From: Thermoanaerobaculia bacterium
GTDB lineage: Bacteria; Acidobacteriota; Thermoanaerobaculia; UBA5066; Gp7-AA6
Length of the DNA: 64,000 nucleotides
Assembly (NCBI GenBank): GCA_038203955.1
Contig: JBBRDK010000002.1
Span: 17,424-81,423, forward strand
Direction of reading: 5' to 3'
In this document: piece by piece, positions 1-64,000 of the stretch
How positions within the stretch are numbered: position 1 is the first letter of the stretch
Layout of the letters: each line of letters begins with the position of its first letter
Program-made: the position numbers and the translations under genes
The notes under the pieces: model-generated
Seen by the model: the letters and a program-made list of their open reading frames with translations, nothing else
Databases searched by the model: none
Told to the model about the DNA's origin: nothing

Positions 1-417
1 GTCGGGTGTTCGTGCGCGCCGTCCCCGGCATTCACGACCCCCGCGCGGAGATTCCGCGCCAGAAAATGAGGCACTCCGGGCGTGCCGTGGCGGATGACGA
101 TGAGGTCGGGCGCCATCGCCTGAAGGTTGCGGGCGGTATCGAGAAGCGACTCGCCCTTCTCGACGGAGCTTCCCTTCGCCGCGAAGTTGAGCGAGTCGGC
201 CGAGAGCCATTTCTCCGCGGTCTCGAAGGAGAACCGCGTTCGGGTGGAGGCCTCGAAGAAGAGGTTGACGACCATCCGGCCGCGCAGCGCCGGAACCTTC
301 TTGATCTGCCGCTCCCCGATCGAGCGCATCGCCTCCGCGGTGTCGAGGATCAGCCTGATCTCGTCAGGCGAAAGGGTCTCGATTCCGAGCAGATCTTTGG
401 ACTGGAGCGTGGGCACC
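1..417 (-). CDS. pyrB: aspartate carbamoyltransferase catalytic subunit, N-terminal part (gene continues past the left window edge)
   Basis: Reverse-strand translation from a GTG near 417 gives [31 protein letters not shown]...[15 protein letters not shown]...HPT (ATCase STRTR and HPT motifs). Not in the ORF track because it is truncated. Confidence 0.85.
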
Positions 418-518
418 GGGAGGGCGTCAGGCGTCAGGCGCCAGGCGCGGGGCGAAGAGAGGAAGGGAAGACCTGCAGCCGCCAGCGCCCGGCGCCGAGC
501 GCCCAGCGCCCTCTGCGA

Positions 519-1073
519 TCACGCCGTCTTCTCGAGGATCCAGACTTCGTCCGTCCCGTCGGTCTCCTGAAACATGACCTTGATCACCTCGCGGCCCGCC
601 GTGGGGACGCTCTTCCCCACGTAGTTCGCTTCGATCGGCAGCTCCCGGTGGCCTCGGTCGATCAGGACCGCGAGGCGCATCGCCCGGGGCCTGCCGAGAT
701 CGATGATCCCGTCGAGCGCGGCCCGGATGGTTCGCCCGGTGTACAGCACGTCGTCGCACAGGAGAACGGTTCTCCCGTTCAGGTCGAAGTCGATCTCCGT
801 CTTCTTCAGGAGCGGCTGCGGGGCGACGAGGGAGAGGTCGTCCCGGTACAGGGTGATGTCGAGCGTGCCCACCGGGAACGGCCGCTCGACGAGCTCGCCG
901 AGGCGCGCCGCGAGGCGGGTGGCCAGGGGGACGCCCCGGGTGCGTATCCCGATGAAGGCCAGGTCGGGAAGGTCCTTCTGGCGCTCGGCGATCTCGTGCG
1001 CCATGCGATCGACCATGCGACGGATCCGCTCGCTGTCGAGAATCCGGGCCTTTTTGACGAGCGTTTCAGCCAA
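519..1073 (-). CDS. pyrR: bifunctional pyrimidine operon regulator / uracil phosphoribosyltransferase PyrR
   Basis: 184 aa; VLLCDDVLYTGRTIRAALD PRTase motif; PyrR-like over its full length; directly upstream of pyrB. Confidence 0.9.
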   Translation of the reverse strand: MAETLVKKARILDSERIRRMVDRMAHEIAERQKDLPDLAFIGIRTRGVPLATRLAARLGELVERPFPVGTLDITLYRDDLSLVAPQPLLKKTEIDFDLNGRTVLLCDDVLYTGRTIRAALDGIIDLGRPRAMRLAVLIDRGHRELPIEANYVGKSVPTAGREVIKVMFQETDGTDEVWILEKTA

Positions 1074-1189
1074 CGTCGGGGCAGTCTATGGGCGATGTCC
1101 CCCCCCGTCAAGGCGCGGGCCCCGGCGGAAAACGGCCGAAAACTGCCCTCTGTCCGGACGATTCGAGTTAGAATTGCACAAAAATAGAA

Positions 1190-3202
1190 ATGGTCATCTA
1201 CAACGCGGCTACGCGTGAGCTGACGGCGAAGATCGTGTACTACGGTCCGGGTCTGGGCGGCAAGACCACGAACCTGCACCTGCTCCACGAGCGCCTGGAG
1301 CCCGCGACCGTCGGGAAGCTCCTGAATCTCGCGACGCAGACGGACCGGACGATCTACTTCGACCTTCTTCCGGTCGAGCTCGGCGACATCAAGGGCTACA
1401 AGATCCGTTTTCAGCTCGCGACGGTGCCGGGACAGACCGCCTTCAACGAAACGCGCCGCGTCGTCTTGAAGGGAACCGACGGCATCGTCTTCGTCGCGGA
1501 TTCCCAGTGGACCATGCTTCCGAAGAACCTCGAAAGCTGGCAGAACCTCAAGGAAAACCTGAAGGCCAACGGGGTCTCGTTCGAGGGCATCCCGATCGTC
1601 ATCCAGTACAACAAGCGCGACTTGAGCGACATCCTCTCCGTCGACGCGCTGCAGGAGGCCCTCGGGCTTTCCGCCTATCCCTTCGTCGAAGCGGTCGCGA
1701 GCGCCGGACGGGGCGTCACCGAGACGTTCAAGCTGATTTCCAAGCTGACATTCGTCGATCTCCTTCGCCGGCTGCAGGGCCGGAAGCCCGAGGAGGCCGG
1801 GCCGCTCCCTCCCCGCCGGGAGCCGGACGACCTGCTCTCGTGGAAGGATTCACTCTTGAACCGGGGCGCGGCTCCCCCGCCGGCGCCCGCTCCCTCCCGC
1901 GAGGCTCCGCCGGCGGCCGATTCCGGATCCCTCGCGAAACGGCCTCTCGCGCTCGTGCCGTCGCTTCCCGACGAAGCGCCGTTCGAGACGGAGGACGCGG
2001 CGGACGTCGCGTCGGAGGTTTCCGCGGAGTCCGACGCTCCGTTCTCCGAAACCGGCGCCTCGCATCGCGCGGCCGCCGGCCCGCCGGCGCACTCCGACGG
2101 TCCGCCGCCTCCCTCCTCGGAGGCGTGGTCCACAGGCGCGCTCCCGGAGCTTTCGCTGCCCCCGCTGCCGGCGATCCCCGATCTCGAGCCGGCCGGCCCC
2201 ATTGCGGCGGAGACCACACCGGAGGCGCTCACGCGGGAATCCCTCGGTAGCCCGTCGCCCGAATCGCCGGAACCGCTCGAGTTCCTGGATCCCGCGACCG
2301 CCCTGGACGCTCCCTCGGAGATGGAGCACGGCGCGAGCTCGGAATCCGGCGCGAGCGCCGAGTCCGCTGCCACGCCGACGCTCGCTTCCGTCTCGAGCGA
2401 GGCTCGCGAGCCGGTCGAAGCCTCCCGCGGGGCGGCGTCAGCCGAGGCCGCGGTAAACGAGCAGACGGACGCCCGCTTCCGGGCTCTCGAGGCGAAGGTG
2501 GAAGAGGCCGTGGAGGAAATCGCCCGCGAGCGTGAGGAGCGACACCGCGCGGAAGTAGAACGCCGCCGCTCGGAAAGCGACGCGGCGGCGCTGACGGCGC
2601 GCCTGGAGACCATCGAGCGCGAGGCGCGGGACCTCGGAAAGACTCTTGGAGAAAAACACGACTCGTTCGAGGGACGAATCCAGGCGCTCGCCGGATCGCT
2701 CGAGGGACGGGACGACGTGGAGGCCCGGATTCGTGAGGCGCACGACCGGCTTTCCGCCAGCGAGAAACGGCAGCGCACCTACGAGGACGACGTCTCGATC
2801 TCGCTGCGCAGTTTCGGCGAGCGCGGCGAGAAGGTATCGGCGCAGATCGCCGGGATCGCAGAACGCCACGACCGTCTCCAGGAACAGATCGCCACGATCC
2901 ACCAGCAGATCGAGGTGCTCGAGGCCGCTCTCAGGGAGAAGACGTCGCAGAGCCGCCGCGAGGCGGATGACATTCGGACCGAGCTTCAGACGCTCCGCGG
3001 AGCGATCGAGGAGCGGATCGGGCACGGCCATCGCGAGGCCGAAGACATCCGGAGCCAGATCGCGCCGCTTCTCGAGGCCCACGGGCAGCGCGGCGCGGAC
3101 GACGAGCGCCTCTCGCAGGAGTTCGACCGCCTTCGGGAATCGCTGGCCGACTCGCTGGGAGACCTTTCGGAGCGGCTGCGGAGAGCCGTGCGGGGGGCGT
3201 AA
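1190..3202 (+). CDS. MglA-like Ras-family small GTPase (residues 1 to ~195) fused to a ~250-aa Pro/Ala/Ser/Glu-rich disordered linker and a ~230-aa coiled-coil C-terminal region
   Basis: N-terminus MVIYNAATRELTAKIVYYGPGLGGKTTN...TVPGQ...IQYNKRD matches the MglA G1/G3/G4 motifs almost position for position. The C-terminus is ERE/heptad-rich (EARIREAHDRL, LQEQIATIHQQIEVLEAAL). The ORF is unbroken for 670 codons. Confidence 0.7.
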   Translation: MVIYNAATRELTAKIVYYGPGLGGKTTNLHLLHERLEPATVGKLLNLATQTDRTIYFDLLPVELGDIKGYKIRFQLATVPGQTAFNETRRVVLKGTDGIVFVADSQWTMLPKNLESWQNLKENLKANGVSFEGIPIVIQYNKRDLSDILSVDALQEALGLSAYPFVEAVASAGRGVTETFKLISKLTFVDLLRRLQGRKPEEAGPLPPRREPDDLLSWKDSLLNRGAAPPPAPAPSREAPPAADSGSLAKRPLALVPSLPDEAPFETEDAADVASEVSAESDAPFSETGASHRAAAGPPAHSDGPPPPSSEAWSTGALPELSLPPLPAIPDLEPAGPIAAETTPEALTRESLGSPSPESPEPLEFLDPATALDAPSEMEHGASSESGASAESAATPTLASVSSEAREPVEASRGAASAEAAVNEQTDARFRALEAKVEEAVEEIAREREERHRAEVERRRSESDAAALTARLETIEREARDLGKTLGEKHDSFEGRIQALAGSLEGRDDVEARIREAHDRLSASEKRQRTYEDDVSISLRSFGERGEKVSAQIAGIAERHDRLQEQIATIHQQIEVLEAALREKTSQSRREADDIRTELQTLRGAIEERIGHGHREAEDIRSQIAPLLEAHGQRGADDERLSQEFDRLRESLADSLGDLSERLRRAVRGA

Positions 3203-3272
3203 GAAAGTTGAGAGTTTAGAGTCAGGAGTTCAGACCAAGAAGCCGGCGGTGTGCACTCTCAACTCTCAACTC
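3203..3272. terminator. putative bidirectional terminator hairpin built from AGTTGAG-type heptamers between the convergent mglA-like gene and era
   Basis: AGTTGAGAGTT ... AACTCTCAACT are perfectly complementary arms; the unit carries TGA on both strands; it lies between two convergent stop codons. Confidence 0.4.
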
Positions 3273-4207
3273 CCTCCCACCAGCCTCGATAGAAACCTCT
3301 CGTCTTCCCGCCAGTCCGCGCGGACGCGGACGGTGAGCTCTAAGAAGTAGCGCCGGCCGCTCTGCGCTTCGAGCTCCTGGCGGGCGGCGGTGCCGATGTC
3401 CCGGATCATCGTGCCGCCCCGCCCGACGATGATCCCCTTCTGCCCTTCCTTCTCGACCACGATGGACGCGGAGACGACCGTCAGGTTCTTCGCCTCGTCT
3501 TCGCGGACGGACTCGACCAGGACGGCGGAGGCGAAGGGCAGCTCTTCGCGCGTGCGCTCCAGAAGCTTCTCCCGCACGACTTCGCCGATCCATTCCGACT
3601 CCGGCGTCGCGGTCAGAAAGTCGTCGTCGTACGCCGCCTCGCCCGCGGGAAGGGCGGCGACGAGAAGGGAGGCCAGACGCTCGACGCCGTCTCCGGTCTT
3701 CGCGGAGATCGGAATCACGTCGCGAAAGGCATAACGGGCGGAAAAATCCGCGAGCAGCGGGAGCAAGGCGGGCTTGGGGAGAAGATCGACCTTGTTCAGG
3801 GCGAGAATGGCGGGCTTTCCGGCCCGCTCGAGAAGGCGGATCAGAAACTCCTCTCCCTTGCCGCGCCGATCGGCTGCGTCGATCACGAGCAGAACCAGGT
3901 CGGCCGTCGACAGCGCGTCCGTCGCGTCGCGAACCATGGCGGAATTCATGCGGTGCTCCGGCCGGTGGATCCCGGGCGTGTCCACGAGAGCGATCTCGGC
4001 CCCCGGCCGCCGCGCAATGCCCAGAATCCGCCGCCGGGTCGTCTGAGGCTTGTCGGAGACGATGGCCACTTTTTCGCCGACCAGCCGGTTGACGAGAGTG
4101 GATTTTCCGGCGTTCGGGCGCCCGACGACGGCGACCGCGCCCGCCCGGAAGGGGACGGCGTCTTCGGAGGGGACGGAGTCTCCGACGGGGACGGCGTCTT
4201 CGTTCAC
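3266..4207 (-). CDS. era: GTPase Era
   Basis: AVVGRPNAGKSTLVN G1 motif, DTPG, NKVD, C-terminal KH domain (VVREKLLERTREELPFA...). GTG start overlaps the corC stop as GTGA. Confidence 0.85.
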   Translation of the reverse strand: MNEDAVPVGDSVPSEDAVPFRAGAVAVVGRPNAGKSTLVNRLVGEKVAIVSDKPQTTRRRILGIARRPGAEIALVDTPGIHRPEHRMNSAMVRDATDALSTADLVLLVIDAADRRGKGEEFLIRLLERAGKPAILALNKVDLLPKPALLPLLADFSARYAFRDVIPISAKTGDGVERLASLLVAALPAGEAAYDDDFLTATPESEWIGEVVREKLLERTREELPFASAVLVESVREDEAKNLTVVSASIVVEKEGQKGIIVGRGGTMIRDIGTAARQELEAQSGRRYFLELTVRVRADWREDERFLSRLVGGS

Positions 4208-5463
4208 GACGCCGCGCCCGAACGCGGCCCGGCGACCTCCGGCTCGGCGAGGGGAACCGCCGGCTCGATGCGCACCCGGTGGACCCGCCGGCGGTCCGCC
4301 TCTTCGACGGTGAACATCAGCTCCGACTCCCGGTGGGTCTCCCCCGGCCGGGGAATGTGGCCGAGCCGCGCCGCCAGAAAACCGCCGAGGGACGAGAACT
4401 CTTCCTCCTCCGGGCCCCTGCCGAAGAGCTCCCGGACCGTCTGGACGTTCTCCTTGCCGGAAACGGAGTAGGCGTTCTCGCCGGCGGGAGTGACCGCCTC
4501 GCGCTCGTCCTCGTGTTCGTCCCAGATCTCTCCGACGATCTCCTCGAGAAGGTCTTCGACGGTGACGAGCCCCGAGACGCCGCCGTACTCGTCGACGACG
4601 ATCGCCATCCAGAGATGCCGCCGCTGAAACTCCCGGAGCAACTCGGACACCTTCTTCGACTCCGGGACGAAATACGCCTCGCGAAGGATGTCGGCGATTC
4701 CGCTCATCCGGCCATGCCGCATCGTAAAGAAGAGGTCCTTCACGTGCACGGTCCCGACGACCTTGTCCGTCGAGCCGCGGACGACGGGGATCCGCGAGTA
4801 CTTCGCCGAGGTGAAGAGCTCCGCGAGCGCCTCGGGCGATTCCGATTCCTCGATCGAAACCATGTCGGTCCGCGGGGTCATCACTTCGCGAACGCGCGTC
4901 TCGCCGAAATCGACGATCGAGAGAAGGAGCTTCTCCTCTTCCTTCTCGAGGATCCCTTCCTCCCGCCCGACGTCGATGTACGCCTGGACTTCTTCCTCGG
5001 TGGCGGGCGGCACTTCGGGCCGTTCGCGGCTGCCGAAGATCTTGCGCACGGGGATCGCGACCGGGAGCAGGAGCCACGAGGCCGCCGTGATCGTGGGCAG
5101 CAACCGGGCCACGATCTTCTCGGGGTCCGACTTCGCGCCCCAGCTCAGGAGCAGGATCTCCGTCACGAGCCAGCCGAAGAGGAAAACCGCGCCGCCCCAC
5201 GCCCAGGGCGGCCGCAGGCCGAAACCCGCAAACGCGTGAACGACCGTGAGGAGTCCCGTCAGCAGGAGCACCTGAACGAGCACCTTCGTCGTGGTGCGGG
5301 TGATCTCGATCTCGCCGGGGCCCGAGAGGATCCTCGCGCGGTCCGGATGCTCCTCGAACAGGCCCCGCAGCCGGATCGGCGAAAGGCGGTCGAGCGCGAG
5401 CGCGAACGTTTCGAACAGCAGGAATGCCAGGTAGCAGAACCCGGCGGTCATCAAAGCCATCAT
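4204..5463 (-). CDS. corC: CorC/HlyC family transporter-associated protein (DUF21 + CBS pair + CorC_HlyC)
   Basis: Four N-terminal TM segments, CBS pair ([12 protein letters not shown]...), C-terminal transporter-associated domain. ATG is the internal MMALMTAG; ATGA overlap with the ybeY stop. Confidence 0.8.
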
Positions 5464-5885
5464 GAGTCGGCGATCCCGAGCCGGAGCCGGACGCGGCTCT
5501 CGAGAGCTTCCATTTCGCCGCGGTCCGTCTCGTGGTCGTACCCCAGGAGGTGCAGGAACCCGTGCACCAGGAGCCGGTCGATCTCGCGGGACGCGGGCTC
5601 GCCCCGCCGCCGGGCCTGGCGCGCCGCGTAGGGCACCGACACAACGATGTCTCCGAGCAACCAACCGCCGGCGGCGGGGAAAGCGAGCACGTCCGTCGAA
5701 CGGTCCTTCCCCCGGTAGTCCCGGTTCAGGCGGCGCATCCGCGCGTCGCCGCAGAACAGGACCGACACCTCCTCCGCCCGCGCCCTCGTGAACCGCGCCG
5801 TCCGCGAGAGAAGCGACCGGACCCGCGCGGGTCGAGGAGCCCCCGAGGCGCTCGCCTGCACGTCGCACCTCACCGCGACTCGGAC
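5460..5885 (-). CDS. ybeY: rRNA maturation endoribonuclease YbeY
   Basis: HGFLHLLGYDHETD zinc motif; ~140 aa; start (GTG/TTG near 5885) is uncertain. Confidence 0.8.
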   Translation of the reverse strand, partial: VRVAVRCDVQASASGAPRPARVRSLLSRTARFTRARAEEVSVLFCGDARMRRLNRDYRGKDRSTDVLAFPAAGGWLLGDIVVSVPYAARQARRRGEPASREIDRLLVHGFLHLLGYDHETDRGEMEALESRVRLRLGIADS

Positions 5886-8224
5886 GCCCGCGTTCCGCTC
5901 GGCCGGGGGGCCGCCGAATCGTGCGTCGGGGCCTCTCCGGTCTTCCGGCGGGAAAACCCGCGGTTGAACTCGAAGCCCGGATAGTCGATCCGATGGTGGT
6001 AGATGTTCGAGACCGTCCGCTCCAGCGTGTCGACGATGATGGCGAGATCGCGCATCGTGAGGTCGCAGTCGTCGAACTGCCCGTCGCGAAGGCAATCGTC
6101 GACGATCGTCTGGATCATCGCGCGGATTCTCGCCGGCGACGGCTCGATCAGGGTTCGGGAGGCGGCCTCGACGGCGTCGGCGATCATCAGGATCCCGTTC
6201 ACACGCGTCGTGGGCCGCGGGCCCGAGTGCCGGTACTCCGTCTCGCGGATCGGCGAGTCTTCCGGGCCCGACTTGGTCAGCGCCTTCTGGTAGAAGTAAC
6301 GGATCAGCTTGGTCCCGTGGTGCTCGCTGATGGCCGAGACGAGCTGTTCCGGCAGGCGCGCCTTCGTCGCGAGATCGACCCCTTCCTTCACGTGCGCCGC
6401 GATGACGAGCGCGCTCATCGAAGGCTCCAGCCGGTCGTGGCGGTTCGCCCCCTTTGGCTGGTTCTCGATGAAGTAATCCGGCATCTTCGTCTTGCCGATG
6501 TCGTGGTAGTAGCCCGCGACGCGGGCGAGCAGCGCATCGGCGCCGACAGCCTCCGCGGCGGCCTCCGCGAGGTGTCCCAGCACGAGGGAGTGCTGGTACG
6601 TGCCCGGAGCCTCGAGCGCGAGCGTGCGCAGAAGTGGCAGGTTCTGGTTCGAGAGCTCGAGCAGGCGGATGTCCGTCGTGACGTGAAAGAGGTGTTCGAA
6701 GACGGGCAGGAAAACCCCGACGATCATCGCGACGAACCATCCGCCGGCGAGCCCGCCGAGCACGTCCGCCGCGAAGTCCCAGCCCCTCGCCTCGCCGTTC
6801 AAAAAGGCGATCGCGGAGATGGAGACCAGGTTCGCCGCGGCGACGATCGCCCCCATCCCGAGCAGGACGCTGCGCGAGCGCAGCTTCCCGATTACGAAGA
6901 TGCCGGCGAGCGATCCCACGAGCGCGAAGAGGACGAACGGGAAGCTCTGGCCCATGAGGATGCCGGCCCCGATGGCGTGCACCGCGGCGAACAGGAGCGC
7001 CGGGCCCATCCCGGCGACGAGGCTGACCATGATCGAGCCCGCGGCGAACGGGATCGCGTAGTACGTGTGCGCCGCCCAGGCGGAGCCCTCGAAGCTCGAG
7101 GAGAGCCCCTGCGCGAGGACGAAGGCGCCGCGCGTCAGGAGGGAGAACAGGATTCCGGCCGCGAGGATCGAGGCGTAAACCATCTCCGGCCGGCGCTCCC
7201 GCCTCCGGCGGCGCTGCCGCCGCGCATCCACCCAGAAGGCAGCTGCCGCGAGGAGCTGAAGGATGACGATCCCCATGACCTTGACCCAGGACGAAGGGTC
7301 GGCCGCGGACGCGCGGACCGCGGCGATCCACTCCGCGGCCTTGGGAGAGATCTCGTCTCCCTTGCGAACGATCACCTTCCCGCGCGGGATCCGCGTCAGC
7401 ACCGTCTCGACGGACCGGGCCGCCTCCTGGCGGCGTCGCAGCGTCTCCGTCGCGTCGTACGTCAGATTCGGGCGAAGTCCGGCGGCCAGAAACGCGGAGA
7501 CCTCGGTGAGCGCGCGCCCCGCCAGCGGGCCGGCGGCCAGCCGCTTCGCCACCGCGTTCTTCGTCTGCGACCCGTACTCGACGACGTCCGAAAGGTCCTT
7601 CCGCCGAAGCTCGCGTCCGCTGCGCGTGTCGCGGAGGACGATCCCCCTGTCATGGCTGTCGGACAGAAGTTCGCGGTTGTCGACGACGCCCGCCCGGTAG
7701 AGGTCCGCGCCCGCCTGCAGAAGCCGCTCCTCGATCGCCGGCGAAAACTGCAGGCCCGCCAGCGCGAGAAGGGCCTCGTCGCCCACCGGGAGATCGAACG
7801 CGTCTCTCAGAGCCGGAGGAAGCCCGTTGCGCCGCCGCCCGCCGGTCTCGGCCGCGCGCGCCTTCGAGAAGGATCCGCGGATCTCCGCCGTCAGCCGGTC
7901 GGGGGCCGCCGTGTCCCAGTCGTAGACCGGGAGAACCTCGGCCGCGGCTTCGACGCGCCGGTGCGCCGTGGCCGCCGCGTCGGGAACGATCAGGTCGCGG
8001 GGGGCGATGACGTCGCGCGTCGCGATCTCCCCCGCCCGAGCCGGTGCCCGGCGGAACGAGAACGCCGGCGCGAAGGCGAACGTGGTCGCGAACACGTAGG
8101 CGACGGCCCAGGCCCAGAATCGCCAGGGACGCCGCTGCTTCGCGGGCTGCCCGGGCTCTCGCGGCGCGCCGCCGGAACCGCGCAATGTGATCGTCGAGCG
8201 CCGAGATGGCGCGCCGGGTCCCAT
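5870..8224 (-). CDS. 7TM receptor with intracellular HD hydrolase domain (PgpH/YqfF family)
   Basis: N-terminal extracytoplasmic region, 7 TM helices, C-terminal HD domain (YHDIGK, EHHGT). Sits in the conserved phoH / 7TM-HD / ybeY neighbourhood. Confidence 0.8.
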   Translation of the reverse strand: MGPGAPSRRSTITLRGSGGAPREPGQPAKQRRPWRFWAWAVAYVFATTFAFAPAFSFRRAPARAGEIATRDVIAPRDLIVPDAAATAHRRVEAAAEVLPVYDWDTAAPDRLTAEIRGSFSKARAAETGGRRRNGLPPALRDAFDLPVGDEALLALAGLQFSPAIEERLLQAGADLYRAGVVDNRELLSDSHDRGIVLRDTRSGRELRRKDLSDVVEYGSQTKNAVAKRLAAGPLAGRALTEVSAFLAAGLRPNLTYDATETLRRRQEAARSVETVLTRIPRGKVIVRKGDEISPKAAEWIAAVRASAADPSSWVKVMGIVILQLLAAAAFWVDARRQRRRRRERRPEMVYASILAAGILFSLLTRGAFVLAQGLSSSFEGSAWAAHTYYAIPFAAGSIMVSLVAGMGPALLFAAVHAIGAGILMGQSFPFVLFALVGSLAGIFVIGKLRSRSVLLGMGAIVAAANLVSISAIAFLNGEARGWDFAADVLGGLAGGWFVAMIVGVFLPVFEHLFHVTTDIRLLELSNQNLPLLRTLALEAPGTYQHSLVLGHLAEAAAEAVGADALLARVAGYYHDIGKTKMPDYFIENQPKGANRHDRLEPSMSALVIAAHVKEGVDLATKARLPEQLVSAISEHHGTKLIRYFYQKALTKSGPEDSPIRETEYRHSGPRPTTRVNGILMIADAVEAASRTLIEPSPARIRAMIQTIVDDCLRDGQFDDCDLTMRDLAIIVDTLERTVSNIYHHRIDYPGFEFNRGFSRRKTGEAPTHDSAAPRPSGTRASESR

Positions 8225-8232
8225 CAGATGTT

Positions 8233-9285
8233 TCAGCGCCCGAGAGCGGGGCGGCTGGCTTCGCGCTGCTCGCGCTCGCGGTCGAGGGCCTCGTAGGCCG
8301 TGATGATCGACTGGACGAGGGGATGCCGCACCACGTCCTTCTGATCGAAGAGCACAAACTTGATGCCGTCGAGATTGGAGAGAAGCTGCTGGGCCTCCCG
8401 CAGGCCGGAGGTCTTGCCTGAGGGCAAGTCGATCTGCGTGACGTCGCCCGTCACCACGGCCTTCGAGCCGAACCCGATGCGCGTCAGGAACATCTTCATC
8501 TGCTCGGATGTGGTGTTCTGCGCTTCATCCAGGATGATGAAGGCATCGTTCAAGGTGCGCCCTCGCATGAAGGCGATCGGCGCCACTTCGATGACCCCGC
8601 GCTCGAGAAGCTTCGCGGTCTTCTCGTAACCGAGGATGTCGTACAGGGCGTCGTAGAGCGGCCTCAAATACGGGTTGATTTTTTCGACGAGATCGCCGGG
8701 AAGAAAGCCGAGTCTCTCCCCCGCCTCGACGGCCGGGCGGGCGAGGACGATCCGCTTGACCTTTTTCTCGAGGAGCGCCGCCGCCGCCATCGCCACGGCG
8801 AGATAGGTCTTCCCCGTTCCGGCGGGACCGACCGCGAAGACGAGGTCGTGGCGCTCGATCGTCTGGACGTACACGCGCTGTTTCACGTTGCGAGCCGTCA
8901 CGACCGACTTCAGCGTCGGCCCGAACGGGCTGTCGATGAAGAACTCGACCAAGGAGGCGTTCGGGTCCTCCTTGACGACGCGGATCGCGGTCAGAACGTC
9001 GCTGCCGCGCAGTGGATATCCCAGCGTCAGGAGCTCCGAAAAGCCCCCGAGAAGCCGCCGGGCCGCGTCCTGCGGCGCCCCTTCGCCGACCACGGAGATC
9101 TCGTTTCCGCGCGCGGCCAGCCGGACGCCGAACGCGTCCTCGATGGCGCGAAGGTTTTCGTCCGCGATTCCGAAGAACTCCGTCAGCCCCGATTCGGGAA
9201 AGGTCAGAGCCGTCGTTGGTTCAGGAATTTTGCTCGCTCCTTGCGACCGGGCGCCGGATGGGCGGGCGCCTCTCGGATCGCGCAC
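8233..9285 (-). CDS. phoH: PhoH-like ATPase
   Basis: Walker A GPAGTGKTYLA, Walker B ILDEAQN; PhoH family throughout; the true start may be internal. Confidence 0.85.
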   Translation of the reverse strand: MRDPRGARPSGARSQGASKIPEPTTALTFPESGLTEFFGIADENLRAIEDAFGVRLAARGNEISVVGEGAPQDAARRLLGGFSELLTLGYPLRGSDVLTAIRVVKEDPNASLVEFFIDSPFGPTLKSVVTARNVKQRVYVQTIERHDLVFAVGPAGTGKTYLAVAMAAAALLEKKVKRIVLARPAVEAGERLGFLPGDLVEKINPYLRPLYDALYDILGYEKTAKLLERGVIEVAPIAFMRGRTLNDAFIILDEAQNTTSEQMKMFLTRIGFGSKAVVTGDVTQIDLPSGKTSGLREAQQLLSNLDGIKFVLFDQKDVVRHPLVQSIITAYEALDREREQREASRPALGR

Positions 9286-9411
9286 TCAAAGCTACCACGC
9301 GGGAAAGGCGAGCAAAAAGCGGGCCCCGGAAAATGCCGGAGCTCCCTCTAGAATCAACCCTCATCGAATCAGCCGTTTCCAGCGGGATTGCGTTCCCGCG
9401 GCCCGCGCGCC

Positions 9412-9987
9412 CTAGCGACCGTCGGCGATCGCCTTCGCGACTTCCTCGAGGCCGTTCTCGACCGCGTCCCGGATCGTCGAGCCCTTGTTCTTGTGGCGGA
9501 TCTCACCGACGACGTTGCCCTTCGCATCCTTGACCAGGACCTCCACGCCCACGCCCGGGTTGGCCATCCAGCCTCCCCAGTAACGGCCGGCGCCCCGCGG
9601 CTCCCAGGCGTTGAAGACGTTGCCGGTGACCACGAGGTCCCCGCCCGACTTGACGACCTTGAAGCCCTGCTTGTCCAGCCACTGCTCCATGTAGTCACGG
9701 GCGTCGTGAGCGGCGTCACGCGCCTCGCGGCCGCGGCCGTTCTCGTCGAACTCCTTCACCGAGACAGTCCGGTACTTCTTGAGGCTTCCCTCCGGGAAAT
9801 AGACCCAGTCGGCGTCCTTGCCCTTGGTGAGCTTGTCGTAATCGGGCAGGAACTTCGCGGGCTCGTCCCTTTCCTTCGCATCGTCCGAGTCCTGGAATCC
9901 CTTCTTGGCCGCTTCTGCGGGGCGGGCGGAGAGTACGAGGAAGGCGACGAGAGACATGGCAAACAAACGCGTCGTGTGACGAAGCAT
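9412..9987 (-). CDS. secreted hypothetical protein (signal peptide)
   Basis: Signal peptide MLRHTTRLFAMSLVAFLVLSARPAEA; strong RBS (AAGGAGG); no motif I can name. Confidence 0.6.
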   Translation of the reverse strand: MLRHTTRLFAMSLVAFLVLSARPAEAAKKGFQDSDDAKERDEPAKFLPDYDKLTKGKDADWVYFPEGSLKKYRTVSVKEFDENGRGREARDAAHDARDYMEQWLDKQGFKVVKSGGDLVVTGNVFNAWEPRGAGRYWGGWMANPGVGVEVLVKDAKGNVVGEIRHKNKGSTIRDAVENGLEEVAKAIADGR

Positions 9988-10049
9988 GATCAGGGCCTCC
10001 TTAATTGCGGTTCAAATTCTACCAAAACCCCAGCCTCCCGGGCGGACCG

Positions 10050-11099
10050 TCAACCGGCCAGGCGCTCGCAGACGGCATCGGCGGCGGCGGACGTCGAGAG
10101 CTCCCCTCCCACGTCCCAGGTGCATTTCCGGGCGGCCACGCAGGAGGCCACGGCCCGCTCGATCGCCAGCGCCTCCTCCCTTTTTCCGAGGTGTTCGAGC
10201 ATCAGAGCCACCGTCAGGATCGCGCCAAAGGGGTTGGCCCGCCCCGTCCCGGCGTACTTGGGCGCGGAGCCGTGGACCGGCTCGAACATCGATACCCGTC
10301 CCGGGTGGATGTTCCCCGACGCGGCCATGCCGAGCCCTCCCTGGAGAGCCGCTCCGAGGTCGGTGACGATGTCCCCGAACATGTTGTTGGTGACGATCAC
10401 CTCGAACGGACGGGGGTCCCGGATCAGCTGAAGGCAGAGCGCGTCCACGTAGAGGTGCGACGCTTCGATCCCGGGGTACTCGCGCGACACCTCCGCGAAA
10501 GTGCGCTGCCAGAGGTCCCCGACGAACCGCATGGCGTTCGACTTGTCCGACATGACGACCCGCCGGCGTCCATTCTCCTTCGCGAAGGAGAACGCATGGC
10601 GGATGATCCTCTCGACGCCCCGCCGGGTCGAGAGGTCCTCCTGAGTCGCCACCTCGTCGGGGGTTCCCTTCTTGAAGTTTCCCCCGATCCCGACGTACGA
10701 CCCTTCCGTGTTCTCGCGGAACACCACGAAATCGACGTCCGCCGCGGTATAGCCCTTCAGCGGCGAGAGCCGGTCGTCGAGGCAGCGGACCGGCCGGTAG
10801 TTGACATAGAGGTCGAGCTGGAACCGGGCGCCCAGGAGGATGTCCGCCGCGTGCTTCATGTCCGGCACCCGCGGGTCGCCGAAGGCCCCCATGAAGATGG
10901 CGTCGTAGTTCCGGGCGAGGTCGTCGAACGCCCCCGGGGCGATGGTCTCGCCCGTCGCCAGGTAGTGGTCCGCGCTCCAGGGGAACGACACGAGCTCGAG
11001 GCCGAGAGAGCGGCGCGCGTCCAGGCGCTCCAAGACCTTGACGGCTTCCCGGGTGACGTCGACGCCGATGCCGTCCCCCGGAACGATCGCGAGCTTCAT
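10050..11099 (-). CDS. isocitrate/isopropylmalate dehydrogenase family protein (3-IPM / tartrate dehydrogenase-like)
   Basis: MKLAIVPGDGIG N-terminus, NMFGDIVTDLGAALQGGLGMAASGNI signature of beta-decarboxylating dehydrogenases. Confidence 0.8.
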   Translation of the reverse strand: MKLAIVPGDGIGVDVTREAVKVLERLDARRSLGLELVSFPWSADHYLATGETIAPGAFDDLARNYDAIFMGAFGDPRVPDMKHAADILLGARFQLDLYVNYRPVRCLDDRLSPLKGYTAADVDFVVFRENTEGSYVGIGGNFKKGTPDEVATQEDLSTRRGVERIIRHAFSFAKENGRRRVVMSDKSNAMRFVGDLWQRTFAEVSREYPGIEASHLYVDALCLQLIRDPRPFEVIVTNNMFGDIVTDLGAALQGGLGMAASGNIHPGRVSMFEPVHGSAPKYAGTGRANPFGAILTVALMLEHLGKREEALAIERAVASCVAARKCTWDVGGELSTSAAADAVCERLAG

Positions 11100-11126
11100 G
11101 CGGCGGGGAAGATAGCAGAACGAGGG

Positions 11127-11195
11127 TTAGCTCTCAGCTGTCAGCTGTCAGCTCTCAGCTGTCAGCGGTTCTCAGTTCTCAGTCGTCAGTTGCTG
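11127..11195. repeat. tandem heptamer array (CTCAGCT/GTCAGCT then TCAGTTC)
   Basis: ~10 units of 7 nt in the divergent spacer between the IDH-family gene and the cupin gene; TGA on the minus strand in every unit. Confidence 0.9.
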
Positions 11196-11247
11196 AAACC
11201 GCGCCCCTATCCATGCCCTTGGCCCTTCACCCGGTTAGTATTACCGC

Positions 11248-11775
11248 ATGAAGATCGGTGACTGTGTCCGGGAGATCCTGATCGAGGCGGGAGCCGCGCC
11301 GGAACGTCCCACGCCCGCCGGACTCGTGCCCCGGATTGCCCGCGAGGCCGAGCGGTACCTGGAGCGCGTGCGATTCGATCCGGCGCGGTACGTGCGGCAC
11401 GCTCTTCTTCTCTGGGAGGACTGGGAGGTCATGGTCATCGGGTGGGAGGCCGGCCAGATCACGCCCATCCACGACCACCGCGGCGTCCTCGGAGGAATGG
11501 CCGTGCTTTCCGGCGCCGTCCTCGAAGAGCGGTTCACGACGCCTCATCTCGCGCCGCAGCTTTCCGACTCGAGGGTCCGCCCGGAGGGAGACCTCTGTGA
11601 CACGGGACCCACCGTTCTGCACCGGCTCATGCCGCAGACGCCGCGCGCGGTCACGCTCCACGTTTACAGGCCTCCCCTGCGGAGCATGGGAATCTGGGAC
11701 GACGGAGGGCTGCGAGAGATCCGCGGCTCCGAGTTCGAGATCGGCGTCGAGGAGTTTGCCGGGGCGGGGCGTTGA
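11248..11775 (+). CDS. cupin-fold protein, cysteine dioxygenase type I-like
   Basis: PIHDH metal-binding motif, cupin beta-strands; 175 aa. Confidence 0.55.
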   Translation: MKIGDCVREILIEAGAAPERPTPAGLVPRIAREAERYLERVRFDPARYVRHALLLWEDWEVMVIGWEAGQITPIHDHRGVLGGMAVLSGAVLEERFTTPHLAPQLSDSRVRPEGDLCDTGPTVLHRLMPQTPRAVTLHVYRPPLRSMGIWDDGGLREIRGSEFEIGVEEFAGAGR

Positions 11776-11776
11776 G

Positions 11777-11826
11777 GAAGAAGTTGAGAGTTGAGAGTTA
11801 AGCGTCAAGACTTAAGCGCTGAGCCC
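11777..11826. repeat. tandem heptamer array (AGTTGAG / variants) between convergent genes
   Basis: gaagaAGTTGAGAGTTGAGAGTTAAGCGTCAAGACTTAAGCGCTGAG; stop codons in all frames on the plus strand. Confidence 0.85.
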
Positions 11827-13572
11827 TTAGTTCGTTCGCTTCCCCAGCACGACGGCCCACGGCGCGCCGCGCTCGTCTGAGATTCGCGACACGACTCGCT
11901 CTCCGAAATCGAGGGGAGTTTCCGGAGGCGCGACGCGGAATAACCGCCGCCCGGGTGGAACCGGCGCCTTTGGGGCGTCGGCTCGACGCACGCGTCTGAC
12001 CGCCTCCACCGCGGGTGTCCAGTGGACGAGCCGGGAGTCGATCTCCACGCGCCCGAATCGCTCCCACACGAGCGCGGTCCGCGCGAGGAGGTTGTCGTGC
12101 CCCTCGAATCCGTCGAGCACCTCCAACCGGGGGGCCCAGTCGAGGAAGAGCGCGCGCACCGAAAGAGCTCCCGCGACGAGGAGAGCCCCGACGGCGGCGA
12201 GGGCCGCCGGCCGCGCCGCCCGGAGAGACACGGCCCCGACGAGCGCGAGAACGCCCGCCGCGGCGGCCACGCCGGTCACCGTCGTCAGATAGGCGAACCG
12301 GAATCCGTTCGGCTGCATGACCGGTCCGGAGGCGACGAAGGCGGCGGAAGCCGCCGCCGCATGGGCGAGGAGAAACGCGGAGAGCTCCCGGGCCGGGAAC
12401 AACAGCGCACGCCCGAGCGCGAGGGCGACGGGAACTCCGATCAGCCATCCTAGCCGGGGCCTTGGGACGTCCTGCCAGGGAGAGGGATCCGGGAGCCACC
12501 ACGGCGCGGCGATCGCGTCGGCCGCCGCGGTGAGCGCAGGCCACGGCGAGCGCGCGGCGCGCAGCTCACGAACCATGCTCTGGTCGCCGGCGCGCGCGAA
12601 ATAGGCAGCGCGCCGCCCTTCGCGCAGCAGAAACAGCGGCGCGGCGATCAGCGCAAAGCCCGCCGCCACCGCCAGCGCGTGGCGGACGCGGCGCGGCGCC
12701 GGCGGCCCCGCTTCGAGAGGCCAGAGGGCGAAGAGAAGGGAGGCGCCGAGGGCGATCCACGACGCCAGGTAAACGTGCGCCCCGAGGCCGAGAAGGGCTC
12801 CGGCAGCGAAGGCGGCGGACGCCGACCGCCGGCGCACGGCGCGCAGAAGAGCGAGCGCCGCGAGATCGACGAGCGGCGCGATCACGACGGCCACGTATCC
12901 CCAGCGGGAAAGGATCAGGCTCCAGCGCAGTCCGGCGACGACCAGCCCCGCGAGGGTCCCTCCCCCGCGCGGTAGGAGCGCGCGTCCCAGCAGGATCGCG
13001 GTCACAACGGAGAGACTGCCGGCGAGCGCGGAGAGGAATCGCACGCCGAACACCGTCGCGCCGAACGCGTGAAGCGTCGCGCGGAAGAGCTCGAGGTAGA
13101 GCACCCCGACGCTGCCGTACGGCCGGGCGACGCCGAAGGGCGCGGGGCGGATCGCATCCGCGAAGTCACGCCACGTCCCGGAGAGGGCAAGCGAAGGATG
13201 GATCAGCGTGAGGTCCTCGATCCACAACGCAACCGGCACCGACGAGAGCCGCCAGAAACGCAGCGCCGCGCCCGCCGCGACCACGCCGACCGCCAGCGCG
13301 GCCAGAGTGGTCCCGCGCCACCGGAGCGGTTCGAGCGGCGCGCGGGCGACCGCCGTTTCGCTCCACAGAAGGAAGGCCGCCGCGCCCAAAGCGCCCGCGG
13401 CCCCCGCCGCAGCGATGGCGGCCAGGGTGAGTACGAGCCGCGGCAGCGCCCAGGCTGGATCGGGGTCGGTCAGCAGCAGGGGACGGATGGCGCGGACCAC
13501 CGCCGCGGCGGCGACGAGAGCGGCGCCCAAGCCGGCGGCCAGCGCGGCGCGCTCCGGACGCGCGAGCGTCAT
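11827..13572 (-). CDS. GT-C fold membrane glycosyltransferase (ArnT/PMT-like), paralog B
   Basis: ~12 predicted TM helices; first loop LWIEDLTL (D/E motif); similar to the upstream paralog along its whole length; ATG overlaps the upstream stop (ATGA). Confidence 0.65.
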   Translation of the reverse strand: MTLARPERAALAAGLGAALVAAAAVVRAIRPLLLTDPDPAWALPRLVLTLAAIAAAGAAGALGAAAFLLWSETAVARAPLEPLRWRGTTLAALAVGVVAAGAALRFWRLSSVPVALWIEDLTLIHPSLALSGTWRDFADAIRPAPFGVARPYGSVGVLYLELFRATLHAFGATVFGVRFLSALAGSLSVVTAILLGRALLPRGGGTLAGLVVAGLRWSLILSRWGYVAVVIAPLVDLAALALLRAVRRRSASAAFAAGALLGLGAHVYLASWIALGASLLFALWPLEAGPPAPRRVRHALAVAAGFALIAAPLFLLREGRRAAYFARAGDQSMVRELRAARSPWPALTAAADAIAAPWWLPDPSPWQDVPRPRLGWLIGVPVALALGRALLFPARELSAFLLAHAAAASAAFVASGPVMQPNGFRFAYLTTVTGVAAAAGVLALVGAVSLRAARPAALAAVGALLVAGALSVRALFLDWAPRLEVLDGFEGHDNLLARTALVWERFGRVEIDSRLVHWTPAVEAVRRVRRADAPKAPVPPGRRLFRVAPPETPLDFGERVVSRISDERGAPWAVVLGKRTN

Positions 13573-15395
13573 GCGGGGCCGCGCGCGGGGCGCGGGACCG
13601 CCAGGACGACTCCCCAGTCGCGCCCCCAGGCATCGCGCACGCGCTCCACCACTCTCTCTCCTCCGCGGGGCGCGGAGCGCGGGGCGGCGACGCGGAAAGC
13701 GCGAGGGGAAATCGACGCGAGCAGCGGCATTCCCGGCGCCGCGCGATCCGGGTCCAGCCGGTACCGGCGGACCGCGTCGACGGTGATCGGAGAGTGCTCG
13801 GTGCCGGATTCGACCGATACCGGGCCGAAGGTTTCCCACCGGGCGGCCGCCCGTCCGAGGAGGGTGTCCTGTCCGTGGAACGCGTCGAAGGTCTCGCGCT
13901 GGACCGGCCAGACGGCGAGAGCATCCCGGGCGCCGAGTGCTCCCGAGACCGCCACGACGCCGACGGCCGCGATGGCAGCCGCCCGCCGCGAGAAATCGAC
14001 CGGCCGCGGCGCGCGCGGCTGCCGCCGCGACGCGGCGAATGCGCGGCCGGCGAGAAGCAGAATCCCGCAGGCGGCGGCGACGGCCGCCACGTCGGCGAGA
14101 TAGCCGAAGCGGTAGCCGTTGGGGATTCCCGCCTGCCCTCCGACCACGGAGGCGGCGAGCGCGGCGGCGCCGTGAGACAGGAAAAACGCGGAAGGCTCCT
14201 CGCCGGGACGCGCGAGCGCGCGCGCCGCCGCGACTCCGAGGGGCACGACCATCAGCCAGCCGAGGAGGGCGTACCCCGAGAAGGGATCCGGGCGCCCCCA
14301 GGGAGCGGAGAGCGAGTCGGCGGCCGCCGCGAAGAGCGGCATGGGAGAGCGGGTCCGGCGCATCTCCCGAACCACGTTGTGATCCGACGCCCGCGCGAAA
14401 TAGGGAGCGACGCGCCCCTCCTTCCAGAGAAAGATGGGGAGGGTGACGAGAAAAAAAGCGGCAGCGAAGGTGAGAGGTAACCGCGCAAGAGGGCGCAAGC
14501 GAGTGACCGCCGCGGGAGTCCCCGAAGGGCCCGGCACCGGCATCGGCCAGAGCGCCAGCAGCAGGAGCGCCGCCGCGGCGACCCACGCGGCGAGATACAC
14601 GTGGGTTCCGATCCCCGCGACCGCTCCGGCGGCGGCGGCGAGCCACGCGCTCCGGCGCCGCCGCGCGAGAAGAACGAGAAGACCGGCCGCGTCGACTATC
14701 GGCGCGAGCACCACCGCGTTCCAGCCCCACCGGGAGTTCAGGAGGTTCCACCGCAGCGCCGCGAACGCGAGGGCGGCCAGGGCGCCTCCGCCGGAGGGGA
14801 GGAGCATCCGTCCGAGGAGGTAGACCGTTCCGATCGAGCAAACGCCCGCCGCCGCGGCGAGGAACCTCACTCCCAGGACCGTGGTGCCGAACTTAGAGAG
14901 GGCCGCGCGATATCCCTCGAGGTAGAGAACGCCCACGCTTCCGTACGGCTTCTCCACCCCGTACGGGGCGGGGCGGATCGCGTTGACGAAGTCCGACGGC
15001 GCTCCCCGCAGCTCGAGAGCGGGGGTCACGAGCGAGAGGTCGTCGATCCACAGAGACGAAGGCAGGCGTTCGAGCGCGGCGAAGCGAAACAAGGCACCGA
15101 GGATCAGCGCGAGCAGCGCGAGCCCCCCGAGCGAGCGCTTCGACAGCGCGAGCGGCTCGACGGGTGTGGTCAGAATCCCCCCCCGGTCGACCCAAACGCG
15201 AAAGATTCCGGCGGCGGAGCCGGCCGCGAACGCGGCCCCGGCGATCGCGGCGAGGCCGAGCAGCATCCGCGGCGCCGCCCACGCGGGATCGGGGTCGGTG
15301 AGGGGGAGCGGACGGAAGACCCGCACGAGGTCGACCGCGGCGACGAAACCGAAGAGAAGCCCGACGAGGAAAGCGGCCGGGTTCCCCGGCCTCAC
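13569..15395 (-). CDS. GT-C fold membrane glycosyltransferase (ArnT/PMT-like), paralog A
   Basis: 608 aa, polytopic; LWIDDLSL loop motif; RPAPYGVEKPYGSVGVLYLE conserved with paralog B. Confidence 0.65.
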   Translation of the reverse strand: MRPGNPAAFLVGLLFGFVAAVDLVRVFRPLPLTDPDPAWAAPRMLLGLAAIAGAAFAAGSAAGIFRVWVDRGGILTTPVEPLALSKRSLGGLALLALILGALFRFAALERLPSSLWIDDLSLVTPALELRGAPSDFVNAIRPAPYGVEKPYGSVGVLYLEGYRAALSKFGTTVLGVRFLAAAAGVCSIGTVYLLGRMLLPSGGGALAALAFAALRWNLLNSRWGWNAVVLAPIVDAAGLLVLLARRRRSAWLAAAAGAVAGIGTHVYLAAWVAAAALLLLALWPMPVPGPSGTPAAVTRLRPLARLPLTFAAAFFLVTLPIFLWKEGRVAPYFARASDHNVVREMRRTRSPMPLFAAAADSLSAPWGRPDPFSGYALLGWLMVVPLGVAAARALARPGEEPSAFFLSHGAAALAASVVGGQAGIPNGYRFGYLADVAAVAAACGILLLAGRAFAASRRQPRAPRPVDFSRRAAAIAAVGVVAVSGALGARDALAVWPVQRETFDAFHGQDTLLGRAAARWETFGPVSVESGTEHSPITVDAVRRYRLDPDRAAPGMPLLASISPRAFRVAAPRSAPRGGERVVERVRDAWGRDWGVVLAVPRPARGPA

Positions 15396-15453
15396 GCGAA
15401 GATCAGCGCCGGGCCCGTCTGTTCTCGAGGAACCGTCACCTCTGAAAGAGCCG

Positions 15454-15978
15454 TCACTTCTCGAAGAAGAGGAAGAGATTCACGGCCGTCGGGCCGAGCG
15501 AGAAGAAGTCCCCCGAGCGCAGCGTCGCCGCGCAATCGTCCTCCGTCGCTCCGCCGAGATCGTCGGGGACGGGGATCGCCTCGCCGTTCAAGTACGTGCC
15601 GCACGTGGACCGCATGTCGACCAGGCGAAAATGCGGCGTCGAAGAGAAGAGACGGCGATAGAGCTTCGCGTGGATCCGCGAGACCTCGGCGTTTAAAAAC
15701 GCGTCGGGAGACGACACGCGAAATCCCGAGACGGGCATCCCGACGCCGATGAACTCGGGAACCTCGCGCCCGATCAGCAGCTCCTCGAAATCGAGCTTGA
15801 CGAGGCCGGCGTTGTACGGGCCGAGCCCCAGCAGGTAGTGCCCCTCCGGCAGCCGCAGAAGAGTCTTCTCGAGGCGGGAGGACATGCCGGCCATTCCGTT
15901 ATCGACGAAGGACATGACGTCCCGCTGGCGGGATTCCAGCGCTTCCCGGCAGATCGCGGAATAGAGATCGTCTTTCAT
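15454..15978 (-). CDS. FHA domain-containing protein
   Basis: C-terminal FHA signature ...LLIGRE...FRLVDMRSTCGTYLNGEAI...; 59 nt upstream of the GT-C pair on the same strand. Confidence 0.65.
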   Translation of the reverse strand: MKDDLYSAICREALESRQRDVMSFVDNGMAGMSSRLEKTLLRLPEGHYLLGLGPYNAGLVKLDFEELLIGREVPEFIGVGMPVSGFRVSSPDAFLNAEVSRIHAKLYRRLFSSTPHFRLVDMRSTCGTYLNGEAIPVPDDLGGATEDDCAATLRSGDFFSLGPTAVNLFLFFEK

Positions 15979-16090
15979 GGTGACGTGGGGAACAGCAAAA
16001 GCCGCGCCTTGCGGAACCGAAGAGCAGGGCGCTCGAAGACCGCGGGCCGAGCCGAAGGCCTCACGCGCTCATTGTCGCACAGGAGAGGGC

Positions 16091-16132
16091 GTTGGGCGCC
16101 GGGCGCGAGACGTTGGGCGCCGGGCGCAACCG
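16091..16132. repeat. GC-rich 21-bp (3 x 7) direct repeat GTTGGGCGCCGGGCGCGAGAC x2
   Basis: Spacer between the helicase stop and the FHA gene start. Confidence 0.85.
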
Positions 16133-16147
16133 GGCCCCTCTGCCCGA

Positions 16148-18208
16148 TCAGTTCACCGGGCCGTCCGGATTCGAGCGCGGCGTGTCCTCGGAAGCGGGCG
16201 TCTCCTCCGGGACGGCCTCCGTCTCGATCGTCCACCGCTCGTAGACCTCGGCGGGAAGCTCGACGAGAAACCGCGACGGCTCCAGGATCACGTCGACCCC
16301 GTAACGGTCACGGGCGAGCATCGGATAGACCAGGTTGACCTCGTTCTTCGCGCGCGTGACCGCCACGTAGAAGAGGCGGCGCTCCTCTTCCAGCCCCTGG
16401 TCGGTGTTCGCGGACCGGTAGCTCGGGAACCGTCCTTCCGAGAGCCCCATCACGACGACGCGGCTCCACTCGAGCCCCTTCGCCTGATGGATCGAGGAGA
16501 GGACGACGCGGTCGTCGTCGGCCTCGCCCGCCACGACGTCTTCTCCCGAGAGCTCGTTGAAGAGCGTGACTTCCTCCAGGAACGCGGGCAGCGAGTCGTA
16601 CGACTGGGCGAACTGCGCGAACTGCTCGAGATCGTCGAGCCGCGCGTCCCCGTTGGGAAACTTCGCGCGCGCAAAATCCCGGTAGACGCCATCGACGACC
16701 GCGCGGATCGCCTCGGCCGGGGACGAGCGAACCGACGGAGACTCGAGGCGCCCGAGCAGGGTGCGGAACGGCTGCAGGGCGGCCGCCGCGCCGCGCGGAA
16801 GCTCGATTCCCCCGGCGCCCTCGCGCTCGCGGAACGATGCGAGCGGATCCGGCCGCCCGCCGATCGCCTGCCAGACCGCCGTCGCGGCGCGCTCCCCCAC
16901 GCGCGGGAAGAGCTTCAGTGCCCGCTTCCAGGACAGCTCGTCCTTCGGGTTCACGACGAGCCTCAGGAAAGCGAGGACGTCCTTGACGTGGCGTTGCTCG
17001 AAGAACCGCATGCCCGAACGGATCTCGTAAGGAATTCCGCGGCGCGTCAGCTCGATCTGGAGCTCCAGCGCCTGGTAATGCGCCCGATAGAGCACGGCGA
17101 GATCGGCCAGCTTCTCTCCCTCGTCGTGCCACTCGAGGAGCCGCTGAGCGACGAAGCGGGCCTGGTCGGGAATGTCGGGCAGCGCCACGACGGCGGGAAA
17201 CACTCCGCCGTCCCGGGCCGCGCGAAGGTCCTTCGGAAACTGCCTCACGTTGTGCGCGATCGAAGCGTTGGCGAGCGCCAGGATCTGCGGCGTCGAGCGG
17301 TAGTTGGTGGTGAGCCGGTACGTCTTCGCTTCCGGGTATCGCTCGGGGAAGCCGAGGATGTTCTCGAAAGACGCCCCCCGAAACGAGTAGATCGCCTGTG
17401 CGTCGTCGCCCACGACCGTTACGTTGCGGCGGACGCGGGCCATGCCGTCGACGAGATCGCCCTGAAGCCGGTTCGTGTCCTGGTACTCGTCCACGAGGAC
17501 GTGGTCGTAGGACGCCGCCATCTGCGCCGCCGTCTCGGGGCTCTCGTCGAGGAGCCGCTTCCAGAGCAGGAGCAGGTCGTCGTAGTCGCACGCGTTGCCG
17601 AGACGCTTGCGCTCCCGGTAACGCTGGAAAACGCCGGCGATCTCCGCCTCGAGGGCGGAGAAATGCGGGGCGCGCTCGCCCAAGACTTCCGCGAACGGCC
17701 GGCCCGTGTTGATCGTGTTGGAGTAGAGGTCGAGCAGCACGTCGCCCTTGGGGAAGCGGCGCTCGACGACGGGGATGCCGCGGTCCGACGTCGACGCCTC
17801 GAGGAGCTCGCGCGCGTCTTCCGGGTCGAGGATCGTGAAGTTCGGGGCCAGGCCCACCCGGACGCCGAAGCGCCGGAGCAGGCGGTTTCCGACGGAATGG
17901 AACGTCCCGCCGAGGAGACGCCGGGTGTCCACGGTGAGCAACGCTTCGACCCGCCGCAGCATCTCGCGGGACGCCTTGTTCGTGAAGGTCAGCAGCACGA
18001 TCCGCGAGGGGTCCGTCCCCGATTCGATGAGCCGGGAAACGCGGTAGACGAGCGTCCGGGTCTTCCCCGAACCCGCCCCCGCGATGACGAGCAGCGGGCC
18101 CCCGCCTGCCAGGACCACCTCCCGCTGCTCTTCGTTCAACTCCCGGTCGTAGTCGACGCGGTAATTCCGGAGAGGAACGGGCTTCTTGAGGACGTATCGG
18201 CGTTCCAC
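16148..18208 (-). CDS. UvrD/PcrA/Rep-family ATP-dependent DNA helicase
   Basis: GAGSGKTRTL Walker A, helicase motifs through VTRAK; 686 aa; GTG start. Confidence 0.85.
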   Translation of the reverse strand: MERRYVLKKPVPLRNYRVDYDRELNEEQREVVLAGGGPLLVIAGAGSGKTRTLVYRVSRLIESGTDPSRIVLLTFTNKASREMLRRVEALLTVDTRRLLGGTFHSVGNRLLRRFGVRVGLAPNFTILDPEDARELLEASTSDRGIPVVERRFPKGDVLLDLYSNTINTGRPFAEVLGERAPHFSALEAEIAGVFQRYRERKRLGNACDYDDLLLLWKRLLDESPETAAQMAASYDHVLVDEYQDTNRLQGDLVDGMARVRRNVTVVGDDAQAIYSFRGASFENILGFPERYPEAKTYRLTTNYRSTPQILALANASIAHNVRQFPKDLRAARDGGVFPAVVALPDIPDQARFVAQRLLEWHDEGEKLADLAVLYRAHYQALELQIELTRRGIPYEIRSGMRFFEQRHVKDVLAFLRLVVNPKDELSWKRALKLFPRVGERAATAVWQAIGGRPDPLASFREREGAGGIELPRGAAAALQPFRTLLGRLESPSVRSSPAEAIRAVVDGVYRDFARAKFPNGDARLDDLEQFAQFAQSYDSLPAFLEEVTLFNELSGEDVVAGEADDDRVVLSSIHQAKGLEWSRVVVMGLSEGRFPSYRSANTDQGLEEERRLFYVAVTRAKNEVNLVYPMLARDRYGVDVILEPSRFLVELPAEVYERWTIETEAVPEETPASEDTPRSNPDGPVN

Positions 18209-18210
18209 GT

Positions 18211-18303
18211 GTTGAGTTTATTGGAGTTGAGAGTGGGCGGTTCAGAGTTGAGAGTTGAGAGTCCGGCGGCCGGAACGAACGCTCAACGCTGAACGCGCTC
18301 AAC
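18211..18303. repeat. tandem heptamer array (AGTTGAG family) with a partly complementary GCTCAAC half
   Basis: gttgagtttattggAGTTGAGAGTgggcggttcagAGTTGAGAGTTGAGAGtc...gctcaacgctgaacgcgctcaacc. Confidence 0.85.
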
Positions 18304-18408
18304 CTTCCCCCTCCCGCCTCCCGCCCCGTCACAGTAATCTTTTTGCCTGCCTTCGCGTTCTAATGGACGGGCCTGGCGACGTTACGGGCCGGCCAAGGAG
18401 ACCGAGTC

Positions 18409-18909
18409 ATGAGCATTCAACAGTTTCGCCGATCCGTCCTGGTGGTGGCCGGGGTCGCTGCTCTGGCGGCCGCGGGCCTTTTCGCCGGGCGTCTGTCCGC
18501 CGACGCCTTTCCGAACAAGGGCCGCGGCGATTTCGCTCCCCGGATGTTCGGGCGGATGGCGCGATTCCTCGAGCTGACCGACGACCAGCAGGCGCAGATC
18601 AAGACCGTTCTGAAGGCGCACGCCGCCGAGATCGAAGCGCAGATGGCCGCCAAACGAACCGCCCGGCAGGCCCTGCGGCAGGCGATGCTCTCGCAGCCCG
18701 TCGACGAAGCGGCGATCCGGGCCCGGGCCGAGGAGGGTGGAAAGGTCGAAGCCGACGGCGCCGTGCTCTTCGCGCGGATCCGGACGGAGATCGATCCGAT
18801 CCTAACCCCCGACCAGCGAACGAAGGTTCAGACGTTTGCGACGCGGTCGCGCCGCCGCCGCGACAACGCGATCCAGTCCTTCGACCGGTTCATCAAGAGC
18901 GGCTCGTAG
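18409..18909 (+). CDS. periplasmic Spy/CpxP/ZraP-family (LTXXQ motif) protein
   Basis: Signal peptide; two LTxxQ motifs (LTDDQQAQI, LTPDQRTKV); helical repeat architecture. Confidence 0.75.
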   Translation: MSIQQFRRSVLVVAGVAALAAAGLFAGRLSADAFPNKGRGDFAPRMFGRMARFLELTDDQQAQIKTVLKAHAAEIEAQMAAKRTARQALRQAMLSQPVDEAAIRARAEEGGKVEADGAVLFARIRTEIDPILTPDQRTKVQTFATRSRRRRDNAIQSFDRFIKSGS

Positions 18910-18914
18910 CATCG

Positions 18915-19477
18915 TCTTGACCGCGCCCGTCCCCGCCTCTCCTCCGGCGTCCTCTCCCCGGTCCGACGAAGCGGCCCTGGTCGAGAAGGCGCGCCGCGGG
19001 GACGAAGACGCCTTCGCGGAGCTGATTCGTCTGGGCGGGCCCGCGGCCCTCGGAGCCGCGCGCCGAATCACCCGGGACCCGGCCCTCGCCCAGGATGCGG
19101 CCCAGGAGGCCTTCCTCCGCGCGTACCGGGCGCTCGGGGACTACCGGCAGGAATCGTCGTTCGTCGCATGGATCCGGAAGATTGCGGTTCGCACCGCGAT
19201 CGATCTTGTCCGCCGCCGCCGCCCGGAAGACCCGCTTCCCGAAGGCTCGCTGGCAGGCGCGTCGGAAGAGAAGCGGCAGGAGGACGCCGACCTCCTTCGC
19301 GTGGCCCTCGCCACGCTCTCTCCGCTCGACCGGGAGATTCTTATCGCCCGGGAAGTCGAGGGGACAGGCGACGCGGAGGTCGCCCGCCGTTTCGAGATGA
19401 CCGTCACGGGAGTGCGCGTGAGGATGCACCGGGCGCGCAAGAAGCTGCGGGCCCGTTTTCTGGGGGGGATGGTATGA
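18915..19477 (+). CDS. ECF (sigma-70 family) RNA polymerase sigma factor
   Basis: Region 2 (FAELIRL...AQDAAQEAFLRAYRAL) and region 4 (LSPLDREILIAREVEG...VARRFEMTVTGVRVRMHRARKKLR); start probably TTG near 18915. Confidence 0.8.
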
Positions 19478-19866
19478 GCATCGAGAAGACGAGCTGCGCG
19501 CGAGTCGTCGCGGACCTTCGCAGAGGGACTCTGACGCCGCGGGAGGAGTCGCATCTCTTCGTCTGCCGGTCCTGCCGCGGCGAAGCGAGGCTCGCCGCCG
19601 CGTGGAAAGCGATGCCCTCCCCGCGGGACGGGGAGAGAGCCGACCCGGTCGACGAGAGCTTCGTCCAGGGCGTGCTGCGCCGGGTCCGCGAAGACCGGCT
19701 TCGGCGAGTCCGCCGCCGCATGGGGATCGCCGCCGCCGCCGCGCTGCTGTTCTTCTTCGCGGCCGGCCTCGGGCAGAGGGCGAATGCGAGCCCGCCGGAT
19801 GACGGCGACGAGTCGTATGCCCAGATCGTGACCGCCTCGCCGGAGTCGGTTCTGCCGAGTGAGTAG
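19474..19866 (+). CDS. anti-sigma factor (Cys-rich N-terminus, single TM)
   Basis: ATG overlaps the sigma stop (ATGA); HLFVCRSCRGE zinc-finger-like motif; TM segment IAAAAALLFFFAAGL. Confidence 0.6.
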   Translation: MSIEKTSCARVVADLRRGTLTPREESHLFVCRSCRGEARLAAAWKAMPSPRDGERADPVDESFVQGVLRRVREDRLRRVRRRMGIAAAAALLFFFAAGLGQRANASPPDDGDESYAQIVTASPESVLPSE

Positions 19867-19938
19867 TCAGTTATCGGTTAGCAGTCATCAGTCGTGGGGA
19901 AACTCGGAACTGACAACTGAAAACTGAGAACTGAAAAC
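19864..19938. repeat. bipartite heptamer array (TCAGTnn half, then AACTGAN half)
   Basis: agtcagttatcggttagcagtcatcagtc ... ggaACTGACAACTGAAAACTGAGAACTGAAAAC; the halves are mutually complementary; TGA on both strands. Confidence 0.85.
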
Positions 19939-19974
19939 GCGCGCGGCGCGCCTGCGCTCGTTTACACTCCGGCC

Positions 19975-21153
19975 GTGCCTCTCCGACTCACGACGGCGGG
20001 CGAATCCCACGGCCCTCGGCTGACGGCCGTGCTCGAAGGAGTCCCCGCCGGGCTCGCCGTCGACCGGGCTTCGGTCGCTCTAGATCTCGCGCGTCGGCAG
20101 CACGGCTACGGGCGCGGCGGCCGCATGAAGATCGAAAAGGATGAAGCCGTCTTCGAAGGAGGAGTTCGAGGTGGCGTGACTCTCGGCTCGCCGATCGCGA
20201 TCGGAATCGCCAACCGGGACCACGCGAGCTGGGAATGCGTCATGGGCGCCTTCGGAGTCGACCCCGAAGCGGCGCGTGCCCGCCGGCTCACGCGTCCGCG
20301 CCCCGGCCACGCGGATCTCGCCGGAGGCATGAAGTTCGGGTCGCGCGATCTCCGGGACGTGCTCGAACGCGCCTCCGCGCGCGAATCCGCCGCCCGAGTG
20401 GCCGCCGGCGCCGTGTGCCGGCTTCTGCTGCGCGCCTGCGGCGTCGAGGTCGCGAGCGGCGTGCTCTCGGTGGGAGCCATCGCCGATGCCGCATCGCCTC
20501 GCAGCTTCGCGACCGCGGCGGCGGCGCGCGACGACTCGCCGCTTCGCGCCACCGATCCCGCTCTGGAACCGAAGATGATCGCGGAAATCGACGCCGCCAA
20601 ACGCGACGGAGAAACGCTCGGCGGTTCGATTCTGCTGGCCGCGTCCGGTGTCCCCGCGGGCCTCGGCTCCTACGTCTCCTGGGACCGCAAGCTCGACGGC
20701 CGCATCGCCCACGCGCTCCTCTCCGTCCCCGCGGTCAAGGCGATCGAGTTCGGCGCGGCGATCGACGCCTCGCGCGGGCCCGGCTCGCACGCGCACGACG
20801 AGATCGAGCGGGCGCCCGGCGGAGGGCTCCGCCGCCGGAGCAACCGCGCCGGCGGGCTGGAGGCGGGAGTGACCAACGGAGAAGAGATCGTAGCCGTTCT
20901 CTTCATGAAGCCGATCTCGACGCTCGCCCGGGGGCTCGATTCGGTCGACCTCGAGACCGGGGAGGCCGCGCGCTCCGCCTACGAGAGAAGCGACGTGACC
21001 GCGGTCCCCGCCTGCGGCGTCATCGCGGAGGCGATGCTCGCGTTCGTTCTCGCGGACGCGTTGCTGGAGATGACGGGCGGAGACCGGATGGAAGACGTCC
21101 TCGACCGACTCTCCCGCCACCGCGCCCGAACGGAGAGCTACGGAACACGCTGA
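19975..21153 (+). CDS. aroC: chorismate synthase
   Basis: LTTAGESHGP, RQHGYGRGGRM signatures; 392 aa; GTG start. Confidence 0.9.
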   Translation: MPLRLTTAGESHGPRLTAVLEGVPAGLAVDRASVALDLARRQHGYGRGGRMKIEKDEAVFEGGVRGGVTLGSPIAIGIANRDHASWECVMGAFGVDPEAARARRLTRPRPGHADLAGGMKFGSRDLRDVLERASARESAARVAAGAVCRLLLRACGVEVASGVLSVGAIADAASPRSFATAAAARDDSPLRATDPALEPKMIAEIDAAKRDGETLGGSILLAASGVPAGLGSYVSWDRKLDGRIAHALLSVPAVKAIEFGAAIDASRGPGSHAHDEIERAPGGGLRRRSNRAGGLEAGVTNGEEIVAVLFMKPISTLARGLDSVDLETGEAARSAYERSDVTAVPACGVIAEAMLAFVLADALLEMTGGDRMEDVLDRLSRHRARTESYGTR

Positions 21154-21188
21154 AGGCTCGCTGAACGCTCGACGCTGAAGGCTCAACG
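21150..21188. repeat. short heptamer array (GCTGAAG/GCTGAAC) between convergent aroC and the M23 peptidase gene
   Basis: TGAAGGCTCGCTGAACGCTCGACGCTGAAGGCTCAAC. Confidence 0.7.
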
Positions 21189-22238
21189 GTTTCTTCTCCC
21201 CCGTACCCGTCGCAGCGGCTGAGGCCGCGGCGCGGCGGCGCTCTCCGCTGCCATGCCGATTCCCGGAAGCGGCGAGACCGGCCCGGGCGCCCACGTCGCC
21301 TCCATCTGAGCGAGAGACCAGCGGTGTGACTCGAGCGGAGAGTCGAGGACGGCAAACAGCGGGTCGGTCGGCCGGAGCTCTCCGGCGTCGAAGCGCCAGT
21401 ACTCGTACCGCAGGCGCGGCGAGACCGCCCAGCCGCTGCTGCCGACGAGACCTAGCGGCGCGCCTCGGACGACGCGCTGACCGCGCCGGACGTCGACGCG
21501 GGCGAGATGACCGAAGATCGTCGCGCCCCGAGCGCCGTGCGACAGCACCACGACGTTGCCGAGCTGCCAGAGGGCGCCAACGCCCCGGCGCACGGTCCCC
21601 GCAAACGCGACGACGCCCTCGCCCGGGGCCACGACCGCGGAGCCCGCCGCCGCGGCGATCTCGACCCCCGAGAGAAACTCCTCTTCCCCGGTCCAGGGGG
21701 AGCGCCGCGGCCCGAAGTACGCGGCCGGCTCGAACACCGCGTGGCCGATCGGCAGGATAGCGGGCACTTCCCGGGGCAGCGCAGGATCCGCCCCTTCGCG
21801 CGCGCCGAGCAGCGCGAAACCGCGGTCGAGAGCGCGAAGGTAGGGCGGGAGGCGTTCCGCGACGCGCTCCGGCTCGTCTTCCCCGAGAAGAGGATGCTCG
21901 GGTCCGAGCACTCGCGGCCAGGCGGACGGCGCGATCCCGTAGAGAAACGCGATGCGGTTCATGAGGTCCGCGCTCGACCGGGCGCGCAGGCGGAGGTCCG
22001 CCGCGAGGCGCCGGACGGACTGTTCCTCCGCCCGGAGAACCTGTGACTCCCGATGCGCGCCCTCCCGGTCCTGATCACGCCCGAGCCGCGCCGCCACCGC
22101 GGGAACCGTGAACCAGAGAGAGATCGCGAGAAGAGCGAGCGCGGCCGCGGCTCCCGTGAGGACGCGCTCGCCGCCGGGCCCGATCGAGAGGGTTCGGACG
22201 GTCCCGCGGCTCGATCCCGGGTGGAACTGGATCTGCAC
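21183..22238 (-). CDS. membrane-anchored M23 (LytM) family metallopeptidase
   Basis: N-terminal TM; C-terminal M23 signature (HGARGATIFGHLARVDVRRGQRVVRGAPLGLVGSSG). Confidence 0.75.
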   Translation of the reverse strand: MQIQFHPGSSRGTVRTLSIGPGGERVLTGAAAALALLAISLWFTVPAVAARLGRDQDREGAHRESQVLRAEEQSVRRLAADLRLRARSSADLMNRIAFLYGIAPSAWPRVLGPEHPLLGEDEPERVAERLPPYLRALDRGFALLGAREGADPALPREVPAILPIGHAVFEPAAYFGPRRSPWTGEEEFLSGVEIAAAAGSAVVAPGEGVVAFAGTVRRGVGALWQLGNVVVLSHGARGATIFGHLARVDVRRGQRVVRGAPLGLVGSSGWAVSPRLRYEYWRFDAGELRPTDPLFAVLDSPLESHRWSLAQMEATWAPGPVSPLPGIGMAAESAAAPRPQPLRRVRGRRNR

Positions 22239-22239
22239 G

Positions 22240-24222
22240 TCAGGGCCCTGCGGGCGCGCCTTCCGCCGTCGACGTGCTGAGAAGGCCGAGAGACCGGCGA
22301 TCGGAAGACAGTCCCATGCCTTTGGGCACGAAGCTCCGGTCGAGCGAGAACCGGACGGCGGCGGGAACGCCCGCGGTCGTGATGCGGATCGCGGTCACGC
22401 CACCCGGGGGAAGGGCGCCGGAGAGAGTTCGTCTTCCCGACCGCGCCTCGAAGGCGACCGGCTGGCCCGACGGGCCGAAGTTCGCGAGCCCGATCCGAAG
22501 CGTCTGGCGGGCCGGGACGAAAACCGCGAAACGCCGCCGCGTCCAGCGGAACGGCCCTCCCGGACCCGTCTCGAGAGAATGGAATCCGATCCGAGGGGCG
22601 TAGCGAAAGGCCTCAGCGGACGATCCCGTCCGGGCGACGGCGAAAAGCGCCGCGCCGCCGTACGCAAGCATCGCCGCGATGCCGAGTCTGCGCGCCAGGT
22701 TCCCCGGCTCGGCGCGAGCGGGCGCCGCGCTCACCGCCGCGAGCAGGAAGAAAAACAGAGCGACGTCGGGCGCGAGCCAGTGAGAGCCGGCCGCCAGCGC
22801 CGCGATAAAGACCACGACGGAGATCCCGGAGGCCGCGACCTTCGGCTCCGCGGCGGGGTCCCGGGCGCTTCGCCAGGCCTGCGCCGCGAGGGCAAAAACG
22901 GCGGCGGCCGTCACCAGGAATCCGAACGCGCCCGTTTCGGCGAGAGCCTGCACGTATCCGCTTCCCGGGTTGTCGCGGGAGGAGAGCGAGCGGCCCTCCT
23001 CCGCGAGCAGGTCCGGCAACTCCCAGGAGAACGCTCCCATCCCGGCGCCCGCGACGGGATGGTGGAGAAAGAGACGCCCGGCGGCGCGCCAGAGCACGGG
23101 CCGCGCCGAAACGCGGAACTCGAGGGGGAGCGAGGGATCGAACGTCTGAGCGACCCGGGCGCCGGCGCTGCCACGCCCCGCCGACAGCGCCACCCCCGCC
23201 GCGCCCGCGGCGAGGACGACGAGAGCCGCCCCGGCGGCGACGCGCGCGCGGGCCGAAAATGCGGGCGCGAACAGAAGGAGCGCGAGACTCCCCGCGGCGA
23301 CGGCAAAGCCGCTGCGCGAGCCGGAGAGAAGGAGACCGGCGGCGAGGAGAACGGAGAGGGCGACCGGCGCGGGAGAGCGGCGCGCCGGCGTCCGGACGGC
23401 CGACGCGACGGCGGCGAGAAGCCCGAGCGCGCAGAGAAGACCCAGGGAATTCGGATCTACCGCTCCCCCTTCCAGCCGCCCCGTCAATTTCCAGTACGGT
23501 CCGACACGGGACGGCAACGCGCCGAGTCGCTCGAGCACCGCCGTTCCGGAGGAGACGGCGATCCCGGCCAGGCCGGCGGAGAGAGCCGCGCGGCGCGCCG
23601 CCTCTCCCGCGCGCCGCAGCAGGAAATAGAACGCGGCTCCCCCCGCGAGCGCCGCGAAGGCGAAGAGAGTCTCCTTGAGCGCCGCCGCGTCCGACAGGCC
23701 CTCCCGATTGACGGCGCGGCCGGACAGACCGCGGAGCGCGGCCCACAGAGTCACGGCTCGGCCCGCGGCGAGAAGCGTCGCGAGAGACCAGATGGCGAGG
23801 AGGGCCCGCAACGCCGGGTCCGCCGGCGCGGGACGGGGCGCGCTCTCGAAGTCGTAGAGGAACCGAAAGCACCATCCCGCGGCCAGGCCCGCGAGGAGAA
23901 CTCCCGGCCAGGTCACCGGTTCGGCGCCGCCCGATGCCCGCGCGAGGAGGCCGACGCATGGAAAGACGAAGCAGAAAAGCGCGATCCCGCGCGCGGGAGA
24001 GACCGCTGCGCACAGCGCGATCACGACGGCGAGCGCGACGACGGGGAGCCGGTCGCGCGCGCCCGGCGGAAAGCCCGCCGTCAGAAGAAGCGCGCCCGAC
24101 GCCAGCGCCGCAAAAAAGAGGATCACACGAAGGGGCGTGCCCGGAGAGCGGAGATAGAACCCGGGAGTCTTCAAGATTGCGCCGGCAGCCGGAACGGACA
24201 ACGGATAACCGACAACGGACAA
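22240..24222 (-). CDS. O-antigen ligase (Wzy_C / WaaL-like) family membrane protein
   Basis: Polytopic; Wzy_C motif region LSGSRSGFAVAAGSLALLL; long C-terminal periplasmic tail. The true start may be the TTG near 24178, since 24190-24224 is a heptamer array. Confidence 0.7.
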   Translation of the reverse strand: MSVVGYPLSVPAAGAILKTPGFYLRSPGTPLRVILFFAALASGALLLTAGFPPGARDRLPVVALAVVIALCAAVSPARGIALFCFVFPCVGLLARASGGAEPVTWPGVLLAGLAAGWCFRFLYDFESAPRPAPADPALRALLAIWSLATLLAAGRAVTLWAALRGLSGRAVNREGLSDAAALKETLFAFAALAGGAAFYFLLRRAGEAARRAALSAGLAGIAVSSGTAVLERLGALPSRVGPYWKLTGRLEGGAVDPNSLGLLCALGLLAAVASAVRTPARRSPAPVALSVLLAAGLLLSGSRSGFAVAAGSLALLLFAPAFSARARVAAGAALVVLAAGAAGVALSAGRGSAGARVAQTFDPSLPLEFRVSARPVLWRAAGRLFLHHPVAGAGMGAFSWELPDLLAEEGRSLSSRDNPGSGYVQALAETGAFGFLVTAAAVFALAAQAWRSARDPAAEPKVAASGISVVVFIAALAAGSHWLAPDVALFFFLLAAVSAAPARAEPGNLARRLGIAAMLAYGGAALFAVARTGSSAEAFRYAPRIGFHSLETGPGGPFRWTRRRFAVFVPARQTLRIGLANFGPSGQPVAFEARSGRRTLSGALPPGGVTAIRITTAGVPAAVRFSLDRSFVPKGMGLSSDRRSLGLLSTSTAEGAPAGP

Positions 24223-24224
24223 CC
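24190..24224. repeat. heptamer array (CGGACAA)x4-5
   Basis: ggaaCGGACAACGGATAACCGACAACGGACAAcc between the carB stop and the ligase start. Confidence 0.8.
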
Positions 24225-24232
24225 CCTTCGCA

Positions 24233-27439
<3,207 letters not shown>

Positions 27440-27515
27440 CAGCCGCGGCCCGGGCCGGGGCAATCGGGAAATGAATTCATCGGGCGGGCGGGGAGTTTAT
27501 CGCGTTCAAGGGAGC

Positions 27516-27665
27516 GCGCGGATCGCGCGGATCCGGATGGGAGGCCGCGCCCGGCCGGTGGCGGCCGAACCATCCGCTCAAAATCGCCCGCGGATCGCGC
27601 GGATCCGGATGGGAGGCCGCCCGGCCGGTGGGCGGCCGAACCATCCGCTCAGAATCCGGCCGCAA
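27516..27665. repeat. tandem direct repeat of a ~75-bp element, each copy containing an internal (CGCGGAT)x2 and a ~44-nt imperfect hairpin
   Basis: GCGGATCGCGCGGATCCGGATGGGAGGCCGC(GC)CCGGCCGGTGG(G)CGGCCGAACCATCCGCTCA(A/G)AATC occurs twice, ~95% identical; located in the carB upstream region. Confidence 0.9.
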
Positions 27666-27731
27666 CCCTTTGGAACACGAGAAGCGGCGCAAGCGCGCGA
27701 TCACCGCGCGAGCGACTCCGGACGTCAGGTC

Positions 27732-29552
27732 CTAGGATCCGGCCCGCGGCGCCTGCTCCCGCACGCGCCGGGTTCCGGGGCGCGCCGAGGCCGGGGGGGC
27801 GACGGACCGTTCCGGCCCGCACGTTCCACGCAGGATCGTGCCGTGCCGGCCGACCGCAAAGATCTGGCCCGAGAGGGCGCGGATTTTGTAGAGGTCGTTG
27901 GTCGTCTGGGACGGCACCGGCGCCCACGTCGCGCCGTCCGGGCTCTCGAGCCTCACCCCGCCCTCGCCGACCGCGACGTAGCGGGATCCCGTCCACGCGA
28001 CGCCTCCCAGGCCGGCGCCGGTGCCGGCATACCGCTCTTCCCAGCGAATGCCGTCCGTGCTCGTCAACACGGCGCCGCTATCACCGACCGCGACGAACCC
28101 GGAGCCGTTCGACGCCACGTCGGATAAGGTGCCTCCGGAGTTCGCATAGCGGAGGGTCCAGTGGAGGGCATCCGGGCTCGTCGACACGACGCGCGCCGCG
28201 TCTGCGCCCACGCCGACGTACTGCCGCCCGTCGTAAGCGACCGCGTAGAAGCCGCCCTGCGCGCGATCACCGGCGAGCCAGGTGATCCCGTCCCGGCTCG
28301 TCTCCGTGGTCCCCGAGTAGCCAACCGCGACGAATTGAGACCCGTCCCACAAAACGTCCATGAACGTGTCGGTCCGCTCGGGAGAGACGGATGCCCACGT
28401 CACGCCGTCTGCACTGGAGAGAATCGTGCCCTGGTTGCCGACCGCGACCCAGCGGCTTCCGCTCCCGGCCACTCCGTAGAGGTGCCGCGTGCTGTTCTTC
28501 CCGCGGGGCGTCCACGTCGCGCCGTCCGGACTCGTCAGGATCGTCGTGTACACGCCGACCGCGACGAACTGTTTTCCATCCCAGGCGATCGAAGTGATGG
28601 CGTTGTTGCGATAGCCACCGCCGGCGGGAGTCCACGTCGCAGCGTCGCGGCTCGTCAGAACGGTGCCCCGGGCGCCGACGGCAACCAGGGTCGAGCCGTC
28701 GGTCGCGAGCGCGGCGAGATCGCTGATCGTCGGAGAAGCCGCATGCGTCCATCGCGCGCCGTCGGCGCTCGAGAAAACGGTGCCGGCCTCCCCGACTCCG
28801 ACGAAGCCGGAGCCCGTCCACTGGATCGACTGCATCGGATACGCGAGCCCTTGCGAGTCGCTCGACCACTGCATCCCGTCGGCGCTGCGCAGGACGCTCG
28901 CGGTCGCCATGAATCCGGTCGATCCGACGACGAACTGCGAGCCGTTCCAGGCGACGGCGGAAAGGATGTCGCGCGTTTCGAAAGGCGCCGCGGCCCACGA
29001 GACCCCGTCCGCGCTGACGAGCAGCGCGCCGAGATCTCCGACCGCCACGTAACGGGACCCGTTCCACGCGATGTCACGGAGGTTCTTCGAGGAGCCCGAC
29101 GTCCTCGGCGTCCACGCGGCCCCGTCCGGGCTGGTGGTCACCGCGCCACCGGCGCCGACCGCGACGAACTGCGAACCGCTCCAGGAGATCCGGCGAAGCG
29201 TCTGCGCCGTTCCCGAACCGTGAGGGGTCCAGGAGACTCCGTCCGGGCTCGTCATCGCCGCTCCGCCGGCCCCGACGGCCAGGAAGAGAGAGCCGTTCCA
29301 GGAGACCGCCTCGAAGTCGGCCCGGGAGTTCGACACGCGCGGCGTCCACGTCGATCCGTCCGGGCTCGTCAGGACCGTCCCGGCGGCGCCGACCGCGACG
29401 AACGTCCCTTTTCCGAACGCGACGCCGCCCAGGCGGTTGCCCTGGGGCGTCGGGTTCAGCCACTGGAAGTCTCCGCACTGTCCTGCGGCGGGAAGGGCCA
29501 GCAGAATCGACACCGCGGCCGCGAAGAGGGATTTCGTCAACGTGCGGTACAT
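27732..29552 (-). CDS. secreted BNR/Asp-box repeat beta-propeller protein
   Basis: Signal peptide; ~12 repeats of W-x-G-x-x-FVAVG...G..L.S.DG..W with the S-x-D-G-x-T/S-W Asp-box (TSPDGSTW, SSADGVTW, ...). Confidence 0.75.
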   Translation of the reverse strand: MYRTLTKSLFAAAVSILLALPAAGQCGDFQWLNPTPQGNRLGGVAFGKGTFVAVGAAGTVLTSPDGSTWTPRVSNSRADFEAVSWNGSLFLAVGAGGAAMTSPDGVSWTPHGSGTAQTLRRISWSGSQFVAVGAGGAVTTSPDGAAWTPRTSGSSKNLRDIAWNGSRYVAVGDLGALLVSADGVSWAAAPFETRDILSAVAWNGSQFVVGSTGFMATASVLRSADGMQWSSDSQGLAYPMQSIQWTGSGFVGVGEAGTVFSSADGARWTHAASPTISDLAALATDGSTLVAVGARGTVLTSRDAATWTPAGGGYRNNAITSIAWDGKQFVAVGVYTTILTSPDGATWTPRGKNSTRHLYGVAGSGSRWVAVGNQGTILSSADGVTWASVSPERTDTFMDVLWDGSQFVAVGYSGTTETSRDGITWLAGDRAQGGFYAVAYDGRQYVGVGADAARVVSTSPDALHWTLRYANSGGTLSDVASNGSGFVAVGDSGAVLTSTDGIRWEERYAGTGAGLGGVAWTGSRYVAVGEGGVRLESPDGATWAPVPSQTTNDLYKIRALSGQIFAVGRHGTILRGTCGPERSVAPPASARPGTRRVREQAPRAGS

Positions 29553-29698
29553 GTCGGACCTCCGGCTGGTGCGTCGATTATAGACCGGGCGTCGGGGCGC
29601 GCCGCGAAGAAAGGGGCTGGCGATTCTCGCCCGACCGCGGCGTGCGAGGGGGATCGAAATGGGCGGATCGCGACCGCCGTCTCTCGTCGGGCGCGCTG

Positions 29699-30154
29699 TT
29701 ATTCGTCGCGGAGCTTTTCGGGGTCCCGCCGCGCGAGCGCGCGCATGCGCGTCCAGAGATCCAGCCGGCCGGGAGCCATCGAGGGTCCGAACCCGAAGCC
29801 GGCGGAAACCCGCGCCGCGACGGCGTCCGGATTCTCGGCCAGCAAAGCGGCCATCTTGCGGTCGGCAGCATCGGTCTCGCTGATGCGCGCCTGATATCCG
29901 CGTCCGAAGGAGCACGCGAGCGAGACTAAGGCCAGCGTCTGCGCTTCCGGACTCGCGTCGCGATTGCGCCTGGCGTAGCGGATCAGCCAGGCGGCCAGAT
30001 CGGTCTCGACCGATACGGCCGCGGAAGCGGGCACCCGATACTCTTCGAGAGCGGCTCGGATCGGGGGGAGCGCTCTTCGAAACACCTCGCTCACTCGAAC
30101 TCCGGGGGCCTGTTCCCCGCCTGGGCGTCCGTTTCCGGTGTGCGTCATCGCCAC
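29699..30154 (-). CDS. hypothetical protein
   Basis: Complete ORF with an RBS-like AGGAAGGGTGG upstream; no motif I can name. Confidence 0.45.
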   Translation of the reverse strand: MAMTHTGNGRPGGEQAPGVRVSEVFRRALPPIRAALEEYRVPASAAVSVETDLAAWLIRYARRNRDASPEAQTLALVSLACSFGRGYQARISETDAADRKMAALLAENPDAVAARVSAGFGFGPSMAPGRLDLWTRMRALARRDPEKLRDE

Positions 30155-30274
30155 CCTTCCTCTGACGTCGCTTGTGTTCTGATACGCAAGATCTTACTCC
30201 CGTTCGGCCCAAACGGCCTCCGGCGGGCCGGAAACGGGCCGTCCGCCCGGCGGACCGGCGGCTCCCGGCGGCGG

Positions 30275-31522
30275 CTACTCGTACCGGAGCGCCTCGGCAA
30301 TGTCGATCCGGGAAGCGCGCCGGGCGGGCAGCCAGGACGCCACCAGAATCGCGAGTGCCGCGAAGCCGACGATGGCGAGAAGGTCGATGCCTCGCACGAG
30401 AAACGGGATGAACGAGACGAAATAGATCTCGGCGACCCCCGGTGGGAAGGACAGCAGGCGGAACCTCGTCGCGGCCCAGCAGATGAGCGCCCCGAAGAGG
30501 ATTCCCGCCAGCACGCCGCTGCCCCCCAGAAGCGCTCCGAGCCAGACGAACACCCGGGAGAAGAAGCGCGGCTCCGCCCCGAGTGTGGCGAGGACGCCGA
30601 TGTCGCGCTTCTTTTCCTGAACCGTCATGACGAGCGTGGCCACCACGTTGAAGGTCGAGACGGCGACGATCAGTCCGATCACCAGGAAGAGCGTCGTCTG
30701 CTGGAGCGCCAGCGCGGAGAAGAGCCCGCCGTTCATCGAGCGCCAGTCGGTGACAGAGAATCCCCGCCCGGCGGCCGTCTCGATCGCGCGGGCGGCGCCG
30801 CCCACGTCCGAAGAGGGTGTCAGGCGGACCTCGATGACGTCGGCGGGCGAGTCCAGGCGGCAGAGCGCGCGCAGGACCGTGCGGTCCAGGAAGACCCACT
30901 CGGAGTCGTACTCCGCGAAATTCGTGCGGAAGATCCGCGTGACGCGAAACTGCCCGAACCTCGGCGAAAGCCGTCCGGTCTCCCGCGCGCGGTCGGGGAC
31001 CCCGAGCGTGACGGCGTCGCCCGATCGGACGTCGAGGCGGCGGGCGAGCTCGGTCCCGATGGCGATTCCGGGCAGCTCGCCCGCGCCGCCCCGGGTCAGC
31101 GCCCGTTCGGCGTCGGGCAGGTAGGCGTCGATCTCCGAGACCGCCCGCTCGCGCGCGGGATCCACGCCCTTCAGGATCGCGTCCGTCCCGTCGGGCGTCG
31201 AGGCCGAGGAAGCGACCCCCGCCTGATAGATCACCGGGGCGACCGCGCGCACGCCCCGCACCGCCGCGATCCGGCGCTCCGCGGCCTCCGTATCCGAGTA
31301 GCCGCCCGACGGCAGGGAGAGCGGGAACACCACGACCTCGGCGTTCGAGCCGATCAGCTTCTCGCGGATCTCCGTCCGATACCCGGACAGGAGACCCATC
31401 GCCACGACGAGCGCGGCCACGCCGAGGCCGATGCCGGCGATCGAGAGCAGGGAGACCGAGGAGACGAGCCGCGAAGGCCGCGCGCGCAGATAGGCGAGCG
31501 CCACCTCGAGCTCGAGCGGCAT
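30275..31522 (-). CDS. FtsX-family ABC transporter permease, LolC/LolE-like
   Basis: [16 protein letters not shown]-terminus typical of LolC/E/MacB; large periplasmic loop; four TM helices; ATG overlaps the carA stop (TGATG). Confidence 0.75.
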
Positions 31523-32657
31523 CAGGAGCGCGTCGGGCTCGAGGCGGCCGGCTGGCGCGAGACGCCCTCCCTGGCCTCGCGCATCGATCGAACGAAATCG
31601 CGAAACAGCCCGTGCGAGTCGCGCGGGCCGGGCGCCGACTCCGGATGGAACTGGGCCGCCAGAATGGGAAGCGTCGCGTGCCGGAAGCCTTCGAGGGTGC
31701 CGTCGTTCAAGTTGCGGTGCGTCGGCACGATCCCGGCCGGAAGCCGCTCGGGGTCGACGGCGAACCCGTGATTCTGCGACGTGATCGCGACGGCGCCGGT
31801 CGTGACGTCGGCGACGGGATGGTTGGCGCCCCGGTGACCGAATTTCAGCTTGAAGGTCTCGCCTCCGAGCGCGAGGCCGAGGAGCTGGTGGCCGAGGCAG
31901 ATCCCGAAGATCGGGCGCTCCTGGATCAGCCGCTCGATCTGACGAATCGGGCCGGCAAGCGCCGAGGGATCTCCCGGCCCGTTCGAGAGAAAGATGCCGT
32001 CCGGGCGGGCCGCCAGAATCGCCTCGGCCGTCGACGACGCCGGAAACACGGTGACGCGGCAGTGCGCCGCGTTCAGCAGCCGGACGATGTTTCTCTTCAT
32101 ACCGTAGTCGATGGCCGCGACGTGAAACTGCTCCGAACCCGACGCCGGCGACACGGAGATCTCCGGCGAGGAGACCGCGAGCGCGAGGTCGCTTCCCACC
32201 ATCCCCGGCGAGGAAACCACCTTCTGGAGGAGCTCCTCCGGCTTCTCGAATTCCGTGGAGATCCCGGCGCGCATGGCGCCTTCCGTCCGGATTCTCCGCA
32301 CGAGCGCGCGCGTGTCGAGGCCGTGGAGCCCGAGAACGCCCGCCTCGTCGAGGTACCCCGCGAGACCGCGCTCGCCCCCGGTGCCGCTCCAACGTTCCGG
32401 AAAGTCGCGCGCCACGAAACCCGATACGTGGACGTCGCCCGACTCGGCTTCGTCGGCGCGGACGCCGTAGTTGCCGATGTGCGCCGCGGTCATCACGACG
32501 ATCTGTCCCGCGTAGGACGGGTCCGTCAGGACTTCCTGGTAGCCGCTCATCGCCGTGTTGAAGACGATCTCGCCGAACCGCGTACCGGGCCGCCCGATGA
32601 CCTCCCCCCGCCAGGCGCTGCCGTCTTCGAGGACGAGGAGGCCGTTCACGCCGTGCG
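31522..32657 (-). CDS. carA: carbamoyl-phosphate synthase small subunit (glutamine amidotransferase)
   Basis: LVLEDGS...[11 protein letters not shown]-terminus; GATase triad region GICLGHQ...HPE; GTG start overlaps the DAHP synthase stop (GTGA). Confidence 0.9.
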
Positions 32658-33659
32658 GCCGACGACCGGCGCGAGCAGGCGCACCTCGCGGACGAGCTCG
32701 GTGAACATGTCGGGAAGCAGCGACTGCGGCCCATCCGACAGGGCGGACTCCGGATGCGCGTGGACTTCGATCAGCAGTCCGTCCGCGCCGCAGGCGACGG
32801 CCGCTCGAGAGAGAGGGAGGACCTTCTGGCGCTTCCCGGTCCCGTGAGACGGGTCGACCAGGATCGGGAGGTGCGAGATGCGCCGCACGTAGGGGATGGC
32901 GGCGAGATCGAGGGTGTTCCTCGTGTGGTCCGCGAACGTGCGGACTCCGCGCTCGCAGAGAATGACCTCGTAGTTGCCTTCCGACAGGAGGTACTCGGCC
33001 GAGAGAAGCAGCTCCTCGATCGTGGCGGACATCCCGCGCTTCAACAGGACCGGCTTGCGCATCTGGCCGACTTTTCGCAGCAGGGAGAAATTCTGCATGT
33101 TTCGCGCGCCGATCTGAAGGCAGTCGGCGTACTCCGCGACCGTCTCCGCCGTTTCCGTGTCCAGGACCTCGGTCACGATCGGCAGCCCCGTCTCCTCGCG
33201 CACCTTCGCCAGGATCCTGAGCCCCGGCACCCCGAGGCCCTGGAACGAGTAGGGCGACGTCCGCGGCTTGAAGGCGCCCCCGCGATACAGATTCGCGCCC
33301 GCCGCCTTGACCAGGTGGCCGATCTCCAGGGCCTGCGCTTCCGACTCGACGGCGCACGGACCGGCGACGATCGCGAGATGCTTCCCTCCCACGGGCACGC
33401 CCCGGATCGAGACGACCGTGTCCTCGCGCTTGGCTTCCCGGGAAACGAGCTTGTACGGCGCGGAGACCGGGATGACCTCGGCGACGCCCGGGAGGTTCTC
33501 GAAGGCGCCCGCTTCGACGGTGCCGCGATTGCCCGTGATTCCGATCGCCGTGCGCTGCGCGCCCGGAATCGGATGCGCGTCGAGTCCCAGTCCCTGGACC
33601 GTTTCGACGACGCGCCGGACATCCTCGGCACTGGCCCCCGCGTCCATGACGATTAGCAT
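32646..33659 (-). CDS. 3-deoxy-7-phosphoheptulonate (DAHP) synthase, type I-beta, with N-terminal ferredoxin-like/ACT regulatory domain
   Basis: KDO8PS/DAHPS Ibeta core ([12 protein letters not shown]...[21 protein letters not shown]...) preceded by a ~70-aa domain [33 protein letters not shown]. Confidence 0.8.
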
Positions 33660-33720
33660 CGGGGTGCTATCATCATGGTCCGGATCACACCCTGTCAAAC
33701 TCGTCGAAAGGCAGCCCGGA

Positions 33721-34464
33721 ATGAGACGGATCGCTCTTTCACGGCTCCCGTCGCGGCTCGCATGCGTCGCGGTGGCCGCGCTTTTGTTTTCCTCTACGCT
33801 CCTCGCTTACAACGTCAAGCTGAAGGACGGGTCGATCATTTTCGCCCGCACGAAGTACGAGGTGAAGGGCAAGAAGGCCATCATCACTCTCCAGAACGGG
33901 ACCGTCACGAGCTACGACCTCTCGCAGATCGACATCCCGGGAACCGAGCAGTACAACAAGGACAACCCGGGCAACGTGCTCGTGATCGACAACACCGGCG
34001 ACAGTCAGCTCGCGGTCCCGCTCCCGACCGCCAATCCGACGGTCAGCCTGCAGGACGTGATCCGCAAGAAGAAGGTCTCTCTGGATACCCGGACGGGGCG
34101 CAACACGGCCGCCGAGAACGCCGCCGCCGCGTCCATGCAGGTCGACGCGGCCGTGGATCAGGCGTTCCGGAAGGTCCTCGACGGCGCCGGCATCGCCCAG
34201 TACAGACTCACCTCGACGCGAGGCAAGATCCGCTTTCTCGCGACGACCAACAACGAAGAGACGGTGTTCAACACGATTTCGGCGGCCGCCCGAGCCGTGG
34301 CCGACCTCGCCGCGAGAGGACGGGACATTTCCGCGGAGATCGTGCTGACCACCTCCGGCGGCGAGTCGGGCGGCGTTTTCGAGATGAATGCCGACCAGGC
34401 GCGCCTGATCGTCAACGGCAACATCACCGTCGCGGATTATTTCCTGAAGAACGTGATCCTCTGA
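33721..34464 (+). CDS. secreted hypothetical protein
   Basis: Signal peptide MRRIALSRLPSRLACVAVAALLFSSTLLA; 247 aa; no motif I can name. Confidence 0.55.
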   Translation: MRRIALSRLPSRLACVAVAALLFSSTLLAYNVKLKDGSIIFARTKYEVKGKKAIITLQNGTVTSYDLSQIDIPGTEQYNKDNPGNVLVIDNTGDSQLAVPLPTANPTVSLQDVIRKKKVSLDTRTGRNTAAENAAAASMQVDAAVDQAFRKVLDGAGIAQYRLTSTRGKIRFLATTNNEETVFNTISAAARAVADLAARGRDISAEIVLTTSGGESGGVFEMNADQARLIVNGNITVADYFLKNVIL

Positions 34465-34533
34465 CCCTCTGACCCTCTGCCCCGCGCGCCGCAGGGCGTT
34501 TCGGGGAGACGCGGTCCGGCATCGAGGAAAGAC

Positions 34534-34974
34534 ATGGCTCAGGCGCATCCCCAGAACTACAAGAATCACCGGCGGTTCATCCCGATCTACCACCTCGTGG
34601 CGTTCGGAATTCTCGCGATCAACGCGATCTACGCGCTCGTCCGTCTGGTTCGGGTTCCATCCTGGGAATCCGGCCTCTCTCTCGCGGTCGCCTTTGCGCT
34701 GCTCTGTCTCTTCTTCTTCTCGAGAGTCTTCGCCTTGACCGTTCAGGATCGGGTGATCCGCCTCGAGATGCGGCAGCGGCTCACCGCGATTCTTCCGGCG
34801 GACCTGCGCGGGCGGATCGAAGAGCTGAACCGGGACCAGCTCGTCGCGCTCCGTTTCGCGGGCGACGGTGAGATGTCCGACCTCGTTCGGGAGGTCTTGA
34901 CGAACAAGATCGTCAACCGCGATGAGATCAAGAAGCGGATCAAGGACTGGCAGGCCGACTACTTCAGGTGCTGA
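34534..34974 (+). CDS. hypothetical membrane protein (2 TM)
   Basis: RBS GAGGAAAGAC before the ATG; two hydrophobic helices followed by a charged C-terminal domain. Confidence 0.55.
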   Translation: MAQAHPQNYKNHRRFIPIYHLVAFGILAINAIYALVRLVRVPSWESGLSLAVAFALLCLFFFSRVFALTVQDRVIRLEMRQRLTAILPADLRGRIEELNRDQLVALRFAGDGEMSDLVREVLTNKIVNRDEIKKRIKDWQADYFRC

Positions 34975-35036
34975 GGAGCTCTCAGCTCTCAGCTCTCAGC
35001 TCTCAGCTCTCAGCTCTCAGCTCTCAGCTCTCAGTC
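34975..35036. repeat. tandem heptamer array (GAGCTCT / CTCAGCT) x ~8
   Basis: Perfect period-7 array between convergent genes; it supplies the TGA stop of the minus-strand gene 35024-35722. Confidence 0.95.
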
Positions 35037-35722
35037 CTGAGTCCCCTGGTCTCCGCCTTCTTCCAGATCGCCATCTCGCGGCACAGCCACGTGCCGGCGA
35101 TCACCGCAGCGGCCCAGATGACGAAAGACAGCCCACGCGTCAACGCGGCGAGACCGCGGTCCCAGTCGAGGAGTCCGACCCGCGACAGCATCCAGTTCCA
35201 GTCGTGGATGGGATCCGGGACGAACCCCACGAGGGGAAGCTCCTGCGCCCGCGCGTCGCCGACGTACGCCGCGAGCCCGGACAGGGACGAGGCGAGCCAC
35301 GCGGCCGCGACCGTGATGCCGAACCAGTCCCGCTGACGCGCGAGCATCCATCCCGCCGCGACCGGCGCCGCCACCTGCGCCAGGCTTCCGCCCGCGATCG
35401 AGGGCCACTGCCCCGCCCAGGCGAGGACCAGGTGGCCGAGCTCGTGGAATCCGAGAGTGATTCCCCCGAAGAGGTCCGTCGAGAGCGGGTCGCGCAGCCG
35501 GCGAAGACCGGACCAGGCGAAGTAGACGACGAGGGGCGCTCGCCAGAGCCACGACCGGCCGGCGCACCATTCCCGGGCCTGCGCCTTCCAGGCGGAGAGC
35601 CGGGAGGACACGGACGCGGAGTCGATCACCGGCGGGGGGGAGGCGGGCCGAGGCGGCGATTTCCCGGCCTCGCGCGCCGTCGAGGGCGGGCGCGTCGAGG
35701 GAGGCGGGACGAACACTCCCAA
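35024..35722 (-). CDS. polytopic membrane protein with HExxH motif (possible M50/S2P-like intramembrane metalloprotease)
   Basis: GFHELGHLVLAW within a predicted TM helix; several further TM helices; N-terminus and start (TTG/GTG) uncertain. Confidence 0.4.
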   Translation of the reverse strand: MGVFVPPPSTRPPSTAREAGKSPPRPASPPPVIDSASVSSRLSAWKAQAREWCAGRSWLWRAPLVVYFAWSGLRRLRDPLSTDLFGGITLGFHELGHLVLAWAGQWPSIAGGSLAQVAAPVAAGWMLARQRDWFGITVAAAWLASSLSGLAAYVGDARAQELPLVGFVPDPIHDWNWMLSRVGLLDWDRGLAALTRGLSFVIWAAAVIAGTWLCREMAIWKKAETRGLRTES

Positions 35723-35737
35723 TGGGCGCTCGCTCCG

Positions 35738-36063
35738 TCAGGACCCTTCGAGCGTATCCGGGACCGGAGTCAGGTGGTAGCGGGCATCCTCCCCGACCGC
35801 ACGCTGGAACCGGTCCGCGAACGACGGGAGCTCTCCGGCCGGCTCGTCCGCGAAGATCCGCTCGACGCGGTGCAGCGGGAAGAACACGGTCGCGGGAAAA
35901 AACGTGAGCGGCTCCTTGTGCGCGAGCTCTCTCACCCACCCCTCGAACCCTTCGAGCGAGAGCCCCCGGACGATGACGCCGGTCGCGTCTCTCTCCCGCA
36001 GAAGTCCCCAGAACTTCTCGCGCGGGTTGACCAGGGCGACCAGGACGAAGTCGCCCGGCTTCA
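35738..36063 (-). CDS. hypothetical protein (108 aa)
   Basis: ATG overlaps the mce stop (ATGA); MKPGDFVLVALVNPREKFWGLL...; no motif I can name. Confidence 0.5.
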
Positions 36064-36468
36064 TGGCGCCGCCGCCTGCGACAACTCGATCAAGAGGCCG
36101 TGGCCGGCATCCGGATGGAGGAACGCGATCTTCTTTCCGTCGGCTCCGGCCACGGCGGCGCGGTGCAGGAGACGGAAACCCCGGGAGGCGAGATCTTCGA
36201 GCGCCTTCTCGATGTCGTCGACGGAGAAGCACACGTGGTGGACCCCCGGCCCGCGCTTCACGAGGAACTTCGCGACCGGCGAATCCTCCGCCGTGGGCTC
36301 GAGCAGCTCGATCCGGCTCTCCCCGACCGGGAGAAACGCCGTCCGCACTTTCTGCGACGGCAACTCCTCGCGGTACGCGACTTCGAGGCCGAGCGCGGCG
36401 TAGATGTCGAGCGTGTCGTCGATCGAGACGACCGCCACACCGATGTGGTCGATCCTGTAGGCGGACAT
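36061..36468 (-). CDS. mce: methylmalonyl-CoA epimerase (VOC/glyoxalase family)
   Basis: IDHIGVAV...HHVCFSV...IAFLHP metal-binding pattern of MCE; 135 aa. Confidence 0.8.
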   Translation of the reverse strand: MSAYRIDHIGVAVVSIDDTLDIYAALGLEVAYREELPSQKVRTAFLPVGESRIELLEPTAEDSPVAKFLVKRGPGVHHVCFSVDDIEKALEDLASRGFRLLHRAAVAGADGKKIAFLHPDAGHGLLIELSQAAAP

Positions 36469-36473
36469 GGAAA

Positions 36474-36507
36474 AGAAGTTATCAGTTGTCAGTTTTCAGT
36501 TTTCAGA
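36474..36507. repeat. heptamer array (TCAGTTN)x4
   Basis: tatcagttgtcagttttcagttttcag between the meaB stop and the mce start. Confidence 0.85.
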
Positions 36508-37479
36508 ACCACGCCTGCGAACGACTTCGCCGAAGAGGCGCGCCGAGGCGGCGTGAGGATCTTCCTGGCGGGCCGCGACGCGCGCCACCGCCTCTGCCAG
36601 GCTGCCGCCGGCGCGCGAGGGCGTCTCGACCTCCCGCCGAAACCGCTCGTCGAGAACGGCTAAGAGACGCGCCCGCGCGCGGCGCTGCGCCCGCCTCTCG
36701 CCTTCTCCTCCCGAGCGGAGGTGTTCGGCGTGGCGCTCGAACGCGTCGAGCGCTTCAGGAACTCCGGCGGCCGAGGGGGCGACCGTCCGGATGATCGGAG
36801 GGCGCCAGCCGGAAACGGGGGAGAGGTCGAGCATCATCGAGAGCTCCGTCTCGGTGCGGGAAGCCCCCTCGCGGTCGGCCTTGTTGACGACGAAGACGTC
36901 CGCGATCTCGAGAATCCCGGCCTTGATCGCCTGGATGTCGTCTCCGAGCCCCGGCACGAGGACGACGGCGACGGTCTCCGCCGCTTTCACGATGTCGACC
37001 TCGCCCTGCCCGACTCCGACGGTCTCGAGGATCACGACGTCGTAGCCGGCCGCATCCAGGACGTCGGCGGCGTCCCAGGTGGCTCGCGCGAGCCCTCCGA
37101 GCGCACCGCGCGTCGCCATCGACCGGATGAAAACTCCCGGGTCCGTGTAGATCTCCGCCATGCGGATGCGATCTCCGAGGATCGCGCCTCCCGTGTACGG
37201 CGACGAGGGATCGACGGCGATGATGCCGACCCGGCGGCCGCCGGCGCGGTAGGCCTGAGCCAGCCGCTGCACCAGGGTCGACTTTCCGGCTCCGGGCGGT
37301 CCCGTGATCCCGAGAGTGCGCGCGCGCCCCGTGTGCGGGAAGAGCGCGGCAAGAAGATCGGGGGCGCCTCCGTCGCGCTCGAGCGCGGAGATCGCGCGCC
37401 CGATCGCGCGGGGGTTTCCGGCGAGGACCCCTTCCCCGATCTCGGGAATTCCCGGACGCACACGCGAGCGGGCGGTCAA
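36496..37479 (-). CDS. meaB: methylmalonyl-CoA mutase-associated GTPase MeaB/ArgK
   Basis: GITGPPGAGKSTL P-loop, VGVGQ, NKAD motifs; 327 aa. Confidence 0.85.
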   Translation of the reverse strand: MTARSRVRPGIPEIGEGVLAGNPRAIGRAISALERDGGAPDLLAALFPHTGRARTLGITGPPGAGKSTLVQRLAQAYRAGGRRVGIIAVDPSSPYTGGAILGDRIRMAEIYTDPGVFIRSMATRGALGGLARATWDAADVLDAAGYDVVILETVGVGQGEVDIVKAAETVAVVLVPGLGDDIQAIKAGILEIADVFVVNKADREGASRTETELSMMLDLSPVSGWRPPIIRTVAPSAAGVPEALDAFERHAEHLRSGGEGERRAQRRARARLLAVLDERFRREVETPSRAGGSLAEAVARVAARQEDPHAASARLFGEVVRRRGSEN

Positions 37480-37486
37480 AACGGGA

Positions 37487-38629
37487 TCAGGAACCGAGGA
37501 GGCTGCGCGCGATCACGAGCCGCTGTATCTCGCTCGTCCCCTCGCCGATCGTGCAGAGCTTCACGTCGCGGTAGAATTTCTCGACCGGGTAGTCCTTGAT
37601 GAAGCCGTAGCCTCCATGGATCTGGATGGCCTTCTCGGTGGCGCGCACGGCGACTTCCGAGGCGTAGAGCTTCGCCTGGGCGGAGAAGCGCGTCACCTCC
37701 TCGCCCGAATCCTTCGCTGCGGCCGCCCGCATCGTCAGGAGCCGCGCCGCGTCGATCTCCGTCGCCATGTCCGCGAGATAGAACTGGATCGCCTCGAATT
37801 CGGAAATCGGGCGGCCGAACTGGCGGCGCTGCTGCGCGTACCGGAGGGACGCCTCGTAGGCCCCGCGGGCGATTCCGATCGAGAGCGCCGCGATCGAGAT
37901 CCTTCCGCCGTCCAAGACCTTCATCGAGTCCACGAACCCGCTGCCCTCTTTTCCGAGCAGGTTCTCCGCGGGAATGCGGCAGTCCTCCATGACGAGCGTG
38001 CACGTGTCCGAAGCGCGCATGCCGAGCTTGTTTTCCTTCTTGCCGACCCGGATTCCCGGATTGTCGAGCTCGACGATGAAGGCGGAGATCCCGTGCTTGC
38101 CCGCCGGGCGGTCGGTCACCGCCATGAGAACCGCGACGCGCGCCACCGACGCGTTCGTGATGAAGTTCTTCGACCCGTTCAGCACCCAGTCGTTGCCGTC
38201 GCGAACGGCGGTCGTCTTCGTCCCGCTCGCGTCGGACCCCGCCTCGGGCTCCGTGAGCCCCCATGCCGCGAGCCACTCCCCCGACGCCAGCTTCGGAATG
38301 TAGCGGCGCCGCTGGGCCTCGCTGCCGAATTGAAAGATGTGATTCGACCCGAGCGAATTGTGGGCGGCCAGAGACAGGGCGATCGAGGCGTCCACGGCTG
38401 CAAGCTCCTCGACGATCGCGGCGTAGTCGCCGTACGAGAGGGCCGAGCCTCCGTACTCTTCCGGGAAGAGCACGCCCAGGAATCCGAGCTCACCCAGCTG
38501 CCGGAAGACGTCGAGGGGAAAATGCTGCGTCTCGTCCCACTCCATGACATGGGGCCGGATCTCCGCATCGGCGAACTCGCGGACCGACTGGAGAATGGCG
38601 TCCCGCTCGGCAACCTGGGTCGTCGTCAT
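37487..38629 (-). CDS. acyl-CoA dehydrogenase (short/branched-chain type)
   Basis: [26 protein letters not shown]..., catalytic region ...IQIHGGYGF...; 380 aa. Confidence 0.9.
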
Positions 38630-38813
38630 TTCCCTATTCTAAACGGCGGGACCCGCTTTCGGGACGCAACCCCCGGCCTCCCCGCGCGGCCCCGGAAAAA
38701 GCCCTCTTGAATGCTTGCGTCCGAAACATTCTTGTGGGACGTTGCGGGCACAGGCGCCCCGGGGCAGGGCGCAATCGCGTGAGGGTGTTCTAGAGCGAAC
38801 CGAGGAGGTCGAT

Positions 38814-40334
38814 ATGTTTCCTGGGAAATCCCTGAGAATCGCGGTTTCGATCGCTGTCGCCCTCGCGTTCGGCGCGCTTCTGGCGCCGGCAGACGCGGCG
38901 GCGCAAACGGGCACGGTGCTCGCGACCGGCCTGAAGGCGCCGATGAAAATCTCGTTTACGCCCGCCGGCAACCTCCTCGTCTCCGAGGCGGGCACCGGGC
39001 CGAACACGGGCCGCCTCTCCCTCGTCAAGCGCGACGGAACCCGGACTACGATCCTGGACGGCCTGCCGTCCGGCCTTTCCGCCGTGGGAGGCAACGCGCC
39101 GTCGGGGCCCGCCGGCATCGAGCAGCTGGGAGACTCCTGGTTCCTGGCAATCGGCGCCGGCGACGAGAGCCTCCCCGGCGCGACGCCCGGCGTCGAGATC
39201 GCCAATCCGAACCCCGCCTCGCCGATCTTGAGCTCGGTCCTCAAGCTGCGTTTTAGCGCCTCGATCGACTCCACCTTCGGGAACTTCGTCATGACCCCGA
39301 CGCAGCACGCCGCGTTGAAGGGCGGAAGCGCGCTCGTCATCAACAACCCCGCGGGCGAAAACCTCCACGTCTCGCTGCTAGTCGACTTTCCGGACCTGAC
39401 CGGCCCGCGCTCCTCCAATCCGTTCGGAATCCTGGCGTTCGGAGGCCGCCTCTACGTCGTCGACGCGAGCCTGAACGCGATCCAGAACGTCGATCCCAAC
39501 ACGGGCGTCTACGTGACCGCCGCCACGTTCGCGCCGCTCTCGAATCCCTCGCCCCCGCCCCCCGTCGTGGACGCGGTGCCGGACAGCATCCGGACCACGA
39601 ACGGCCAGTTCCTGGTCTCCTTCCTCACGGGATTCCCCTTCGCGCCCGGCCGCGCGGAAGTCCGGCTCGTGGATCCGGCGACGGGAGCCAGCACGGCGCT
39701 TCTGACCGGTCTGAACTCGGCGATCGACGTCCTGCCCGTGGTGGGCGGCGCCAACGAGTATCTCGCGCTCGAGTTCAGCGTGAATCAGTCGGCCAATGCG
39801 CCCGGACGGCTCCTCCTGTTCAATCCCGCCTCGGCGCCTCCGACCGTCGTGGCGTCGGATCTCATCACGCCAACGAACATGGCGTTCGATCGCACGAGCC
39901 GCGAGCTCTTCGTGACGGAATTCGGGCCGGGGCGCATCCGCAGGCTCACCCTGGGCGGCGTGATTCCTGCGCTCCCGTGCGGCCTCGGGTCGACCACCCT
40001 GTGCCTCGGCGGCGGACGGTTCCAGGTCCAGGCGGCCTGGAGGAGCGGCCAGGCGTCCGGGGTGGGCATTCCGGTCGCCCTGACGGACACGACCGGGCAC
40101 TTCTGGTTCTTCAGCGCCGACAACGTGGAAGTGTTCGTGAAGGTCGTGCGAGGCTGCGCATTCAACTCCAAGTTCTGGGTCTTCGCGGGCGGGATGACGA
40201 ACGTGGAGGTCACCCTGACGGTCACCGACACGCAAACGGGCGTCGTCAGGACGTACGTGAATCCGCTCAACACGCCCTTCGCGCCGATCCAGGACACGAA
40301 CGCGTTCGGCGGGTGCCCGTTTAACTTCCCGTAG
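38814..40334 (+). CDS. secreted beta-propeller-like hypothetical protein with a Cys-containing ~110-aa C-terminal domain
   Basis: Signal peptide MFPGKSLRIAVSIAVALAFGALLAPADAAAQ; repetitive G/T/P-rich beta-strand segments; C-terminal CGLGSTTLCLGGGRFQVQAAW...GCAFNSKFWVF...GGCPF. Confidence 0.6.
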   Translation: MFPGKSLRIAVSIAVALAFGALLAPADAAAQTGTVLATGLKAPMKISFTPAGNLLVSEAGTGPNTGRLSLVKRDGTRTTILDGLPSGLSAVGGNAPSGPAGIEQLGDSWFLAIGAGDESLPGATPGVEIANPNPASPILSSVLKLRFSASIDSTFGNFVMTPTQHAALKGGSALVINNPAGENLHVSLLVDFPDLTGPRSSNPFGILAFGGRLYVVDASLNAIQNVDPNTGVYVTAATFAPLSNPSPPPPVVDAVPDSIRTTNGQFLVSFLTGFPFAPGRAEVRLVDPATGASTALLTGLNSAIDVLPVVGGANEYLALEFSVNQSANAPGRLLLFNPASAPPTVVASDLITPTNMAFDRTSRELFVTEFGPGRIRRLTLGGVIPALPCGLGSTTLCLGGGRFQVQAAWRSGQASGVGIPVALTDTTGHFWFFSADNVEVFVKVVRGCAFNSKFWVFAGGMTNVEVTLTVTDTQTGVVRTYVNPLNTPFAPIQDTNAFGGCPFNFP

Positions 40335-40360
40335 TCCCGCGCCGGAAGAGGGCCGCGCTG

Positions 40361-40401
40361 GACGATCGACGGATCGACGGATCGACGGATCGAGGGATCG
40401 T
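40361..40401. repeat. octamer tandem array (CGACGGAT)x4 with inverted ends (GACGATC...GATCGTC)
   Basis: gacgatCGACGGATCGACGGATCGACGGATCGAGGGATcgtc between convergent genes. Confidence 0.9.
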
Positions 40402-42684
40402 CTAGCGCGTCGAGGGGGGCGCCGCGGAGAGGGTCGACGCCGGGACGATCTGGATGCCGGTGTAGTAGTGCGTCAGGATGCGGTCGTAGCTCGCGCCCGC
40501 GAGGGCCATGCCGTACGCCCCGTTCTGACACATTCCCACCCCGTGGCCCCACCCGCGTCCGAGAAAGAGAAACTCGGTCTCCCCCTGCGGTCCGCGAACC
40601 CGCTGGACGGTGAAGAGGGCGTCGGGCATCTCGAGCGCCTGGCGCAGGTCGAACCGCTTCATCGTGGCCTCCGCGGCGTCGGTCACCACGCGGATCTCGA
40701 TGACACGCCCGGACGCGCTCCGCCGAACGATCTGGATGTCGCGCACTTCGGCTCCGGCGACGCGCGCGGCCATGCGGCGAGCGAGCTCGCGGCCCGACAC
40801 GCGCCGGACCCACTCCGTCCAGGAAGATTCGCGCTCGAAGGACGGACCCGCCGCATCGAGCTCCACCCAGAGCGCCACGACGTCGGAGCCCCGCTTCCAC
40901 CACCGGAGCCGGTCTCCCGACCTCAGCGTCAGGTTCGCGGCGGCCAGGAAGCGGTCGCCGACGCGCCGCGCGAGGGGAAGCTCGGGATCGACTGGCAACC
41001 CCAGCCGGCCTTCCGCGGTCTTGACCCACACGTTGGCGCCTTCGCGCCGGAGGAAGCGGCCCGACCCCTCGACCACGCCGGCGGCGCGCACGGCCGCCGA
41101 CAGGAGGAGGCCCGCATACTCCTCTTCCGTCAGGTTGCGGTCGGGGGCGGGCAGCGATTCTCCGGCGCCGAATCGAAAGCGCAGGAGAAAGTCGTACGCC
41201 TCCCGCCCGGCTCCCCCGAGACGCCCGGAGACCGCCGGCGGCTCGGCGTAGTACCGCTCGTTCCCCGGCAGGAGGTGGGCCGCGCGGGCCGGCGCGAGCG
41301 CGAAGGCGCTCACGATCGAGGGATAGACGGCGGAGGGATGGAGCGTCGAAGGGGGCGCGCCTTCCACCGGCACTCCCGCCCAGCGCTGCGCCGTCTCGAG
41401 CGCGCCGGCTCGCGTCGCCCGCCGGCGGCCCGCGTGCTTCGTCAGGACGTAGCCGCGCCACTCTAGCCCGCTGCGGTCGCGGGCGGGCGACCGCCGGTCG
41501 AGAGCGGCGCCGGGAAGCTCGGTCGTCGCGAGCTCGCCGCACTCGACGGACACCAGGTAGGGCACCGGCGTCTCGCCGAAAACGTTCTCGACATCTTCGG
41601 TCCGGCCGCCGCACGTCGAGATGAAGAGCGCGTCGGCGAACCGCCCTCCCGAGGCGAGGGCAAGGCCGCGCGTCGCGTCGACCGCGGCGTTCGAGAGCGG
41701 GTCTTCGGCCGAGAGTCCCGAGTAGACCTGGCACTTCGGGGTGGCGCACAGGTCGTACCCTTCGCCCTCGAACTGTCCGCGGTGCGCCATCGCATACGTC
41801 CGCGCGGCGATCGACTGCGCCTTCAGGGCTTCGAGCTCGTCGAAACGCTTCGGCCCCATCTCCGCCGGAACGACCCCGTACAGGTACTCCTCGAGGTCCA
41901 CGCGGTTGACCACGTTCAAGGTCCCGCGCGCGTTCACGAGAATCCGGAGACTCCCGCGGTAGGGCTTGCCGTCCCACAGGACGGGCCCGTCGGCGCCGTC
42001 GGAGTAGACCGCGACCGGCGAGGGAAGACGCCGCGCGACACCGTCTTCGGCGGCCACCAGGATCGCCCCCGCCGCGCCGGCGGCGGCAGCCGCGCTGCCC
42101 TCCACGGGGAGAGCGTCCTGCCCCGTGGCGCGCAGCGTCGCCGCAAAGGCCTCGGCCCCCGCGCGATCCGGGAAGCTTCCGAGCAGCGCGCGATAAACGC
42201 CGCGATCCGCCGAAAACGCAACCGTGCCGGGCGTCGAGAATTCCCGCGCGAGCCGGTCGACCAGTTGCCGGGCGGGCTCCTCCTGCGAGAAGGCGCCGGC
42301 CTGCACCTGGAAGGAAACGGCCCGGCGGCCCTCGGGCCGGAGGCGCAGCGGTCCCCGGAGGATCTCGGCGCGCCCGGCGGCGGCCACGAGCCAGCGGCGG
42401 CCCGGGGGTCCGTAGACGAGCTCGGGAAGGTCGCTCTTCAACCCCACTCCGAACAGCACGCCGGACGGCGCCACGTCTGCCGGTGCGGCGAGCGGCGGCG
42501 GCGACTTCGAGCCGCGAGGGGGGGCCGGGGCCGGCGTCGGAGAAACGGCCGCCGGGGGCGCGGAGGCGCCGGGCGGCGACACGGGGCGCGGCGCCGGCAC
42601 GGAGCGCGCGCACGCGGATGCGAGACAGAGGGCCGCGAAGACCGCGCGAAAAAAGGAGGCGGGCGCCAGAGCCCGCGGGAGCAT
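40402..42684 (-). CDS. SpoIID/LytB-domain lipoprotein with SPOR domain
   Basis: Lipoprotein signal (LCLASAC); SPOR-like VQAGAFSQEEPARQLVDRL...; C-terminal SpoIID signature GRGWGHGVGMCQNGAYGMA. Confidence 0.75.
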   Translation of the reverse strand: MLPRALAPASFFRAVFAALCLASACARSVPAPRPVSPPGASAPPAAVSPTPAPAPPRGSKSPPPLAAPADVAPSGVLFGVGLKSDLPELVYGPPGRRWLVAAAGRAEILRGPLRLRPEGRRAVSFQVQAGAFSQEEPARQLVDRLAREFSTPGTVAFSADRGVYRALLGSFPDRAGAEAFAATLRATGQDALPVEGSAAAAAGAAGAILVAAEDGVARRLPSPVAVYSDGADGPVLWDGKPYRGSLRILVNARGTLNVVNRVDLEEYLYGVVPAEMGPKRFDELEALKAQSIAARTYAMAHRGQFEGEGYDLCATPKCQVYSGLSAEDPLSNAAVDATRGLALASGGRFADALFISTCGGRTEDVENVFGETPVPYLVSVECGELATTELPGAALDRRSPARDRSGLEWRGYVLTKHAGRRRATRAGALETAQRWAGVPVEGAPPSTLHPSAVYPSIVSAFALAPARAAHLLPGNERYYAEPPAVSGRLGGAGREAYDFLLRFRFGAGESLPAPDRNLTEEEYAGLLLSAAVRAAGVVEGSGRFLRREGANVWVKTAEGRLGLPVDPELPLARRVGDRFLAAANLTLRSGDRLRWWKRGSDVVALWVELDAAGPSFERESSWTEWVRRVSGRELARRMAARVAGAEVRDIQIVRRSASGRVIEIRVVTDAAEATMKRFDLRQALEMPDALFTVQRVRGPQGETEFLFLGRGWGHGVGMCQNGAYGMALAGASYDRILTHYYTGIQIVPASTLSAAPPSTR

Positions 42685-42689
42685 CGGTC

Positions 42690-43433
42690 TCAAAAGCGCG
42701 ATCGGATCTGACCCTGCACGACGGTCCGCCGGAAGTCCTCTCCCCGCATGGTGACCATCAGGCACATCTCGAAAAGGCGGCTGCGGATCCGGCTTCCGAT
42801 CCGGTCTTCCAGCCGGTCCCGCTCCCCCGACTTCACGTCCGGCTCGTCCTCGAAGTTCGACGTCGCGATGGTGATCTTCTTGCGGTTGTACCGGGTGTTC
42901 AGGAGGTTGTAGAGCACGTCGAGAACCCAGGGATGCGGCTTGGACGTGCCGAGCTCGTCCAGAACGAGCAGCTCCGCCTCCGCCATCGGCGAGAGGATCG
43001 ATTCCTTCGAAAGGTCCGCGTCGGGGCGAAAGCTCGTCTGAATCTTCATCAGGAGGTCGGAAAAGTCGACGTACAGCCCGGTGACGCCCTTTTTCGACAC
43101 GAGATCCGAGAGGACGGCACAGGCGAGATGGGTCTTGCCGAGGCCGGAGGGGCCGAGCAGCAGAAGGCCCGCGTCGACGCCCGGCCACGTGTCGACGAAC
43201 TCCCGCGCGATCGACTTGGCCTTCTTGAGTGAGGCGTTCGTGTCCGAGAAGTTGGCGAAGTTGCAGACGCGATACCGCTCCGGAATTCCCGCGGCAGCGA
43301 CGCGGTCGGATCGCAGCATGCCGTCGCGGCACGCGCAGGAGCGCGCGAGCTTCCTTCCGTCGACGTTTTCCAGGATCCAGCCGGTGCCTCCGCAGTCGCC
43401 GCAGGGAACCGGATCGGATGCCACGAACCCCAT
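42690..43433 (-). CDS. DnaC/DnaI/IstB-like AAA+ ATPase with N-terminal zinc-ribbon
   Basis: CGDCGGTGW...CACRDG zinc ribbon; Walker A LLLLGPSGLGKTHL; Walker B LLVLDELG. No transposase nearby, so a helicase-loader-like role is more likely than an IS21 helper. Confidence 0.65.
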   Translation of the reverse strand: MGFVASDPVPCGDCGGTGWILENVDGRKLARSCACRDGMLRSDRVAAAGIPERYRVCNFANFSDTNASLKKAKSIAREFVDTWPGVDAGLLLLGPSGLGKTHLACAVLSDLVSKKGVTGLYVDFSDLLMKIQTSFRPDADLSKESILSPMAEAELLVLDELGTSKPHPWVLDVLYNLLNTRYNRKKITIATSNFEDEPDVKSGERDRLEDRIGSRIRSRLFEMCLMVTMRGEDFRRTVVQGQIRSRF

Positions 43434-43442
43434 AATAGCCGC

Positions 43443-43922
43443 TCAATTCTCCGGCAGGCCGCTCTCGATGTAGAACCGGCGCTCGCGGGGGCTCTCGAGA
43501 TATTTCTTCAGATCCTGCAGGCTGGAGTCCCAGCCGGACCCGACTTCTCCCCGGTATCGGTCGTACTCCGGGCCCGCGTCCGGGACGTCGAACTCGACCG
43601 TGACCAGGCAGCCCGATTCGCGGTCTGAAAACGTCAGAACCATCCCGAGCCCCTCGAGCGCCTCTCCGGCGCCAGGCTCGTAGGAAATGTCCCGCACGAC
43701 GAGCCGGCGTCCGATCTCGAACTCCACGATCTTGCCGAGCACCGTGGCTTCGGTGCGGCCGCGCTGGTCGGTGAAGCCGATCGCCCAGTTCCCTCCGGGG
43801 CGCAGACCCACGAGAGCGCCCTCACACCACCACGAGAGAAGCTCGGACACGCGCGTGAAGGCGTCGAACGCCTCGGAGGCGCTCGCGCCGACAGCCACGG
43901 AACGGATCACCGAATCGCTCAC
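43443..43922 (-). CDS. SRPBCC (Aha1/polyketide cyclase-like) family protein
   Basis: 159 aa; fold-family pattern (WW..GAL...W...F......T.V.E); my confidence in the family is moderate. Confidence 0.5.
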   Translation of the reverse strand: MSDSVIRSVAVGASASEAFDAFTRVSELLSWWCEGALVGLRPGGNWAIGFTDQRGRTEATVLGKIVEFEIGRRLVVRDISYEPGAGEALEGLGMVLTFSDRESGCLVTVEFDVPDAGPEYDRYRGEVGSGWDSSLQDLKKYLESPRERRFYIESGLPEN

Positions 43923-43940
43923 ACGAACATATTAGCCAAA

Positions 43941-43993
43941 GACGTCGAGAGTTCAGAGTTCGGAGTCGAGAGTCGAGAGTTGAGAGTCGAAGT
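43941..43993. repeat. tandem heptamer array (GAGAGTY / AGTTCAG)
   Basis: cgaGAGTTCAGAGTTCGGAGTCGAGAGTCGAGAGTTGAGAGTCGAAGTC in the divergent spacer before argS. Confidence 0.85.
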
Positions 43994-44065
43994 CGGCCCG
44001 GGCGTCTCCGCCGACGCGCTCGGGCAGAACGGCAATTCTGCGCGGGAGACATATATTCTGCCGCC

Positions 44066-46093
<2,028 letters not shown>

Positions 46094-46097
46094 GATG

Positions 46098-46183
46098 GGT
46101 TATCAGATATCAGATATCAGATATCAGTTATCAGTTATCAGTCGGACGGACCGTAAACTCAAGACTGAAAACTGAGAACTGAA
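46098..46183. repeat. bipartite heptamer array: (TATCAGA/TTATCAG)x5, then (AACTGAN)x4
   Basis: ggttatcagatatcagatatcagttatcagttatcagtc...ctcaagactgaaaactgagaactgaagact; complementary halves; TGA on both strands. Confidence 0.9.
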
Positions 46184-46191
46184 GACTCCTC

Positions 46192-46551
46192 ATGAACAAA
46201 ATCAATCTCGCCCAGAAGCTCGCCCTCTTCCACGAGCCCTTCACGCCGAAGATCGTCGGGGACTTGAACGACAACCACGTCAAGCTGGTCAAGGTCCTCG
46301 GTGAATTCGTCTGGCATTCCCACGAGGCCGAGGACGAGATGTTCCTCGTGGTCAAGGGCCGCTTGACGATCAGCTTCCGGGACGGCGACGTGGAGCTCTC
46401 CGAGAACGAAATGCTCATCGTCCCGAAGGGCGTCGAGCACAGGCCCCTGGCGAGAGAGGAGGCGCACGTCCTGCTGATCGAGCCGAAGACGACCGTCAAC
46501 ACGGGGAATTCTCCCGGGGAGCGGACCGTGCCGGCGCCGGAGCGCATCTAG
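46192..46551 (+). CDS. cupin domain protein
   Basis: 119 aa; cupin motifs G(X)5HXH... (VWHSHEAEDEMFLVVKG) and PKGVEHRP. Confidence 0.7.
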   Translation: MNKINLAQKLALFHEPFTPKIVGDLNDNHVKLVKVLGEFVWHSHEAEDEMFLVVKGRLTISFRDGDVELSENEMLIVPKGVEHRPLAREEAHVLLIEPKTTVNTGNSPGERTVPAPERI

Positions 46552-46565
46552 AACGATTCGAACGG

Positions 46566-46608
46566 ATAACTGATAGCTGATAGCTGATAGCTGATAGCTG
46601 AAAACTGA
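46566..46608. repeat. tandem heptamer array (CTGATAG)x4 + CTGAAAACTGA
   Basis: Perfect period 7; TGA and TAG in every frame on the plus strand. Confidence 0.95.
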
Positions 46609-46610
46609 TC

Positions 46611-47471
46611 ATGGCTTCCCTCCGGGATCGCTGGGCGGACAACGCGGACGGGAAGTTCTACGTCGACCGGACGTGCATCGACTGCGACGCCTGCCGGCGG
46701 ATCGCGCCCACGGTGTTCGCCGAGGCTTCGGACCACTCGTTCGTCGCGCGCCAGCCCTCGGATGAGGCGGAGAAACGCCGCGCCCTGATGGCCTTAGTCG
46801 CCTGCCCGACGGGCTCGATCGGGACATCCCCCCGGGAGAACGCGCGGCCCGGCGTGGAAGCATTTCCCGAAACCGTCGAAGAAAACGTCTCGTTCTGCGG
46901 GTTTACGTCGAAGGACTCCTTCGGCGCGTGGAGCTATCTCATCGAGCGGCCGGGCGGCAACGTGCTGGTCGATTCGCCGCGAGCCGTCGCGCACCTGCTT
47001 CGGGAATTCGAGGCGCGGGGCGGGATCGCCACTCTCTTCCTGACCCACCGGGACGACGTCGCCGATCACGCCGCCTTCCGGCGCCGCTTTTCCTGCGAGC
47101 GCGTCCTGCACGAGGCCGATCGATCCCGGGAGACTTCGGATCTGGAACGGTACCTTTCGGGCGAGGACCGGGTGCCGCTCGCGGACGACCTTCTCGCCAT
47201 CCCGACGCCCGGCCACACACGGGGTCATACGGTGCTGCTCTACCGGGAGAAGTACCTCTTCACGGGCGATCACCTCGCCTGGTCCAGGCGCCGCAACGGG
47301 CTGATCGCCTTCCGGGACGCGTGCTGGTACTCGTGGAAGGAGCAGACGCGGTCCATGGAGCGCCTTCTCGACTACTCGTTCGAGTGGGTGCTGCCCGGAC
47401 ACGGCCAGTGGCATCGCGCGGAATCGGCGGAGCGATGCGCAAGGAGCTCGAGCGGTGCGTCGCGTGGATGA
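46611..47471 (+). CDS. ferredoxin-like [4Fe-4S] domain fused to MBL-fold metallo-hydrolase
   Basis: N-terminal CIDCDAC...CP cluster motif; MBL motifs THRDD/H..D.H...GHTRGH; the C-terminal ~15 aa may be frameshifted (see findings). Confidence 0.7.
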   Translation: MASLRDRWADNADGKFYVDRTCIDCDACRRIAPTVFAEASDHSFVARQPSDEAEKRRALMALVACPTGSIGTSPRENARPGVEAFPETVEENVSFCGFTSKDSFGAWSYLIERPGGNVLVDSPRAVAHLLREFEARGGIATLFLTHRDDVADHAAFRRRFSCERVLHEADRSRETSDLERYLSGEDRVPLADDLLAIPTPGHTRGHTVLLYREKYLFTGDHLAWSRRRNGLIAFRDACWYSWKEQTRSMERLLDYSFEWVLPGHGQWHRAESAERCARSSSGASRG

Positions 47472-47483
47472 AGGGAGTTTGAA

Positions 47484-47516
47484 GCTCTCAGCTGTCAGCT
47501 GTCAGCTGTCAGCTCT
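47484..47516. repeat. tandem heptamer array (CTCAGCT/GTCAGCT)x4-5
   Basis: agctctcagctgtcagctgtcagctgtcagctctc; provides the TGA stop of the GHMP kinase on the minus strand. Confidence 0.95.
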
Positions 47517-48510
47517 CCAATTCCACCTCCAGGCCGCGGGAGACGACGGCGGCCGCGACCACGCGGCCGACACCTAGATCCGAGAGCTCCAAGCGGACTC
47601 CCGGCGTCGCCTCCGCGGGCGAGAGGATCACGACGAACCCGCCTCCCCCGGCGCCGCACGCCTTCCCGCCCCACGCCCCCACCGCGATCGCGGCGGCGAT
47701 GGCGCGCTCGATCACAGGCGTCGAAACGACCGGAGCGAGCCGCCGGCGGGCCTCCCATTCACTCGCGAGAGCCGTTCCCATGGCCTCGAAATCCCGGCGC
47801 GCCGCCGCGCGCGCCATCTCGGCCGCCGCGCGCCGCACGCCCTCGATCTCCCGGGTCACGGCGGCGTCTCCCTCGAGCCGCGCGCGCAACACCTCCCAGT
47901 TGTTCATCCCGGAAGAGTGCGCCGCCCCGGTGTCGTACAGCGTCAGGTGCCGCTCCCAGGCCTCGGGCTCCACGTCTTCCCTGGCCGCGCGGGTCGCGCC
48001 GGGCAGGAACTCGATCGTATGGAGGCCGCCGGCGAGCGCCGGATAGTAGTCCTGAACACCGGCGGGCTTCCCGAGCACCCGCGTCTCGACGTCGCGCACG
48101 AAGTCGACGCGGTCGACGCCCGCCATGTCCCTCGGCGCGAACCGTTCGAGGGCTCCCATCAACGCGACGGTCAGCGCCGACGATCCTCCCAGTCCCGAAC
48201 CGATCGGAACGGACGTTTGAAGCTCGATCTCGAGAGACTCCCGGATCAGCAGAGCATCGAGAATAGATCCCACGAGAGCCGCGCGCGGGTCGGCCAGCAG
48301 ACCATCGGATTCGGCCGAGCGGCAATCAAACGAGCCGTCCGACGCGAAAACCCGGAAGACCCCCTCGGAGGGCCGGACCCGGCAGGAGGCAAAGAGATCG
48401 ATGGCGACGTTGATCGTGAAGGTACCGGGATGCAGAACATGAAGCGGCCAGAGGTCGAGCGTCCCGCCAGCCAGATCGACGCGCGCGGGTGCCGAAGACA
48501 GAATCTTCAT
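47509..48510 (-). CDS. GHMP family sugar kinase (HddA/fucokinase-like)
   Basis: APARVDLAGGTLD N-terminus, GHMP ATP motif PIGSGLGGSSA; 333 aa. Confidence 0.7.
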   Translation of the reverse strand: MKILSSAPARVDLAGGTLDLWPLHVLHPGTFTINVAIDLFASCRVRPSEGVFRVFASDGSFDCRSAESDGLLADPRAALVGSILDALLIRESLEIELQTSVPIGSGLGGSSALTVALMGALERFAPRDMAGVDRVDFVRDVETRVLGKPAGVQDYYPALAGGLHTIEFLPGATRAAREDVEPEAWERHLTLYDTGAAHSSGMNNWEVLRARLEGDAAVTREIEGVRRAAAEMARAAARRDFEAMGTALASEWEARRRLAPVVSTPVIERAIAAAIAVGAWGGKACGAGGGGFVVILSPAEATPGVRLELSDLGVGRVVAAAVVSRGLEVELES

Positions 48511-48609
48511 GGACGCGAGAAACTATCAGCTCGGGGGATGTTCAGCGCTCAGACTTTGCGACAGCGGGAAGAGCGTGCATCACGCCGTGAGCATCTCTCT
48601 CTTCTTCGA

Positions 48610-48860
48610 GACTTGTCAGGCTGGACGTTCCGCCCCTCACCCCAACCCTCTCCCCCGGCGCGCGGGGACGCCGTAAGCAAGTCCTGACACTCGGCATCGC
48701 CTTCCACTTGAGTGCCGCCCCTCACCCCGCCCTCTCCCCGGCGCGCGGGGAGAGGGAGCGGGGGAGCTCAGCGTGGCTTCTTCGCCCGCACTGGCTAATA
48801 CGCTCGCCCCGAGAGGAGTCTCCTGACCGAAGGGAAGGAGGAGCCTCTCGGGGTGGGAGC
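48610..48860. repeat. REP-like GC-rich palindromic elements (two copies of CCGCCCCTCACCCCNNCCCTCTCCCCGGCGCGCGGGGA.. plus a CCCCGAGAGG...CCTCTCGGGG hairpin)
   Basis: Copy 2 is a perfect 10-bp stem CCCTCTCCCC/GGGGAGAGGG around GGCGCGC; copy 1 has a degenerate right arm; a second 10-bp stem lies 3'. Confidence 0.8.
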
Positions 48861-48963
48861 CGCCGCGAACGGAGGGGCAGGCGAGCGGTCGAGCCGTCAG
48901 GCGAGCCGCTTGCCGCTGCGGTCGCCGCGGCGACCGCAGCCCCGCAGTGAGCGAAGGCGACGG

Positions 48964-49617
48964 TTAGTAACCGACCCGGCTCGCGCGGAGGAATCCCGAT
49001 TGCGGGAAGCCGACCCCTTCGACGGTCAACGTCTGGCCTGCCGACTTCGACGTCATCGCGGGGTCGCGGGACATCAGCCTCCACACCTCGCCGTTTTCGG
49101 CGCAGAACGCGGCTTCATGGTGCGCCTGCGGGAGGGGGCAGAGGCCGGCTTCCACCCGGGACTCGCAGTCGAGGCACACGAGAGTTCCCGTCATCCGGCG
49201 GGAGACGAGCGTCGGCCCGTTCAGGGTCGGACCGCGGGAACCCGAAAGGGAGGCCAGGGTCGCGATCCCGGAGGACGCGCTCGAGAGGCTCGCGTCCTCG
49301 GTCTGGAGCCGCCGGCTGGAGACGTCGGCGACTAACGGGACCAGGAGGAACAGGACGACGGCGGCCGTGGCCAGGAGGGGATACTCGAAGCGCGCCGGCC
49401 GAACGTCTCCCTGATGAAGGCGCTGCCTCAGGCGGGTGGGGGCCGGCGAACGATCGCGGTGGGTCCGGAGGACCTGGGCGAGCCCCCGGGCCGAACGCGC
49501 GCGCGCCTCGCAGGGGTCGCATTCGGCAAGGTGTCGCGAGAGCGCCTCGGCCTCGACACTGCAGATGTCCCGCTCGAGGTGAGCGTAGAGGAGGAAGCGA
49601 GCCTGGGCGCAGTTCAT
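48964..49617 (-). CDS. anti-sigma factor (zf-HC2-like Cys/His motif + TM + C-terminal Cys-rich domain)
   Basis: HLAECDPCEARARS... zinc-finger; one TM; C-terminal CxxC...C...C; downstream of the ECF sigma gene. Confidence 0.65.
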   Translation of the reverse strand: MNCAQARFLLYAHLERDICSVEAEALSRHLAECDPCEARARSARGLAQVLRTHRDRSPAPTRLRQRLHQGDVRPARFEYPLLATAAVVLFLLVPLVADVSSRRLQTEDASLSSASSGIATLASLSGSRGPTLNGPTLVSRRMTGTLVCLDCESRVEAGLCPLPQAHHEAAFCAENGEVWRLMSRDPAMTSKSAGQTLTVEGVGFPQSGFLRASRVGY

Positions 49618-49726
49618 GGTGCCGGGGACAGCAACGAGCCGTCCGGCGCCTAAATTCCAGCCGGGGCGCGCCTGACGCGAGTTCGGAAGGCTCGGCGGGT
49701 CGAGCGCGCGCCCCGCCGCTAACGGA

Positions 49727-50368
49727 CTACGCGGCCGGGCTCTTCGGCCGGGTCCGCATCTTGGTCGGCTCGGCGCCCCGGATGTACCCGTGCTGGCGGG
49801 CGTACTTCAAGAGCGCTTTCTCGAGCAGCTTGCGTCCCCGGTACAGGCGCGACATCACGGTGCCTACGGGGCAGTCCAGAATGTCCGCGATCTCCTTGTA
49901 CGAGAAGTCCTCGAGGTCCGCCAGCAGAACCACCATCCGGTAGTCGTACGGCAGCGACTCGAGGGCCTTCTTGACGTCCTCATCCATCACACCCGTGAAG
50001 TACTCGGACTCGGGATCGGCGGCCTGGTCGGTGTTGTCGCGGCGCACGATGCGCTCGAAGGAGTCCTCGATCTCGGCGAAATCCACGCTGCGAGGCTCGA
50101 GCTTCTTCTTGCGGTAGTTGTTGATGAAGGTGTTCTTCAGGATCTTGAAGAGCCACGCCTTCAAGTTCGTGCCCTCTTCGAACTTGTCGTAGTACTTGTA
50201 CGCCTTGAAGTAGGTCTCCTGAACGAGATCCTCGGCGTCCTCCGCGCTCCGGGTCATCCGGTATGCGGTGTTGTAGAGCGAGTCCAGATACGGCATCACG
50301 AGGGAATCGAAGTCCCACGACGAGACGCCGGACTGTTCCGTTTTCGGCTGCACGTTCACCTTTTCCAT
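49727..50368 (-). CDS. ECF sigma factor (RpoE/SigE-like)
   Basis: Region 2 ([20 protein letters not shown]...) and region 4 ([40 protein letters not shown]); ATG at MEKVNVQ with RBS GGGGAGA. Confidence 0.85.
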
Positions 50369-50636
50369 GTCTCCCCGTATTTCAATAATCCTGCCCGCCC
50401 CGTGGGTTCCGGCCGCCCGAAGGAGGCTCGTCCAATAAGCTTCTTGTCTTCTACGGATTACGCCCCGCGAGTGTTGAGGGGGCGACAAGAAGAAATACGC
50501 GTAGAGGCCGGGAATGGTTTCCGATTGGGGTCACTTTGTCCCCGAACGGGGACGGCCGGCCCCCTCAGAGGACGGCCTCTGCCGGGCGATCGGGGGAATA
50601 GGGCTCCGGTGGAGGACGCCAGAGCCCCGGAAGGAC

Positions 50637-50957
50637 CTACTTGTTCTGGATCAGGAAGCAGATGAGCAGGGCGTAGAGCACCAGCGATTCGATCAGCACG
50701 AGGCCGAGGAGCGTCATTCCGCGGATGTCCTTGGCCGCGCCGGGATTCCGGGACATTCCTTCCGAAGCCGCCGCGGTCGCCCTCCCTTGGGCGGTGGCAC
50801 CGGCCGCCGCCGCGATCGCCAGCAGGAAAGCCGCTCCGATGACTCCCCACCGCACTCCCGTGGGGGCCGCCGCGGCCGTCGTCGCGGCCTCCTGCGCGAA
50901 CGCCGGAAGCGCCGAAACGAGCGACACCGCGCACAACAGAACCGTCTTCTTCACCAT
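50637..50957 (-). CDS. atpE: F0F1 ATP synthase subunit c with N-terminal signal-peptide-like extension
   Basis: Helix 1 Gly/Ala motif, loop RNPGAAKDIR, helix 2 LIESLVLYALLICF with the conserved Glu; first ~22 aa MVKKTVLLCAVSLVSALPAFA resemble a cleavable signal. Confidence 0.75.
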   Translation of the reverse strand: MVKKTVLLCAVSLVSALPAFAQEAATTAAAAPTGVRWGVIGAAFLLAIAAAAGATAQGRATAAASEGMSRNPGAAKDIRGMTLLGLVLIESLVLYALLICFLIQNK

Positions 50958-51011
50958 CCGCAGATCTCCTTCTTTGACGCGCCGCCGGCGCGGTGATGCC
51001 GGAAACTATCA

Positions 51012-51046
51012 TGAGCTGTCAGCTCTCAGCTGTCAGCTTTCAGTGA
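51012..51046. repeat. heptamer array (GAGCTGT/CAGCTCT) between atpB and atpE
   Basis: gagctgtcagctctcagctgtcagctttcagtgac; intra-operon. Confidence 0.9.
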
Positions 51047-51062
51047 CTCGATTGATTGTCCG

Positions 51063-51818
51063 TCAGTGCTCCTCGTGCGCGGTGGCGCCGGCGACGTAGA
51101 CCGCGGAGAGCAGCGCGAAAACGTATGCCTGCAGGGCCGCGGTGAACAGGCCGAGGGCCATCATGGGCCAGGGGACCCCGATCGGGACCAGGCTCGCGAA
51201 CACTCCCGTCGTCGTGTGCTCTCCGTAGATGTTCATGAAGAGCCGCAGCGAGAGCGACAGGATCCGGGCGAAGGTTCCGATGATCTCGATGACGAAAAAC
51301 AGCGGCGCGATGAGCAGCAGCGGCCCCGTGAAGTGCTTCAGATACGCCAGCAGGCCGTGCTCCTGGATGCCCTTCCAGTTGAAATAGACGAAGGAGATGA
51401 CGGCCAGGGCCACCGTCGTCGACAGAGAACCCGTCGGCGGCTGGAGGAAAAAGAAGAGCCCGAACAGGTTGGCCACGCCGATGAAGATCGCGAACGTCCC
51501 GATGATCGGCACGTACTTCTCGCCCCCGTGCCCGATCACGTCCTGGCACATGCTCCGAAGACCGGAGACCAGCATCTCGAAGAAGCTCTGGAGCTTGGAC
51601 GGCTTCTCGCGGTCGTACCGGCGCGCCACGAGGGGAAAGAAAATCGCGAAGATCAGAAGAAGCAGGAGGGTCATGATCGCCGCGTCCGGGATCCAGGCCT
51701 CCTTCCCGTCGGGAAAGAAGAACGCGGCCTGGCCGGGGGAAAGCCTCTCGACCGGCGGCTCGCCGAGGAGCCTCTTCAGCAGCCCGTTGAGCGGGCCGTA
51801 CAGGATCGAATGATGCTC
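51063..51818 (-). CDS. atpB: F0F1 ATP synthase subunit a
   Basis: LSLSLRLFMNIYGEH with the conserved Arg; 5-6 TM helices; probable TTG start after GAGGAG. Confidence 0.8.
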   Translation of the reverse strand, partial: EHHSILYGPLNGLLKRLLGEPPVERLSPGQAAFFFPDGKEAWIPDAAIMTLLLLLIFAIFFPLVARRYDREKPSKLQSFFEMLVSGLRSMCQDVIGHGGEKYVPIIGTFAIFIGVANLFGLFFFLQPPTGSLSTTVALAVISFVYFNWKGIQEHGLLAYLKHFTGPLLLIAPLFFVIEIIGTFARILSLSLRLFMNIYGEHTTTGVFASLVPIGVPWPMMALGLFTAALQAYVFALLSAVYVAGATAHEEH

Positions 51819-51834
51819 TTCCAAACGTTTCTCC

Positions 51835-52155
51835 TCACTCCTGACCCGGCCGGCCGATCCAGAGCTCCGGGACGATGGCCAGCACCACGATCGAAAGGCC
51901 GGCCGCGCCGGCAACCGGGTCGAAATCCTTCCAGCGAAACAGAACGACGGCGAAGAGTAACAAACTGGCGGCCGTCACCAGGAGAAGAGGCGCAATGGTC
52001 CTGAATCCGGGCCGATTCTGCTGGGGTATGAGACGCAGGGTCAGTCTCTCGAGCGCGAGAAAGCTGAAAATAACGACGGCTGCCGCGATTGTCAAGGACA
52101 CGCCGGCGCGCCACCCGAAGGCAAAAGCGCCCGCGATCGCGAGCGCGCCGAGCAC
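51835..52155 (-). CDS. ATP synthase protein I-like small membrane protein
   Basis: 106 aa, 3-4 TM; sits between atpZ and atpB as AtpI does in many operons. Confidence 0.5.
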   Translation of the reverse strand: MLGALAIAGAFAFGWRAGVSLTIAAAVVIFSFLALERLTLRLIPQQNRPGFRTIAPLLLVTAASLLLFAVVLFRWKDFDPVAGAAGLSIVVLAIVPELWIGRPGQE

Positions 52156-52200
52156 GAAGGCGCGCCGCCGGACGCGGGAAATGAGGGGGTCGGTGGAGGA

Positions 52201-52234
52201 GTTGTCAGTCTTCAGTTTTCAGTTTTCAGTTCAG
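52201..52234. repeat. heptamer array (TCAGTTT)x4
   Basis: gttgtcagtcttcagttttcagttttcagttcag. Confidence 0.9.
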
Positions 52235-52253
52235 CCTCGGAACGACGTTCTCG

Positions 52254-52478
52254 TCAGCGATTCAGCCTTCCGGCGAGGCGGAAAAAGTTTACGAACGCGG
52301 CCGCAAGACCGAGCCCTCCGCCTACCCAGGAGGCGGCGCCCCCCCACCCGAACCGTCGAGCAATCCAGGCGCCCAGAAAGTAGCCGGCGAGGGGCCCCGC
52401 GAGGAAAAGAAGGCCCGCAGAGGTTCCCTCCGCGACGGCAGAGGCGCGGGAACGCCCAGGGGGCTCGGCATCACTCAT
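52254..52478 (-). CDS. AtpZ/AtpI-family small membrane protein (putative F0F1 ATPase-associated)
   Basis: 74 aa, two TM with Gly-rich helices; position immediately upstream of atpI/atpB. Confidence 0.5.
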   Translation of the reverse strand: MSDAEPPGRSRASAVAEGTSAGLLFLAGPLAGYFLGAWIARRFGWGGAASWVGGGLGLAAAFVNFFRLAGRLNR

Positions 52479-52493
52479 ATCGAGATCGATTCC

Positions 52494-52527
52494 GAACTGA
52501 GAACTGATAACTGAGAACTGAAAACTC
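52494..52527. repeat. heptamer array (GAACTGA / TAACTGA)x4-5
   Basis: ccgaactgagaactgataactgagaactgaaaactc; TGA every 7 nt on the plus strand. Confidence 0.95.
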
Positions 52528-52529
52528 TC

Positions 52530-53981
52530 TCAGTACTTGCTCGGCACGCACCGGTGCAGAACGTCCAGCACGCTCTCGGGGGCGACGCCGATCACGAGCG
52601 TTCCGACCGCGCAGATGATGACGGCGGCGGTCAGCGCGTAGGAGACGGGAATCTTCGCGCTGACGCCGTCGGTGAAGAACATCGCCGCCGCGATCCGGAA
52701 GTAGTAGAAGAGGGAGACCGCGGAGGCGAGCACGGCAATGACGGCGAGCCAGGCGTAGCCCGCGTCCATCGCCGCGGTGAACAGGTAGTACTTGCCGATG
52801 AAGCCGGCGGTCGGAGGGATTCCCGCGAGCGAGAGCAGGAAGAGAAGCATGACGACCGCCGCCGGCATGTTGCGCTTCGCGAGACCGTTGAAGTCGGACA
52901 CCGACTCGGCCGCGTAACCCTTCGCCTCGAGGAAGATGATGAGCCCGAAGGCGCCGAAGTTCATGAGCGTGTATGCCAGCAGGTAGACCAGCACGCCCCA
53001 CATCCCGAACTTCGTCTGGAACCCGAGGACGCCCAGGAGCGCGTATCCCGCGTGGGCGATCGACGAGTACGCAAACATCCGCTTGACGTTCGTCTGTAGC
53101 AGCGCGGCGAGGTTTCCCCAGATCATGGTCGCTGCCGCGACGAGGGCCACGATCAATCCCCAGTCGGCCTGGAACTTCGGGAACGCGACGTAGAAGATGC
53201 GCGCGAAGATCGCGTAAGCGGCGACCTTGGGCCCGACGGAGAAGAACGCGGTCACCGGCGTCGGCGAGCCCTCGTAGACGTCCGGAGTCCAGAGATGGAA
53301 CGGGACGGCCGCGATCTTGAAGAGCAGCCCCGCCAGAATCATGAGGATCCCGAGGACGATGGCGTTCGTCCGCTGCATGCCCGTGTAGAGCTGCGCGAGG
53401 TCGGCGAGGCCCATCTTCCCGCCGAGACCGTAGACGAGAGAGAGGCCGTAGAGGAGAACGGCCGACGAGAACGCGCCGAGGATGAAGTACTTGAGCGCCG
53501 CCTCCGTCGACTTGATCTCTCCCTTGAAGTATCCGGCCAGCACGTACGAAGCCAGCGCCATGAGCTCGAGGGCGACGTAGATGGAAATGAGATTGCTCCC
53601 GGACGCCATGAAGAACATCCCGACGCCGGAGAACAGGACCAGCGCGTAGTACTCGCCTCCCGGGTAGGGCGCTTCGCCGACGAACCGCACGGACGCGAGG
53701 ACGGTCAGCACCATCGCCAGCAGCACGAGAAACTTGAAGAAGAGGGCGAAGTTGTCGACCACGAACATGCCGCCGAGAATCGGGCCGTGGGCCCGCTCGG
53801 GCATCGTGGAGACGAAGACGAGCAGCACCCCGGTCACCCCGAGCATCAGCACCGAGAGGAACCCGAAGAGCTCTTCCTTCGCCTTCCCGACGAAGACGCT
53901 CGACGCCAGCAGGATCATCCCCGCGGCGGTCAAGAACAGCTCCGGCGAGAGCAGGAGCCAGTCGGTGGCCTGAACCTTCAC
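52530..53981 (-). CDS. nuoN: NADH-quinone oxidoreductase subunit N
   Basis: 483 aa, 14 TM, NuoN family; GTG start overlaps the nuoM stop (GTGA). Confidence 0.85.
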   Translation of the reverse strand: MKVQATDWLLLSPELFLTAAGMILLASSVFVGKAKEELFGFLSVLMLGVTGVLLVFVSTMPERAHGPILGGMFVVDNFALFFKFLVLLAMVLTVLASVRFVGEAPYPGGEYYALVLFSGVGMFFMASGSNLISIYVALELMALASYVLAGYFKGEIKSTEAALKYFILGAFSSAVLLYGLSLVYGLGGKMGLADLAQLYTGMQRTNAIVLGILMILAGLLFKIAAVPFHLWTPDVYEGSPTPVTAFFSVGPKVAAYAIFARIFYVAFPKFQADWGLIVALVAAATMIWGNLAALLQTNVKRMFAYSSIAHAGYALLGVLGFQTKFGMWGVLVYLLAYTLMNFGAFGLIIFLEAKGYAAESVSDFNGLAKRNMPAAVVMLLFLLSLAGIPPTAGFIGKYYLFTAAMDAGYAWLAVIAVLASAVSLFYYFRIAAAMFFTDGVSAKIPVSYALTAAVIICAVGTLVIGVAPESVLDVLHRCVPSKY

Positions 53982-55606
53982 CGGACCGCCGCTGCCGGGG
54001 CGGCGGGCGCCAGTTCCCCCGACGCCGCCGGGATCCCCGTTCCCGGCGCGCCCGCGTACGCCGGAGGAGTCATCGTCGCGCCTCCGACCGAGCGCACGAT
54101 GTTCTCGGAGGGAACCCGCAGGACGTCGAAGAACGGCTTCGGATAGAGGCCAATCCAGAGAGCGAGAACGACAAGCGGCGCCAGCGTCAGCTGCTCCCGA
54201 AAGGAGAGGTCGGGAAGCTTCGCGTTGGCCGGATTGGAGAGCTCTCCGAAGAAGACGCGCTGGTAGAGCCAGAGGAGGTACGCGGCTCCGAGCACGATGC
54301 CGGTGCAGGCGAAGAGAGCCCACCAGAAATTCTTCGCGAACGCTCCCTGCAGGATCGAGAACTCCCCGATGAATCCGTTCAAGAGAGGAAGGCCCATCGA
54401 CGAGAGCGCCATGATCAGGAAGTACGTGGCGTAGATCGGCATCTGCCGGGCGAGGCCGCCGTACTCGGCGATCATGCGCGTGTGCCGGCGCTCGTAGACC
54501 ACGCCGACTAAGAGGAAGAGGGCGCCCGTCGAGATGCCGTGGTTGATCATCTGCAGGACGCCGCCCTGCACGCCCGCCATGTTGAGCGCGAAGATCCCGA
54601 GCATCACGAACCCGAGATGCGACACCGAGGAGTACGCGATCAGCTTCTTCATGTCCTTCTGGACGAGAGTGACCATGGCGCCGTACACGATGCCGACGAT
54701 CGCGAGGAACACCATCGTCCCTATCACCCACGGCGTCTTCACGGCCTCCGGGAACATCGGCAGGGAGAACCGGACGAAGCCGTACGTGCCCATCTTCAGC
54801 AGGACCGCGGCGAGGATCACGGACCCCGCGGTCGGCGCCTCGGTGTGGGCGTCCGGCAGCCAGGTGTGGAACGGGAACATGGGCACCTTGATCGCGAACC
54901 CGAAGAAGAACGCGAAGAAGAGCCACACCTGGAGCTCCGGCGGCATCGCCGCGGCCACCGCGGTCAGCTTCGGAACGGAGAACGTCGCGGCGTGTCCGAG
55001 GCCCTTGTACCCGAGGAAGCCCGTGGTGTTGTAGAAATAGAGAGCGATGATGCCGAGCAGCATCAGCACCGACCCCGCCAGCGTGTACAGGAAGAACTTG
55101 ATCGCCGCGTAGAGCCGTCGCTGTCCTCCCCACACGCCGATCAGGAAGTACATCGGCACCAGCATGATTTCCCAGAACACGTAGAACAGGAAGAAGTCGA
55201 GGCAGCAGAACGTGCCGATCATGAACGTCTGCAGGAGGAGCAGGAGGATGTAGTACTCCTTCTGCCGCTCCGCGATCGCCGAGTAGGACGAATAGATCGC
55301 GATCACCCCGATCAACGTGGTCAGGAGGATCAGAAGCAGGGTGATTCCGTCGATCCCGAAGTGATAGTCGACTCCGAGAGACGGGATCCACGAAATGCGC
55401 TCGACGAACTGATACCCGGCCTTCGCGCGGTCGAAGGAGAACCAGAGCGGGAGCGAGACCGCAAAGTCGAGAGCGGCGACGGCCGTCGCGAACGCCTTGA
55501 TCGCTCCCGTTTTTTCCTTCGGGATCAGGAACATGATGATCAGCGCGCCGGCGAGCGGAATGTACGCGATCATCGAGAGAAGCGGCAGCTGTTGCAGTGT
55601 GTTCAT
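53978..55606 (-). CDS. nuoM: NADH-quinone oxidoreductase subunit M
   Basis: 542 aa; antiporter-like subunit signature (HTWLPDAH, LIAYSSVSHLG). Confidence 0.9.
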   Translation of the reverse strand: MNTLQQLPLLSMIAYIPLAGALIIMFLIPKEKTGAIKAFATAVAALDFAVSLPLWFSFDRAKAGYQFVERISWIPSLGVDYHFGIDGITLLLILLTTLIGVIAIYSSYSAIAERQKEYYILLLLLQTFMIGTFCCLDFFLFYVFWEIMLVPMYFLIGVWGGQRRLYAAIKFFLYTLAGSVLMLLGIIALYFYNTTGFLGYKGLGHAATFSVPKLTAVAAAMPPELQVWLFFAFFFGFAIKVPMFPFHTWLPDAHTEAPTAGSVILAAVLLKMGTYGFVRFSLPMFPEAVKTPWVIGTMVFLAIVGIVYGAMVTLVQKDMKKLIAYSSVSHLGFVMLGIFALNMAGVQGGVLQMINHGISTGALFLLVGVVYERRHTRMIAEYGGLARQMPIYATYFLIMALSSMGLPLLNGFIGEFSILQGAFAKNFWWALFACTGIVLGAAYLLWLYQRVFFGELSNPANAKLPDLSFREQLTLAPLVVLALWIGLYPKPFFDVLRVPSENIVRSVGGATMTPPAYAGAPGTGIPAASGELAPAAPAAAVR

Positions 55607-55608
55607 GC

Positions 55609-55648
55609 GTTCAGTTCTCAGTCATCCGTTTTCAGTTCTCAGTTTCCG
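55609..55648. repeat. heptamer array (TTCAGTT / TCTCAGT)
   Basis: gttcagttctcagtcatccgttttcagttctcagtttcc between nuoL and nuoM. Confidence 0.85.
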
Positions 55649-55654
55649 TTCGCG

Positions 55655-57877
55655 TCACCGGAAGAGCAGGTACACGGCGACGAGGCAGAAGAGCCCGCCG
55701 CCCATCACGAGGGCGTAGTTCTGAACGCGGCCGGTCTGCGCGCGCCGGAAGCCGCGGAAACCGGCCTGGAGCGTGTTCGCGACGCCGTTGACGAGGCCGT
55801 CCACCACGTACTGGTCGAAGAAGGAAGACAGCCACGAAAGCCCGACGGTCACGTGGCGCGCGCCGTTGACCGCTCCATCGATGACGGTGGCGTCGAAGTC
55901 CCAGAGGAAACGGCCGCCGCCCTTGGCGAGTCCCTGGACGAAGACCGAGTCGTAGGCCTCGTCCACGTAGTACTTGTTGGACACGGCCCGATACACTCCG
56001 GGGAACCGGGCGGCGATGCGTGCCGGTACCGCTCCCTCTCCCTTCGCGTACCAGACGTAAGCGATGGCGAGGCCGATCGCCGCCGCCGCCACGGAGGCCG
56101 CCATCAGGAGGGCTTCGGTCGACGCCGCCGCTTCGTGCGCCGCCGTATGCGCGCCCGCGCCGGCGAGAGGCAGCAGGATCGAATGGAGAAACGCCCCGAT
56201 CCGGTCCCCGCCGCGCACCATCGGAATCCCGACGTAGCCACCCACGACCGACAGGAACGCGAGGACGATCAGGGGGACGGTCATCGAGCGGGGAGATTCA
56301 TGGATCTGCGCCTCCTGCTCGGTTCCGCCGCGGAATTTTCCCCAGAAGGTCAGGGAGACGACCCGCAGCATGTAGAACGCGGTCAGGCCCGCCGTGAAGA
56401 GCGCCGCCGCCCAGAGCACTCGGCCGAGCCACGGGGCGCTCTCGAAGTGCGCCTCGAAAGCCGCGGCGAGGATCGCGTCCTTGGAGAAGAACCCGGCCAG
56501 AAGCGGCACTCCCGCGATCGCCAGCGTCGCGACGAGGAAAGTCCGGTACGTCACGGGTATCTTCGACGCGAGCCCGCCCATCTTGCGGATATCCTGCTCT
56601 CCCCCGAGCGCGTGGATGACGGATCCGGATCCTAAGAAGAGGCAGGCCTTGAAGAACGCGTGCGTCATCACGTGGAACATGCCGGCGACGAAGGCGCCGA
56701 CCCCGCAGGCGAGAAACATGTATCCCAGCTGCGACACGGTCGAGTAGGCGAGCACCTTCTTGATGTCGTTCTGAGCGATGCCGATCGTCGCGGCGAACAG
56801 CGCGGTGAATCCGCCAATCGCCGCGACGACCAGAAGGGCGTCGGGCGAGAGGCGGAAGAGGACGTTGCAGCGCGCGACCATGTACACGCCCGCCGTCACC
56901 ATCGTCGCCGCGTGGATCAGCGCCGAGACAGGCGTCGGGCCCGCCATGGCGTCCGGCAGCCAGACATAGAGCGGAAACTGGGCGGACTTGCCGCACGCGC
57001 CGACGAAGAGGCAGAGGCAGACCAGGGTCAGGTAGGGAGCGTACGCGGCCGGATGCGCGGCCGCCGCCGGGAAGACCTTGCCGAAGTCGAGCGAGCCGAA
57101 GAGGCTGAAGATTCCGAAGATCCCGAGGATGAAGCCGAAGTCTCCGATCCGGTTGACGACGAAGGCCTTCTTGCCCGCATCCGCGGCGGCGTCCCGATCG
57201 TAGAAGTAGCCGATCAGGAGGTACGAGCAGAGGCCGACTCCTTCCCAGCCCACGAAGAGCATCAGGAAGTTCGCGCCCAGCACGAGCAGCAGCATCGAGA
57301 ACATGAAGAGGTTGAGATAGGCGAAGTAGCGCCCGTAGCCCTCCTCGTGCCCCATGTACCCGACGGAGTAGACGTGGATCAGGAAGCCGACGAACGTGAC
57401 GAACGCGATCATCAGCGCCGACAGCGAATCGAGGCGGAACGCGGCGTCTACGAACCACTCACCGGCCGGGCCGTGCACCTGTCCGACGGCCTGGTTCACG
57501 CCGAGCGGCAGCCAGCGGTAGAGAGTCACGACGTGGGCCGCACCCTCCGAGAGGCGGGCGATGCCGACGTCGAAGATCGCGAGAAAAGCGAAGACGCAGG
57601 CGAGACCGACCGAAACGGTTCCGACGACCGTGTGGACCGTCTTGAACGGAATCGGCGAGTGCCCGGCCGGGTCGTGCGCGGGCGACGCGGCGTGCGTGTG
57701 AGCGGGATTCTCGCCGTGCACGGAAGGAGCGGGGGCCCCGGCAGGAGCCGGCGCGCCGTGCGACCCGTGAGCGTCGGCCGCCTCCCCCCGGGTGCGATGG
57801 GAGACCAGGTACAGAACCCCGTTGACGAGGAATCCCGCCAGCGGAAAGAGGGGCACGAGCCAGAGCAGGTCCTTCAA
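55655..57877 (-). CDS. nuoL: NADH-quinone oxidoreductase subunit L (with ~50-aa His/Pro/Ala-rich insertion after TM1)
   Basis: 740 aa; NuoL N-terminus MKDLLWLVPLFPLAGFLVNG; insertion HRTRGEAADAHGSHGAPAPAGAPAPSVHGENPAHTHAASPAHDPAGHSP; long C-terminal amphipathic helix region. Confidence 0.85.
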   Translation of the reverse strand: MKDLLWLVPLFPLAGFLVNGVLYLVSHRTRGEAADAHGSHGAPAPAGAPAPSVHGENPAHTHAASPAHDPAGHSPIPFKTVHTVVGTVSVGLACVFAFLAIFDVGIARLSEGAAHVVTLYRWLPLGVNQAVGQVHGPAGEWFVDAAFRLDSLSALMIAFVTFVGFLIHVYSVGYMGHEEGYGRYFAYLNLFMFSMLLLVLGANFLMLFVGWEGVGLCSYLLIGYFYDRDAAADAGKKAFVVNRIGDFGFILGIFGIFSLFGSLDFGKVFPAAAAHPAAYAPYLTLVCLCLFVGACGKSAQFPLYVWLPDAMAGPTPVSALIHAATMVTAGVYMVARCNVLFRLSPDALLVVAAIGGFTALFAATIGIAQNDIKKVLAYSTVSQLGYMFLACGVGAFVAGMFHVMTHAFFKACLFLGSGSVIHALGGEQDIRKMGGLASKIPVTYRTFLVATLAIAGVPLLAGFFSKDAILAAAFEAHFESAPWLGRVLWAAALFTAGLTAFYMLRVVSLTFWGKFRGGTEQEAQIHESPRSMTVPLIVLAFLSVVGGYVGIPMVRGGDRIGAFLHSILLPLAGAGAHTAAHEAAASTEALLMAASVAAAAIGLAIAYVWYAKGEGAVPARIAARFPGVYRAVSNKYYVDEAYDSVFVQGLAKGGGRFLWDFDATVIDGAVNGARHVTVGLSWLSSFFDQYVVDGLVNGVANTLQAGFRGFRRAQTGRVQNYALVMGGGLFCLVAVYLLFR

Positions 57878-57881
57878 GACG

Positions 57882-58187
57882 TCAGCCCTTCATCGTGTTC
57901 GCCTCTTCCACGTTCAGCGTCTTACGCTGGCGGAAGAGAGAGATGGTGAGCGCGAGGCCGATGGCGGCCTCACCGGCGGCGATCGTGATGACGAACACCG
58001 AGAAGACCTGGCCCGTCAGGTCCGAGAGCCTGCGGGAAAATGCGATGAAGTTGATGTTCACGGCGTTCAACATCAGCTCGATCGACATGAGCACGGTCAG
58101 AAAATTGCGGCGCACGAGCACGCCGAAGAACCCGATCGCGAAGAGGAGGAACGACAGGATGAGGAAATGGTTGATGGTGATTGTCAT
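57882..58187 (-). CDS. nuoK: NADH-quinone oxidoreductase subunit K
   Basis: 101 aa, 3 TM, conserved Glu residues (SIELMLNA, AAGEAAIGLAL). Confidence 0.9.
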   Translation of the reverse strand: MTITINHFLILSFLLFAIGFFGVLVRRNFLTVLMSIELMLNAVNINFIAFSRRLSDLTGQVFSVFVITIAAGEAAIGLALTISLFRQRKTLNVEEANTMKG

Positions 58188-58207
58188 GGGCGCCTCTCGC
58201 GGAGAGG

Positions 58208-58312
58208 CGCTGGGCGCTGGGCGCTGCGCAGCGGGCGCCGGGCGCCGGGCGCTGGGCGCTGGGCGAACGTCGAACGCCCCCGCCTAGCGCCTCCCGCCTC
58301 ACGCCTCACGCC
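58208..58312. repeat. GC-rich heptamer arrays (GCTGGGC/GCCGGGC)x8 followed by (CGCCTCA)x3
   Basis: ggcGCTGGGCGCTGGGCGCTGCGCAGCGGGCGCCGGGCGCCGGGCGCTGGGCGCTGGGCg...cgcctcccgcctcacgcctcacgcc; inside the nuo operon between nuoK and nuoJ. Confidence 0.9.
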
Positions 58313-58320
58313 CTCTTTCA

Positions 58321-58890
58321 TCAATCCACCTTCTCGAAGGAGCGTTTGCCGAGGACGACCGCGCCGATCATGGCGACGAGCAGGAACACCGACGCGACTT
58401 CGAAGGGCAGAAGGTAGTCGCGGAACATCAGCCAGGAGACGGCCTCCGTGTTGCCGACCACGCGCCCGGCGACGGCGCGGAAGGCGTCGGGATTGCGGGC
58501 GATGTCGGTGAACTTCTCGGTGCCGAGGATGTAGAGGAACGGGATAAGGAATACGGGCAGCAGGAGCAGCGCGATGTCCCACTGGTGCTGGAACGCCGGC
58601 GTGCCGGCCGCCGTGCGCTGGTGCACGAGCATGATCACGAAGAGAAACAGCACCATGATCCCGCCGGCGTAGACGAGGATCTGGACCGCGCCGACGAACT
58701 CCGCCTCCTCCAGGATGAAGACGCACGCGACCAGGAGGAACGACGCCAGCAGGAAGAGCGCCGAGTGGACCGGGTTCTTCGACCAGACGACCGCGATCGC
58801 GGTGCCGAGGATGAGCAGGGCGAAGCCGATGAACAGCCACCCGCCAACTCCCGTCAGGAGCGCGCTGCCCGCCGCCTCCGCCGCTCCCAT
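58321..58890 (-). CDS. nuoJ: NADH-quinone oxidoreductase subunit J
   Basis: 189 aa; NuoJ family TM pattern; ATG overlaps the nuoI stop (TGATG). Confidence 0.8.
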   Translation of the reverse strand: MGAAEAAGSALLTGVGGWLFIGFALLILGTAIAVVWSKNPVHSALFLLASFLLVACVFILEEAEFVGAVQILVYAGGIMVLFLFVIMLVHQRTAAGTPAFQHQWDIALLLLPVFLIPFLYILGTEKFTDIARNPDAFRAVAGRVVGNTEAVSWLMFRDYLLPFEVASVFLLVAMIGAVVLGKRSFEKVD

Positions 58891-59372
58891 CAGCCCTGCT
58901 CCATCACGGTGAAGGGCTTGACGTTCGGCGCCTCCTGCCAGTCTGTGAGCTTGCGGATGTCGAGGTACAGCGAGTCGTTGCGGTCGTACGACGCCATCTC
59001 GTAGGTCTTCGTCGTCAGCCAGATCGACTTGGGAACCGTCGGGCACGCCTCCTCGCAGAGCTGGCAGAACATGCACCGCTTCAGGTCCACGTCGAAGCGG
59101 TCGAGGACCTTGACGCCCTTGCCCGCCTCGTTCTTTTCATTGTGCCAGTCGATGTAGATGATGTTGATCGGACACTCGATCGCGCAGAGCGTGCACTTGA
59201 TGCAGCGCTCCTCGTCCAGGCGGAACATCCCGCGGAACCGATCCGACGGGATCTTCTTCTGCTCCGGGTACTGGATCGTCACCTTCTTGCCGAAGAGGTG
59301 CCGTCCCGTGACCCCGAGCCCGTCGAAGAGATCGAGGAGGGTCAGCTTGTCGAGCCACTTCTTGAGAGCCAT
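58890..59372 (-). CDS. nuoI: NADH-quinone oxidoreductase subunit I (2x[4Fe-4S])
   Basis: CIKCTLCAIECP and CMFCQLCEEACP motifs; 160 aa. Confidence 0.95.
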   Translation of the reverse strand: MALKKWLDKLTLLDLFDGLGVTGRHLFGKKVTIQYPEQKKIPSDRFRGMFRLDEERCIKCTLCAIECPINIIYIDWHNEKNEAGKGVKVLDRFDVDLKRCMFCQLCEEACPTVPKSIWLTTKTYEMASYDRNDSLYLDIRKLTDWQEAPNVKPFTVMEQG

Positions 59373-59401
59373 GGGACCTTTTCCTCTTCTCTTCTATGCC
59401 T

Positions 59402-60588
59402 TCAAGCCTTCAAAGCCGACTGCCGCGTGCCCGCCGGCTCGGACGCCAGCCGGTCGCGGCGGGCGAGACCCTGGCGCAGCTTCGCCAGGAAGAACATGAG
59501 CAGGAACAGCGCGCCGAAGATCCACCCGAGCCGCACGAGCCCGTCGGTGCGTCCGGGGGTCCACAGAATCGCGAGCGCGACGATCACGATGTTGACGAGC
59601 GAGAGGGGGATCATCCACTTCCAGCCGAGAGCCATCAGCTGATCGAATCGGTATCGCGGAAACGTGGATCGGAACCAGATGTAGCAGAAGATGAAGAACC
59701 CGACCTTCGCCAGGAACCACACGAAGGGCGGGACGATGTGGAGGAACGACAGCGCCTTGACGTGGCCGAAAGGCGGCAGCCAGCCGCCGAAGAACACGGT
59801 GACGGCCACGCACGAGATGATGATCATCGCCGCGTATTCGCCCAGGAAGAAGAAGGCGAACTTCACCCCCGAGTACTCCGTGTTGAACCCGGACACGAGC
59901 TCGGACTCCGCCTCCGGCAGGTCGAAGGGGTTGCGGTTGGTCTCGGCCACCCCCGACACGAAATAGAGAAAGAAGGAGAGAAGGCCGGGGAAGACGAACC
60001 AGAGCTGCATCCGGTCCTGCCGCATGACGATCTCGACGAGCGAGAGCGACCGCGTCATCAGGAGCACCGCGACGAGGGAAAGCCCCATCGGGACCTCGTA
60101 GGACACGAGCTGCGCGGCCGACCGAAGGCCGCCGAGCATCGAGTACTTGTTGTTGGAGGCCCAGCCGCCGAGGATGATCCCGTACACGCCGATCGAGGTG
60201 ATCGCGAGCAGGAACAGAAGCCCGATGTTGATGTCGGCGACCCAGAGCGGGGTCGAGACGTGCCGCGCCAGCCGGACCGACGGGCCCATCGGGATGACCG
60301 CCAGCGCGGTGAGCGCCGGGATGACCGCCAGCACGGGCGCTAAGAAATGAACGAACTTCTCCGCCCGCGCGGGCGTCACGTCCTCCTTCGTCACGAGCTT
60401 CAGGAGATCGGCGAGCCCCTGAAGCGTGCCCTTGGGCCCGACGCGGTTGGGCCCGAGCCGCACCTGCATGAAGCCCATGATCCGGCGCTCGGCGAGCACG
60501 ATGACGAACCCGACGATCGCGGGAACGACGGCCACGATCAGCAGCACCTTCACGTAGGTCAGGAAGGTGGGCGTGAGGATTTTCATGC
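59402..60588 (-). CDS. nuoH: NADH-quinone oxidoreductase subunit H
   Basis: VLAERRIMGFMQVRLGPNRVGP... NuoH signature; ATG is the internal MKILTPTF. Confidence 0.9.
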
Positions 60589-60602
60589 GTGACCCCCGGG
60601 GC

Positions 60603-60742
60603 CGGGAATCGGGAATCGGGAGCCAAGCGACCAACGGGAGCGAGACGGCCGCGGTACGCCGCGGTCAACTAGATCGGGAATCGAAAAGGCGGGACGCCCC
60701 GGGATTCCCTCGTTTCCCGTTTCCCGTTTTCCGTTTTCCGTC
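60603..60742. repeat. heptamer arrays (GGGAATC)x3 and (CGTTTYC)x4 in the nuoD-nuoH spacer
   Basis: gGGAATCGGGAATCGGGAGCC ... cgtttcccgttttccgttttccgtcc. Confidence 0.85.
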
Positions 60743-60746
60743 CTCC

Positions 60747-61985
60747 TCACCTGTCCACCTCGCCCAGCACGATGTCGATCGTGCCGATCAGGGCAACGAG
60801 GTCTGAGATCAGGTGGCCCTTCGCCATCTTGGGCAGGGCCTGCAGGTTGATGAACGAGGGCGGACGGCAGTGCATCCGATAGGGCCGGTTGCTGCCGTTC
60901 GAGACGCAGTAGAAGCCGAGCTCGCCCTTCGGCGACTCGATCGACGCGTAGACTTCCTCGGCGGGCGGCTTGATCACGCGCGGGACCTTCCCGCGGATCT
61001 CTCCGGGCTCGAGCCGGTCCAGGCACTGGCGAAGGATGCGCACGCTCTGCCGCATCTCCTGGACGCGGACGATGTACCGGTCGTACGTGTCTCCGTTCTG
61101 CCGCGTCGGGACGGCGAAGTCGAGCTCGTCGTAGCACTCGTAGGGCTGCGCCCGCCGCAGGTCCCACTCGATCCCGGACGCGCGGATCAGGGGCCCGGTC
61201 AGGCCGTACTCGACGCACTCCGCGGCGGTCAGCACGCCGATCCCGACCGTCCGCCGCTTCCAGATCCGGTTGTCGGTGAGCAGCTGCTCGTAGTCGTCGA
61301 TGCGCCCTGGGAGGTCGTCGACGAACTCCAGGAGCCGCTCGACCCACCCGGCCGTCAGGTCGAACGGAAGGCCGCCGATCCGCATGCAGTTCAAGGTCAG
61401 GCGCGCGCCGCAATACTCCTCGAAGAAGTCCAGGATCTGCTCGCGCTCCCGGAACGCGTACCAGAAGGGCGTCACCGCCCCGAGGTCGATGCCGGACGTG
61501 CCGAGCCAGACGAGATGGCTCGAGAGACGCTGGAGCTCGTCCAGAATCACCCGGATCAGCTGAGCCCGCCGCGGGACCTCGACGTCGATGAGCTTCTCGA
61601 TCGTCAGGCAGAACGCGTGGTTGTTCGTCGCCGCCGCCACGTAGTCCATGCGGTCGGTGTGCGGAATTCCCATCGGGTACGTCTCGGTCTCGAAGAGCTT
61701 CTCGGTCCCGCGGTGCAGGAATCCGACGTCGGGGAGCGCCTCCAGGATCTTCTCGCCGTCGACCTTCAGCACGATCCGGAGGACGCCGTGCGTCGAGGGA
61801 TGCTGGGGCCCGAAGTTGAGCTCCATCTCCTGCACGTCGAAGAGCGTCGGAGGCTCTCCCGGCGCCGGGGGCGTGTCCCCCTGGGAGAGCGGCCTCGCGA
61901 CGCCGGCCGCTGCCGCGCGCTCCGCGAAGTGCGCGGCTTCGTCGCGCTCGGCCTGAGAGAGCTTCTCGTCAACCATGAGAAACAC
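60747..61985 (-). CDS. nuoD: NADH-quinone oxidoreductase subunit D (49 kDa)
   Basis: NuoD signature throughout (GPQHPSTHGVLR, ...HRGTEKL...); followed directly by nuoH, with no nuoE/F/G. Confidence 0.9.
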   Translation of the reverse strand: MFLMVDEKLSQAERDEAAHFAERAAAAGVARPLSQGDTPPAPGEPPTLFDVQEMELNFGPQHPSTHGVLRIVLKVDGEKILEALPDVGFLHRGTEKLFETETYPMGIPHTDRMDYVAAATNNHAFCLTIEKLIDVEVPRRAQLIRVILDELQRLSSHLVWLGTSGIDLGAVTPFWYAFREREQILDFFEEYCGARLTLNCMRIGGLPFDLTAGWVERLLEFVDDLPGRIDDYEQLLTDNRIWKRRTVGIGVLTAAECVEYGLTGPLIRASGIEWDLRRAQPYECYDELDFAVPTRQNGDTYDRYIVRVQEMRQSVRILRQCLDRLEPGEIRGKVPRVIKPPAEEVYASIESPKGELGFYCVSNGSNRPYRMHCRPPSFINLQALPKMAKGHLISDLVALIGTIDIVLGEVDR

Positions 61986-61987
61986 TC

Positions 61988-62070
61988 GGGAAACGGGAAA
62001 CGGGAAACGGGAAACGAAGGGAATCGAACCGCATGGGCGTTTTACGTTTTACGCTTTCCGTTTCCCGACC
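61988..62070. repeat. heptamer arrays (GGGAAAC)x4 and (CGTTTTA)x2-3 in the nuoC-nuoD spacer
   Basis: cGGGAAACGGGAAACGGGAAACGGGAAACgaagggaatcgaacc...CGTTTTACGTTTTACGCTTTCCGTTTCCC; the two halves are partly complementary. Confidence 0.9.
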
Positions 62071-62078
62071 TCGTTCCC

Positions 62079-62687
62079 TCACGACACCACCTTGCGATTG
62101 GGATCGCTGGCGCCCGGGCCGCCGCCTTCCGGCCATTCTTCCGGGTAGATCGCGGCGCCCGTGTCGATCCCTTCGAGGGGAAAGTCCTTGCGCAGCGGGT
62201 GGCCGTGGAACCCCTCCCAGGTCAGGATCCGGCGAAGGTCCGGGTGCCCCGAGAAGCGGATCCCGAACATGTCGAATGTCTCCCGCTCGCACCAGTTCGC
62301 CGCGAGATAGACGCGCGCGATCGAAGGGACGTCTTCGCCCTCGGCCGCGCCGCATTTGACGCGGATTCGGTCGTTCTTCGAGAAGGAGTAGAAGTGGTAG
62401 ACGACGTCGAAGCGCGGCGCGCGCTCCTTCCAGTCCACCGCCGTAACGTCGACGCAGTAAGCGAAGTCCTCGGCCTGCTTCAGGTGCCGGGCGACGTCGG
62501 CGATCTTCTCGCGGGCGACCGTCACCGTCACCTGGCCCGCGAATTTCTTGGAGGCGAGCACGGCGCCCGGGACGCCCGCGGAAAGAGATACGACCCACGG
62601 ATGGCTCGCCGCGTCCGCCGCGACCAGCTTCGGCTTCGCAACTTCTTTGGCACCGGTCGTGGCCGGGGGCGTGATCTCCTCGGCCAT
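62079..62687 (-). CDS. nuoC: NADH-quinone oxidoreductase subunit C (30 kDa)
   Basis: [22 protein letters not shown] NuoC signature; ATG is the internal MAEEITPP. Confidence 0.85.
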
Positions 62688-62695
62688 GCGATGGT

Positions 62696-63181
62696 TTAAG
62701 AGGCCTTCCGGATGACTTTCATCCGGTCGATCTTCTTCTGGAGCGCCATGATCCCGTAGATCAGCGCCTCCGGCCGCGGCGGGCAGCCGGGAACGTACAC
62801 GTCCACCGGGACGATCCGGTCCACCCCCTGGGTGACGGCGTAGGTCCGGTAGGGCCCGCCGCAGGTCGCGCAGGAGCCCATCGCGATGACCCACTTGGGA
62901 TCGGGCATCTGGTCGTAGAGGCGCTTGACGACGGGAGCCATCTTTTCGACGACGGTCCCTGCGACGATCATGAGATCCGACTGCCGTGGCGTTCCCCGGA
63001 ACACCTCGGCGCCGAACCGGGCCAGGTCGTGCCGGGCGTCCATCACCGCCATCATCTCGATCGCGCAGCACGCCAGGCCGAACTGCATCGGCCAAATGGA
63101 GGACCGCCGCGCCCAGTTGATGACGGAGTCGACCGTCGTCGTCAGGACGTTTTCTTCGAATCTGTTGTCGACGAGACCCAT
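62696..63181 (-). CDS. nuoB: NADH-quinone oxidoreductase subunit B (20 kDa)
   Basis: GLACCAIEM...GSCATCGG...PGCPP N2 cluster cysteines. Confidence 0.95.
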
Positions 63182-63200
63182 GGGACGGTTCGCCCTTCTG

Positions 63201-63571
63201 CTACGCCCAGTCGAGCGCCTGGCGCTTCCAGACGTAGAAATATCCGACGACGAGAATCACCAGGAAAATCACCATTTCGATCAAACCGAAGAGCCCGAGC
63301 CGGTGGAAGAGGACGGCCCAGGGGAAGAGAAAGATCGTCTCGACGTCGAACACCACGAAGAGGACCGCGATCAAGAAATAGCGGACAGAAAAGCGCGTGT
63401 CGAAAGCGAACGTCGTCGCCGCGATACCGGATTCGTAAGGCTCTAGCTTCGCTGGGTTTGGCCGCCGCGTCTGGATGGCCCGAGCGAGAAAAATCGTAGC
63501 CAGAGGCAGAGCCGCCGCCAGCAGGCCCAGAATCAGAATCGGAAAGTAGTTGGCCACCTGAGCGGTCATTC
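63201..63571 (-). CDS. nuoA: NADH-quinone oxidoreductase subunit A
   Basis: KLEPYESGI...FDVE NuoA signature; ATG is the internal MTAQVANYF. Confidence 0.85.
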
Positions 63572-63591
63572 TATCGGAGGGAAAAAAGGAA

Positions 63592-64000
63592 TCAACCCGC
63601 ATTCCCGGCCGTCTCCGACGCGTCGAGAACGGGAGACGTCAAGCCGCGCGACTGGACGAGCACGGAGATCTCATCGCCCATTCCCTCGGGATCGACGAGC
63701 CGGTACGCGCGCCATCGGGCCGCGTCGTCCGGAGTGAAATCGAAGACGCCCGACTCGACGAGGAAGCGGCCCTGGCGCGAAATGCCTTCGGTCGTCAGCC
63801 CCTCCGCCTCTCCCGCCTCGATCAACAGGTCCCAGTGCACGTGCGCGGTCAGGTCGACCTGCCCCGGCCGCGACAGGGGGTCTCCCCGGCGCAGGCCCGC
63901 AAAATGCACCGCGAGGGTCCCGTGCCGGCGCGCCGTCGCATGGTAGAGGACAGGCGAGCGGTGCCCGTAGTCGAAGGAGACGAGGGACCCGTGGCCGAGC
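63592..64000 (-). CDS. class I SAM-dependent methyltransferase, DUF185/MidA (NDUFAF7-like), C-terminal part (gene continues past the right window edge)
   Basis: C-terminal DUF185 pattern ...VDLTAHVHWDLL...EGISRQGRFLVESG...; the ORF runs to the window edge. Confidence 0.6.
   Translation of the reverse strand, partial: LGHGSLVSFDYGHRSPVLYHATARRHGTLAVHFAGLRRGDPLSRPGQVDLTAHVHWDLLIEAGEAEGLTTEGISRQGRFLVESGVFDFTPDDAARWRAYRLVDPEGMGDEISVLVQSRGLTSPVLDASETAGNAG

What the first reader, a model, noticed from the sequence alone, without database searches (positions are those of the whole stretch)
1190..3202. MglA-type small GTPase fused to a ~470-aa disordered plus coiled-coil C-terminal extension
Residues 1 to ~195 match MglA (Ras-like polarity GTPase) almost motif for motif: P-loop GPGLGGKTTN, switch II TVPGQ, NKRD. 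MglA is normally a stand-alone ~195-aa protein partnered by MglB. Here the same ORF continues through a ~250-aa Pro/Ala/Ser/Glu-rich low-complexity linker into a ~230-aa heptad-rich coiled coil. No mglB (roadblock/LC7) gene is adjacent. Covalent fusion of the GTPase to a filament-like or scaffold coiled coil would be an unusual architecture for a polarity or motility switch.
Basis: partly seen in the sequence, partly recalled or inferred. Interest (0 to 1): 0.6.

Follow-up and report, generated by a model that had tools for sequence, protein, structure and literature searches.

The report
Long MglA GTPase with coiled-coil tail
This is a real, intact gene for an MglA-type molecular-switch GTPase permanently joined, through a floppy linker, to a long rod-like tail. 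The design is conserved across one class of uncultured Acidobacteria, and I found no paper describing it, although what the protein does is still inferred.

Summary
Window 1190..3202 (+) is one intact 670-aa ORF.

- **GTPase (residues 1-197).** It is a Group-1 MglA domain: PDB MglA E=7e-56, 48% identical to M. xanthus MglA without gaps. G21, R53, T54, D58, TVPGQ, NKRD and the allosteric-pocket residues L64/I67/K181/K185 are all present.
- **Linker (residues 198-424).** It is a hypervariable, acidic Pro/Ala-rich stretch carrying conserved short motifs (DDLLSWKDSLL, RPLxLVP, EAPFE).
- **Tail (residues 425-670).** It forms two long helices (AlphaFold pLDDT 91) with 3.5-residue hydrophobic periodicity, a 25-aa REAEDIR repeat and a conserved last helix.

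The fusion is not a frameshift artefact. At least 111 full-length homologues exist. A tail-only profile found 78 species-level genomes, all Acidobacteriota/Thermoanaerobaculia MAGs. GTPase and tail share one ORF in 69 of 82 loci, and the locus is fixed between pyrR and era.

No MglB (Roadblock/LC7) homologue lies within ±10 kb in any locus or anywhere in the 64-kb window. The rest of each genome could not be searched.

The tail was found only fused to MglA. The main census of prokaryotic small GTPases excluded proteins over 240 aa, and no paper on this form was found.

Best reading: a cycling MglA switch tethered to its own coiled-coil scaffold or anchor. I rate it a new variant of a known kind, of moderate interest.

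The parts
1190..3202 (+). Complete 'long MglA' gene (670 aa plus stop), apparently monocistronic
   Evidence: ORF list. Identical protein P0001 in the public collection and more than 100 full-length homologues. It is divergent from pyrR and convergent with era.
1190..1780 (+). Group-1 MglA GTPase domain (aa 1-197)
   Evidence: PDB MglA hits at E=7e-56 with an ungapped alignment over 3-192. 48% identity to M. xanthus MglA. 93% mean pairwise identity within the family.
1244..1267 (+). G1 / P-loop GPGLGGKT (aa 19-26), with G21 retained
   Evidence: G21 is the position that is Ser in the MglB-less, presumed GTP-locked Bdellovibrio MglA (PMC3983030).
1343..1351 (+). G2 region D52-R53-T54: intrinsic arginine finger next to the G2 threonine
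   Evidence: Invariant in 111 sequences. This is the defining Group-1 feature according to PMC4316618.
1421..1435 (+). G3 / switch II TVPGQ (aa 78-82), including catalytic Q82
   Evidence: Invariant in the family. TVPGQ is the Group-1 signature; Groups 2-5 have GTPGQ.
1610..1621 (+). G4 NKRD (aa 141-144)
   Evidence: Invariant.
1781..2461 (+). Acidic Pro/Ala-rich disordered linker (aa 198-424)
   Evidence: Over aa 226-424 across the family: 21% Pro, 20% Ala, 12% Glu; net charge -0.11 per residue; length 83-227 aa; 33% pairwise identity. AlphaFold predicts no regular structure apart from one short helix.
1826..1864 (+). Conserved juxta-GTPase motif DDLLSWKDSLLNR (aa 213-225), a short acidic amphipathic helix
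   Evidence: D213, D214, L215, W218, S221, L222 and R225 are at least 90% conserved. Predicted helix 215-223. The D[DE][LIM]xxW pattern is present in 59 of 65 intact species-level members.
1940..1987 (+). Conserved short linear motifs RPLALVP (aa 251-257) and EAPFE (aa 262-266) inside the linker
   Evidence: P252, V256, P257, E262 and F265 are at least 90% conserved and P264 is invariant. The [DE]xPF pattern is present in 53 of 65 members.
2462..3199 (+). Coiled-coil tail (aa 425-670): helix 1 about 420-502 and helix 2 about 510-669
   Evidence: AlphaFold tail-only model has pLDDT 91.3 and pTM 0.35, with two helices. Hydrophobic periodicity is 3.5-3.57. Only generic coiled-coil matches in PDB, Pfam and NCBIfam. 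Foldseek against PDB gives no hit.
2765..2833 (+). Conserved mid-tail motif KRQRTxEDDVxxxL...ERGEK (aa 526-548)
   Evidence: D533 and D534 are invariant; R527, R529, E532, A538, L539, E544, R545 and E547 are at least 90% conserved.
2936..3085 (+). Two tandem 25-aa repeats, EKTxQxRREA(D/E)DIRxQ... (aa 583-607 and 608-632)
   Evidence: The motif starts at aa 589 and aa 614. The spacing is exactly 25 in 78 cases across the family, with 1-3 copies per protein by the motif count.
3119..3196 (+). Conserved C-terminal helix EFDRLRESLADSLGDLSERLRRAVRG (aa 644-669)
   Evidence: It lies in one of the best-conserved parts of the tail: the last 75 aa have 63% pairwise identity. It is present in 58 of 65 species-level members.
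519..1073 (-). pyrR (context only): divergent upstream neighbour, heading the pyrR-pyrB-pyrC genes
   Evidence: Pfam Pribosyltran, OTCace and Amidohydro_1 in syntenic loci. This neighbour is conserved in 64 loci.
3266..4207 (-). era (context only): convergent downstream neighbour, last gene of the phoH - HD-domain membrane protein - ybeY - corC - era cluster
   Evidence: The single-linkage cluster that includes the window's era and phoH ORFs is present in 76 loci.

Best explanation
The gene encodes a hydrolysis-competent, cycling Group-1 MglA switch. An 80-230-aa acidic, proline-rich flexible linker joins it permanently to a helical tail of about 250 aa.

My preferred mechanism has four steps:
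1. The tail self-associates into a coiled-coil rod. It fixes the protein at a defined cellular site or scaffold through its conserved last 75 residues.
2. The rod therefore presents two or more GTPase heads on long flexible tethers.
3. The heads cycle between GTP and GDP states, using the MglA-type intrinsic arginine finger (R53) and Q82. A GAP encoded elsewhere in the genome probably drives the cycle.
4. In the GTP state, the heads recruit or release effectors at that site.

In effect, the switch and a scaffold like those that are separate proteins in Myxococcus (coiled-coil effectors AglZ and FrzS; Pro-rich/Glu-rich RomR) are merged into one polypeptide.

What is shown: the domain architecture, retention of the catalytic and partner-binding residues, the helical and heptad character of the tail, conservation of the family, fixed synteny, and the absence of a linked mglB.

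What is inferred: oligomerisation, localisation, the existence of a GAP acting in trans, and any role in polarity.
For: **GTPase identity and competence.**
- E=7e-56 to solved MglA structures.
- G21, R53, T54, D58, Q82, TVPGQ and NKRD are identical to M. xanthus MglA. In 111 family members R53, T54, D58, TVPGQ and NKRD are invariant and G21 is at least 90% conserved.
- These are the Group-1 criteria of PMC4316618.
- A glycine at position 21 goes with a cycling, MglB-partnered MglA according to PMC3983030.

**Partner surfaces are kept.**
- The beta2 residues are Y56/F57/L59 (F56/F57/F59 in M. xanthus).
- The MglB Ct-helix pocket residues L64, I67, K181 and K185 are identical to M. xanthus and invariant in the family.

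**Tail is a rod.**
- Two helices of 78 and 162 residues at pLDDT 91, but pTM only 0.35, meaning no compact fold.
- 3.5-3.57-residue periodicity.
- Weak hits only to tropomyosin, keratin, sigma-1 and GCN4-type coiled coils.

**Graded constraint fits a head-tether-anchor design.**
- Pairwise identity is 93% in the GTPase, 33% in the linker with 83-227 aa length variation, 49% in the tail and 63% in the last 75 aa.

**Real, vertically inherited gene.**
- 78 species-level genomes, all Acidobacteriota/Thermoanaerobaculia by record title.
- One ORF in 69 of 82 loci.
- Constant pyrR | gene | era position.

**Tail occurs only with MglA.**
- A tail profile searched against 1.84 billion representatives gives 17 hits below 1e-30.
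- Of the 49 top-ranked hits inspected, those carrying the family's C-terminal motifs are either MglA fusions or look like contig-edge fragments; the others are generic long coiled-coil proteins.
Against: - No experiment or localisation data exist, and no cultured organism appears among the 78 genomes.
- The neighbouring genes are housekeeping and give no functional hint. The 64-kb window has no pilus, gliding or chemotaxis genes among the ORFs scanned.
- No MglB homologue lies within ±10 kb in any of 82 loci. A GAP acting in trans is therefore assumed, not shown, and whole genomes could not be searched.
- The oligomeric state of the tail is untested, because only monomer AlphaFold runs were available.
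- The conserved linker motifs and the retained acidic-helix pocket fit regulation within the same molecule equally well (rival 1).
Confidence: 0.45

Rival explanations
1. Self-regulating switch. The C-terminal extension mainly regulates the GTPase within the same molecule. The conserved acidic amphipathic helix DDLLSWKDSLL (aa 213-223), or the EAPFE motif or the Glu-rich tail, folds back into the allosteric pocket formed by L64, I67, K181 and K185. In M. xanthus that pocket binds the acidic C-terminal helix of MglB (EISDDDIDNLF) or the Glu-rich end of RomR. This would give built-in control of nucleotide exchange, or auto-inhibition, and would explain why no mglB is linked. This reading can coexist with the scaffold model.
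For: - The pocket residues are identical to M. xanthus and invariant in the family.
- Baranwal et al. 2019 report that basic alpha5 residues co-evolve with acidic MglB Ct-helices, and that a RomR helix can substitute for the MglB helix.
- The DD-hydrophobic-x-x-aromatic motif lies about 15 residues after alpha5. It is at least 90% conserved amid a hypervariable linker, is predicted helical, and is present in 59 of 65 members.
- No MglB is found in any locus.
Against: - The resemblance to the MglB Ct-helix is a match of 5-6 residues and could be chance.
- The short-linker subgroup (410-444 aa) lacks the DDLxxW motif, and five of its six members also lack the APF motif, yet a family-wide motif count finds the pocket residues in 64-65 of 65 members. 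The pocket is therefore not tied to that motif.
- The full-length AlphaFold model gave only low confidence for the GTPase and the juxta-helix (pLDDT 37-64). No contact information was available.
Confidence: 0.25
2. A housekeeping GTPase unrelated to polarity or motility. The MglA fold has been recruited in Thermoanaerobaculia for another core process, such as cell division, envelope growth, or nucleoid or ribosome-linked organisation. The coiled coil then acts like the rods of SMC, EzrA or DivIVA-type proteins.
For: - The gene sits in a fixed housekeeping locus between the pyrimidine genes and the phoH-ybeY-corC-era cluster in 60-76 genomes.
- The GTPase is extremely conserved (93%), which is typical of core machinery.
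- No motility genes were found among the ORFs scanned in 64 kb.
- Weak hits to SMC and Rad50 coiled-coil regions.
Against: - The gene is not co-oriented with either neighbouring operon, so synteny implies no shared function.
- All characterised Group-1 MglA proteins (M. xanthus MglA and SofG, T. thermophilus, Bdellovibrio) position pili or motility machinery.
- The SMC-type hits are far below their cut-offs (24.9 bits against 567) and reflect composition only.
Confidence: 0.2
3. Artefact. The long ORF results from a frameshift, a missed stop codon or a chimeric assembly that joins a normal 195-aa mglA to an unrelated downstream coiled-coil gene.
For: - 13 of 82 related loci have the GTPase and the tail in different frames or ORFs.
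- One 1.7-kb contig encodes a tail with an unrelated N-terminus.
Against: - 69 of 82 loci, and 111 database proteins from independent projects, have one continuous ORF.
- The split cases are contig ends or assemblies, most of them MFD-named MAGs, with several frame breaks in the same gene.
- GC3 is uniformly high across the ORF.
- Conserved motifs run through the junction, with LLRRLQGR invariant up to G197.
- No stand-alone tail gene was found, apart from apparent fragments.
Confidence: 0.01

Closest known systems
Group-1 MglA of Myxococcus xanthus and Thermus thermophilus (PDB 5ymx, 6h17, 6izw, 3t12)
   Same: - GTPase domain with an ungapped alignment over residues 3-192 and 48% identity.
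- G1 GPGLxGKT, the intrinsic arginine finger R53, T54, D58, TVPGQ with Q82, and NKRD.
- Hydrophobic beta2 face.
- The MglB Ct-helix pocket L64/I67/K181/K185.
   Different: - The known proteins are single-domain, 195-196 aa, and are usually encoded next to mglB.
- This protein carries a 473-aa C-terminal extension.
- No mglB lies within ±10 kb in 82 loci.
- GTPase activity and GAP dependence were not tested.
SofG (M. xanthus MglA paralogue) and Bdellovibrio bacteriovorus MglA, the two characterised 'orphan' MglA proteins
   Same: - Group-1 MglA proteins that are not encoded next to mglB (PMC4316618; PMC3983030).
- From my own knowledge, not checked here: SofG also carries an extension and works together with a polymer scaffold, the bactofilin BacP.
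   Different: - SofG is 239 aa. From my own knowledge, its extension is short and N-terminal, and its scaffold is a separate protein.
- Bdellovibrio MglA has Ser21 and is thought to be GTP-locked. The protein here keeps Gly21, so it is expected to cycle.
RomR (M. xanthus polar MglA regulator: receiver domain, Pro-rich linker and Glu-rich C-terminus)
   Same: - A proline-rich flexible region followed by an acidic helical C-terminal part.
- Baranwal et al. propose that the Glu-rich end of RomR binds the same MglA pocket that is conserved here.
   Different: - There is no receiver domain here.
- No sequence homology was detected: the tail profile finds only this family plus generic coiled coils.
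- The resemblance is compositional and architectural only.
AglZ and FrzS (coiled-coil effectors of MglA-GTP in M. xanthus)
   Same: Long coiled-coil rods that work together with MglA. [quoted passage not shown]
   Different: - They are separate proteins with N-terminal receiver-like domains. Here the rod is covalently attached to the GTPase.
- No homology was detected.
Eukaryotic GTPases with coiled-coil extensions (septins; large Rab GTPases such as Rab44/45/CRACR2A). Analogy only, from general knowledge.
   Same: A Ras-superfamily or related G domain joined in one chain to a coiled coil that mediates self-assembly or tethering.
   Different: - They are unrelated in sequence beyond the G-domain fold, and the domain order and partners differ.
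- There is no evidence here that the G domains polymerise.

Membership tests
MglA family, Group 1 (Wuichet & Sogaard-Andersen 2014, PMC4316618) | Significant sequence similarity of the G domain to characterised MglA proteins | tested here: met
   phmmer against PDB: M. xanthus MglA E=7e-56, T. thermophilus MglA E=3e-54, residues 3-192. The next-best hits (Sec4, Arl2 and others) have E>=8e-4.
MglA family, Group 1 (Wuichet & Sogaard-Andersen 2014, PMC4316618) | Intrinsic arginine finger adjacent to the conserved G2 threonine | tested here: met
   D52-R53-T54 is present and invariant in 111 family members.
MglA family, Group 1 (Wuichet & Sogaard-Andersen 2014, PMC4316618) | G3 motif TVPGQ (Thr in place of the usual Asp; Groups 2-5 have GTPGQ) | tested here: met
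   T78-V79-P80-G81-Q82 is invariant.
MglA family, Group 1 (Wuichet & Sogaard-Andersen 2014, PMC4316618) | Bacterial MglA insertion between G1 and G2 | tested here: met
   The alignment to M. xanthus MglA is ungapped from residue 3 to 192, so the G1-G2 spacing is identical.
MglA family, Group 1 (Wuichet & Sogaard-Andersen 2014, PMC4316618) | Single-domain protein of 150-240 aa (the census inclusion rule) | tested here: not met
   The protein is 670 aa; the family ranges from about 410 to 723 aa. The census excluded sequences over 240 aa.
MglA family, Group 1 (Wuichet & Sogaard-Andersen 2014, PMC4316618) | Coupling to mglB (encoded within four genes). True of 390 of 449 family members, so typical rather than obligatory. 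| tested here: not met
   No Roadblock/LC7 family hit among 30 window ORFs scanned. phmmer --max with M. xanthus MglB against six-frame ORFs of 82 loci plus the window (1.44 Mb) gave a best E of 5.3. No conserved neighbour of MglB size.
MglA family, Group 1 (Wuichet & Sogaard-Andersen 2014, PMC4316618) | GTP binding and hydrolysis stimulated by a Roadblock-type GAP | not testable with these tools
   This needs biochemistry. Whether mglB exists elsewhere in these genomes could not be checked, because only ±10 kb per genome was available.
Coiled-coil protein (C-terminal 250 aa) | Long uninterrupted alpha-helices | tested here: met
   AlphaFold gives helices 420-502 and 510-669 in the full-length model. 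The tail-only model has pLDDT 91.
Coiled-coil protein (C-terminal 250 aa) | Heptad-type (about 3.5-residue) periodicity of hydrophobic positions | tested here: met
   The power spectrum of family-averaged hydrophobicity peaks at 3.5-3.57 in all three tail segments and is several-fold weaker at 3.0, 3.3, 3.67 and 4.0.
Coiled-coil protein (C-terminal 250 aa) | Self-association into a two- or multi-stranded rod | not testable with these tools
   Only single-chain prediction was available. The low pTM (0.35) with high pLDDT fits an extended helix that needs a partner, but does not prove it.
RomR-like polar regulator | N-terminal response-regulator receiver domain and detectable homology of the C-terminal region | tested here: not met
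   No receiver domain in the Pfam or NCBIfam scans. The tail profile retrieves only this family and generic coiled coils.

The most novel reading that the evidence does not exclude
Thermoanaerobaculia may have condensed the whole MglA polarity module into one polypeptide. In this reading, an MglA head is regulated within the same molecule by its own acidic helix, which replaces the MglB or RomR helix at the K181/K185/L64/I67 pocket. The head is carried on a self-assembling coiled-coil rod or filament. That would make it a bacterial, septin-like 'GTPase on a polymer' that needs no Roadblock GAP.
Probability: 0.12. Interest if true: 0.75.

Novelty: new variant of a known kind. Interest (0 to 1): 0.5.

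Why it matters
MglA is the model bacterial Ras-like polarity switch. Current models rest on a stand-alone GTPase whose position and nucleotide state are set by separate proteins (MglB, RomR/RomX, MglC, and coiled-coil effectors).

This family shows a conserved lineage in which the switch is welded to a long tether and a rod, with no linked GAP gene. That has three consequences:
- **It acts as a natural 'Rosetta-stone' fusion.** It argues that tethering MglA to a scaffold is a workable design.
- **It offers testable material.** The conserved linker motifs and the retained acidic-helix pocket could be used to test the allosteric-pocket model outside Myxococcus.
- **It exposes a blind spot.** The reference census removed all sequences over 240 aa, and public annotations call these proteins 'ADP-ribosylation factor-like' or 'SRP receptor beta'.

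It also marks a lineage-specific cell-biology feature of an abundant, uncultured class of Acidobacteria found in soil and sediment.

Tried and rejected
1. **Exact look-up of the window protein**: not on record, so context came from homologues instead.
2. **Pfam and NCBIfam on the tail**: only sub-threshold coiled-coil noise. Families PF27605 and PF28019, precomputed for a few homologues, are not in the local Pfam copy, so what they are stayed unknown.
3. **Rosetta-stone search for a stand-alone tail**:
   - Tail profile against 1.84 billion representatives. Among the 49 top-ranked hits inspected, the family-like hits without a GTPase domain start mid-linker or mid-tail and look like contig-edge fragments.
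   - The one apparent 'membrane helix + tail' protein (P0122) lies on a 1.7-kb contig at the same era-adjacent locus. Its first 263 nt match nothing, so it is probably a truncated or chimeric contig. I did not count it.
4. **Foldseek of the tail model against PDB**: no hits. A profile search of PDB sequences found only generic coiled coils at E>=1.5e-3.
5. **Full-length AlphaFold**: the GTPase domain came out at low confidence, probably because the alignment is 93% identical there. The model could not show whether linker motifs dock on the GTPase.
6. **mglB near the gene**: none found. I judged that a protein search with M. xanthus MglB would list only myxobacterial relatives in its top 120.
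7. **Literature**: no paper in the library links MglA with Thermoanaerobaculia or Acidobacteriota, and none describes an MglA-coiled-coil fusion.
8. **Rfam, tRNA, tandem-repeat and promoter/terminator scans**: nothing that bears on the gene. There is one promoter-like site on the minus strand for pyrR and no terminator-like site after the gene.
Full report
**1. Observation**

Window 1190..3202 (+) is one uninterrupted ATG-to-stop ORF of 670 aa. Its third-position GC is 0.85, like its neighbours. An identical protein (P0001) exists in the public collection on an 83.8-kb contig.

Residues 3-192 align without a gap to the solved MglA structures of M. xanthus (5ymx/6h17/6hjh, E=7e-56) and T. thermophilus (3t12, E=3e-54). 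The next-best PDB hits (Sec4, Arl2 and others) are at E>=8e-4. Pfam sees only Arf and Ras just above threshold, and NCBIfam sees only small_GTP below threshold. This explains the public names 'ADP-ribosylation factor-like' and 'SRP receptor beta'.

Identity to M. xanthus MglA is 48% (92 of 190). The following are present:
- G1 GPGLGGKT, including G21;
- R53, T54 and D58;
- G3 TVPGQ;
- G4 NKRD.

**2. Anatomy of the extension**

An alignment of 111 full-length homologues (A1; profile; statistics) divides the protein into four zones.

| Zone | Residues | Mean pairwise identity | Notes |
|---|---|---|---|
| GTPase | 1-197 | 93% | Conserved through LLRRLQGR, invariant up to G197 and so beyond the 195-196-aa length of canonical MglA |
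| Juxta-GTPase segment | 198-225 | 60% | Contains DDLLSWKDSLLNR; D213, D214, L215, W218, S221, L222, R225 at least 90% conserved; predicted helix 215-223 |
| Linker | 226-424 | 33% | 83-227 aa long; 21% Pro, 20% Ala, 12% Glu; net charge -0.11 per residue; predicted disordered |
| Tail | 425-670 | 49% (63% over the last 75 aa) | Conserved motif blocks listed below |

The linker still holds islands of conservation: RPLxLVP (251-257), EEAPFE (261-266, with P264 invariant) and a second PF (P284 invariant).

The tail has three conserved blocks:
- KRQRTxEDDVxMAL...ERGEK (526-548);
- two 25-aa repeats, EKTxQGRREAEDIRxQ... (583-632);
- the terminal helix EFDRLRESLAESLGDLSERLRRAVRG (644-669).

The 25-residue spacing recurs in 78 repeat pairs across the family, with one to three copies per protein by the motif count.

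AlphaFold predicts the tail as two long helices. In the full-length model they span 420-502 and 510-669. The tail-only model has pLDDT 91.3 but pTM only 0.35, meaning an extended rod rather than a globule. Family-averaged hydrophobicity has its spectral peak at 3.5-3.57 residues in every tail segment. The only weak PDB sequence matches are to classical coiled coils: reovirus sigma-1, tropomyosin, keratin, GCN4 chimeras and the P22 tail needle. Foldseek finds nothing. The oligomeric state is untested.

**3. Is it real, and how widespread is it?**

The protein search returned 4,108 hits. The best 120 are almost all 500-700 aa with the same layout, and the sources that name an organism say Acidobacteriota or Thermoanaerobaculia.

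A profile of the tail alone (A2) was used to scan one genome per GTDB species. It found 78 loci in 78 genomes. Every record title is an Acidobacteriota or Thermoanaerobaculia MAG, and none is a cultured strain.

In 69 of the 82 loci held, the GTPase and the tail lie in one ORF. The other 13 loci are contig ends or assemblies, most of them MFD-named MAGs, with several frame breaks inside the gene. Across 65 intact species-level members, length runs from 410 to 723 aa. TVPGQ, DRT, LGDIKG and FKLISK are present in 64-65 of them. The frameshift or chimera explanation is effectively excluded.

**4. Context**

In four genomes with precomputed annotation, and in the clustering of all loci, the gene always sits alone. 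Upstream lie the divergently transcribed pyrR-pyrB-pyrC genes. Downstream lies the convergently transcribed phoH - 7TM-HD - ybeY - corC - era cluster. pyrR is present in 64 loci, and the cluster holding the window's era and phoH ORFs in 76.

No small gene of MglB size is conserved nearby. I confirmed that my recalled M. xanthus MglB sequence is identical to PDB 6h5b_B. I then searched it with phmmer --max against all six-frame ORFs of at least 70 aa in the 82 loci plus the whole window, 1.44 Mb in total. The best E-value was 5.3. Pfam scans of 30 window ORFs showed no Roadblock/LC7.

The rest of the window is housekeeping:
- UvrD, CarB, ArgRS and chorismate synthase;
- a SpoIID/SPOR protein and LolE/FtsX-type permeases;
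- ECF sigma factors and an ATP synthase c-subunit-family protein.

The window has no Rfam hits or tRNAs. The gene is thus an 'orphan' mglA in the sense of the census paper. Whether mglB exists elsewhere in these genomes could not be tested.

**5. Is the tail known elsewhere?**

The tail profile searched against 1.84 billion representative proteins gave 232 hits at E<=1e-3, 49 at E<=1e-10 and 17 at E<=1e-30.

Inspection of the 49 top-ranked hits shows two kinds of family-like match. Some are MglA fusions, including short-linker forms of 404-477 aa. The rest begin in the middle of the linker or tail and look like contig-edge fragments. Other hits, including some stronger than 1e-14, are long multi-stretch coiled-coil proteins, which I read as compositional matches.

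The single odd case is P0122, with a hydrophobic N-terminus followed by the tail. It lies on a 1.7-kb contig at the same era-adjacent position. Its first 263 nt match no other locus. I treat it as unresolved and probably an assembly or truncation artefact.

I therefore found no independent 'tail gene' whose partnership with a short MglA would explain the fusion.

**6. What the G domain says about mechanism**

PMC4316618 defines Group-1 MglA by the intrinsic arginine finger next to the G2 threonine and by TVPGQ. Both are invariant here.

PMC3983030 reports that MglA proteins with Gly21 generally co-occur with MglB. The MglB-less Bdellovibrio protein has Ser21 and is thought to be GTP-locked. 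This family keeps Gly21 (at least 90% conserved), so it should cycle.

PMC6785124 shows two further points:
- The MglB Roadblock dimer docks on the hydrophobic beta2 face (F56/F57/F59).
- The acidic C-terminal helix of MglB (EISDDDIDNLF) binds a distal pocket made by L64, I67, K181 and K185. This promotes nucleotide exchange, and the Glu-rich end of RomR can substitute for it.

Here beta2 reads Y56/F57/L59. L64, I67, K181 and K185 are identical to M. xanthus and invariant in the family. The protein has therefore kept the surfaces used by a Roadblock GAP and by an acidic regulatory helix.

**7. Explanation**

My preferred reading (confidence about 0.45) is a cycling MglA switch tethered by a long acidic Pro/Ala linker to a self-associating coiled-coil rod. 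The conserved C-terminal 75 residues of the rod would anchor it to a cellular site. The GTPase heads would recruit effectors there, and a GAP would be supplied in trans. The gradient of constraint fits a head-tether-anchor design: head 93%, tether 33% with free length variation, anchor 63%.

A non-exclusive rival (0.25) is regulation within the same molecule. The conserved acidic helix DDLLSWKDSLL, or the EAPFE motif, would occupy the K181/K185/L64/I67 pocket and replace the MglB or RomR helix. Against a strict link, the short-linker subgroup lacks the DDLxxW motif, and five of its six members also lack the APF motif, while the pocket motifs are found in 64-65 of the 65 members.

A third reading (0.2) is that the MglA fold has been recruited to a non-motility core process. 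This is suggested only by the housekeeping locus and the absence of motility genes nearby. The artefact reading is at about 0.01.

**8. Comparison and novelty**

The G domain is a bona fide Group-1 MglA on every sequence criterion I could test. The protein fails the two contextual criteria: single-domain size and mglB coupling.

The census that defined the family discarded all sequences over 240 aa by design. Five full-text searches found no paper that links MglA with Thermoanaerobaculia or Acidobacteriota, or that describes an MglA-coiled-coil fusion. The paper library is incomplete, so absence there is not proof.

I rate it a new variant of a known kind. The enzyme is familiar, in an apparently undescribed, lineage-wide architecture with conserved linker motifs. 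Interest is moderate (0.5). A specialist in bacterial polarity would want to know about it, and it offers a natural test of the allosteric-pocket and scaffold ideas. However, the function is wholly inferred and there is no cultured host.

Noticed in passing
L083 1-1677 (protein P0122, gene 74-922): A 282-aa protein with a hydrophobic, transmembrane-like N-terminus (MGMLAIFGGLGVLGLALVCY...) followed by a full long-MglA tail. It lies next to era on a 1.7-kb JGI contig. The first 263 nt match none of the other loci. It could be a chimeric or truncated contig, or a rare membrane-anchored stand-alone tail.
   Followed up: partly
L022, L050, L055, L058, L076-L080, L082 (about 8.2-10.9 kb in each): In these MAGs, all with MFD-series isolate names, the long-mglA gene is split over two or three frames. 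The breaks look like assembly indel errors rather than pseudogenes, but I did not check this.
   Followed up: partly
window 9412-9966 (-): A 184-aa protein with a signal-peptide-like N-terminus and no Pfam hit, located just after phoH. It is conserved at the same position in 62 of the related loci, so it is a lineage-specific secreted protein of unknown function.
   Followed up: partly
homologues P0073, P0080, P0081 (PF27605.1) and P0087, P0089, P0090 (PF28019.1): The precomputed Pfam column lists two recent accessions for a few family members. The local Pfam-A copy does not contain them, so I could not tell whether Pfam already models part of the tail.
   Followed up: partly
window 1160-1192: The 30 nt before the ATG are AT-rich (GTTAGAATTGCACAAAAATAGAAATG) in a 68% GC genome, and they lack a recognisable Shine-Dalgarno sequence. 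No sigma-70-like promoter was found on the + strand. The one promoter-like site (1111-1083) faces pyrR.
   Followed up: no
window 11827-15978 (-): Two tandem paralogous PMT_2-type membrane glycosyltransferases (581 and 608 aa) with an adjacent small FHA-domain protein (174 aa). This arrangement also appears downstream in loci L003 and L004.
   Followed up: no
window 18442-19866 (+) and 48964-50368 (-): Two ECF sigma-factor modules. The first has a periplasmic LTXXQ/Metal_resist protein, a sigma factor and a 130-aa ORF with no hit. The second has a sigma factor and a weak, sub-threshold zf-HC2 match suggesting an anti-sigma protein.
   Followed up: no
window 27732-29552 (-), 35024-35722 (-), 38814-40334 (+): Three sizeable ORFs with little or no annotation: 606 aa with only a partial DUF6242 match, 232 aa with no hit, and 506 aa with a signal-like N-terminus and no hit.
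   Followed up: no
window 1074-1189 and pyrR leader: No Rfam family was detected anywhere in the window at gathering thresholds, including any PyrR-binding attenuator near pyrR. There are no tRNA genes in the 64 kb.
   Followed up: yes

Follow-up and report, generated by a model that had tools for sequence, protein, structure and literature searches.

An inverted heptamer array between era and a GTPase gene belongs to a dispersed heptanucleotide repeat class in a Thermoanaerobaculia genome

The window analyzed here, 64,000 nucleotides of a genome of the Thermoanaerobaculia (Acidobacteriota), contains two convergent genes whose ends meet at 3203–3272. A gene for a Ras/Arf-like GTPase with a long coiled-coil tail ("mglA-like"; 1190–3202, + strand) lies on the left, and era, encoding a GTPase and a KH domain (3266–4207, − strand), lies on the right. 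A G-rich half-array of the units AGTTGAG, AGTTTAG, AGTCAGG, and AGTTCAG (3206–3234) starts 3 nt past the TAA of the GTPase gene (3200–3202). A C-rich half-array, ACTCTCA ×2.6 (3255–3272; detected by TRF and a custom detector), contains the era stop codon (TCA at 3266–3268, TGA on the − strand). The two half-arrays, GAGAGTT and AACTCTC, are placed in inverted order, and their 17-nt arms, 3206–3222 (AGTTGAGAGTTTAGAGT) and 3255–3271 (ACTCTCAACTCTCAACT), are 94% complementary and separated by a gap of 32 nt. The first-pass annotation had described a perfect stem of 9–11 bp at this site, and an 11-bp stem was indeed present within these arms.

The era spacer folded at −28.1 kcal/mol on the + strand (z −1.8; 9 of 200 shuffles as good) and at −38.2 kcal/mol on the − strand (z −3.8; 0 of 200 shuffles as good). 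Across four close genomes, the era-sense fold was the stronger one (−34 to −38 kcal/mol versus −23 to −28 kcal/mol on the other strand) because of G·U pairs. Past the stem, the + strand continues with CCCUCCCA, and a U-tract is missing there. The − strand has UUUCUUAC behind the perfect 11-bp stem, but in the best fold this stretch becomes part of the helix by G·U pairing. The interior between the arms was weakly paired, and the loop was not compact, a terminator being expected to have a loop of ∼3 to 8 nt. A consensus terminator scan did not report the 3203–3272 site, and its GAGAGTT/AACTCTC units contain none of the G3 tracts of which a quadruplex needs at least four. The earlier statement that essentially no U-tracts follow such stems in this genome was overstated, given UUUCUUAC on the era strand and the canonical stem plus U-tract sites at 9323–9342 and 10029–10042, which lie downstream of − strand genes in array-free spacers.

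Overall, ∼25 heptamer tandem arrays were counted between the genes of the window. All six of its convergent spacers hold an array (five heptamer, one octamer). Besides the era spacer, these include a single array of AGTTGAG ×2.6 at 11782–11799, which was unstructured (z ∼0.2–0.5); a single perfect array of AGCTCTC ×8.3 at 34977–35034, which overlaps the stop of a − strand gene (35024–35629) and was also unstructured (z −0.1/−0.6); and AGCT(C/G)TC ×4.6 at 47483–47517, which overlaps the stop of a GHMP-kinase gene and has a self-complementary CAGCTG core (z −2.1/−1.9). The octamer array, GATCGACG ×4.6 at 40364–40400, has a period of 8 and is not a heptamer. Three of the six divergent spacers hold arrays: AGCT(C/G)TC ×5.4 (palindrome CAGCTG) followed by GTTCTCA ×3.4 at 11129–11191 (z −3.4/−3.5), an inverted pair of GAGAGTT and AACGCTC arrays at 18224–18303, 15 nt ahead of the gene for a UvrD-like helicase (uvrD-like), and an array made only of direct GAGAGTT/GAGAGTC copies at 43947–43995.

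Arrays were also found between genes of the same strand. An inverted pair (GGCGTCA and CCAGCGC) at 423–511 fills the spacer of the pyrR-like gene and pyrB, both on the − strand (z −2.8/−3.6); a second pair (TCAGTTA and AACTGAN) at 19867–19938 lies directly past the stop of a + strand gene and upstream of the chorismate synthase gene (+); and a third (TATCAG(A/T) ×5.9 and AACTGAN ×4.7) at 46101–46187 fills the spacer between argS and a cupin gene, both on the + strand. GATAGCT ×6.4 at 46565–46609 is a single array between two + strand genes with a fold z near 0. Further operon junctions with arrays were that of meaB and a glyoxalase-family (epimerase) gene, where AGTTNTC ×4.3 spans the meaB stop (36477–36506), and the atpB/atpE spacer of the atp F0 cluster (AGCTGTC ×4.3, 51014–51043). 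In the 11-gene nuo (complex I) operon, inverted pairs form hairpins at nuoJ/nuoK (GGCGCTG ×8.6 and CGCCTCA ×3.6, 58206–58312; z −2.7/−3.4), at nuoD/nuoH (CGGGAAT ×2.7 and CGTTTCC ×4.4, ∼90 nt apart, 60603–60741), and at nuoC/nuoD (CGGGAAA ×4.3 and CGTTTTA/CGTTTCC ×3.7, 61987–62070), where the pair fills the spacer from stop to start. Single arrays fill the nuoL/nuoM spacer (TCAGTTC ×4.9, 55611–55644) and lie directly past the nuoN stop (GAACTGA ×4.7, 52494–52526). The latter has the opposite orientation to AGTTTTC ×4.6 at 52200–52231, downstream of a 74-aa AtpZ-like ORF. A long-range stem between these two was considered and rejected: the AtpZ-like ORF lies between them, and they are therefore two single arrays in consecutive spacers.

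The first-pass annotation had placed complementary half-arrays at convergent gene ends, a location that applied to only two of its six sites (3203 and 40361). The sites at 19864 and 46098 lie between + strand genes, that at 61988 lies within the nuo operon (nuoC/nuoD), and that at 18211 is divergent, upstream of the uvrD-like start. The half-arrays themselves were supported at four of the five other sites, where the folds beat those of shuffles: 18205–18310 (z −2.2/−3.3), 19860–19950 (z −5.05), 46090–46195 (z −2.8), and 61980–62082 (z −2.7). The fifth is the octamer, and the fold of 40361–40401 was no better than those of shuffles (z −1.2/−1.0); a 14-bp stem is present there and comes from unique flanking sequence.

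Under one scoring scheme, the window contained 21 arrays of period 7, two of period 8, and none of periods 4 to 6 or 9 to 12, so that period 7 greatly exceeds what chance would give. In 317 kb comprising the window and relatives, 41 period-7 arrays were intergenic and 8 were scored as "coding," and no other period had more than 4 intergenic arrays. A second, independent set of nuo loci (310 kb) gave 26 and 1. Repeats with periods of 6, 9, 12, and 15 were instead found in coding DNA. The array density per 100 kb was ∼33 in the window, 9 to 11 in Thermoanaerobaculia relatives, and 0.2 to 1.3 in other phyla. At least five unit families, unrelated or weakly related and without a common core, were distinguished, and single arrays occurred in both orientations relative to transcription. 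The arrays thus form a heptanucleotide simple-sequence repeat class that is tandem, period 7, almost exclusively intergenic, dispersed, variable, and frequently arranged in inverted pairs.

Searches of the whole window gave no Rfam match at gathering thresholds and no tRNA or tmRNA. In an all-against-all blastn comparison of the spacers, every match was 12 to 38 nt long, and those checked fell inside arrays. The loops and flanks of the copies have no mutual similarity, and since similarity between spacers ends at the array edges, a MITE or other dispersed mobile element was rejected. A strand-specific RNA motif, such as a HutP-like NAG-N4 site, was also rejected, given the two orientations of single arrays and the GGGAAAC and GGCGCTG families, which do not contain the motif. 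Stop codons in all three frames did not account for the units either: by eye, a stop was seen on one strand in many units, though not in all, and not always on the same side.

The fold z-scores of all spacers were calculated with a reduced number of shuffles. About two thirds of the array-bearing spacers folded better than their shuffles (z −2 to −6.6), and these consisted mostly of two inverted half-arrays, with a few self-complementary arrays, forming long imperfect stem-loops. In spacers with two detected arrays, the best-strand z ranged from −1.7 to −6.6 and was beyond −2.9 in all but one. Single-array spacers mostly had z near 0, the exceptions being self-complementary or having a degenerate partner arm. 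In the first set of 30 array spacers, 14 contained an inverted partner that matched at 11 or more of 14 nt, and ∼14 of 17 spacers of the nuo set were read as inverted pairs from their folds. The arms of inverted pairs were 32 to 90 nt apart. The G-rich arm was nearly always the 5′ arm (32 versus 8 array spacers), compared with 69 versus 54 in spacers without arrays. In same-strand spacers, the sense fold was better in five, the antisense fold in three, and the two were equal in one, so that fold energies give a clear sign of RNA-level selection only at the era spacer. A design rule of 6 bp plus one mismatch was not retained, its enrichment being modest (6-bp segments, 13% versus 8%; 1 × 1 loops, 39% versus 28%).

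Relatives have arrays at the same spacers, with differing unit sequences and copy numbers. The era spacer contains 2.5 to 6 GAGAGTT units across the window and its relatives L001 to L003, inverted AGGTGAG/CCTCTCT units in L013, inverted GGGATTC/GAATCCT units in L024, and a unit other than GAGAGTT in L022. In L006 and L008, a classical T-tract-flanked GC stem is found there, and further relatives have GC hairpins of other kinds; some hairpin is kept at the era spacer in most relatives. For nuoC/nuoD, relatives were collected by a metagenome scan for NuoD. Some of them have a GTGA stop/start overlap at the junction that holds a 93-nt array hairpin in this genome, and others have different inserts. 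The overlap indicates that the array hairpin at nuoC/nuoD is an insertion and not a required signal.

Heptanucleotide repeats, called STRR, are known from Calothrix PCC 7601. These repeats are noted by Rehm et al. (PMC4692102), and a survey of long simple-sequence repeats of 5 to 11 nt in prokaryotes (Mrázek et al. 2007), as summarized in later work, found heptanucleotide units to be the most abundant (PMC4679880, PMC4692102). The arrays described here share with them, so far as those summaries go, the intergenic bias, a sporadic phylogenetic distribution, and replication slippage as the proposed origin. As summarized there, the surveys leave aside hairpin architecture, arm polarity, and operon position, and the summaries name other phyla among the richest genomes, with Acidobacteriota unmentioned.

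A detailed likeness exists to the GGGAATC arrays of Xanthomonas, for which no function is known (Rehm et al. 2015, PMC4692102). Of these arrays, 89 to 93% are intergenic, their mean distance from the upstream ORF is 28 nt, and each genome has 70 to 75 inverted pairs in which both strands carry a G-rich array. At a given intergenic site, the GGGAATC heptamers of Xanthomonas and the GGGGA(C/T)T heptamers of Nostoc differ in length and sequence among related species (PMC4692102). Dispersed tandem period-7 arrays in intergenic DNA, near the upstream ORF end and in facing inverted pairs, are common to these systems and the present one, and the Xanthomonas unit itself occurs here (CGGGAAT at 60603–60621; GGGATTC in L024). 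Xanthomonas arrays are under-represented in divergent spacers. Here, three of six divergent spacers of the window carry arrays, but with the era-locus relatives included the fraction is 3 of 22, against 11 of 20 convergent spacers, in a set whose orthologous spacers are not independent. Xanthomonas has one dominant quadruplex-capable unit, whereas at least five families, mostly not quadruplex-capable, are present here; the phylum also differs, and the present arrays lie inside nuo and atp operon junctions.

The TAACTGA repeats of marine Beggiatoaceae, also found in cyanobacteria and Bacteroidetes, number 169 direct sets against a single inverted one, and they favor one orientation ahead of starts (MacGregor 2015, PMC4679880). 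Near-identical AACTGAN arrays were found at 19908, 46155, and 52494, one unit of the last being exactly TAACTGA. They are likewise intergenic and often end a few nucleotides before a start codon, with no obvious Shine–Dalgarno sequence. In contrast to the TAACTGA repeats, they occur in both orientations and frequently in inverted pairs.

Enterobacterial REP/BIME elements are imperfect extragenic palindromes at 3′ ends and between cistrons; they are transcribed, vary between strains, and stabilize the upstream mRNA or attenuate without abolishing read-through. REPs have one consensus sequence and are mobilized by RAYT transposases. We use them as a working analogy for the arrays, which also form imperfect palindromes that occur only outside genes, whether at 3′ ends or between cistrons, but differ in having no common consensus and stems made of tandem heptamers.

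With moderate confidence, we conclude from sequence and comparison that 3203–3272 is a copy of the genome-wide heptamer class, the members of which would be slippage-grown, REP-like stem-loops, with a role at the era 3′ end and without being dedicated terminators. Replication slippage would create and lengthen the arrays in the gaps opening at stop codons, presumably the sole places tolerating insertions, and the arrays would persist mainly where two halves pair. A paired insert would collapse into a compact stem-loop, giving a REP/BIME-like extragenic palindrome. Structures inside operons would have to let RNA polymerase pass, so that the class would not be a dedicated bidirectional terminator. 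For the era spacer itself, a part in forming 3′ ends is plausible, because the hairpin abuts both stops and relatives keep hairpins there. The stem-loop most likely forms the 3′ terminus shared by the two mRNAs. In the era direction, it would be a site of pausing or weak termination, given the U-rich run behind the perfect stem, and on both strands, it would be a 3′ exonuclease barrier after factor-dependent termination. This explanation has weak points. About one third of the arrays are single and unstructured, and three are in divergent promoter regions, so no hairpin function can account for the class; slippage by itself leaves the period of 7, the recurrence of a few units, and the G-rich 5′ arm unexplained; and the REP analogy fails on one defining point, the common consensus sequence.

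It is possible, but on the unlikely side, that the arrays are neutral or selfish by-products, that is, hypermutable slippage products without a selected function. Their inverted layout would then come from the route of formation (arm co-expansion or template switching at a pre-existing small palindrome) and from a tolerance filter. Such an origin fits the free shifts of presence, unit, and copy number at the same junction among relatives, the insertion at junctions where relatives have a 4-nt overlap, the occurrence in every spacer type, and the two orientations of single arrays; studies of similar repeats also found no function (PMC4692102, PMC4679880). It does not account for the strongly nonrandom unit repertoire and G-first polarity, for an era spacer with inverted pairs of three different units across lineages, or for era-sense RNA that consistently folds better via G·U pairs.

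The first-pass annotation had proposed probable bidirectional terminators. Its observation that inverted half-arrays make long, recurrent hairpins stands, but the class also sits inside operons and divergent spacers. The era hairpin resembles an intrinsic or bidirectional terminator in being a stable stem-loop just past convergent stops and in the U-rich run that trails its perfect stem in the era direction; it differs in its 32-nt loop, in the missing U-tract of the + strand, and in the identical structures within operons and upstream of genes. A location at transcription-unit ends holds for 3203–3272, and the same structures occur at nuoC/nuoD, nuoD/nuoH, nuoJ/nuoK, pyrR/pyrB, and argS/cupin and upstream of the uvrD-like gene. 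Terminators working without U-tracts, by the hairpin alone or with a factor, would fit the array in every convergent spacer of the window, hairpins that begin 0 to 10 nt past stop codons, and the hairpin at the era spacer of most relatives. In addition, canonical stem plus U-tract sites were no commoner than in shuffles (15 versus 12.2 ± 3.7 in the first 20 kb), and another termination signal would therefore be needed. However, hairpins of the same kind occupy three nuo junctions and arrays occupy atp and pyr junctions, arrays adjoin start codons in three divergent spacers, nuoC and nuoD have no spacer at all in some relatives, the arms are too far apart for a compact loop, and single arrays do not fold. 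To our knowledge, the bacterial RNA polymerases tested so far, the mycobacterial enzyme included, need a U-tract for intrinsic termination. Efficient termination at the operon-internal sites (nuo, atp, pyrR/pyrB, and meaB) would be harmful. With many arrays inside essential operons, it is unlikely that inverted heptamer arrays as a class are dedicated transcription terminators.

Selected operon punctuation by inverted arrays is a quite unlikely, more far-reaching proposal, in which regularly mismatched long helices with the G-rich arm first would be made by a heptamer-specific copying process shared across phyla. Rho would never meet an exposed C-rich arm, which would let RNA polymerase and the ribosomes coupled to it through, while mRNA 3′ ends or the stability of mRNA segments would still be determined by the structure. 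The heptamer-specific slippage or copying process would be common to Thermoanaerobaculia, Methylomirabilota, Xanthomonas, cyanobacteria, and Beggiatoaceae.

A role at the DNA level, as heptad-periodic sites of a nucleic-acid-binding protein or as non-B DNA (cruciform or G-quadruplex) affecting chromosome organization or local gene expression, is very doubtful. It draws on the few unit families used at many loci, on single arrays that persist without RNA structure, and on related units across phyla, with AACTGAN resembling the Beggiatoaceae TAACTGA and GGGAAT(C) being the Xanthomonas unit (PMC4679880, PMC4692102). One array, (GGGAAAC)×4.3 at 61987–62016, meets the four-G-tract requirement tied to quadruplexes by Rehm et al. 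(PMC4692102), and it is the only quadruplex-competent array of the window; most units (GAGAGTT, AGCTGTC, and CAGTTNT) are incapable of forming this structure. No candidate for a binding protein emerged from the analysis, and units at the same site differ between relatives, which a conserved binding protein would not tolerate unless it had co-evolved.

Translational coupling, in which operon hairpins would loop out the insert and keep the upstream stop beside the downstream start, is very improbable: the ancestral GTGA overlap at nuoC/nuoD, the nuoC/nuoD fold of the window that closes between UGA (nt 2–4) and GUG (nt 98–100), and 15 array hairpins with bases at most 10 nt from the stop and at most 6 nt from the start fit it, but such stop-to-start folds occurred in 17 of 32 array spacers versus 26 of 77 array-free spacers (Fisher p = 0.085), Shine–Dalgarno-like motifs were equally rare in both (31% versus 34%), and coupling is inapplicable to convergent or divergent spacers.

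The era-spacer hairpin is thus a known kind of repeat, with earlier descriptions from Xanthomonas and cyanobacteria. In many bacteria, no long simple repeats are more common than heptanucleotide arrays, and the present genome, from a poorly studied, largely uncultured class, is exceptionally rich in them and uses several units. Any model is constrained by three features: the arrays colonize stop-codon junctions, including those of the complex I operon; the hairpin architecture recurs with unrelated units at the same junction; and array hairpins have a G-first polarity that is absent from ordinary spacer hairpins. The same features speak against interpreting such hairpins as terminators when high-GC metagenome-assembled genomes are annotated. 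If inverted arrays do punctuate operons, a repeat class unexplained since 1990 would gain a function and a design rule.

The spacer between the Ras-like GTPase gene (1190–3202, + strand; Arf/Ras domains plus a coiled coil; TAA at 3200–3202) and era (3266–4207, − strand; MMR_HSR1 and KH_2 domains; TGA, seen as TCA at 3266–3268 on the + strand) is 63 nt long and has two halves. The left half reads AGTTGAG AGTTTAG AGTCAGG AGTTCAG, and the right half, ACTCTCA ACTCTCA ACTC, extends into era and provides its stop codon. The repeat finder detected 17-nt arms at 3206–3222 and 3255–3271 that were 94% complementary and 32 nt apart. The − strand RNA (era sense) folded at −38.2 kcal/mol, with a z value (fold energy relative to shuffles of the same sequence) of −3.8 and none of 200 dinucleotide shuffles equaling it; the + strand RNA reached −28.1 kcal/mol (z −1.8, equaled by 9 of 200). 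These results confirm the stem that the first-pass annotation had claimed at 3203–3272. On the era strand, the perfect stem is followed by UUUCUUAC, and the + strand tail is CCCUCCCA. A consensus scan of the first 20 kb for stems with U-tracts gave 15 sites versus 12.2 ± 3.7 in shuffles, that is, no excess. Two good sites, at 9323–9342 and 10029–10042 (both − strand), lie downstream of − strand genes in array-free spacers, indicating that the organism has classical terminators.

The Era protein shared 96% identity with its counterparts in two Acidobacteriota metagenome-assembled genomes, and the graded series of relatives carried the label Thermoanaerobaculia. Among the era loci of these relatives (L001–L026), L001–L003 have GAGAGTT/AACTCTY halves at the era spacer, as does the window, with 2.5 to 6 units. 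At the same spacer, L013 carries AGGTGAG x5 opposite CCTCTCT x4 (z −6.6), L024 carries GGGATTC opposite GAATCCT/AGATCC (z −3 to −4), and L022 has one CAGGTGG array alone. GC stems with T and A runs on either side, the shape of a classical bidirectional terminator, were found in L006 and L008, and the CCCTCTCCC palindrome in L014, L017, L018, and L023; L011, L015, L019, and L021 have next to no spacer. In the four closest genomes, era-sense RNA was 10 to 14 kcal/mol more stable than the opposite sense because of 3 to 8 G·U pairs, which suggests that the era transcript maintains this pairing as RNA. Taken with the relatives, the era-sense folds indicate that a stem-loop of some kind is favored at this junction, where it could reasonably take part in forming or protecting 3′ ends.

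A gene map was built from codon log-odds, with Pfam confirmation for the genes that matter. The first-pass annotation had placed six arrays at convergent gene ends, which holds for 3203 and 40361. The other four sites lie elsewhere: 19864 between two + strand genes, with chorismate synthase downstream; 46098 at the same-strand argS/cupin gene junction; 61988 at the nuoC/nuoD junction; and 18211 in a divergent spacer, 15 nt upstream of the start of a UvrD-like helicase gene. The array at 40361, however, has a period of 8, and its fold is no better than shuffles (z −1.2/−1.0).

Tandem Repeats Finder detected dozens of period-7 arrays in the window; under a single scoring scheme there were 21 of period 7 and two of period 8, and periods 4–6 and 9–12 were absent. 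On the codon log-odds map, essentially all lay between genes or overlapped no more than a gene's final few codons. Similarity between spacers does not extend beyond the arrays, and five unit families result: GAGAGTT (spacers starting at 3203, 11776, 18209, and 43923), AGCT[C/G]TC (11100, 34975, 47472, and 50958), CAGTTNT/AACTGAN (19867, 36469, 46094, 52156 with two arrays, and 55607, plus a second array in 11100), GGGAAAC/GGGAATC (60587 and 61986), and GGCGCTG/GGCGTCA (417, 58188, and 15979). We rejected an origin as mobile-element copies because different spacers share neither flanks nor loops. A separate duplication at 27517–27656, within a spacer of 268 nt that separates − strand genes, consists of two 94% identical 72-nt units with GC-rich palindromes (GGATGGGAGGCCGCC..GGCGGCCGAACCATCC).

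In the window and the 26 Thermoanaerobaculia era loci (317 kb, 7.4% intergenic), 41 period-7 arrays were intergenic and 8 coding, and every other period reached at most 4 intergenic arrays. In 33 metagenome-derived nuo loci of close relatives (L080–L112, 310 kb), the counts were 26 and 1, the remaining intergenic arrays being of period 14 (seven), period 8 (three), or any other (at most one each). Coding DNA holds periods 6, 9, 12, and 15, as expected. Period-7 density per 100 kb was ~33 in the window, 9 to 11 in the relatives, and 0.2 to 1.3 in loci of other phyla; under a stricter cut-off, the arrays that remained in the era-locus outgroup were those of two Methylomirabilota contigs and a single contig of Neisseriaceae. 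Inverted heptamer pairs outside Acidobacteriota lie at L027:1544–1602 and L029:1101–1159 (Methylomirabilota) and L058:3518–7448 (Neisseriaceae); among them, ATTTCGG x4 directly adjoins CAATCCG x3.7, and AGCAGTT/ACTGCTC arrays stand on either side of 300- to 550-nt segments. Terriglobia loci hold arrays in which related units recur at period 9 (ACACAGAGG/GAGGGCACT; L028:1515–1546, L028:5002–5027, and L076:5181–5208), which hints that other acidobacterial classes favor another repeat period. A telomere-like heptamer, (CCCTAAC)x5.5, occupies a convergent spacer at L024:12462–12500.

Comparable repeats have been described. In Xanthomonas, GGGAATC arrays are 89 to 93% intergenic, sit at a mean distance of 28 nt from the upstream ORF, are depleted between divergent genes, differ between species, form 70 to 75 inverted pairs per genome, and are in the majority transcribed; their function remains to be elucidated, according to the authors (PMC4692102). 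TAACTGA arrays of Beggiatoaceae, cyanobacteria, and Bacteroidetes lie mainly immediately upstream of start codons (PMC4679880), and the Mrázek 2007 survey, as summarized there, found heptanucleotides to be the commonest long simple repeats and proposed polymerase slippage. In Nostoc, heptamer repeats are reported to affect reporter expression, with no mechanism given in the preprint (10.1101/2022.06.06.494920). The unit repertoire here overlaps with that of other phyla (AACTGAN, GGGAAT). In light of the published repeats, the arrays belong to a known, still unexplained repeat class.

Across the window and relatives, spacers with two detected arrays gave best-strand z values of −1.7 to −6.6, all but one beyond −2.9. 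Self-complementary arrays also folded (z −2 to −3.5; AGCTGTC yields CAGCTG plus T), and single arrays did not fold, as at 34977 ((AGCTCTC)x8.3), 11782, and 46565, where z was near 0. Of the 30 array spacers in the first set, 14 had an inverted partner matching at least 11 of 14 nt, and by our own reading of the folds ~14 of 17 in the nuo set were inverted pairs. Arms typically match at 5 to 6 of 7 positions, giving helices interrupted by small internal loops; this pattern was just modestly stronger than in ordinary spacers, and we build no claim on it. Two separate arrays occur in 9 spacers of the window, and in 8 of these both arrays belong to one unit family in inverted orientation, which, given five families and two orientations, is far from chance.

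In the array spacers of the window, L001–L026, and L080–L112, predicted G-C pairs placed G on the 5′ arm in 556 cases and C there in 310. Of 40 array hairpins with a bias, 32 were G-first and 8 C-first (binomial p = 0.0002, with imperfect independence as some orthologous spacers were counted). Array-free spacers showed no polarity (1474 versus 1469 G-C pairs; 69 versus 54 spacers), and A-U pairs showed no bias either. Because an inverted repeat is identical on both strands, the polarity is a property of the hairpin class and not of insertion orientation. The Xanthomonas "convergent" pairs apparently have the same G-first arrangement. Speculatively, the C-rich arm of a G-first hairpin might never be exposed to Rho. 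On the sense strands of many array spacers, the 5′ arm often opens directly after the upstream gene with tandem stops (UGAUGA) and then a stretch rich in purines (GAAGG, GGAAGG, GAGG).

The complex I operon (− strand, 63569 down to 52530) comprises 11 genes, nuoA, B, C, D, H, I, J, K, L, M, and N, without nuoE, F, or G, and has array inserts at five junctions: inverted pairs at nuoC/nuoD, nuoD/nuoH, and nuoJ/nuoK, a single array at nuoL/nuoM, and an array in the gap 3′ of nuoN. More arrays are found around an AtpZ-like ORF and at atpB/atpE, pyrR-like/pyrB, and meaB/epimerase. The 74-aa AtpZ-like ORF (52254–52478, −; PF09527, ATPase_gene1, E = 9e-6, just under the Pfam cut-off) is absent from the gene-caller output; two CAGTTNT arrays of opposite orientation flank it, and an atpI-like ORF, atpB, and atpE lie downstream.

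In many of the nuo relatives, the nuoC stop and nuoD start overlap as GTGA. Others carry different, independently acquired inserts at precisely this point: GGCGGAA heptamer arrays (L087, L089, and L100), an octamer inverted pair (L083), GGGACAC-type units (L097), the CCCTCTCCC...GGGAGAGGG palindrome (L082 and L108), and a 27-nt tandem duplication (L080). To judge from these sequences, the array hairpins are lineage-specific and were inserted at stop-codon junctions. An operon for an obligate multi-subunit enzyme tolerates them, and efficient termination would be difficult to square with this. The palindrome is a second dispersed element, GC-rich and REP-like in appearance, found in the window at 48630–48770 (CCCCTCACCCC..CCCTCTCCC-loop-GGGAGAGGG); in relatives it occupies junction types used by the heptamer arrays (era spacer and nuoC/nuoD).

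Overall, the sequence observation of the first-pass annotation was largely right, its gene context was wrong at four of six sites, and its terminator reading applies at best locally. The best-supported account is that heptamer arrays would grow by slippage, settle at stop-codon junctions, and survive mainly as paired halves, yielding REP/BIME-like stem-loops; at era these would probably set or shield the 3′ ends of mRNAs, and within operons they would have to let transcription read through. Among the rival readings, neutral junk is less likely, and protein-binding or DNA-structure sites and translational-coupling loops are improbable. Novelty is low for the repeat class and moderate for the polarity and operon-junction evidence. 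Four − strand genes, era (3266–3268), a 201-aa ORF (35024–35034), meaB (36496–36506), and a GHMP kinase gene (47509–47514), have their stop and final codons within array sequence, and copy-number change in these arrays would alter the C-termini of the encoded proteins.

Follow-up and report, generated by a model that had tools for sequence, protein, structure and literature searches.

Heptanucleotide tandem arrays and hairpin modules at gene junctions of a Thermoanaerobaculia chromosome

The spacers on either side of a cupin gene downstream of argS carry 7-nt units repeated head to tail, raising the question of what process generates such arrays, and why the period is kept when the unit sequence differs from one locus to the next. 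The window (the whole 64,000-nucleotide stretch analysed here) belongs to a Thermoanaerobaculia (Acidobacteriota) chromosome, from a genome of 68% GC, and contains argS, carB, uvrD, pyrRB, and nuoABCDHIJKLMN. A preliminary description did not recognise the arrays as a described repeat family, but heptanucleotide repeats have been reported before (PMC4679880, PMC4692102, PMC2700814). The arrays are not a new repeat class; they are a previously described kind found in a further phylum.

A constant 7-nt period in intergenic spacers

Arrays were listed, with periods and copy numbers, from Tandem Repeats Finder (TRF), and were counted in a lag scan with a strict criterion of at least three copies and at least 13/14 matches. 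Period-7 arrays are present, by TRF and in the sequences themselves, at 22 of the 23 heptamer positions first reported, and the octamer array placed near 40361-40401 is confirmed at 40364-40400; the locus at 27516-27665, read as heptamers, is instead a tandem duplication of 72 nt that contains a 9-nt sub-repeat (TRF). The preliminary description went too far in placing an array in nearly every spacer and in at least 25 spacers overall. Of the 44 spacers of at least 20 nt in our own gene map, 15 contain an array by the strict and 21 by a relaxed criterion, with a total of about 31 arrays spread over the 21 spacers. Copy numbers (TRF) are mostly 3.4-6.4, typically 4-5 units, and the flanking genes are housekeeping genes; contingency-locus (phase-variation) repeats, by comparison, lie in or upstream of surface or virulence genes and vary in copy number among close strains.

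By the strict criterion, the lag scan yields 16-17 arrays of period 7 across about 5.3-5.6 kb of intergenic DNA and none in 58 kb of coding DNA, bearing out the earlier statement that coding DNA is free of them, and array coverage is 498 of 5297 intergenic bp versus 32 of 58703 coding bp. The possibility, raised beforehand as a refuting outcome, that period 7 is no commoner than 6 or 8 is contradicted in the window, where the intergenic arrays number 17 at period 7, two at period 8, and none at periods 5, 6, or 9-13. Dinucleotide shuffling gives a mean of 0.09 arrays (maximum 2, 200 shuffles) against 16 observed, ruling out an origin by chance or composition, and the pattern CTGANNNCTGANNNCTGA, which describes CTGA-core heptads, has 31 matches in the window versus none expected. 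At least five unrelated unit families (TCAGNNN, GAGAGTT, GGGCGCY, CGGGAAA, and AACGGAC) coexist within the 64-kb window. As first described, the unit sequence is variable and the period almost always 7, which points to a period-dependent rather than a sequence-dependent process. An assembly artefact, the other reservation raised beforehand, is excluded because independent metagenome assemblies carry homologous arrays at orthologous gene junctions.

Several of the arrays, listed by TRF without strand assignment, lie in convergent spacers. These are an inverted pair of AGTTGAG-like units and (ACTCTCA)2.6 at 3203-3272 (TRF and folding), (AGTTGAG)2.6 with degenerate units at 11782-11826, CGCTGAA/CGCTCAA units at 21159-21188, a 100% perfect (AGCTCTC)8.3 at 34977-35034, and (AGCTGTC)4.6, equivalent to TCAGCTG, at 47483-47517, which forms a hairpin (z -3.8) because its unit is quasi-self-complementary (CAGCTG core). 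The octamer array, (GATCGACG)4.6 at 40364-40400, is also in a convergent spacer and is a like kind of object with period 8. Divergent spacers hold (AGCTGTC)5.4 followed by (GTTCTCA)3.4 at 11129-11191, where the units are in CTGA orientation towards the isocitrate/isopropylmalate dehydrogenase gene on the minus strand; (GAGTTGA)5.6 with near-complementary (AACGCTC)2.7 and (TCCCGCC)3 at 18224-18325 beside uvrD (z about -2); and (GAGAGTT)5.9 at 43947-43987 upstream of argS. A degenerate (GGGCGCC)4.9 with 66% matches is located at 16094-16127, and a single (AACGGAC)4.4 lies 3' of carB at 24193-24223.

Hairpin modules between stop and start codons

The main structural fact, which is absent from the preliminary description, is that many arrays are paired in inverted orientation into hairpins. 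About half of all arrays take the form (X)n-loop-(rcX)n and build hairpin modules of 80-130 nt, and 61 of the 105 arrays in all sequences fetched have a reverse-complement partner within 160 nt. Module arms contain 4-5 units and are approximately 30 bp long with about one mismatch per heptad, so that the minimum free energy (MFE) structures consist of 5-6 bp blocks parted by single mismatches. Spacers with paired arrays have fold z-scores of -3 to -6, and single arms have z-scores above 0. The arms are strongly biased in composition: in 35 pairs the 5' arm has more G than C, against 5 pairs in which C predominates. For nineteen modules at nuo- and atp-operon junctions, taken from the window and from related contigs, the median z is -4.7; a single stem encloses 11 of them (58%) versus 35% in shuffles; their unpaired tails, taken as a measure of stop/start juxtaposition, are the same as in shuffled sequences. 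Sense and antisense stabilities show no bias among 21 modules (7/21; p = 0.22), and selection at the RNA level visible as G-U asymmetry was rejected for this set. The window has no Rfam 15 match at the gathering threshold and no tRNA, ruling out a known RNA family or a tRNA-derived repeat. Intrinsic terminators were also dismissed: a scan of 44001-64000 gave 13 matches versus 13.0 expected, none of them on an array, and the modules are not terminators of this type because they have no T-run.

Modules occupy the whole interval between one gene's stop codon and the start codon that follows, also within the nuo operon, at junctions that overlap in relatives. The pyrR/pyrB spacer is filled by a hairpin at 423-511 (no strand assigned), formed by (GGCGTCA)3.6 at 423-454 and (CCAGCGC)4.3 at 482-511 (z -4.8 / -4.4). 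On the minus strand, nuoJ/nuoK is filled by a module of (GGCGCTG)8.6 and (CGCCTCA)3.6 at 58206-58312 (z -3.2 / -3.5), the nuoD/nuoH module at 60603-60741 reads (ACGGRAA)n ... (CCCGATT)n on the mRNA strand, and the nuoC/nuoD module at 61987-62063 pairs (CGGGAAA)4.3 with (CGTTTTA)3.7 (z -2.5 / -3.2), the base of its stem abutting the nuoD GTG start. Two further minus-strand arrays are partners in inverted orientation, an mRNA-strand (TCAGTTN)n at 52494-52526 that begins 2 nt past the nuoN stop and an (AACTGAA)n at 52200-52231 downstream of a small atpZ-like ORF; at the site orthologous to 52494-52526 two related contigs, L091 and L088, have a complete inverted pair. The nuoL/nuoM spacer is filled by (AACTGAG)n on the mRNA strand at 55611-55644 (minus strand), and the same site in L091 contains six perfect copies plus an inverted arm.

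The locus that prompted this study combines three plus-strand arrays (TRF and sequence). The first, (TATCAGA)5.9 at 46101-46141, begins a few nucleotides past the argS stop codon (46091-46093) and serves as the 5' arm both of a local hairpin formed with 46155-46187 (z -3.1) and of a long-range stem with 46565-46609, on which the MFE and centroid structures agree (z -4.4). The second, an A-rich CTGA-type arm of (AAACTGA)4.7 at 46155-46187, ends 4 nt before the ATG of a gene at 46192-46551 that matches cupins in Pfam, and contains no Shine-Dalgarno (SD) motif. The third, (GATAGCT)6.4 or CTGATAG at 46565-46609, fills the spacer between the cupin and ferredoxin-MBL genes and stops 1 nt before the ATG at 46611. 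Similar arrays precede other genes. An inverted pair at 19867-19938 (plus strand), a degenerate (TCAGTTA)n followed by (AACTGAA)4.4, is located upstream of chorismate synthase (z -5.5 on the plus strand). On the minus strand, a single array at 36477-36506, (AAACTGA)n on the mRNA strand, is structure-free (MFE about -1 kcal/mol) and ends 5 nt short of the ATG at which a glyoxalase-family gene starts, and (AGCTGAN)4.3 on the mRNA strand at 51014-51043 abuts the ATG (51012) of the ORF at 50458-51012, downstream of atpB.

By our inspection of the sequences, each of the eight CTGA-type arrays nearest a start codon reads CTGA on the mRNA strand, at 1-17 nt from the predicted start in five cases and at 26, 44, and 89 nt in the others; the last distance shortens to 36 nt should translation begin at the GTG at 19975. 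Few SD motifs occur genome-wide, and the arrays contain none, ruling them out as an SD source. The CTGA units of the window are NAACTGA, NAGCTGA, and TATCTGA, exact TAACTGA being one variant among several, and CTGA arms are commonly joined with an upstream TCAG arm (19867/19908, 46101/46155, and 52494/52200).

Orthologous junctions in related lineages

Syntenic relatives of the window (L001-L010) contain almost no arrays. At the cupin/MBL junction the closest relative, L001, has overlapping TGATG codons, and the window has 59 nt that are almost wholly array. Similarly, nuoD and nuoH overlap by 4 nt (GTGA/ATGA) in 10 relatives, and are separated by a module of 100-160 nt in the window, L084, L088, and L091, by a 103-nt module in L090, and by a 46-nt single arm in L083. 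The lengths of nuo-junction spacers are bimodal, 88 being at most 20 nt, 2 at 46-75 nt, and 18 at 76-135 nt, which suggests that modules arrive near full size, with no gradual growth. The nuoD/nuoH module is nearly constant in length in four lineages (100-103 nt), and the units at this junction are ACGGGAA, GACGGGA, CGGGACT, GGCGTAA, and GGCGTCA according to lineage, each accompanied by a complementary second arm. Modules are thus inherited, and their units change in concert both within an arm and between arms. Double changes are seen at six predicted pairs, a count from four sequences only that is confounded by register shifts and by the repetition of one change in every unit. An exact-protein lookup found no sequence from the same species, and among metagenome relatives the closest shares 91% identity in NuoD. 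The CTGA core is found again in L018 and L091. One operon of L084 contains six different units, and L084 alone shows a CAACAGT-like unit (ACAGTCR), which may correspond to STRR3.

Origin of the arrays and relation to known repeats

On balance, we think it somewhat more likely than not that the arrays are lineage-specific, non-coding heptanucleotide repeats of the STRR or long simple-sequence repeat (LSSR) type, born by slippage and inverted duplication and then tolerated. Slipped-strand replication would create the arrays and homogenise them, and intrastrand template switching (quasipalindrome correction) would provide both the inverted arm and arm-to-arm correction. The products may persist through tolerance, either as hairpins or as structure-free leaders; as the period is not a multiple of three, an array cannot extend a reading frame and would therefore be tolerated. 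A hairpin could hold the once-overlapping stop and start codons near each other, an idea to which the folding comparisons lend modest support, and an unpaired A-rich CTGA arm could act as a structure-free leader before SD-less starts in a 68% GC genome. Slippage, one of the mechanisms put forward in the preliminary description, fits the origin of the arrays; polymerase slippage is the proposal of Mrazek et al. (2007) for heptamers, as summarised in PMC4679880 and PMC4692102. The published guess for the period is the DNA length held by the polymerase.

However, slippage alone predicts broad, roughly geometric copy numbers and strain-level variation in length, and the arms are narrow at 4-5 units; the narrow arm length and the equal length of the nuoD/nuoH module in four lineages look like constraint. 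The bimodal spacer lengths are a further point against gradual growth. A neutral DNA process would not predict the excess of G-rich 5' arms (35 versus 5), which hints at a directional constraint on RNA or on single-stranded DNA. Nor does slippage followed by tolerance account for the fact that the CTGA core turns up again in distant phyla.

A tentative alternative, possible although we think it rather unlikely, is that the modules are selected RNA elements of polycistronic mRNAs, similar to REP elements, that protect the upstream message from 3' exonucleases, set the relative expression of cistrons, or provide structure-dependent translational coupling, with single A-rich arms serving as translation leaders. 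The location of modules inside the nuo operon, directly between stop and start codons, is consistent with this, as are the G-rich 5' and C-rich 3' arms. CTGA arms are always sense and just before SD-less starts, as in Beggiatoaceae (PMC4679880), and the Xanthomonas repeats are transcribed (PMC4692102). Of the earlier proposal of selected RNA structure, the part that stands is that complementarity is retained while the unit sequence shifts among lineages; the expected sense/antisense asymmetry is absent, and the two strands fold equally well, so that no G-U signature points to selection on the transcribed strand. Moreover, the same operons in close relatives do without modules and retain overlapping codons, half of the arrays are single arms or lie in convergent or divergent spacers without hairpins, and the lack of a T-run argues against a role as intrinsic terminators.

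We regard as unlikely a dedicated trans-acting system, sporadic or horizontally acquired, that makes the arrays and their inverted partners, sizes them to 4-5 units per arm, and homogenises them. Candidates would be an unrecognised nuclease or polymerase, or a protein binding in a 7-nt register. Such a system would account for CTGA-core and GGGAAxC heptads in Acidobacteriota, Geobacter, Xanthomonas, Beggiatoaceae, cyanobacteria, and Bacteroidetes, and the modules would then be its products, as REPINs are of RAYT, and not passive slippage debris.

Less likely still is that the arrays are multimeric sites bound in 7-nt register by a protein, for which IHF/HU on DNA (the guess for Geobacter) and S1, a cold-shock-domain protein, or a ring-shaped regulator on RNA (the guess for Beggiatoaceae) are among the candidates. 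The narrow copy number of 4-5 units would suit this, as would the preferred count of four in Xanthomonas (Rehm et al., PMC4692102) and of four or five in Geobacter (PMC2700814), and the CTGA core is common to the window (31 heptads), L018, L091, the MTYCTGA of Geobacter, and the TAACTGA of three other phyla (PMC4679880). However, no candidate protein has been identified, and the unit of orthologous modules changes between lineages, which a sequence-specific binder would not tolerate. The coexistence of at least five unrelated unit families within one 64-kb window counts against that part of the preliminary proposal which invoked a single such binder.

It is most doubtful that the 80-130-nt modules are MITE- or REPIN-like mobile elements inserted at gene junctions by a transposase, with the period a property of their arms: spacer lengths fall into two classes, the modules being discrete and about 100 nt long, presence at one junction differs among related lineages, and the ATGA on both sides of the nuoD/nuoH insert in L091 and L088 resembles a target duplication, but modules of one genome share no termini, loops, or units, the flanks of the four TCAGCTG arrays of the window are unrelated, the ATGA duplication is needed anyway to leave both genes intact, and no transposase gene, RAYT (Y1) included, is present among the window proteins scanned against Pfam (approximately 30 of 60 predicted genes). 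MITE or REPIN identity itself was ruled out, the modules having no common sequence. They do resemble REP and REPIN elements (PMC3116915) as extragenic hairpins of about 100 nt with two inverted arms, both between genes and within operons. Unlike REPINs, which are families of many near-identical palindromic copies linked to the RAYT transposase, the window modules have no unit, loop, or flank in common and share only the 7-nt period.

Heptanucleotides are the most abundant LSSR class in most prokaryotic genomes (Mrazek et al. 2007, via PMC4679880 and PMC4692102). The window arrays agree with the LSSRs of Mrazek et al., as far as these summaries describe them, in being head-to-tail repeats, longer than chance allows, of a unit within the range of 5-11 nt, with 7 in excess over other lengths (shown here for the window), units that are not multiples of three concentrated outside coding DNA, a phylogenetically scattered distribution, and no evident link to virulence or contingency genes. 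They differ from the LSSRs so summarised in being mostly hairpin arms placed exactly between stop and start codons, with a narrow arm length. In the literature searched we found no report of intergenic heptamer tandem repeats in Acidobacteriota, and the window adds this phylum to their range. The nuo junctions provide a comparative system across soil lineages, with overlapping codons set against hairpin modules undergoing concerted unit turnover, that makes it possible to test neutral, tolerated insertions against functional intercistronic RNA, arm-to-arm correction at the DNA level, and whether a gene tracks array-rich genomes. If the arrays are merely products of slippage their significance is chiefly a caveat for annotation, such spacers not being promoters, terminators, or small RNAs.

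Four other described systems are among the closest. The 'global regulator sites' of Geobacter metallireducens (Aklujkar et al. 2009, PMC2700814), such as MTYCTGA x5 and GGGACCG x4, are likewise opposite-strand array pairs of 7- or 8-nt units at variable distance, intergenic and also between operon genes (proB/proA), and are absent from the sister species G. sulfurreducens; they were read as putative IHF/HU binding sites, and each class is a multicopy family by BLAST, whereas the window modules are individually distinct. Cyanobacterial STRR sequences, of which three heptanucleotides are described in Calothrix PCC 7601 (PMC4692102), likewise consist of heptanucleotides in tandem outside coding DNA, and one genome holds several unit families, but the phylum and the units are different. 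TAACTGA arrays that precede start codons in Beggiatoaceae, cyanobacteria, and Bacteroidetes (MacGregor 2015, PMC4679880) resemble the NAACTGA heptads of the window, present in 2-6 copies, sense, a few nucleotides upstream of SD-less starts, ahead of housekeeping genes, and patchy among relatives. However, the BOGUAY genome has 169 direct TAACTGA sets and only one indirect repeat (PMC4679880), and the CTGA arm in the window is not direct-only but usually accompanied by an upstream TCAG inverted arm; its three variable positions also differ (RAA, AGC, ATA), and other unit families coexist with it.

The fourth system is the GGGAATC / GGGGAYT repeats of Xanthomonas and Nostoc (Rehm et al. 2015, PMC4692102). 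Unlike these, only two unit families of the window are G3-tract sequences that could form G-quadruplexes; most units, including TCAGNNN and GAGAGTT, cannot, and a G-quadruplex is therefore not a general explanation here, as only the GGG-containing families qualify. The G3N4 pattern fits (GGGAATC)2.7, which occurs literally at 60603-60621, and (CGGGAAA)4.3 at 61987, and does not fit most other arrays. The Xanthomonas GGGAATC arrays include 70-75 inverted pairs per genome (PMC4692102), and these repeats share with the window G-rich heptamers, about four units per array, a strong intergenic bias, and wide variation in length and sequence among related species at shared gene junctions.

Period-7 arrays and their gene context

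The 64-kb window has a GC content of 63-75% and a coding share of about 91% according to a codon-usage gene map. Pfam matches include ArgRS, a cupin, a ferredoxin-metallo-beta-lactamase protein, a GHMP kinase, CarB, UvrD, chorismate synthase and isopropylmalate/isocitrate dehydrogenase, as well as a phosphoribosyltransferase-domain protein and an aspartate/ornithine carbamoyltransferase (N-terminal domain) that we read as putative PyrR and PyrB. The complete nuoABCDHIJKLMN operon (50458-64000; 11 genes, with nuoE/F/G absent between D and H) runs straight into atp genes (atpZ-like, atpI-like and atpB). The closest ArgRS relatives, with amino acid identities of 87% and then about 74%, belong to Thermoanaerobaculia/Acidobacteriota MAGs; no same-species contig was found, with the exact-protein lookup empty and the top metagenome NuoD match at 91%.

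Tandem Repeats Finder (TRF) recovers period-7 arrays at essentially all of the heptamer coordinates in the preliminary description. A lag scan requiring at least three copies and at least 13/14 matches identified 17 intergenic arrays and none in coding regions, whereas intergenic arrays of period 5, 6 and 9-13 were absent and only two of period 8 were seen. Sixteen period-7 arrays were observed against a mean of 0.09 in 200 dinucleotide-preserving shuffles of the spacers, and CTGA recurs every 7 nt, three times over, at 31 matches with none expected. The suggestion that nearly every spacer carries such an array was overstated, as the strict criterion places them in 15 of 44 spacers and a relaxed one in 21, and the region at 27516-27665, described as heptamers, is by TRF a tandem duplication of 72 nt that has a 9-nt sub-repeat. 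This duplication (27517-27656; 2.0 copies, 94% identity) lies in a 292-nt spacer upstream of carB, and contains a palindrome, GGATGG...CCATCC, together with the sub-repeat GCGCGGATC. An octamer array, (GATCGACG)4.6, occupies a convergent spacer at 40364-40400, giving GATC sites at 8-nt intervals.

Arrays begin 1-9 nt past a stop codon or finish 1-17 nt short of a start codon, and therefore constitute the whole spacer. Among arrays with a CTGA core, the eight nearest to a start all read NNNCTGA on the mRNA strand, by our reading of the sequences. Few predicted starts anywhere in the window have a Shine-Dalgarno-like motif upstream; cyanobacteria, Bacteroidetes and Beggiatoaceae, reported carriers of TAACTGA repeats, are also poor in such motifs. 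Rfam and ARAGORN searches gave no matches, and a terminator-like scan of 44001-64000 found no array resembling an intrinsic terminator.

Inverted pairing and folding

Inspection of the spacers revealed a property overlooked in the preliminary description, that many arrays are paired with an inverted array in the same spacer, at 423/482, 3203/3255, 18224/18278, 19867/19908, 46101/46155, 58206/58288, 60603/60711 and 61987/62038. Two further pairs each flank a short gene, with arrays 46101 and 46565 around the cupin ORF and 52494 and 52200 around a 74-residue atpZ-like ORF. Across the window and all of the Acidobacteriota and soil metagenome loci fetched for comparison (L-numbers below), a reverse-complement partner lies no more than 160 nt away from 61 of the 105 arrays. 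Paired-array spacers fold far better than shuffled sequences (z of -3 to -6), and single arms are essentially structure-free (z > 0), their MFE ranging from about -1 kcal/mol, for the 44-nt arm at 36469-36512, to about -13 kcal/mol. The segments 46098-46141 and 46565-46609 pair in both the MFE and centroid structures (z -4.4), forming a stem around the cupin gene that is periodically interrupted by mismatches.

The direction of transcription is known for 21 modules (inverted pairs filling a stop-to-start gap). The RNAs of their two strands do not differ in stability, with the sense RNA the more stable in seven (Wilcoxon p = 0.22), and the transcript therefore bears no G-U mark of selection. 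A strand-symmetric DNA process, such as template switching within quasi-palindromes, could maintain the complementarity of the arms as easily as selection. The 5' arm is richer in G than C in 35 pairs and the reverse in five, in the window and all fetched loci, and this G-first bias is the one feature suggesting a directional constraint; one possibility, we infer, is that it would avoid a C-rich unpaired 5' arm usable by Rho.

PyrR-binding attenuators normally sit between pyrR and pyrB, and in the window this spacer (417-518) is a heptamer hairpin (z -4.8) without an Rfam PyrR match. A 453-nt spacer at 48511-48963 has a C-rich/G-rich palindromic motif twice (GCCCCTCACCCC..CCCTCTCCCCGGCGCGCGGGGA) and looks REP-like, with no Rfam match.

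Distribution among relatives and the nuo operon

Loci L001-L010 are syntenic with the argS region, matching it over tens of kb at 70-81% nucleotide identity, and period-7 arrays are almost absent from them, even at a relaxed threshold. At the orthologous junctions their genes overlap or are separated by very short spacers (the cupin-MBL junction is TGATG in L001 and 59 nt of array in the window), and other spacers contain a different palindromic repeat. This repeat, GGTCATCCCGAGGCGCG...CGCCGAGGGATCCC, is found in array-poor relatives at spacers orthologous to heptamer spacers of the window (L003:12040-12320, L005:11960-12040, L007:11970-12050 and L081:8250-8460), and the same gaps appear to be filled with different repeat classes in different lineages. 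Genes 38814-40334 and 35024-35629, without Pfam matches, are missing from the otherwise syntenic L002-L010, and an array adjoins each (octamer 40364 and heptamer 34977, respectively). Elsewhere in the Acidobacteriota arrays are patchy, mostly in pairs, and their units are very different (L011, L017, L018, L021, L028, L030, L050, L058, L065, L067), and they are also present in the window-related soil contigs L083, L084, L088, L090 and L091. The insert-bearing contigs form two neighbouring clades in a NuoD neighbour-joining tree, which is consistent with vertical inheritance after one or two gains.

In ten relatives the stop of nuoD and the start of nuoH overlap by 4 nt (GTGA or ATGA). In the window, L084, L088, L090 and L091 a module directly follows the TGA, ordered as G-rich array, loop, complementary array, CCCGGG-like tail and ATG; L083 has a single arm only. 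Its length is 100-103 nt in four lineages, and it folds at -52 to -59 kcal/mol in 5-6 bp blocks separated by single mismatches. The units vary by lineage (ACGGGAA, GACGGGA, CGGGACT, GGCGTAA, GGCGTCA), but the second arm tracks the first. Comparable lineage-specific modules occur at nuoC-D, J-K, K-L, L-M, nuoN-atpZ and before the nuo promoter, and at some junctions the window and L091 have a common unit family (AACTGAG at nuoL-M, TCAGTTN after nuoN). The spacers at nuo junctions have a bimodal length distribution (88 of at most 20 nt, two of 46-75 nt and 18 of 76-135 nt), and the median z is -4.7 for 19 modules at nuo/atp-operon junctions.

The 74-residue ORF (52254-52478, minus strand), overlooked by simple gene calling, has a borderline Pfam ATPase_gene1 (AtpZ-like) match (26.0 bits against a 26.6-bit cut-off) and is kept in L081, L084, L088 and L091, with inverted heptamer arrays on both sides. 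A promoter-like TTGATT-N16-TAGAAT directly precedes nuoA (63568-63595, minus strand) and is kept as TTGACTCCC...CCTCCGATA(G/A)AAT in these four loci, where a heptamer hairpin lies directly upstream of the -35 box.

Known heptamer repeats and the origin of the arrays

TAACTGA arrays lie just 5' of start codons lacking Shine-Dalgarno sequences in Beggiatoaceae, cyanobacteria and Bacteroidetes (MacGregor, PMC4679880). Xanthomonas GGGAATC arrays have a preferred repeat count of four, form 70-75 convergent inverted pairs per genome, and are transcribed; they vary among species at the same junctions, and no function was assigned to them (Rehm et al., PMC4692102). Geobacter metallireducens has paired MTYCTGA (x5), GGGACCG (x4) and octamer arrays, including a pair between proB and proA, that are absent from G. 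sulfurreducens (Aklujkar et al., PMC2700814). The window contains a literal (GGGAATC)n at 60603 as well as NAACTGA arrays, and thus unites motifs reported separately in other phyla. No paper in the collection searched reports intergenic heptamer tandem repeats in Acidobacteria, and we file the arrays under the known heptanucleotide simple-sequence repeat phenomenon, in a new phylum.

The best-supported account is that slippage would give birth to arrays and homogenise them, and template switching would add the inverted copy and keep the arms complementary. The products may be tolerated in that they cannot extend reading frames; the hairpin form would hold stop and start codons close together, and single A-rich arms would act as unstructured leaders. 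The narrow arm length, discrete module size, G-first bias and cross-phylum CTGA core are hard to reconcile with a purely neutral account. Because of these same four features a selected RNA function of the modules is kept alive, as is, less likely, a dedicated trans-acting system. As for the unit length of 7, Mrazek et al. 2007, as summarised by MacGregor (PMC4679880), found that heptanucleotides outnumber the other long-SSR classes in most genomes, possibly because polymerase interacts with a length of 7 nt. The unit of (CGATGAA)n arrays at L028:54-123 and L024:1009-1031 contains an ATGA stop/start overlap, and some arrays may therefore start when 7 nt at a junction of overlapping genes are duplicated.
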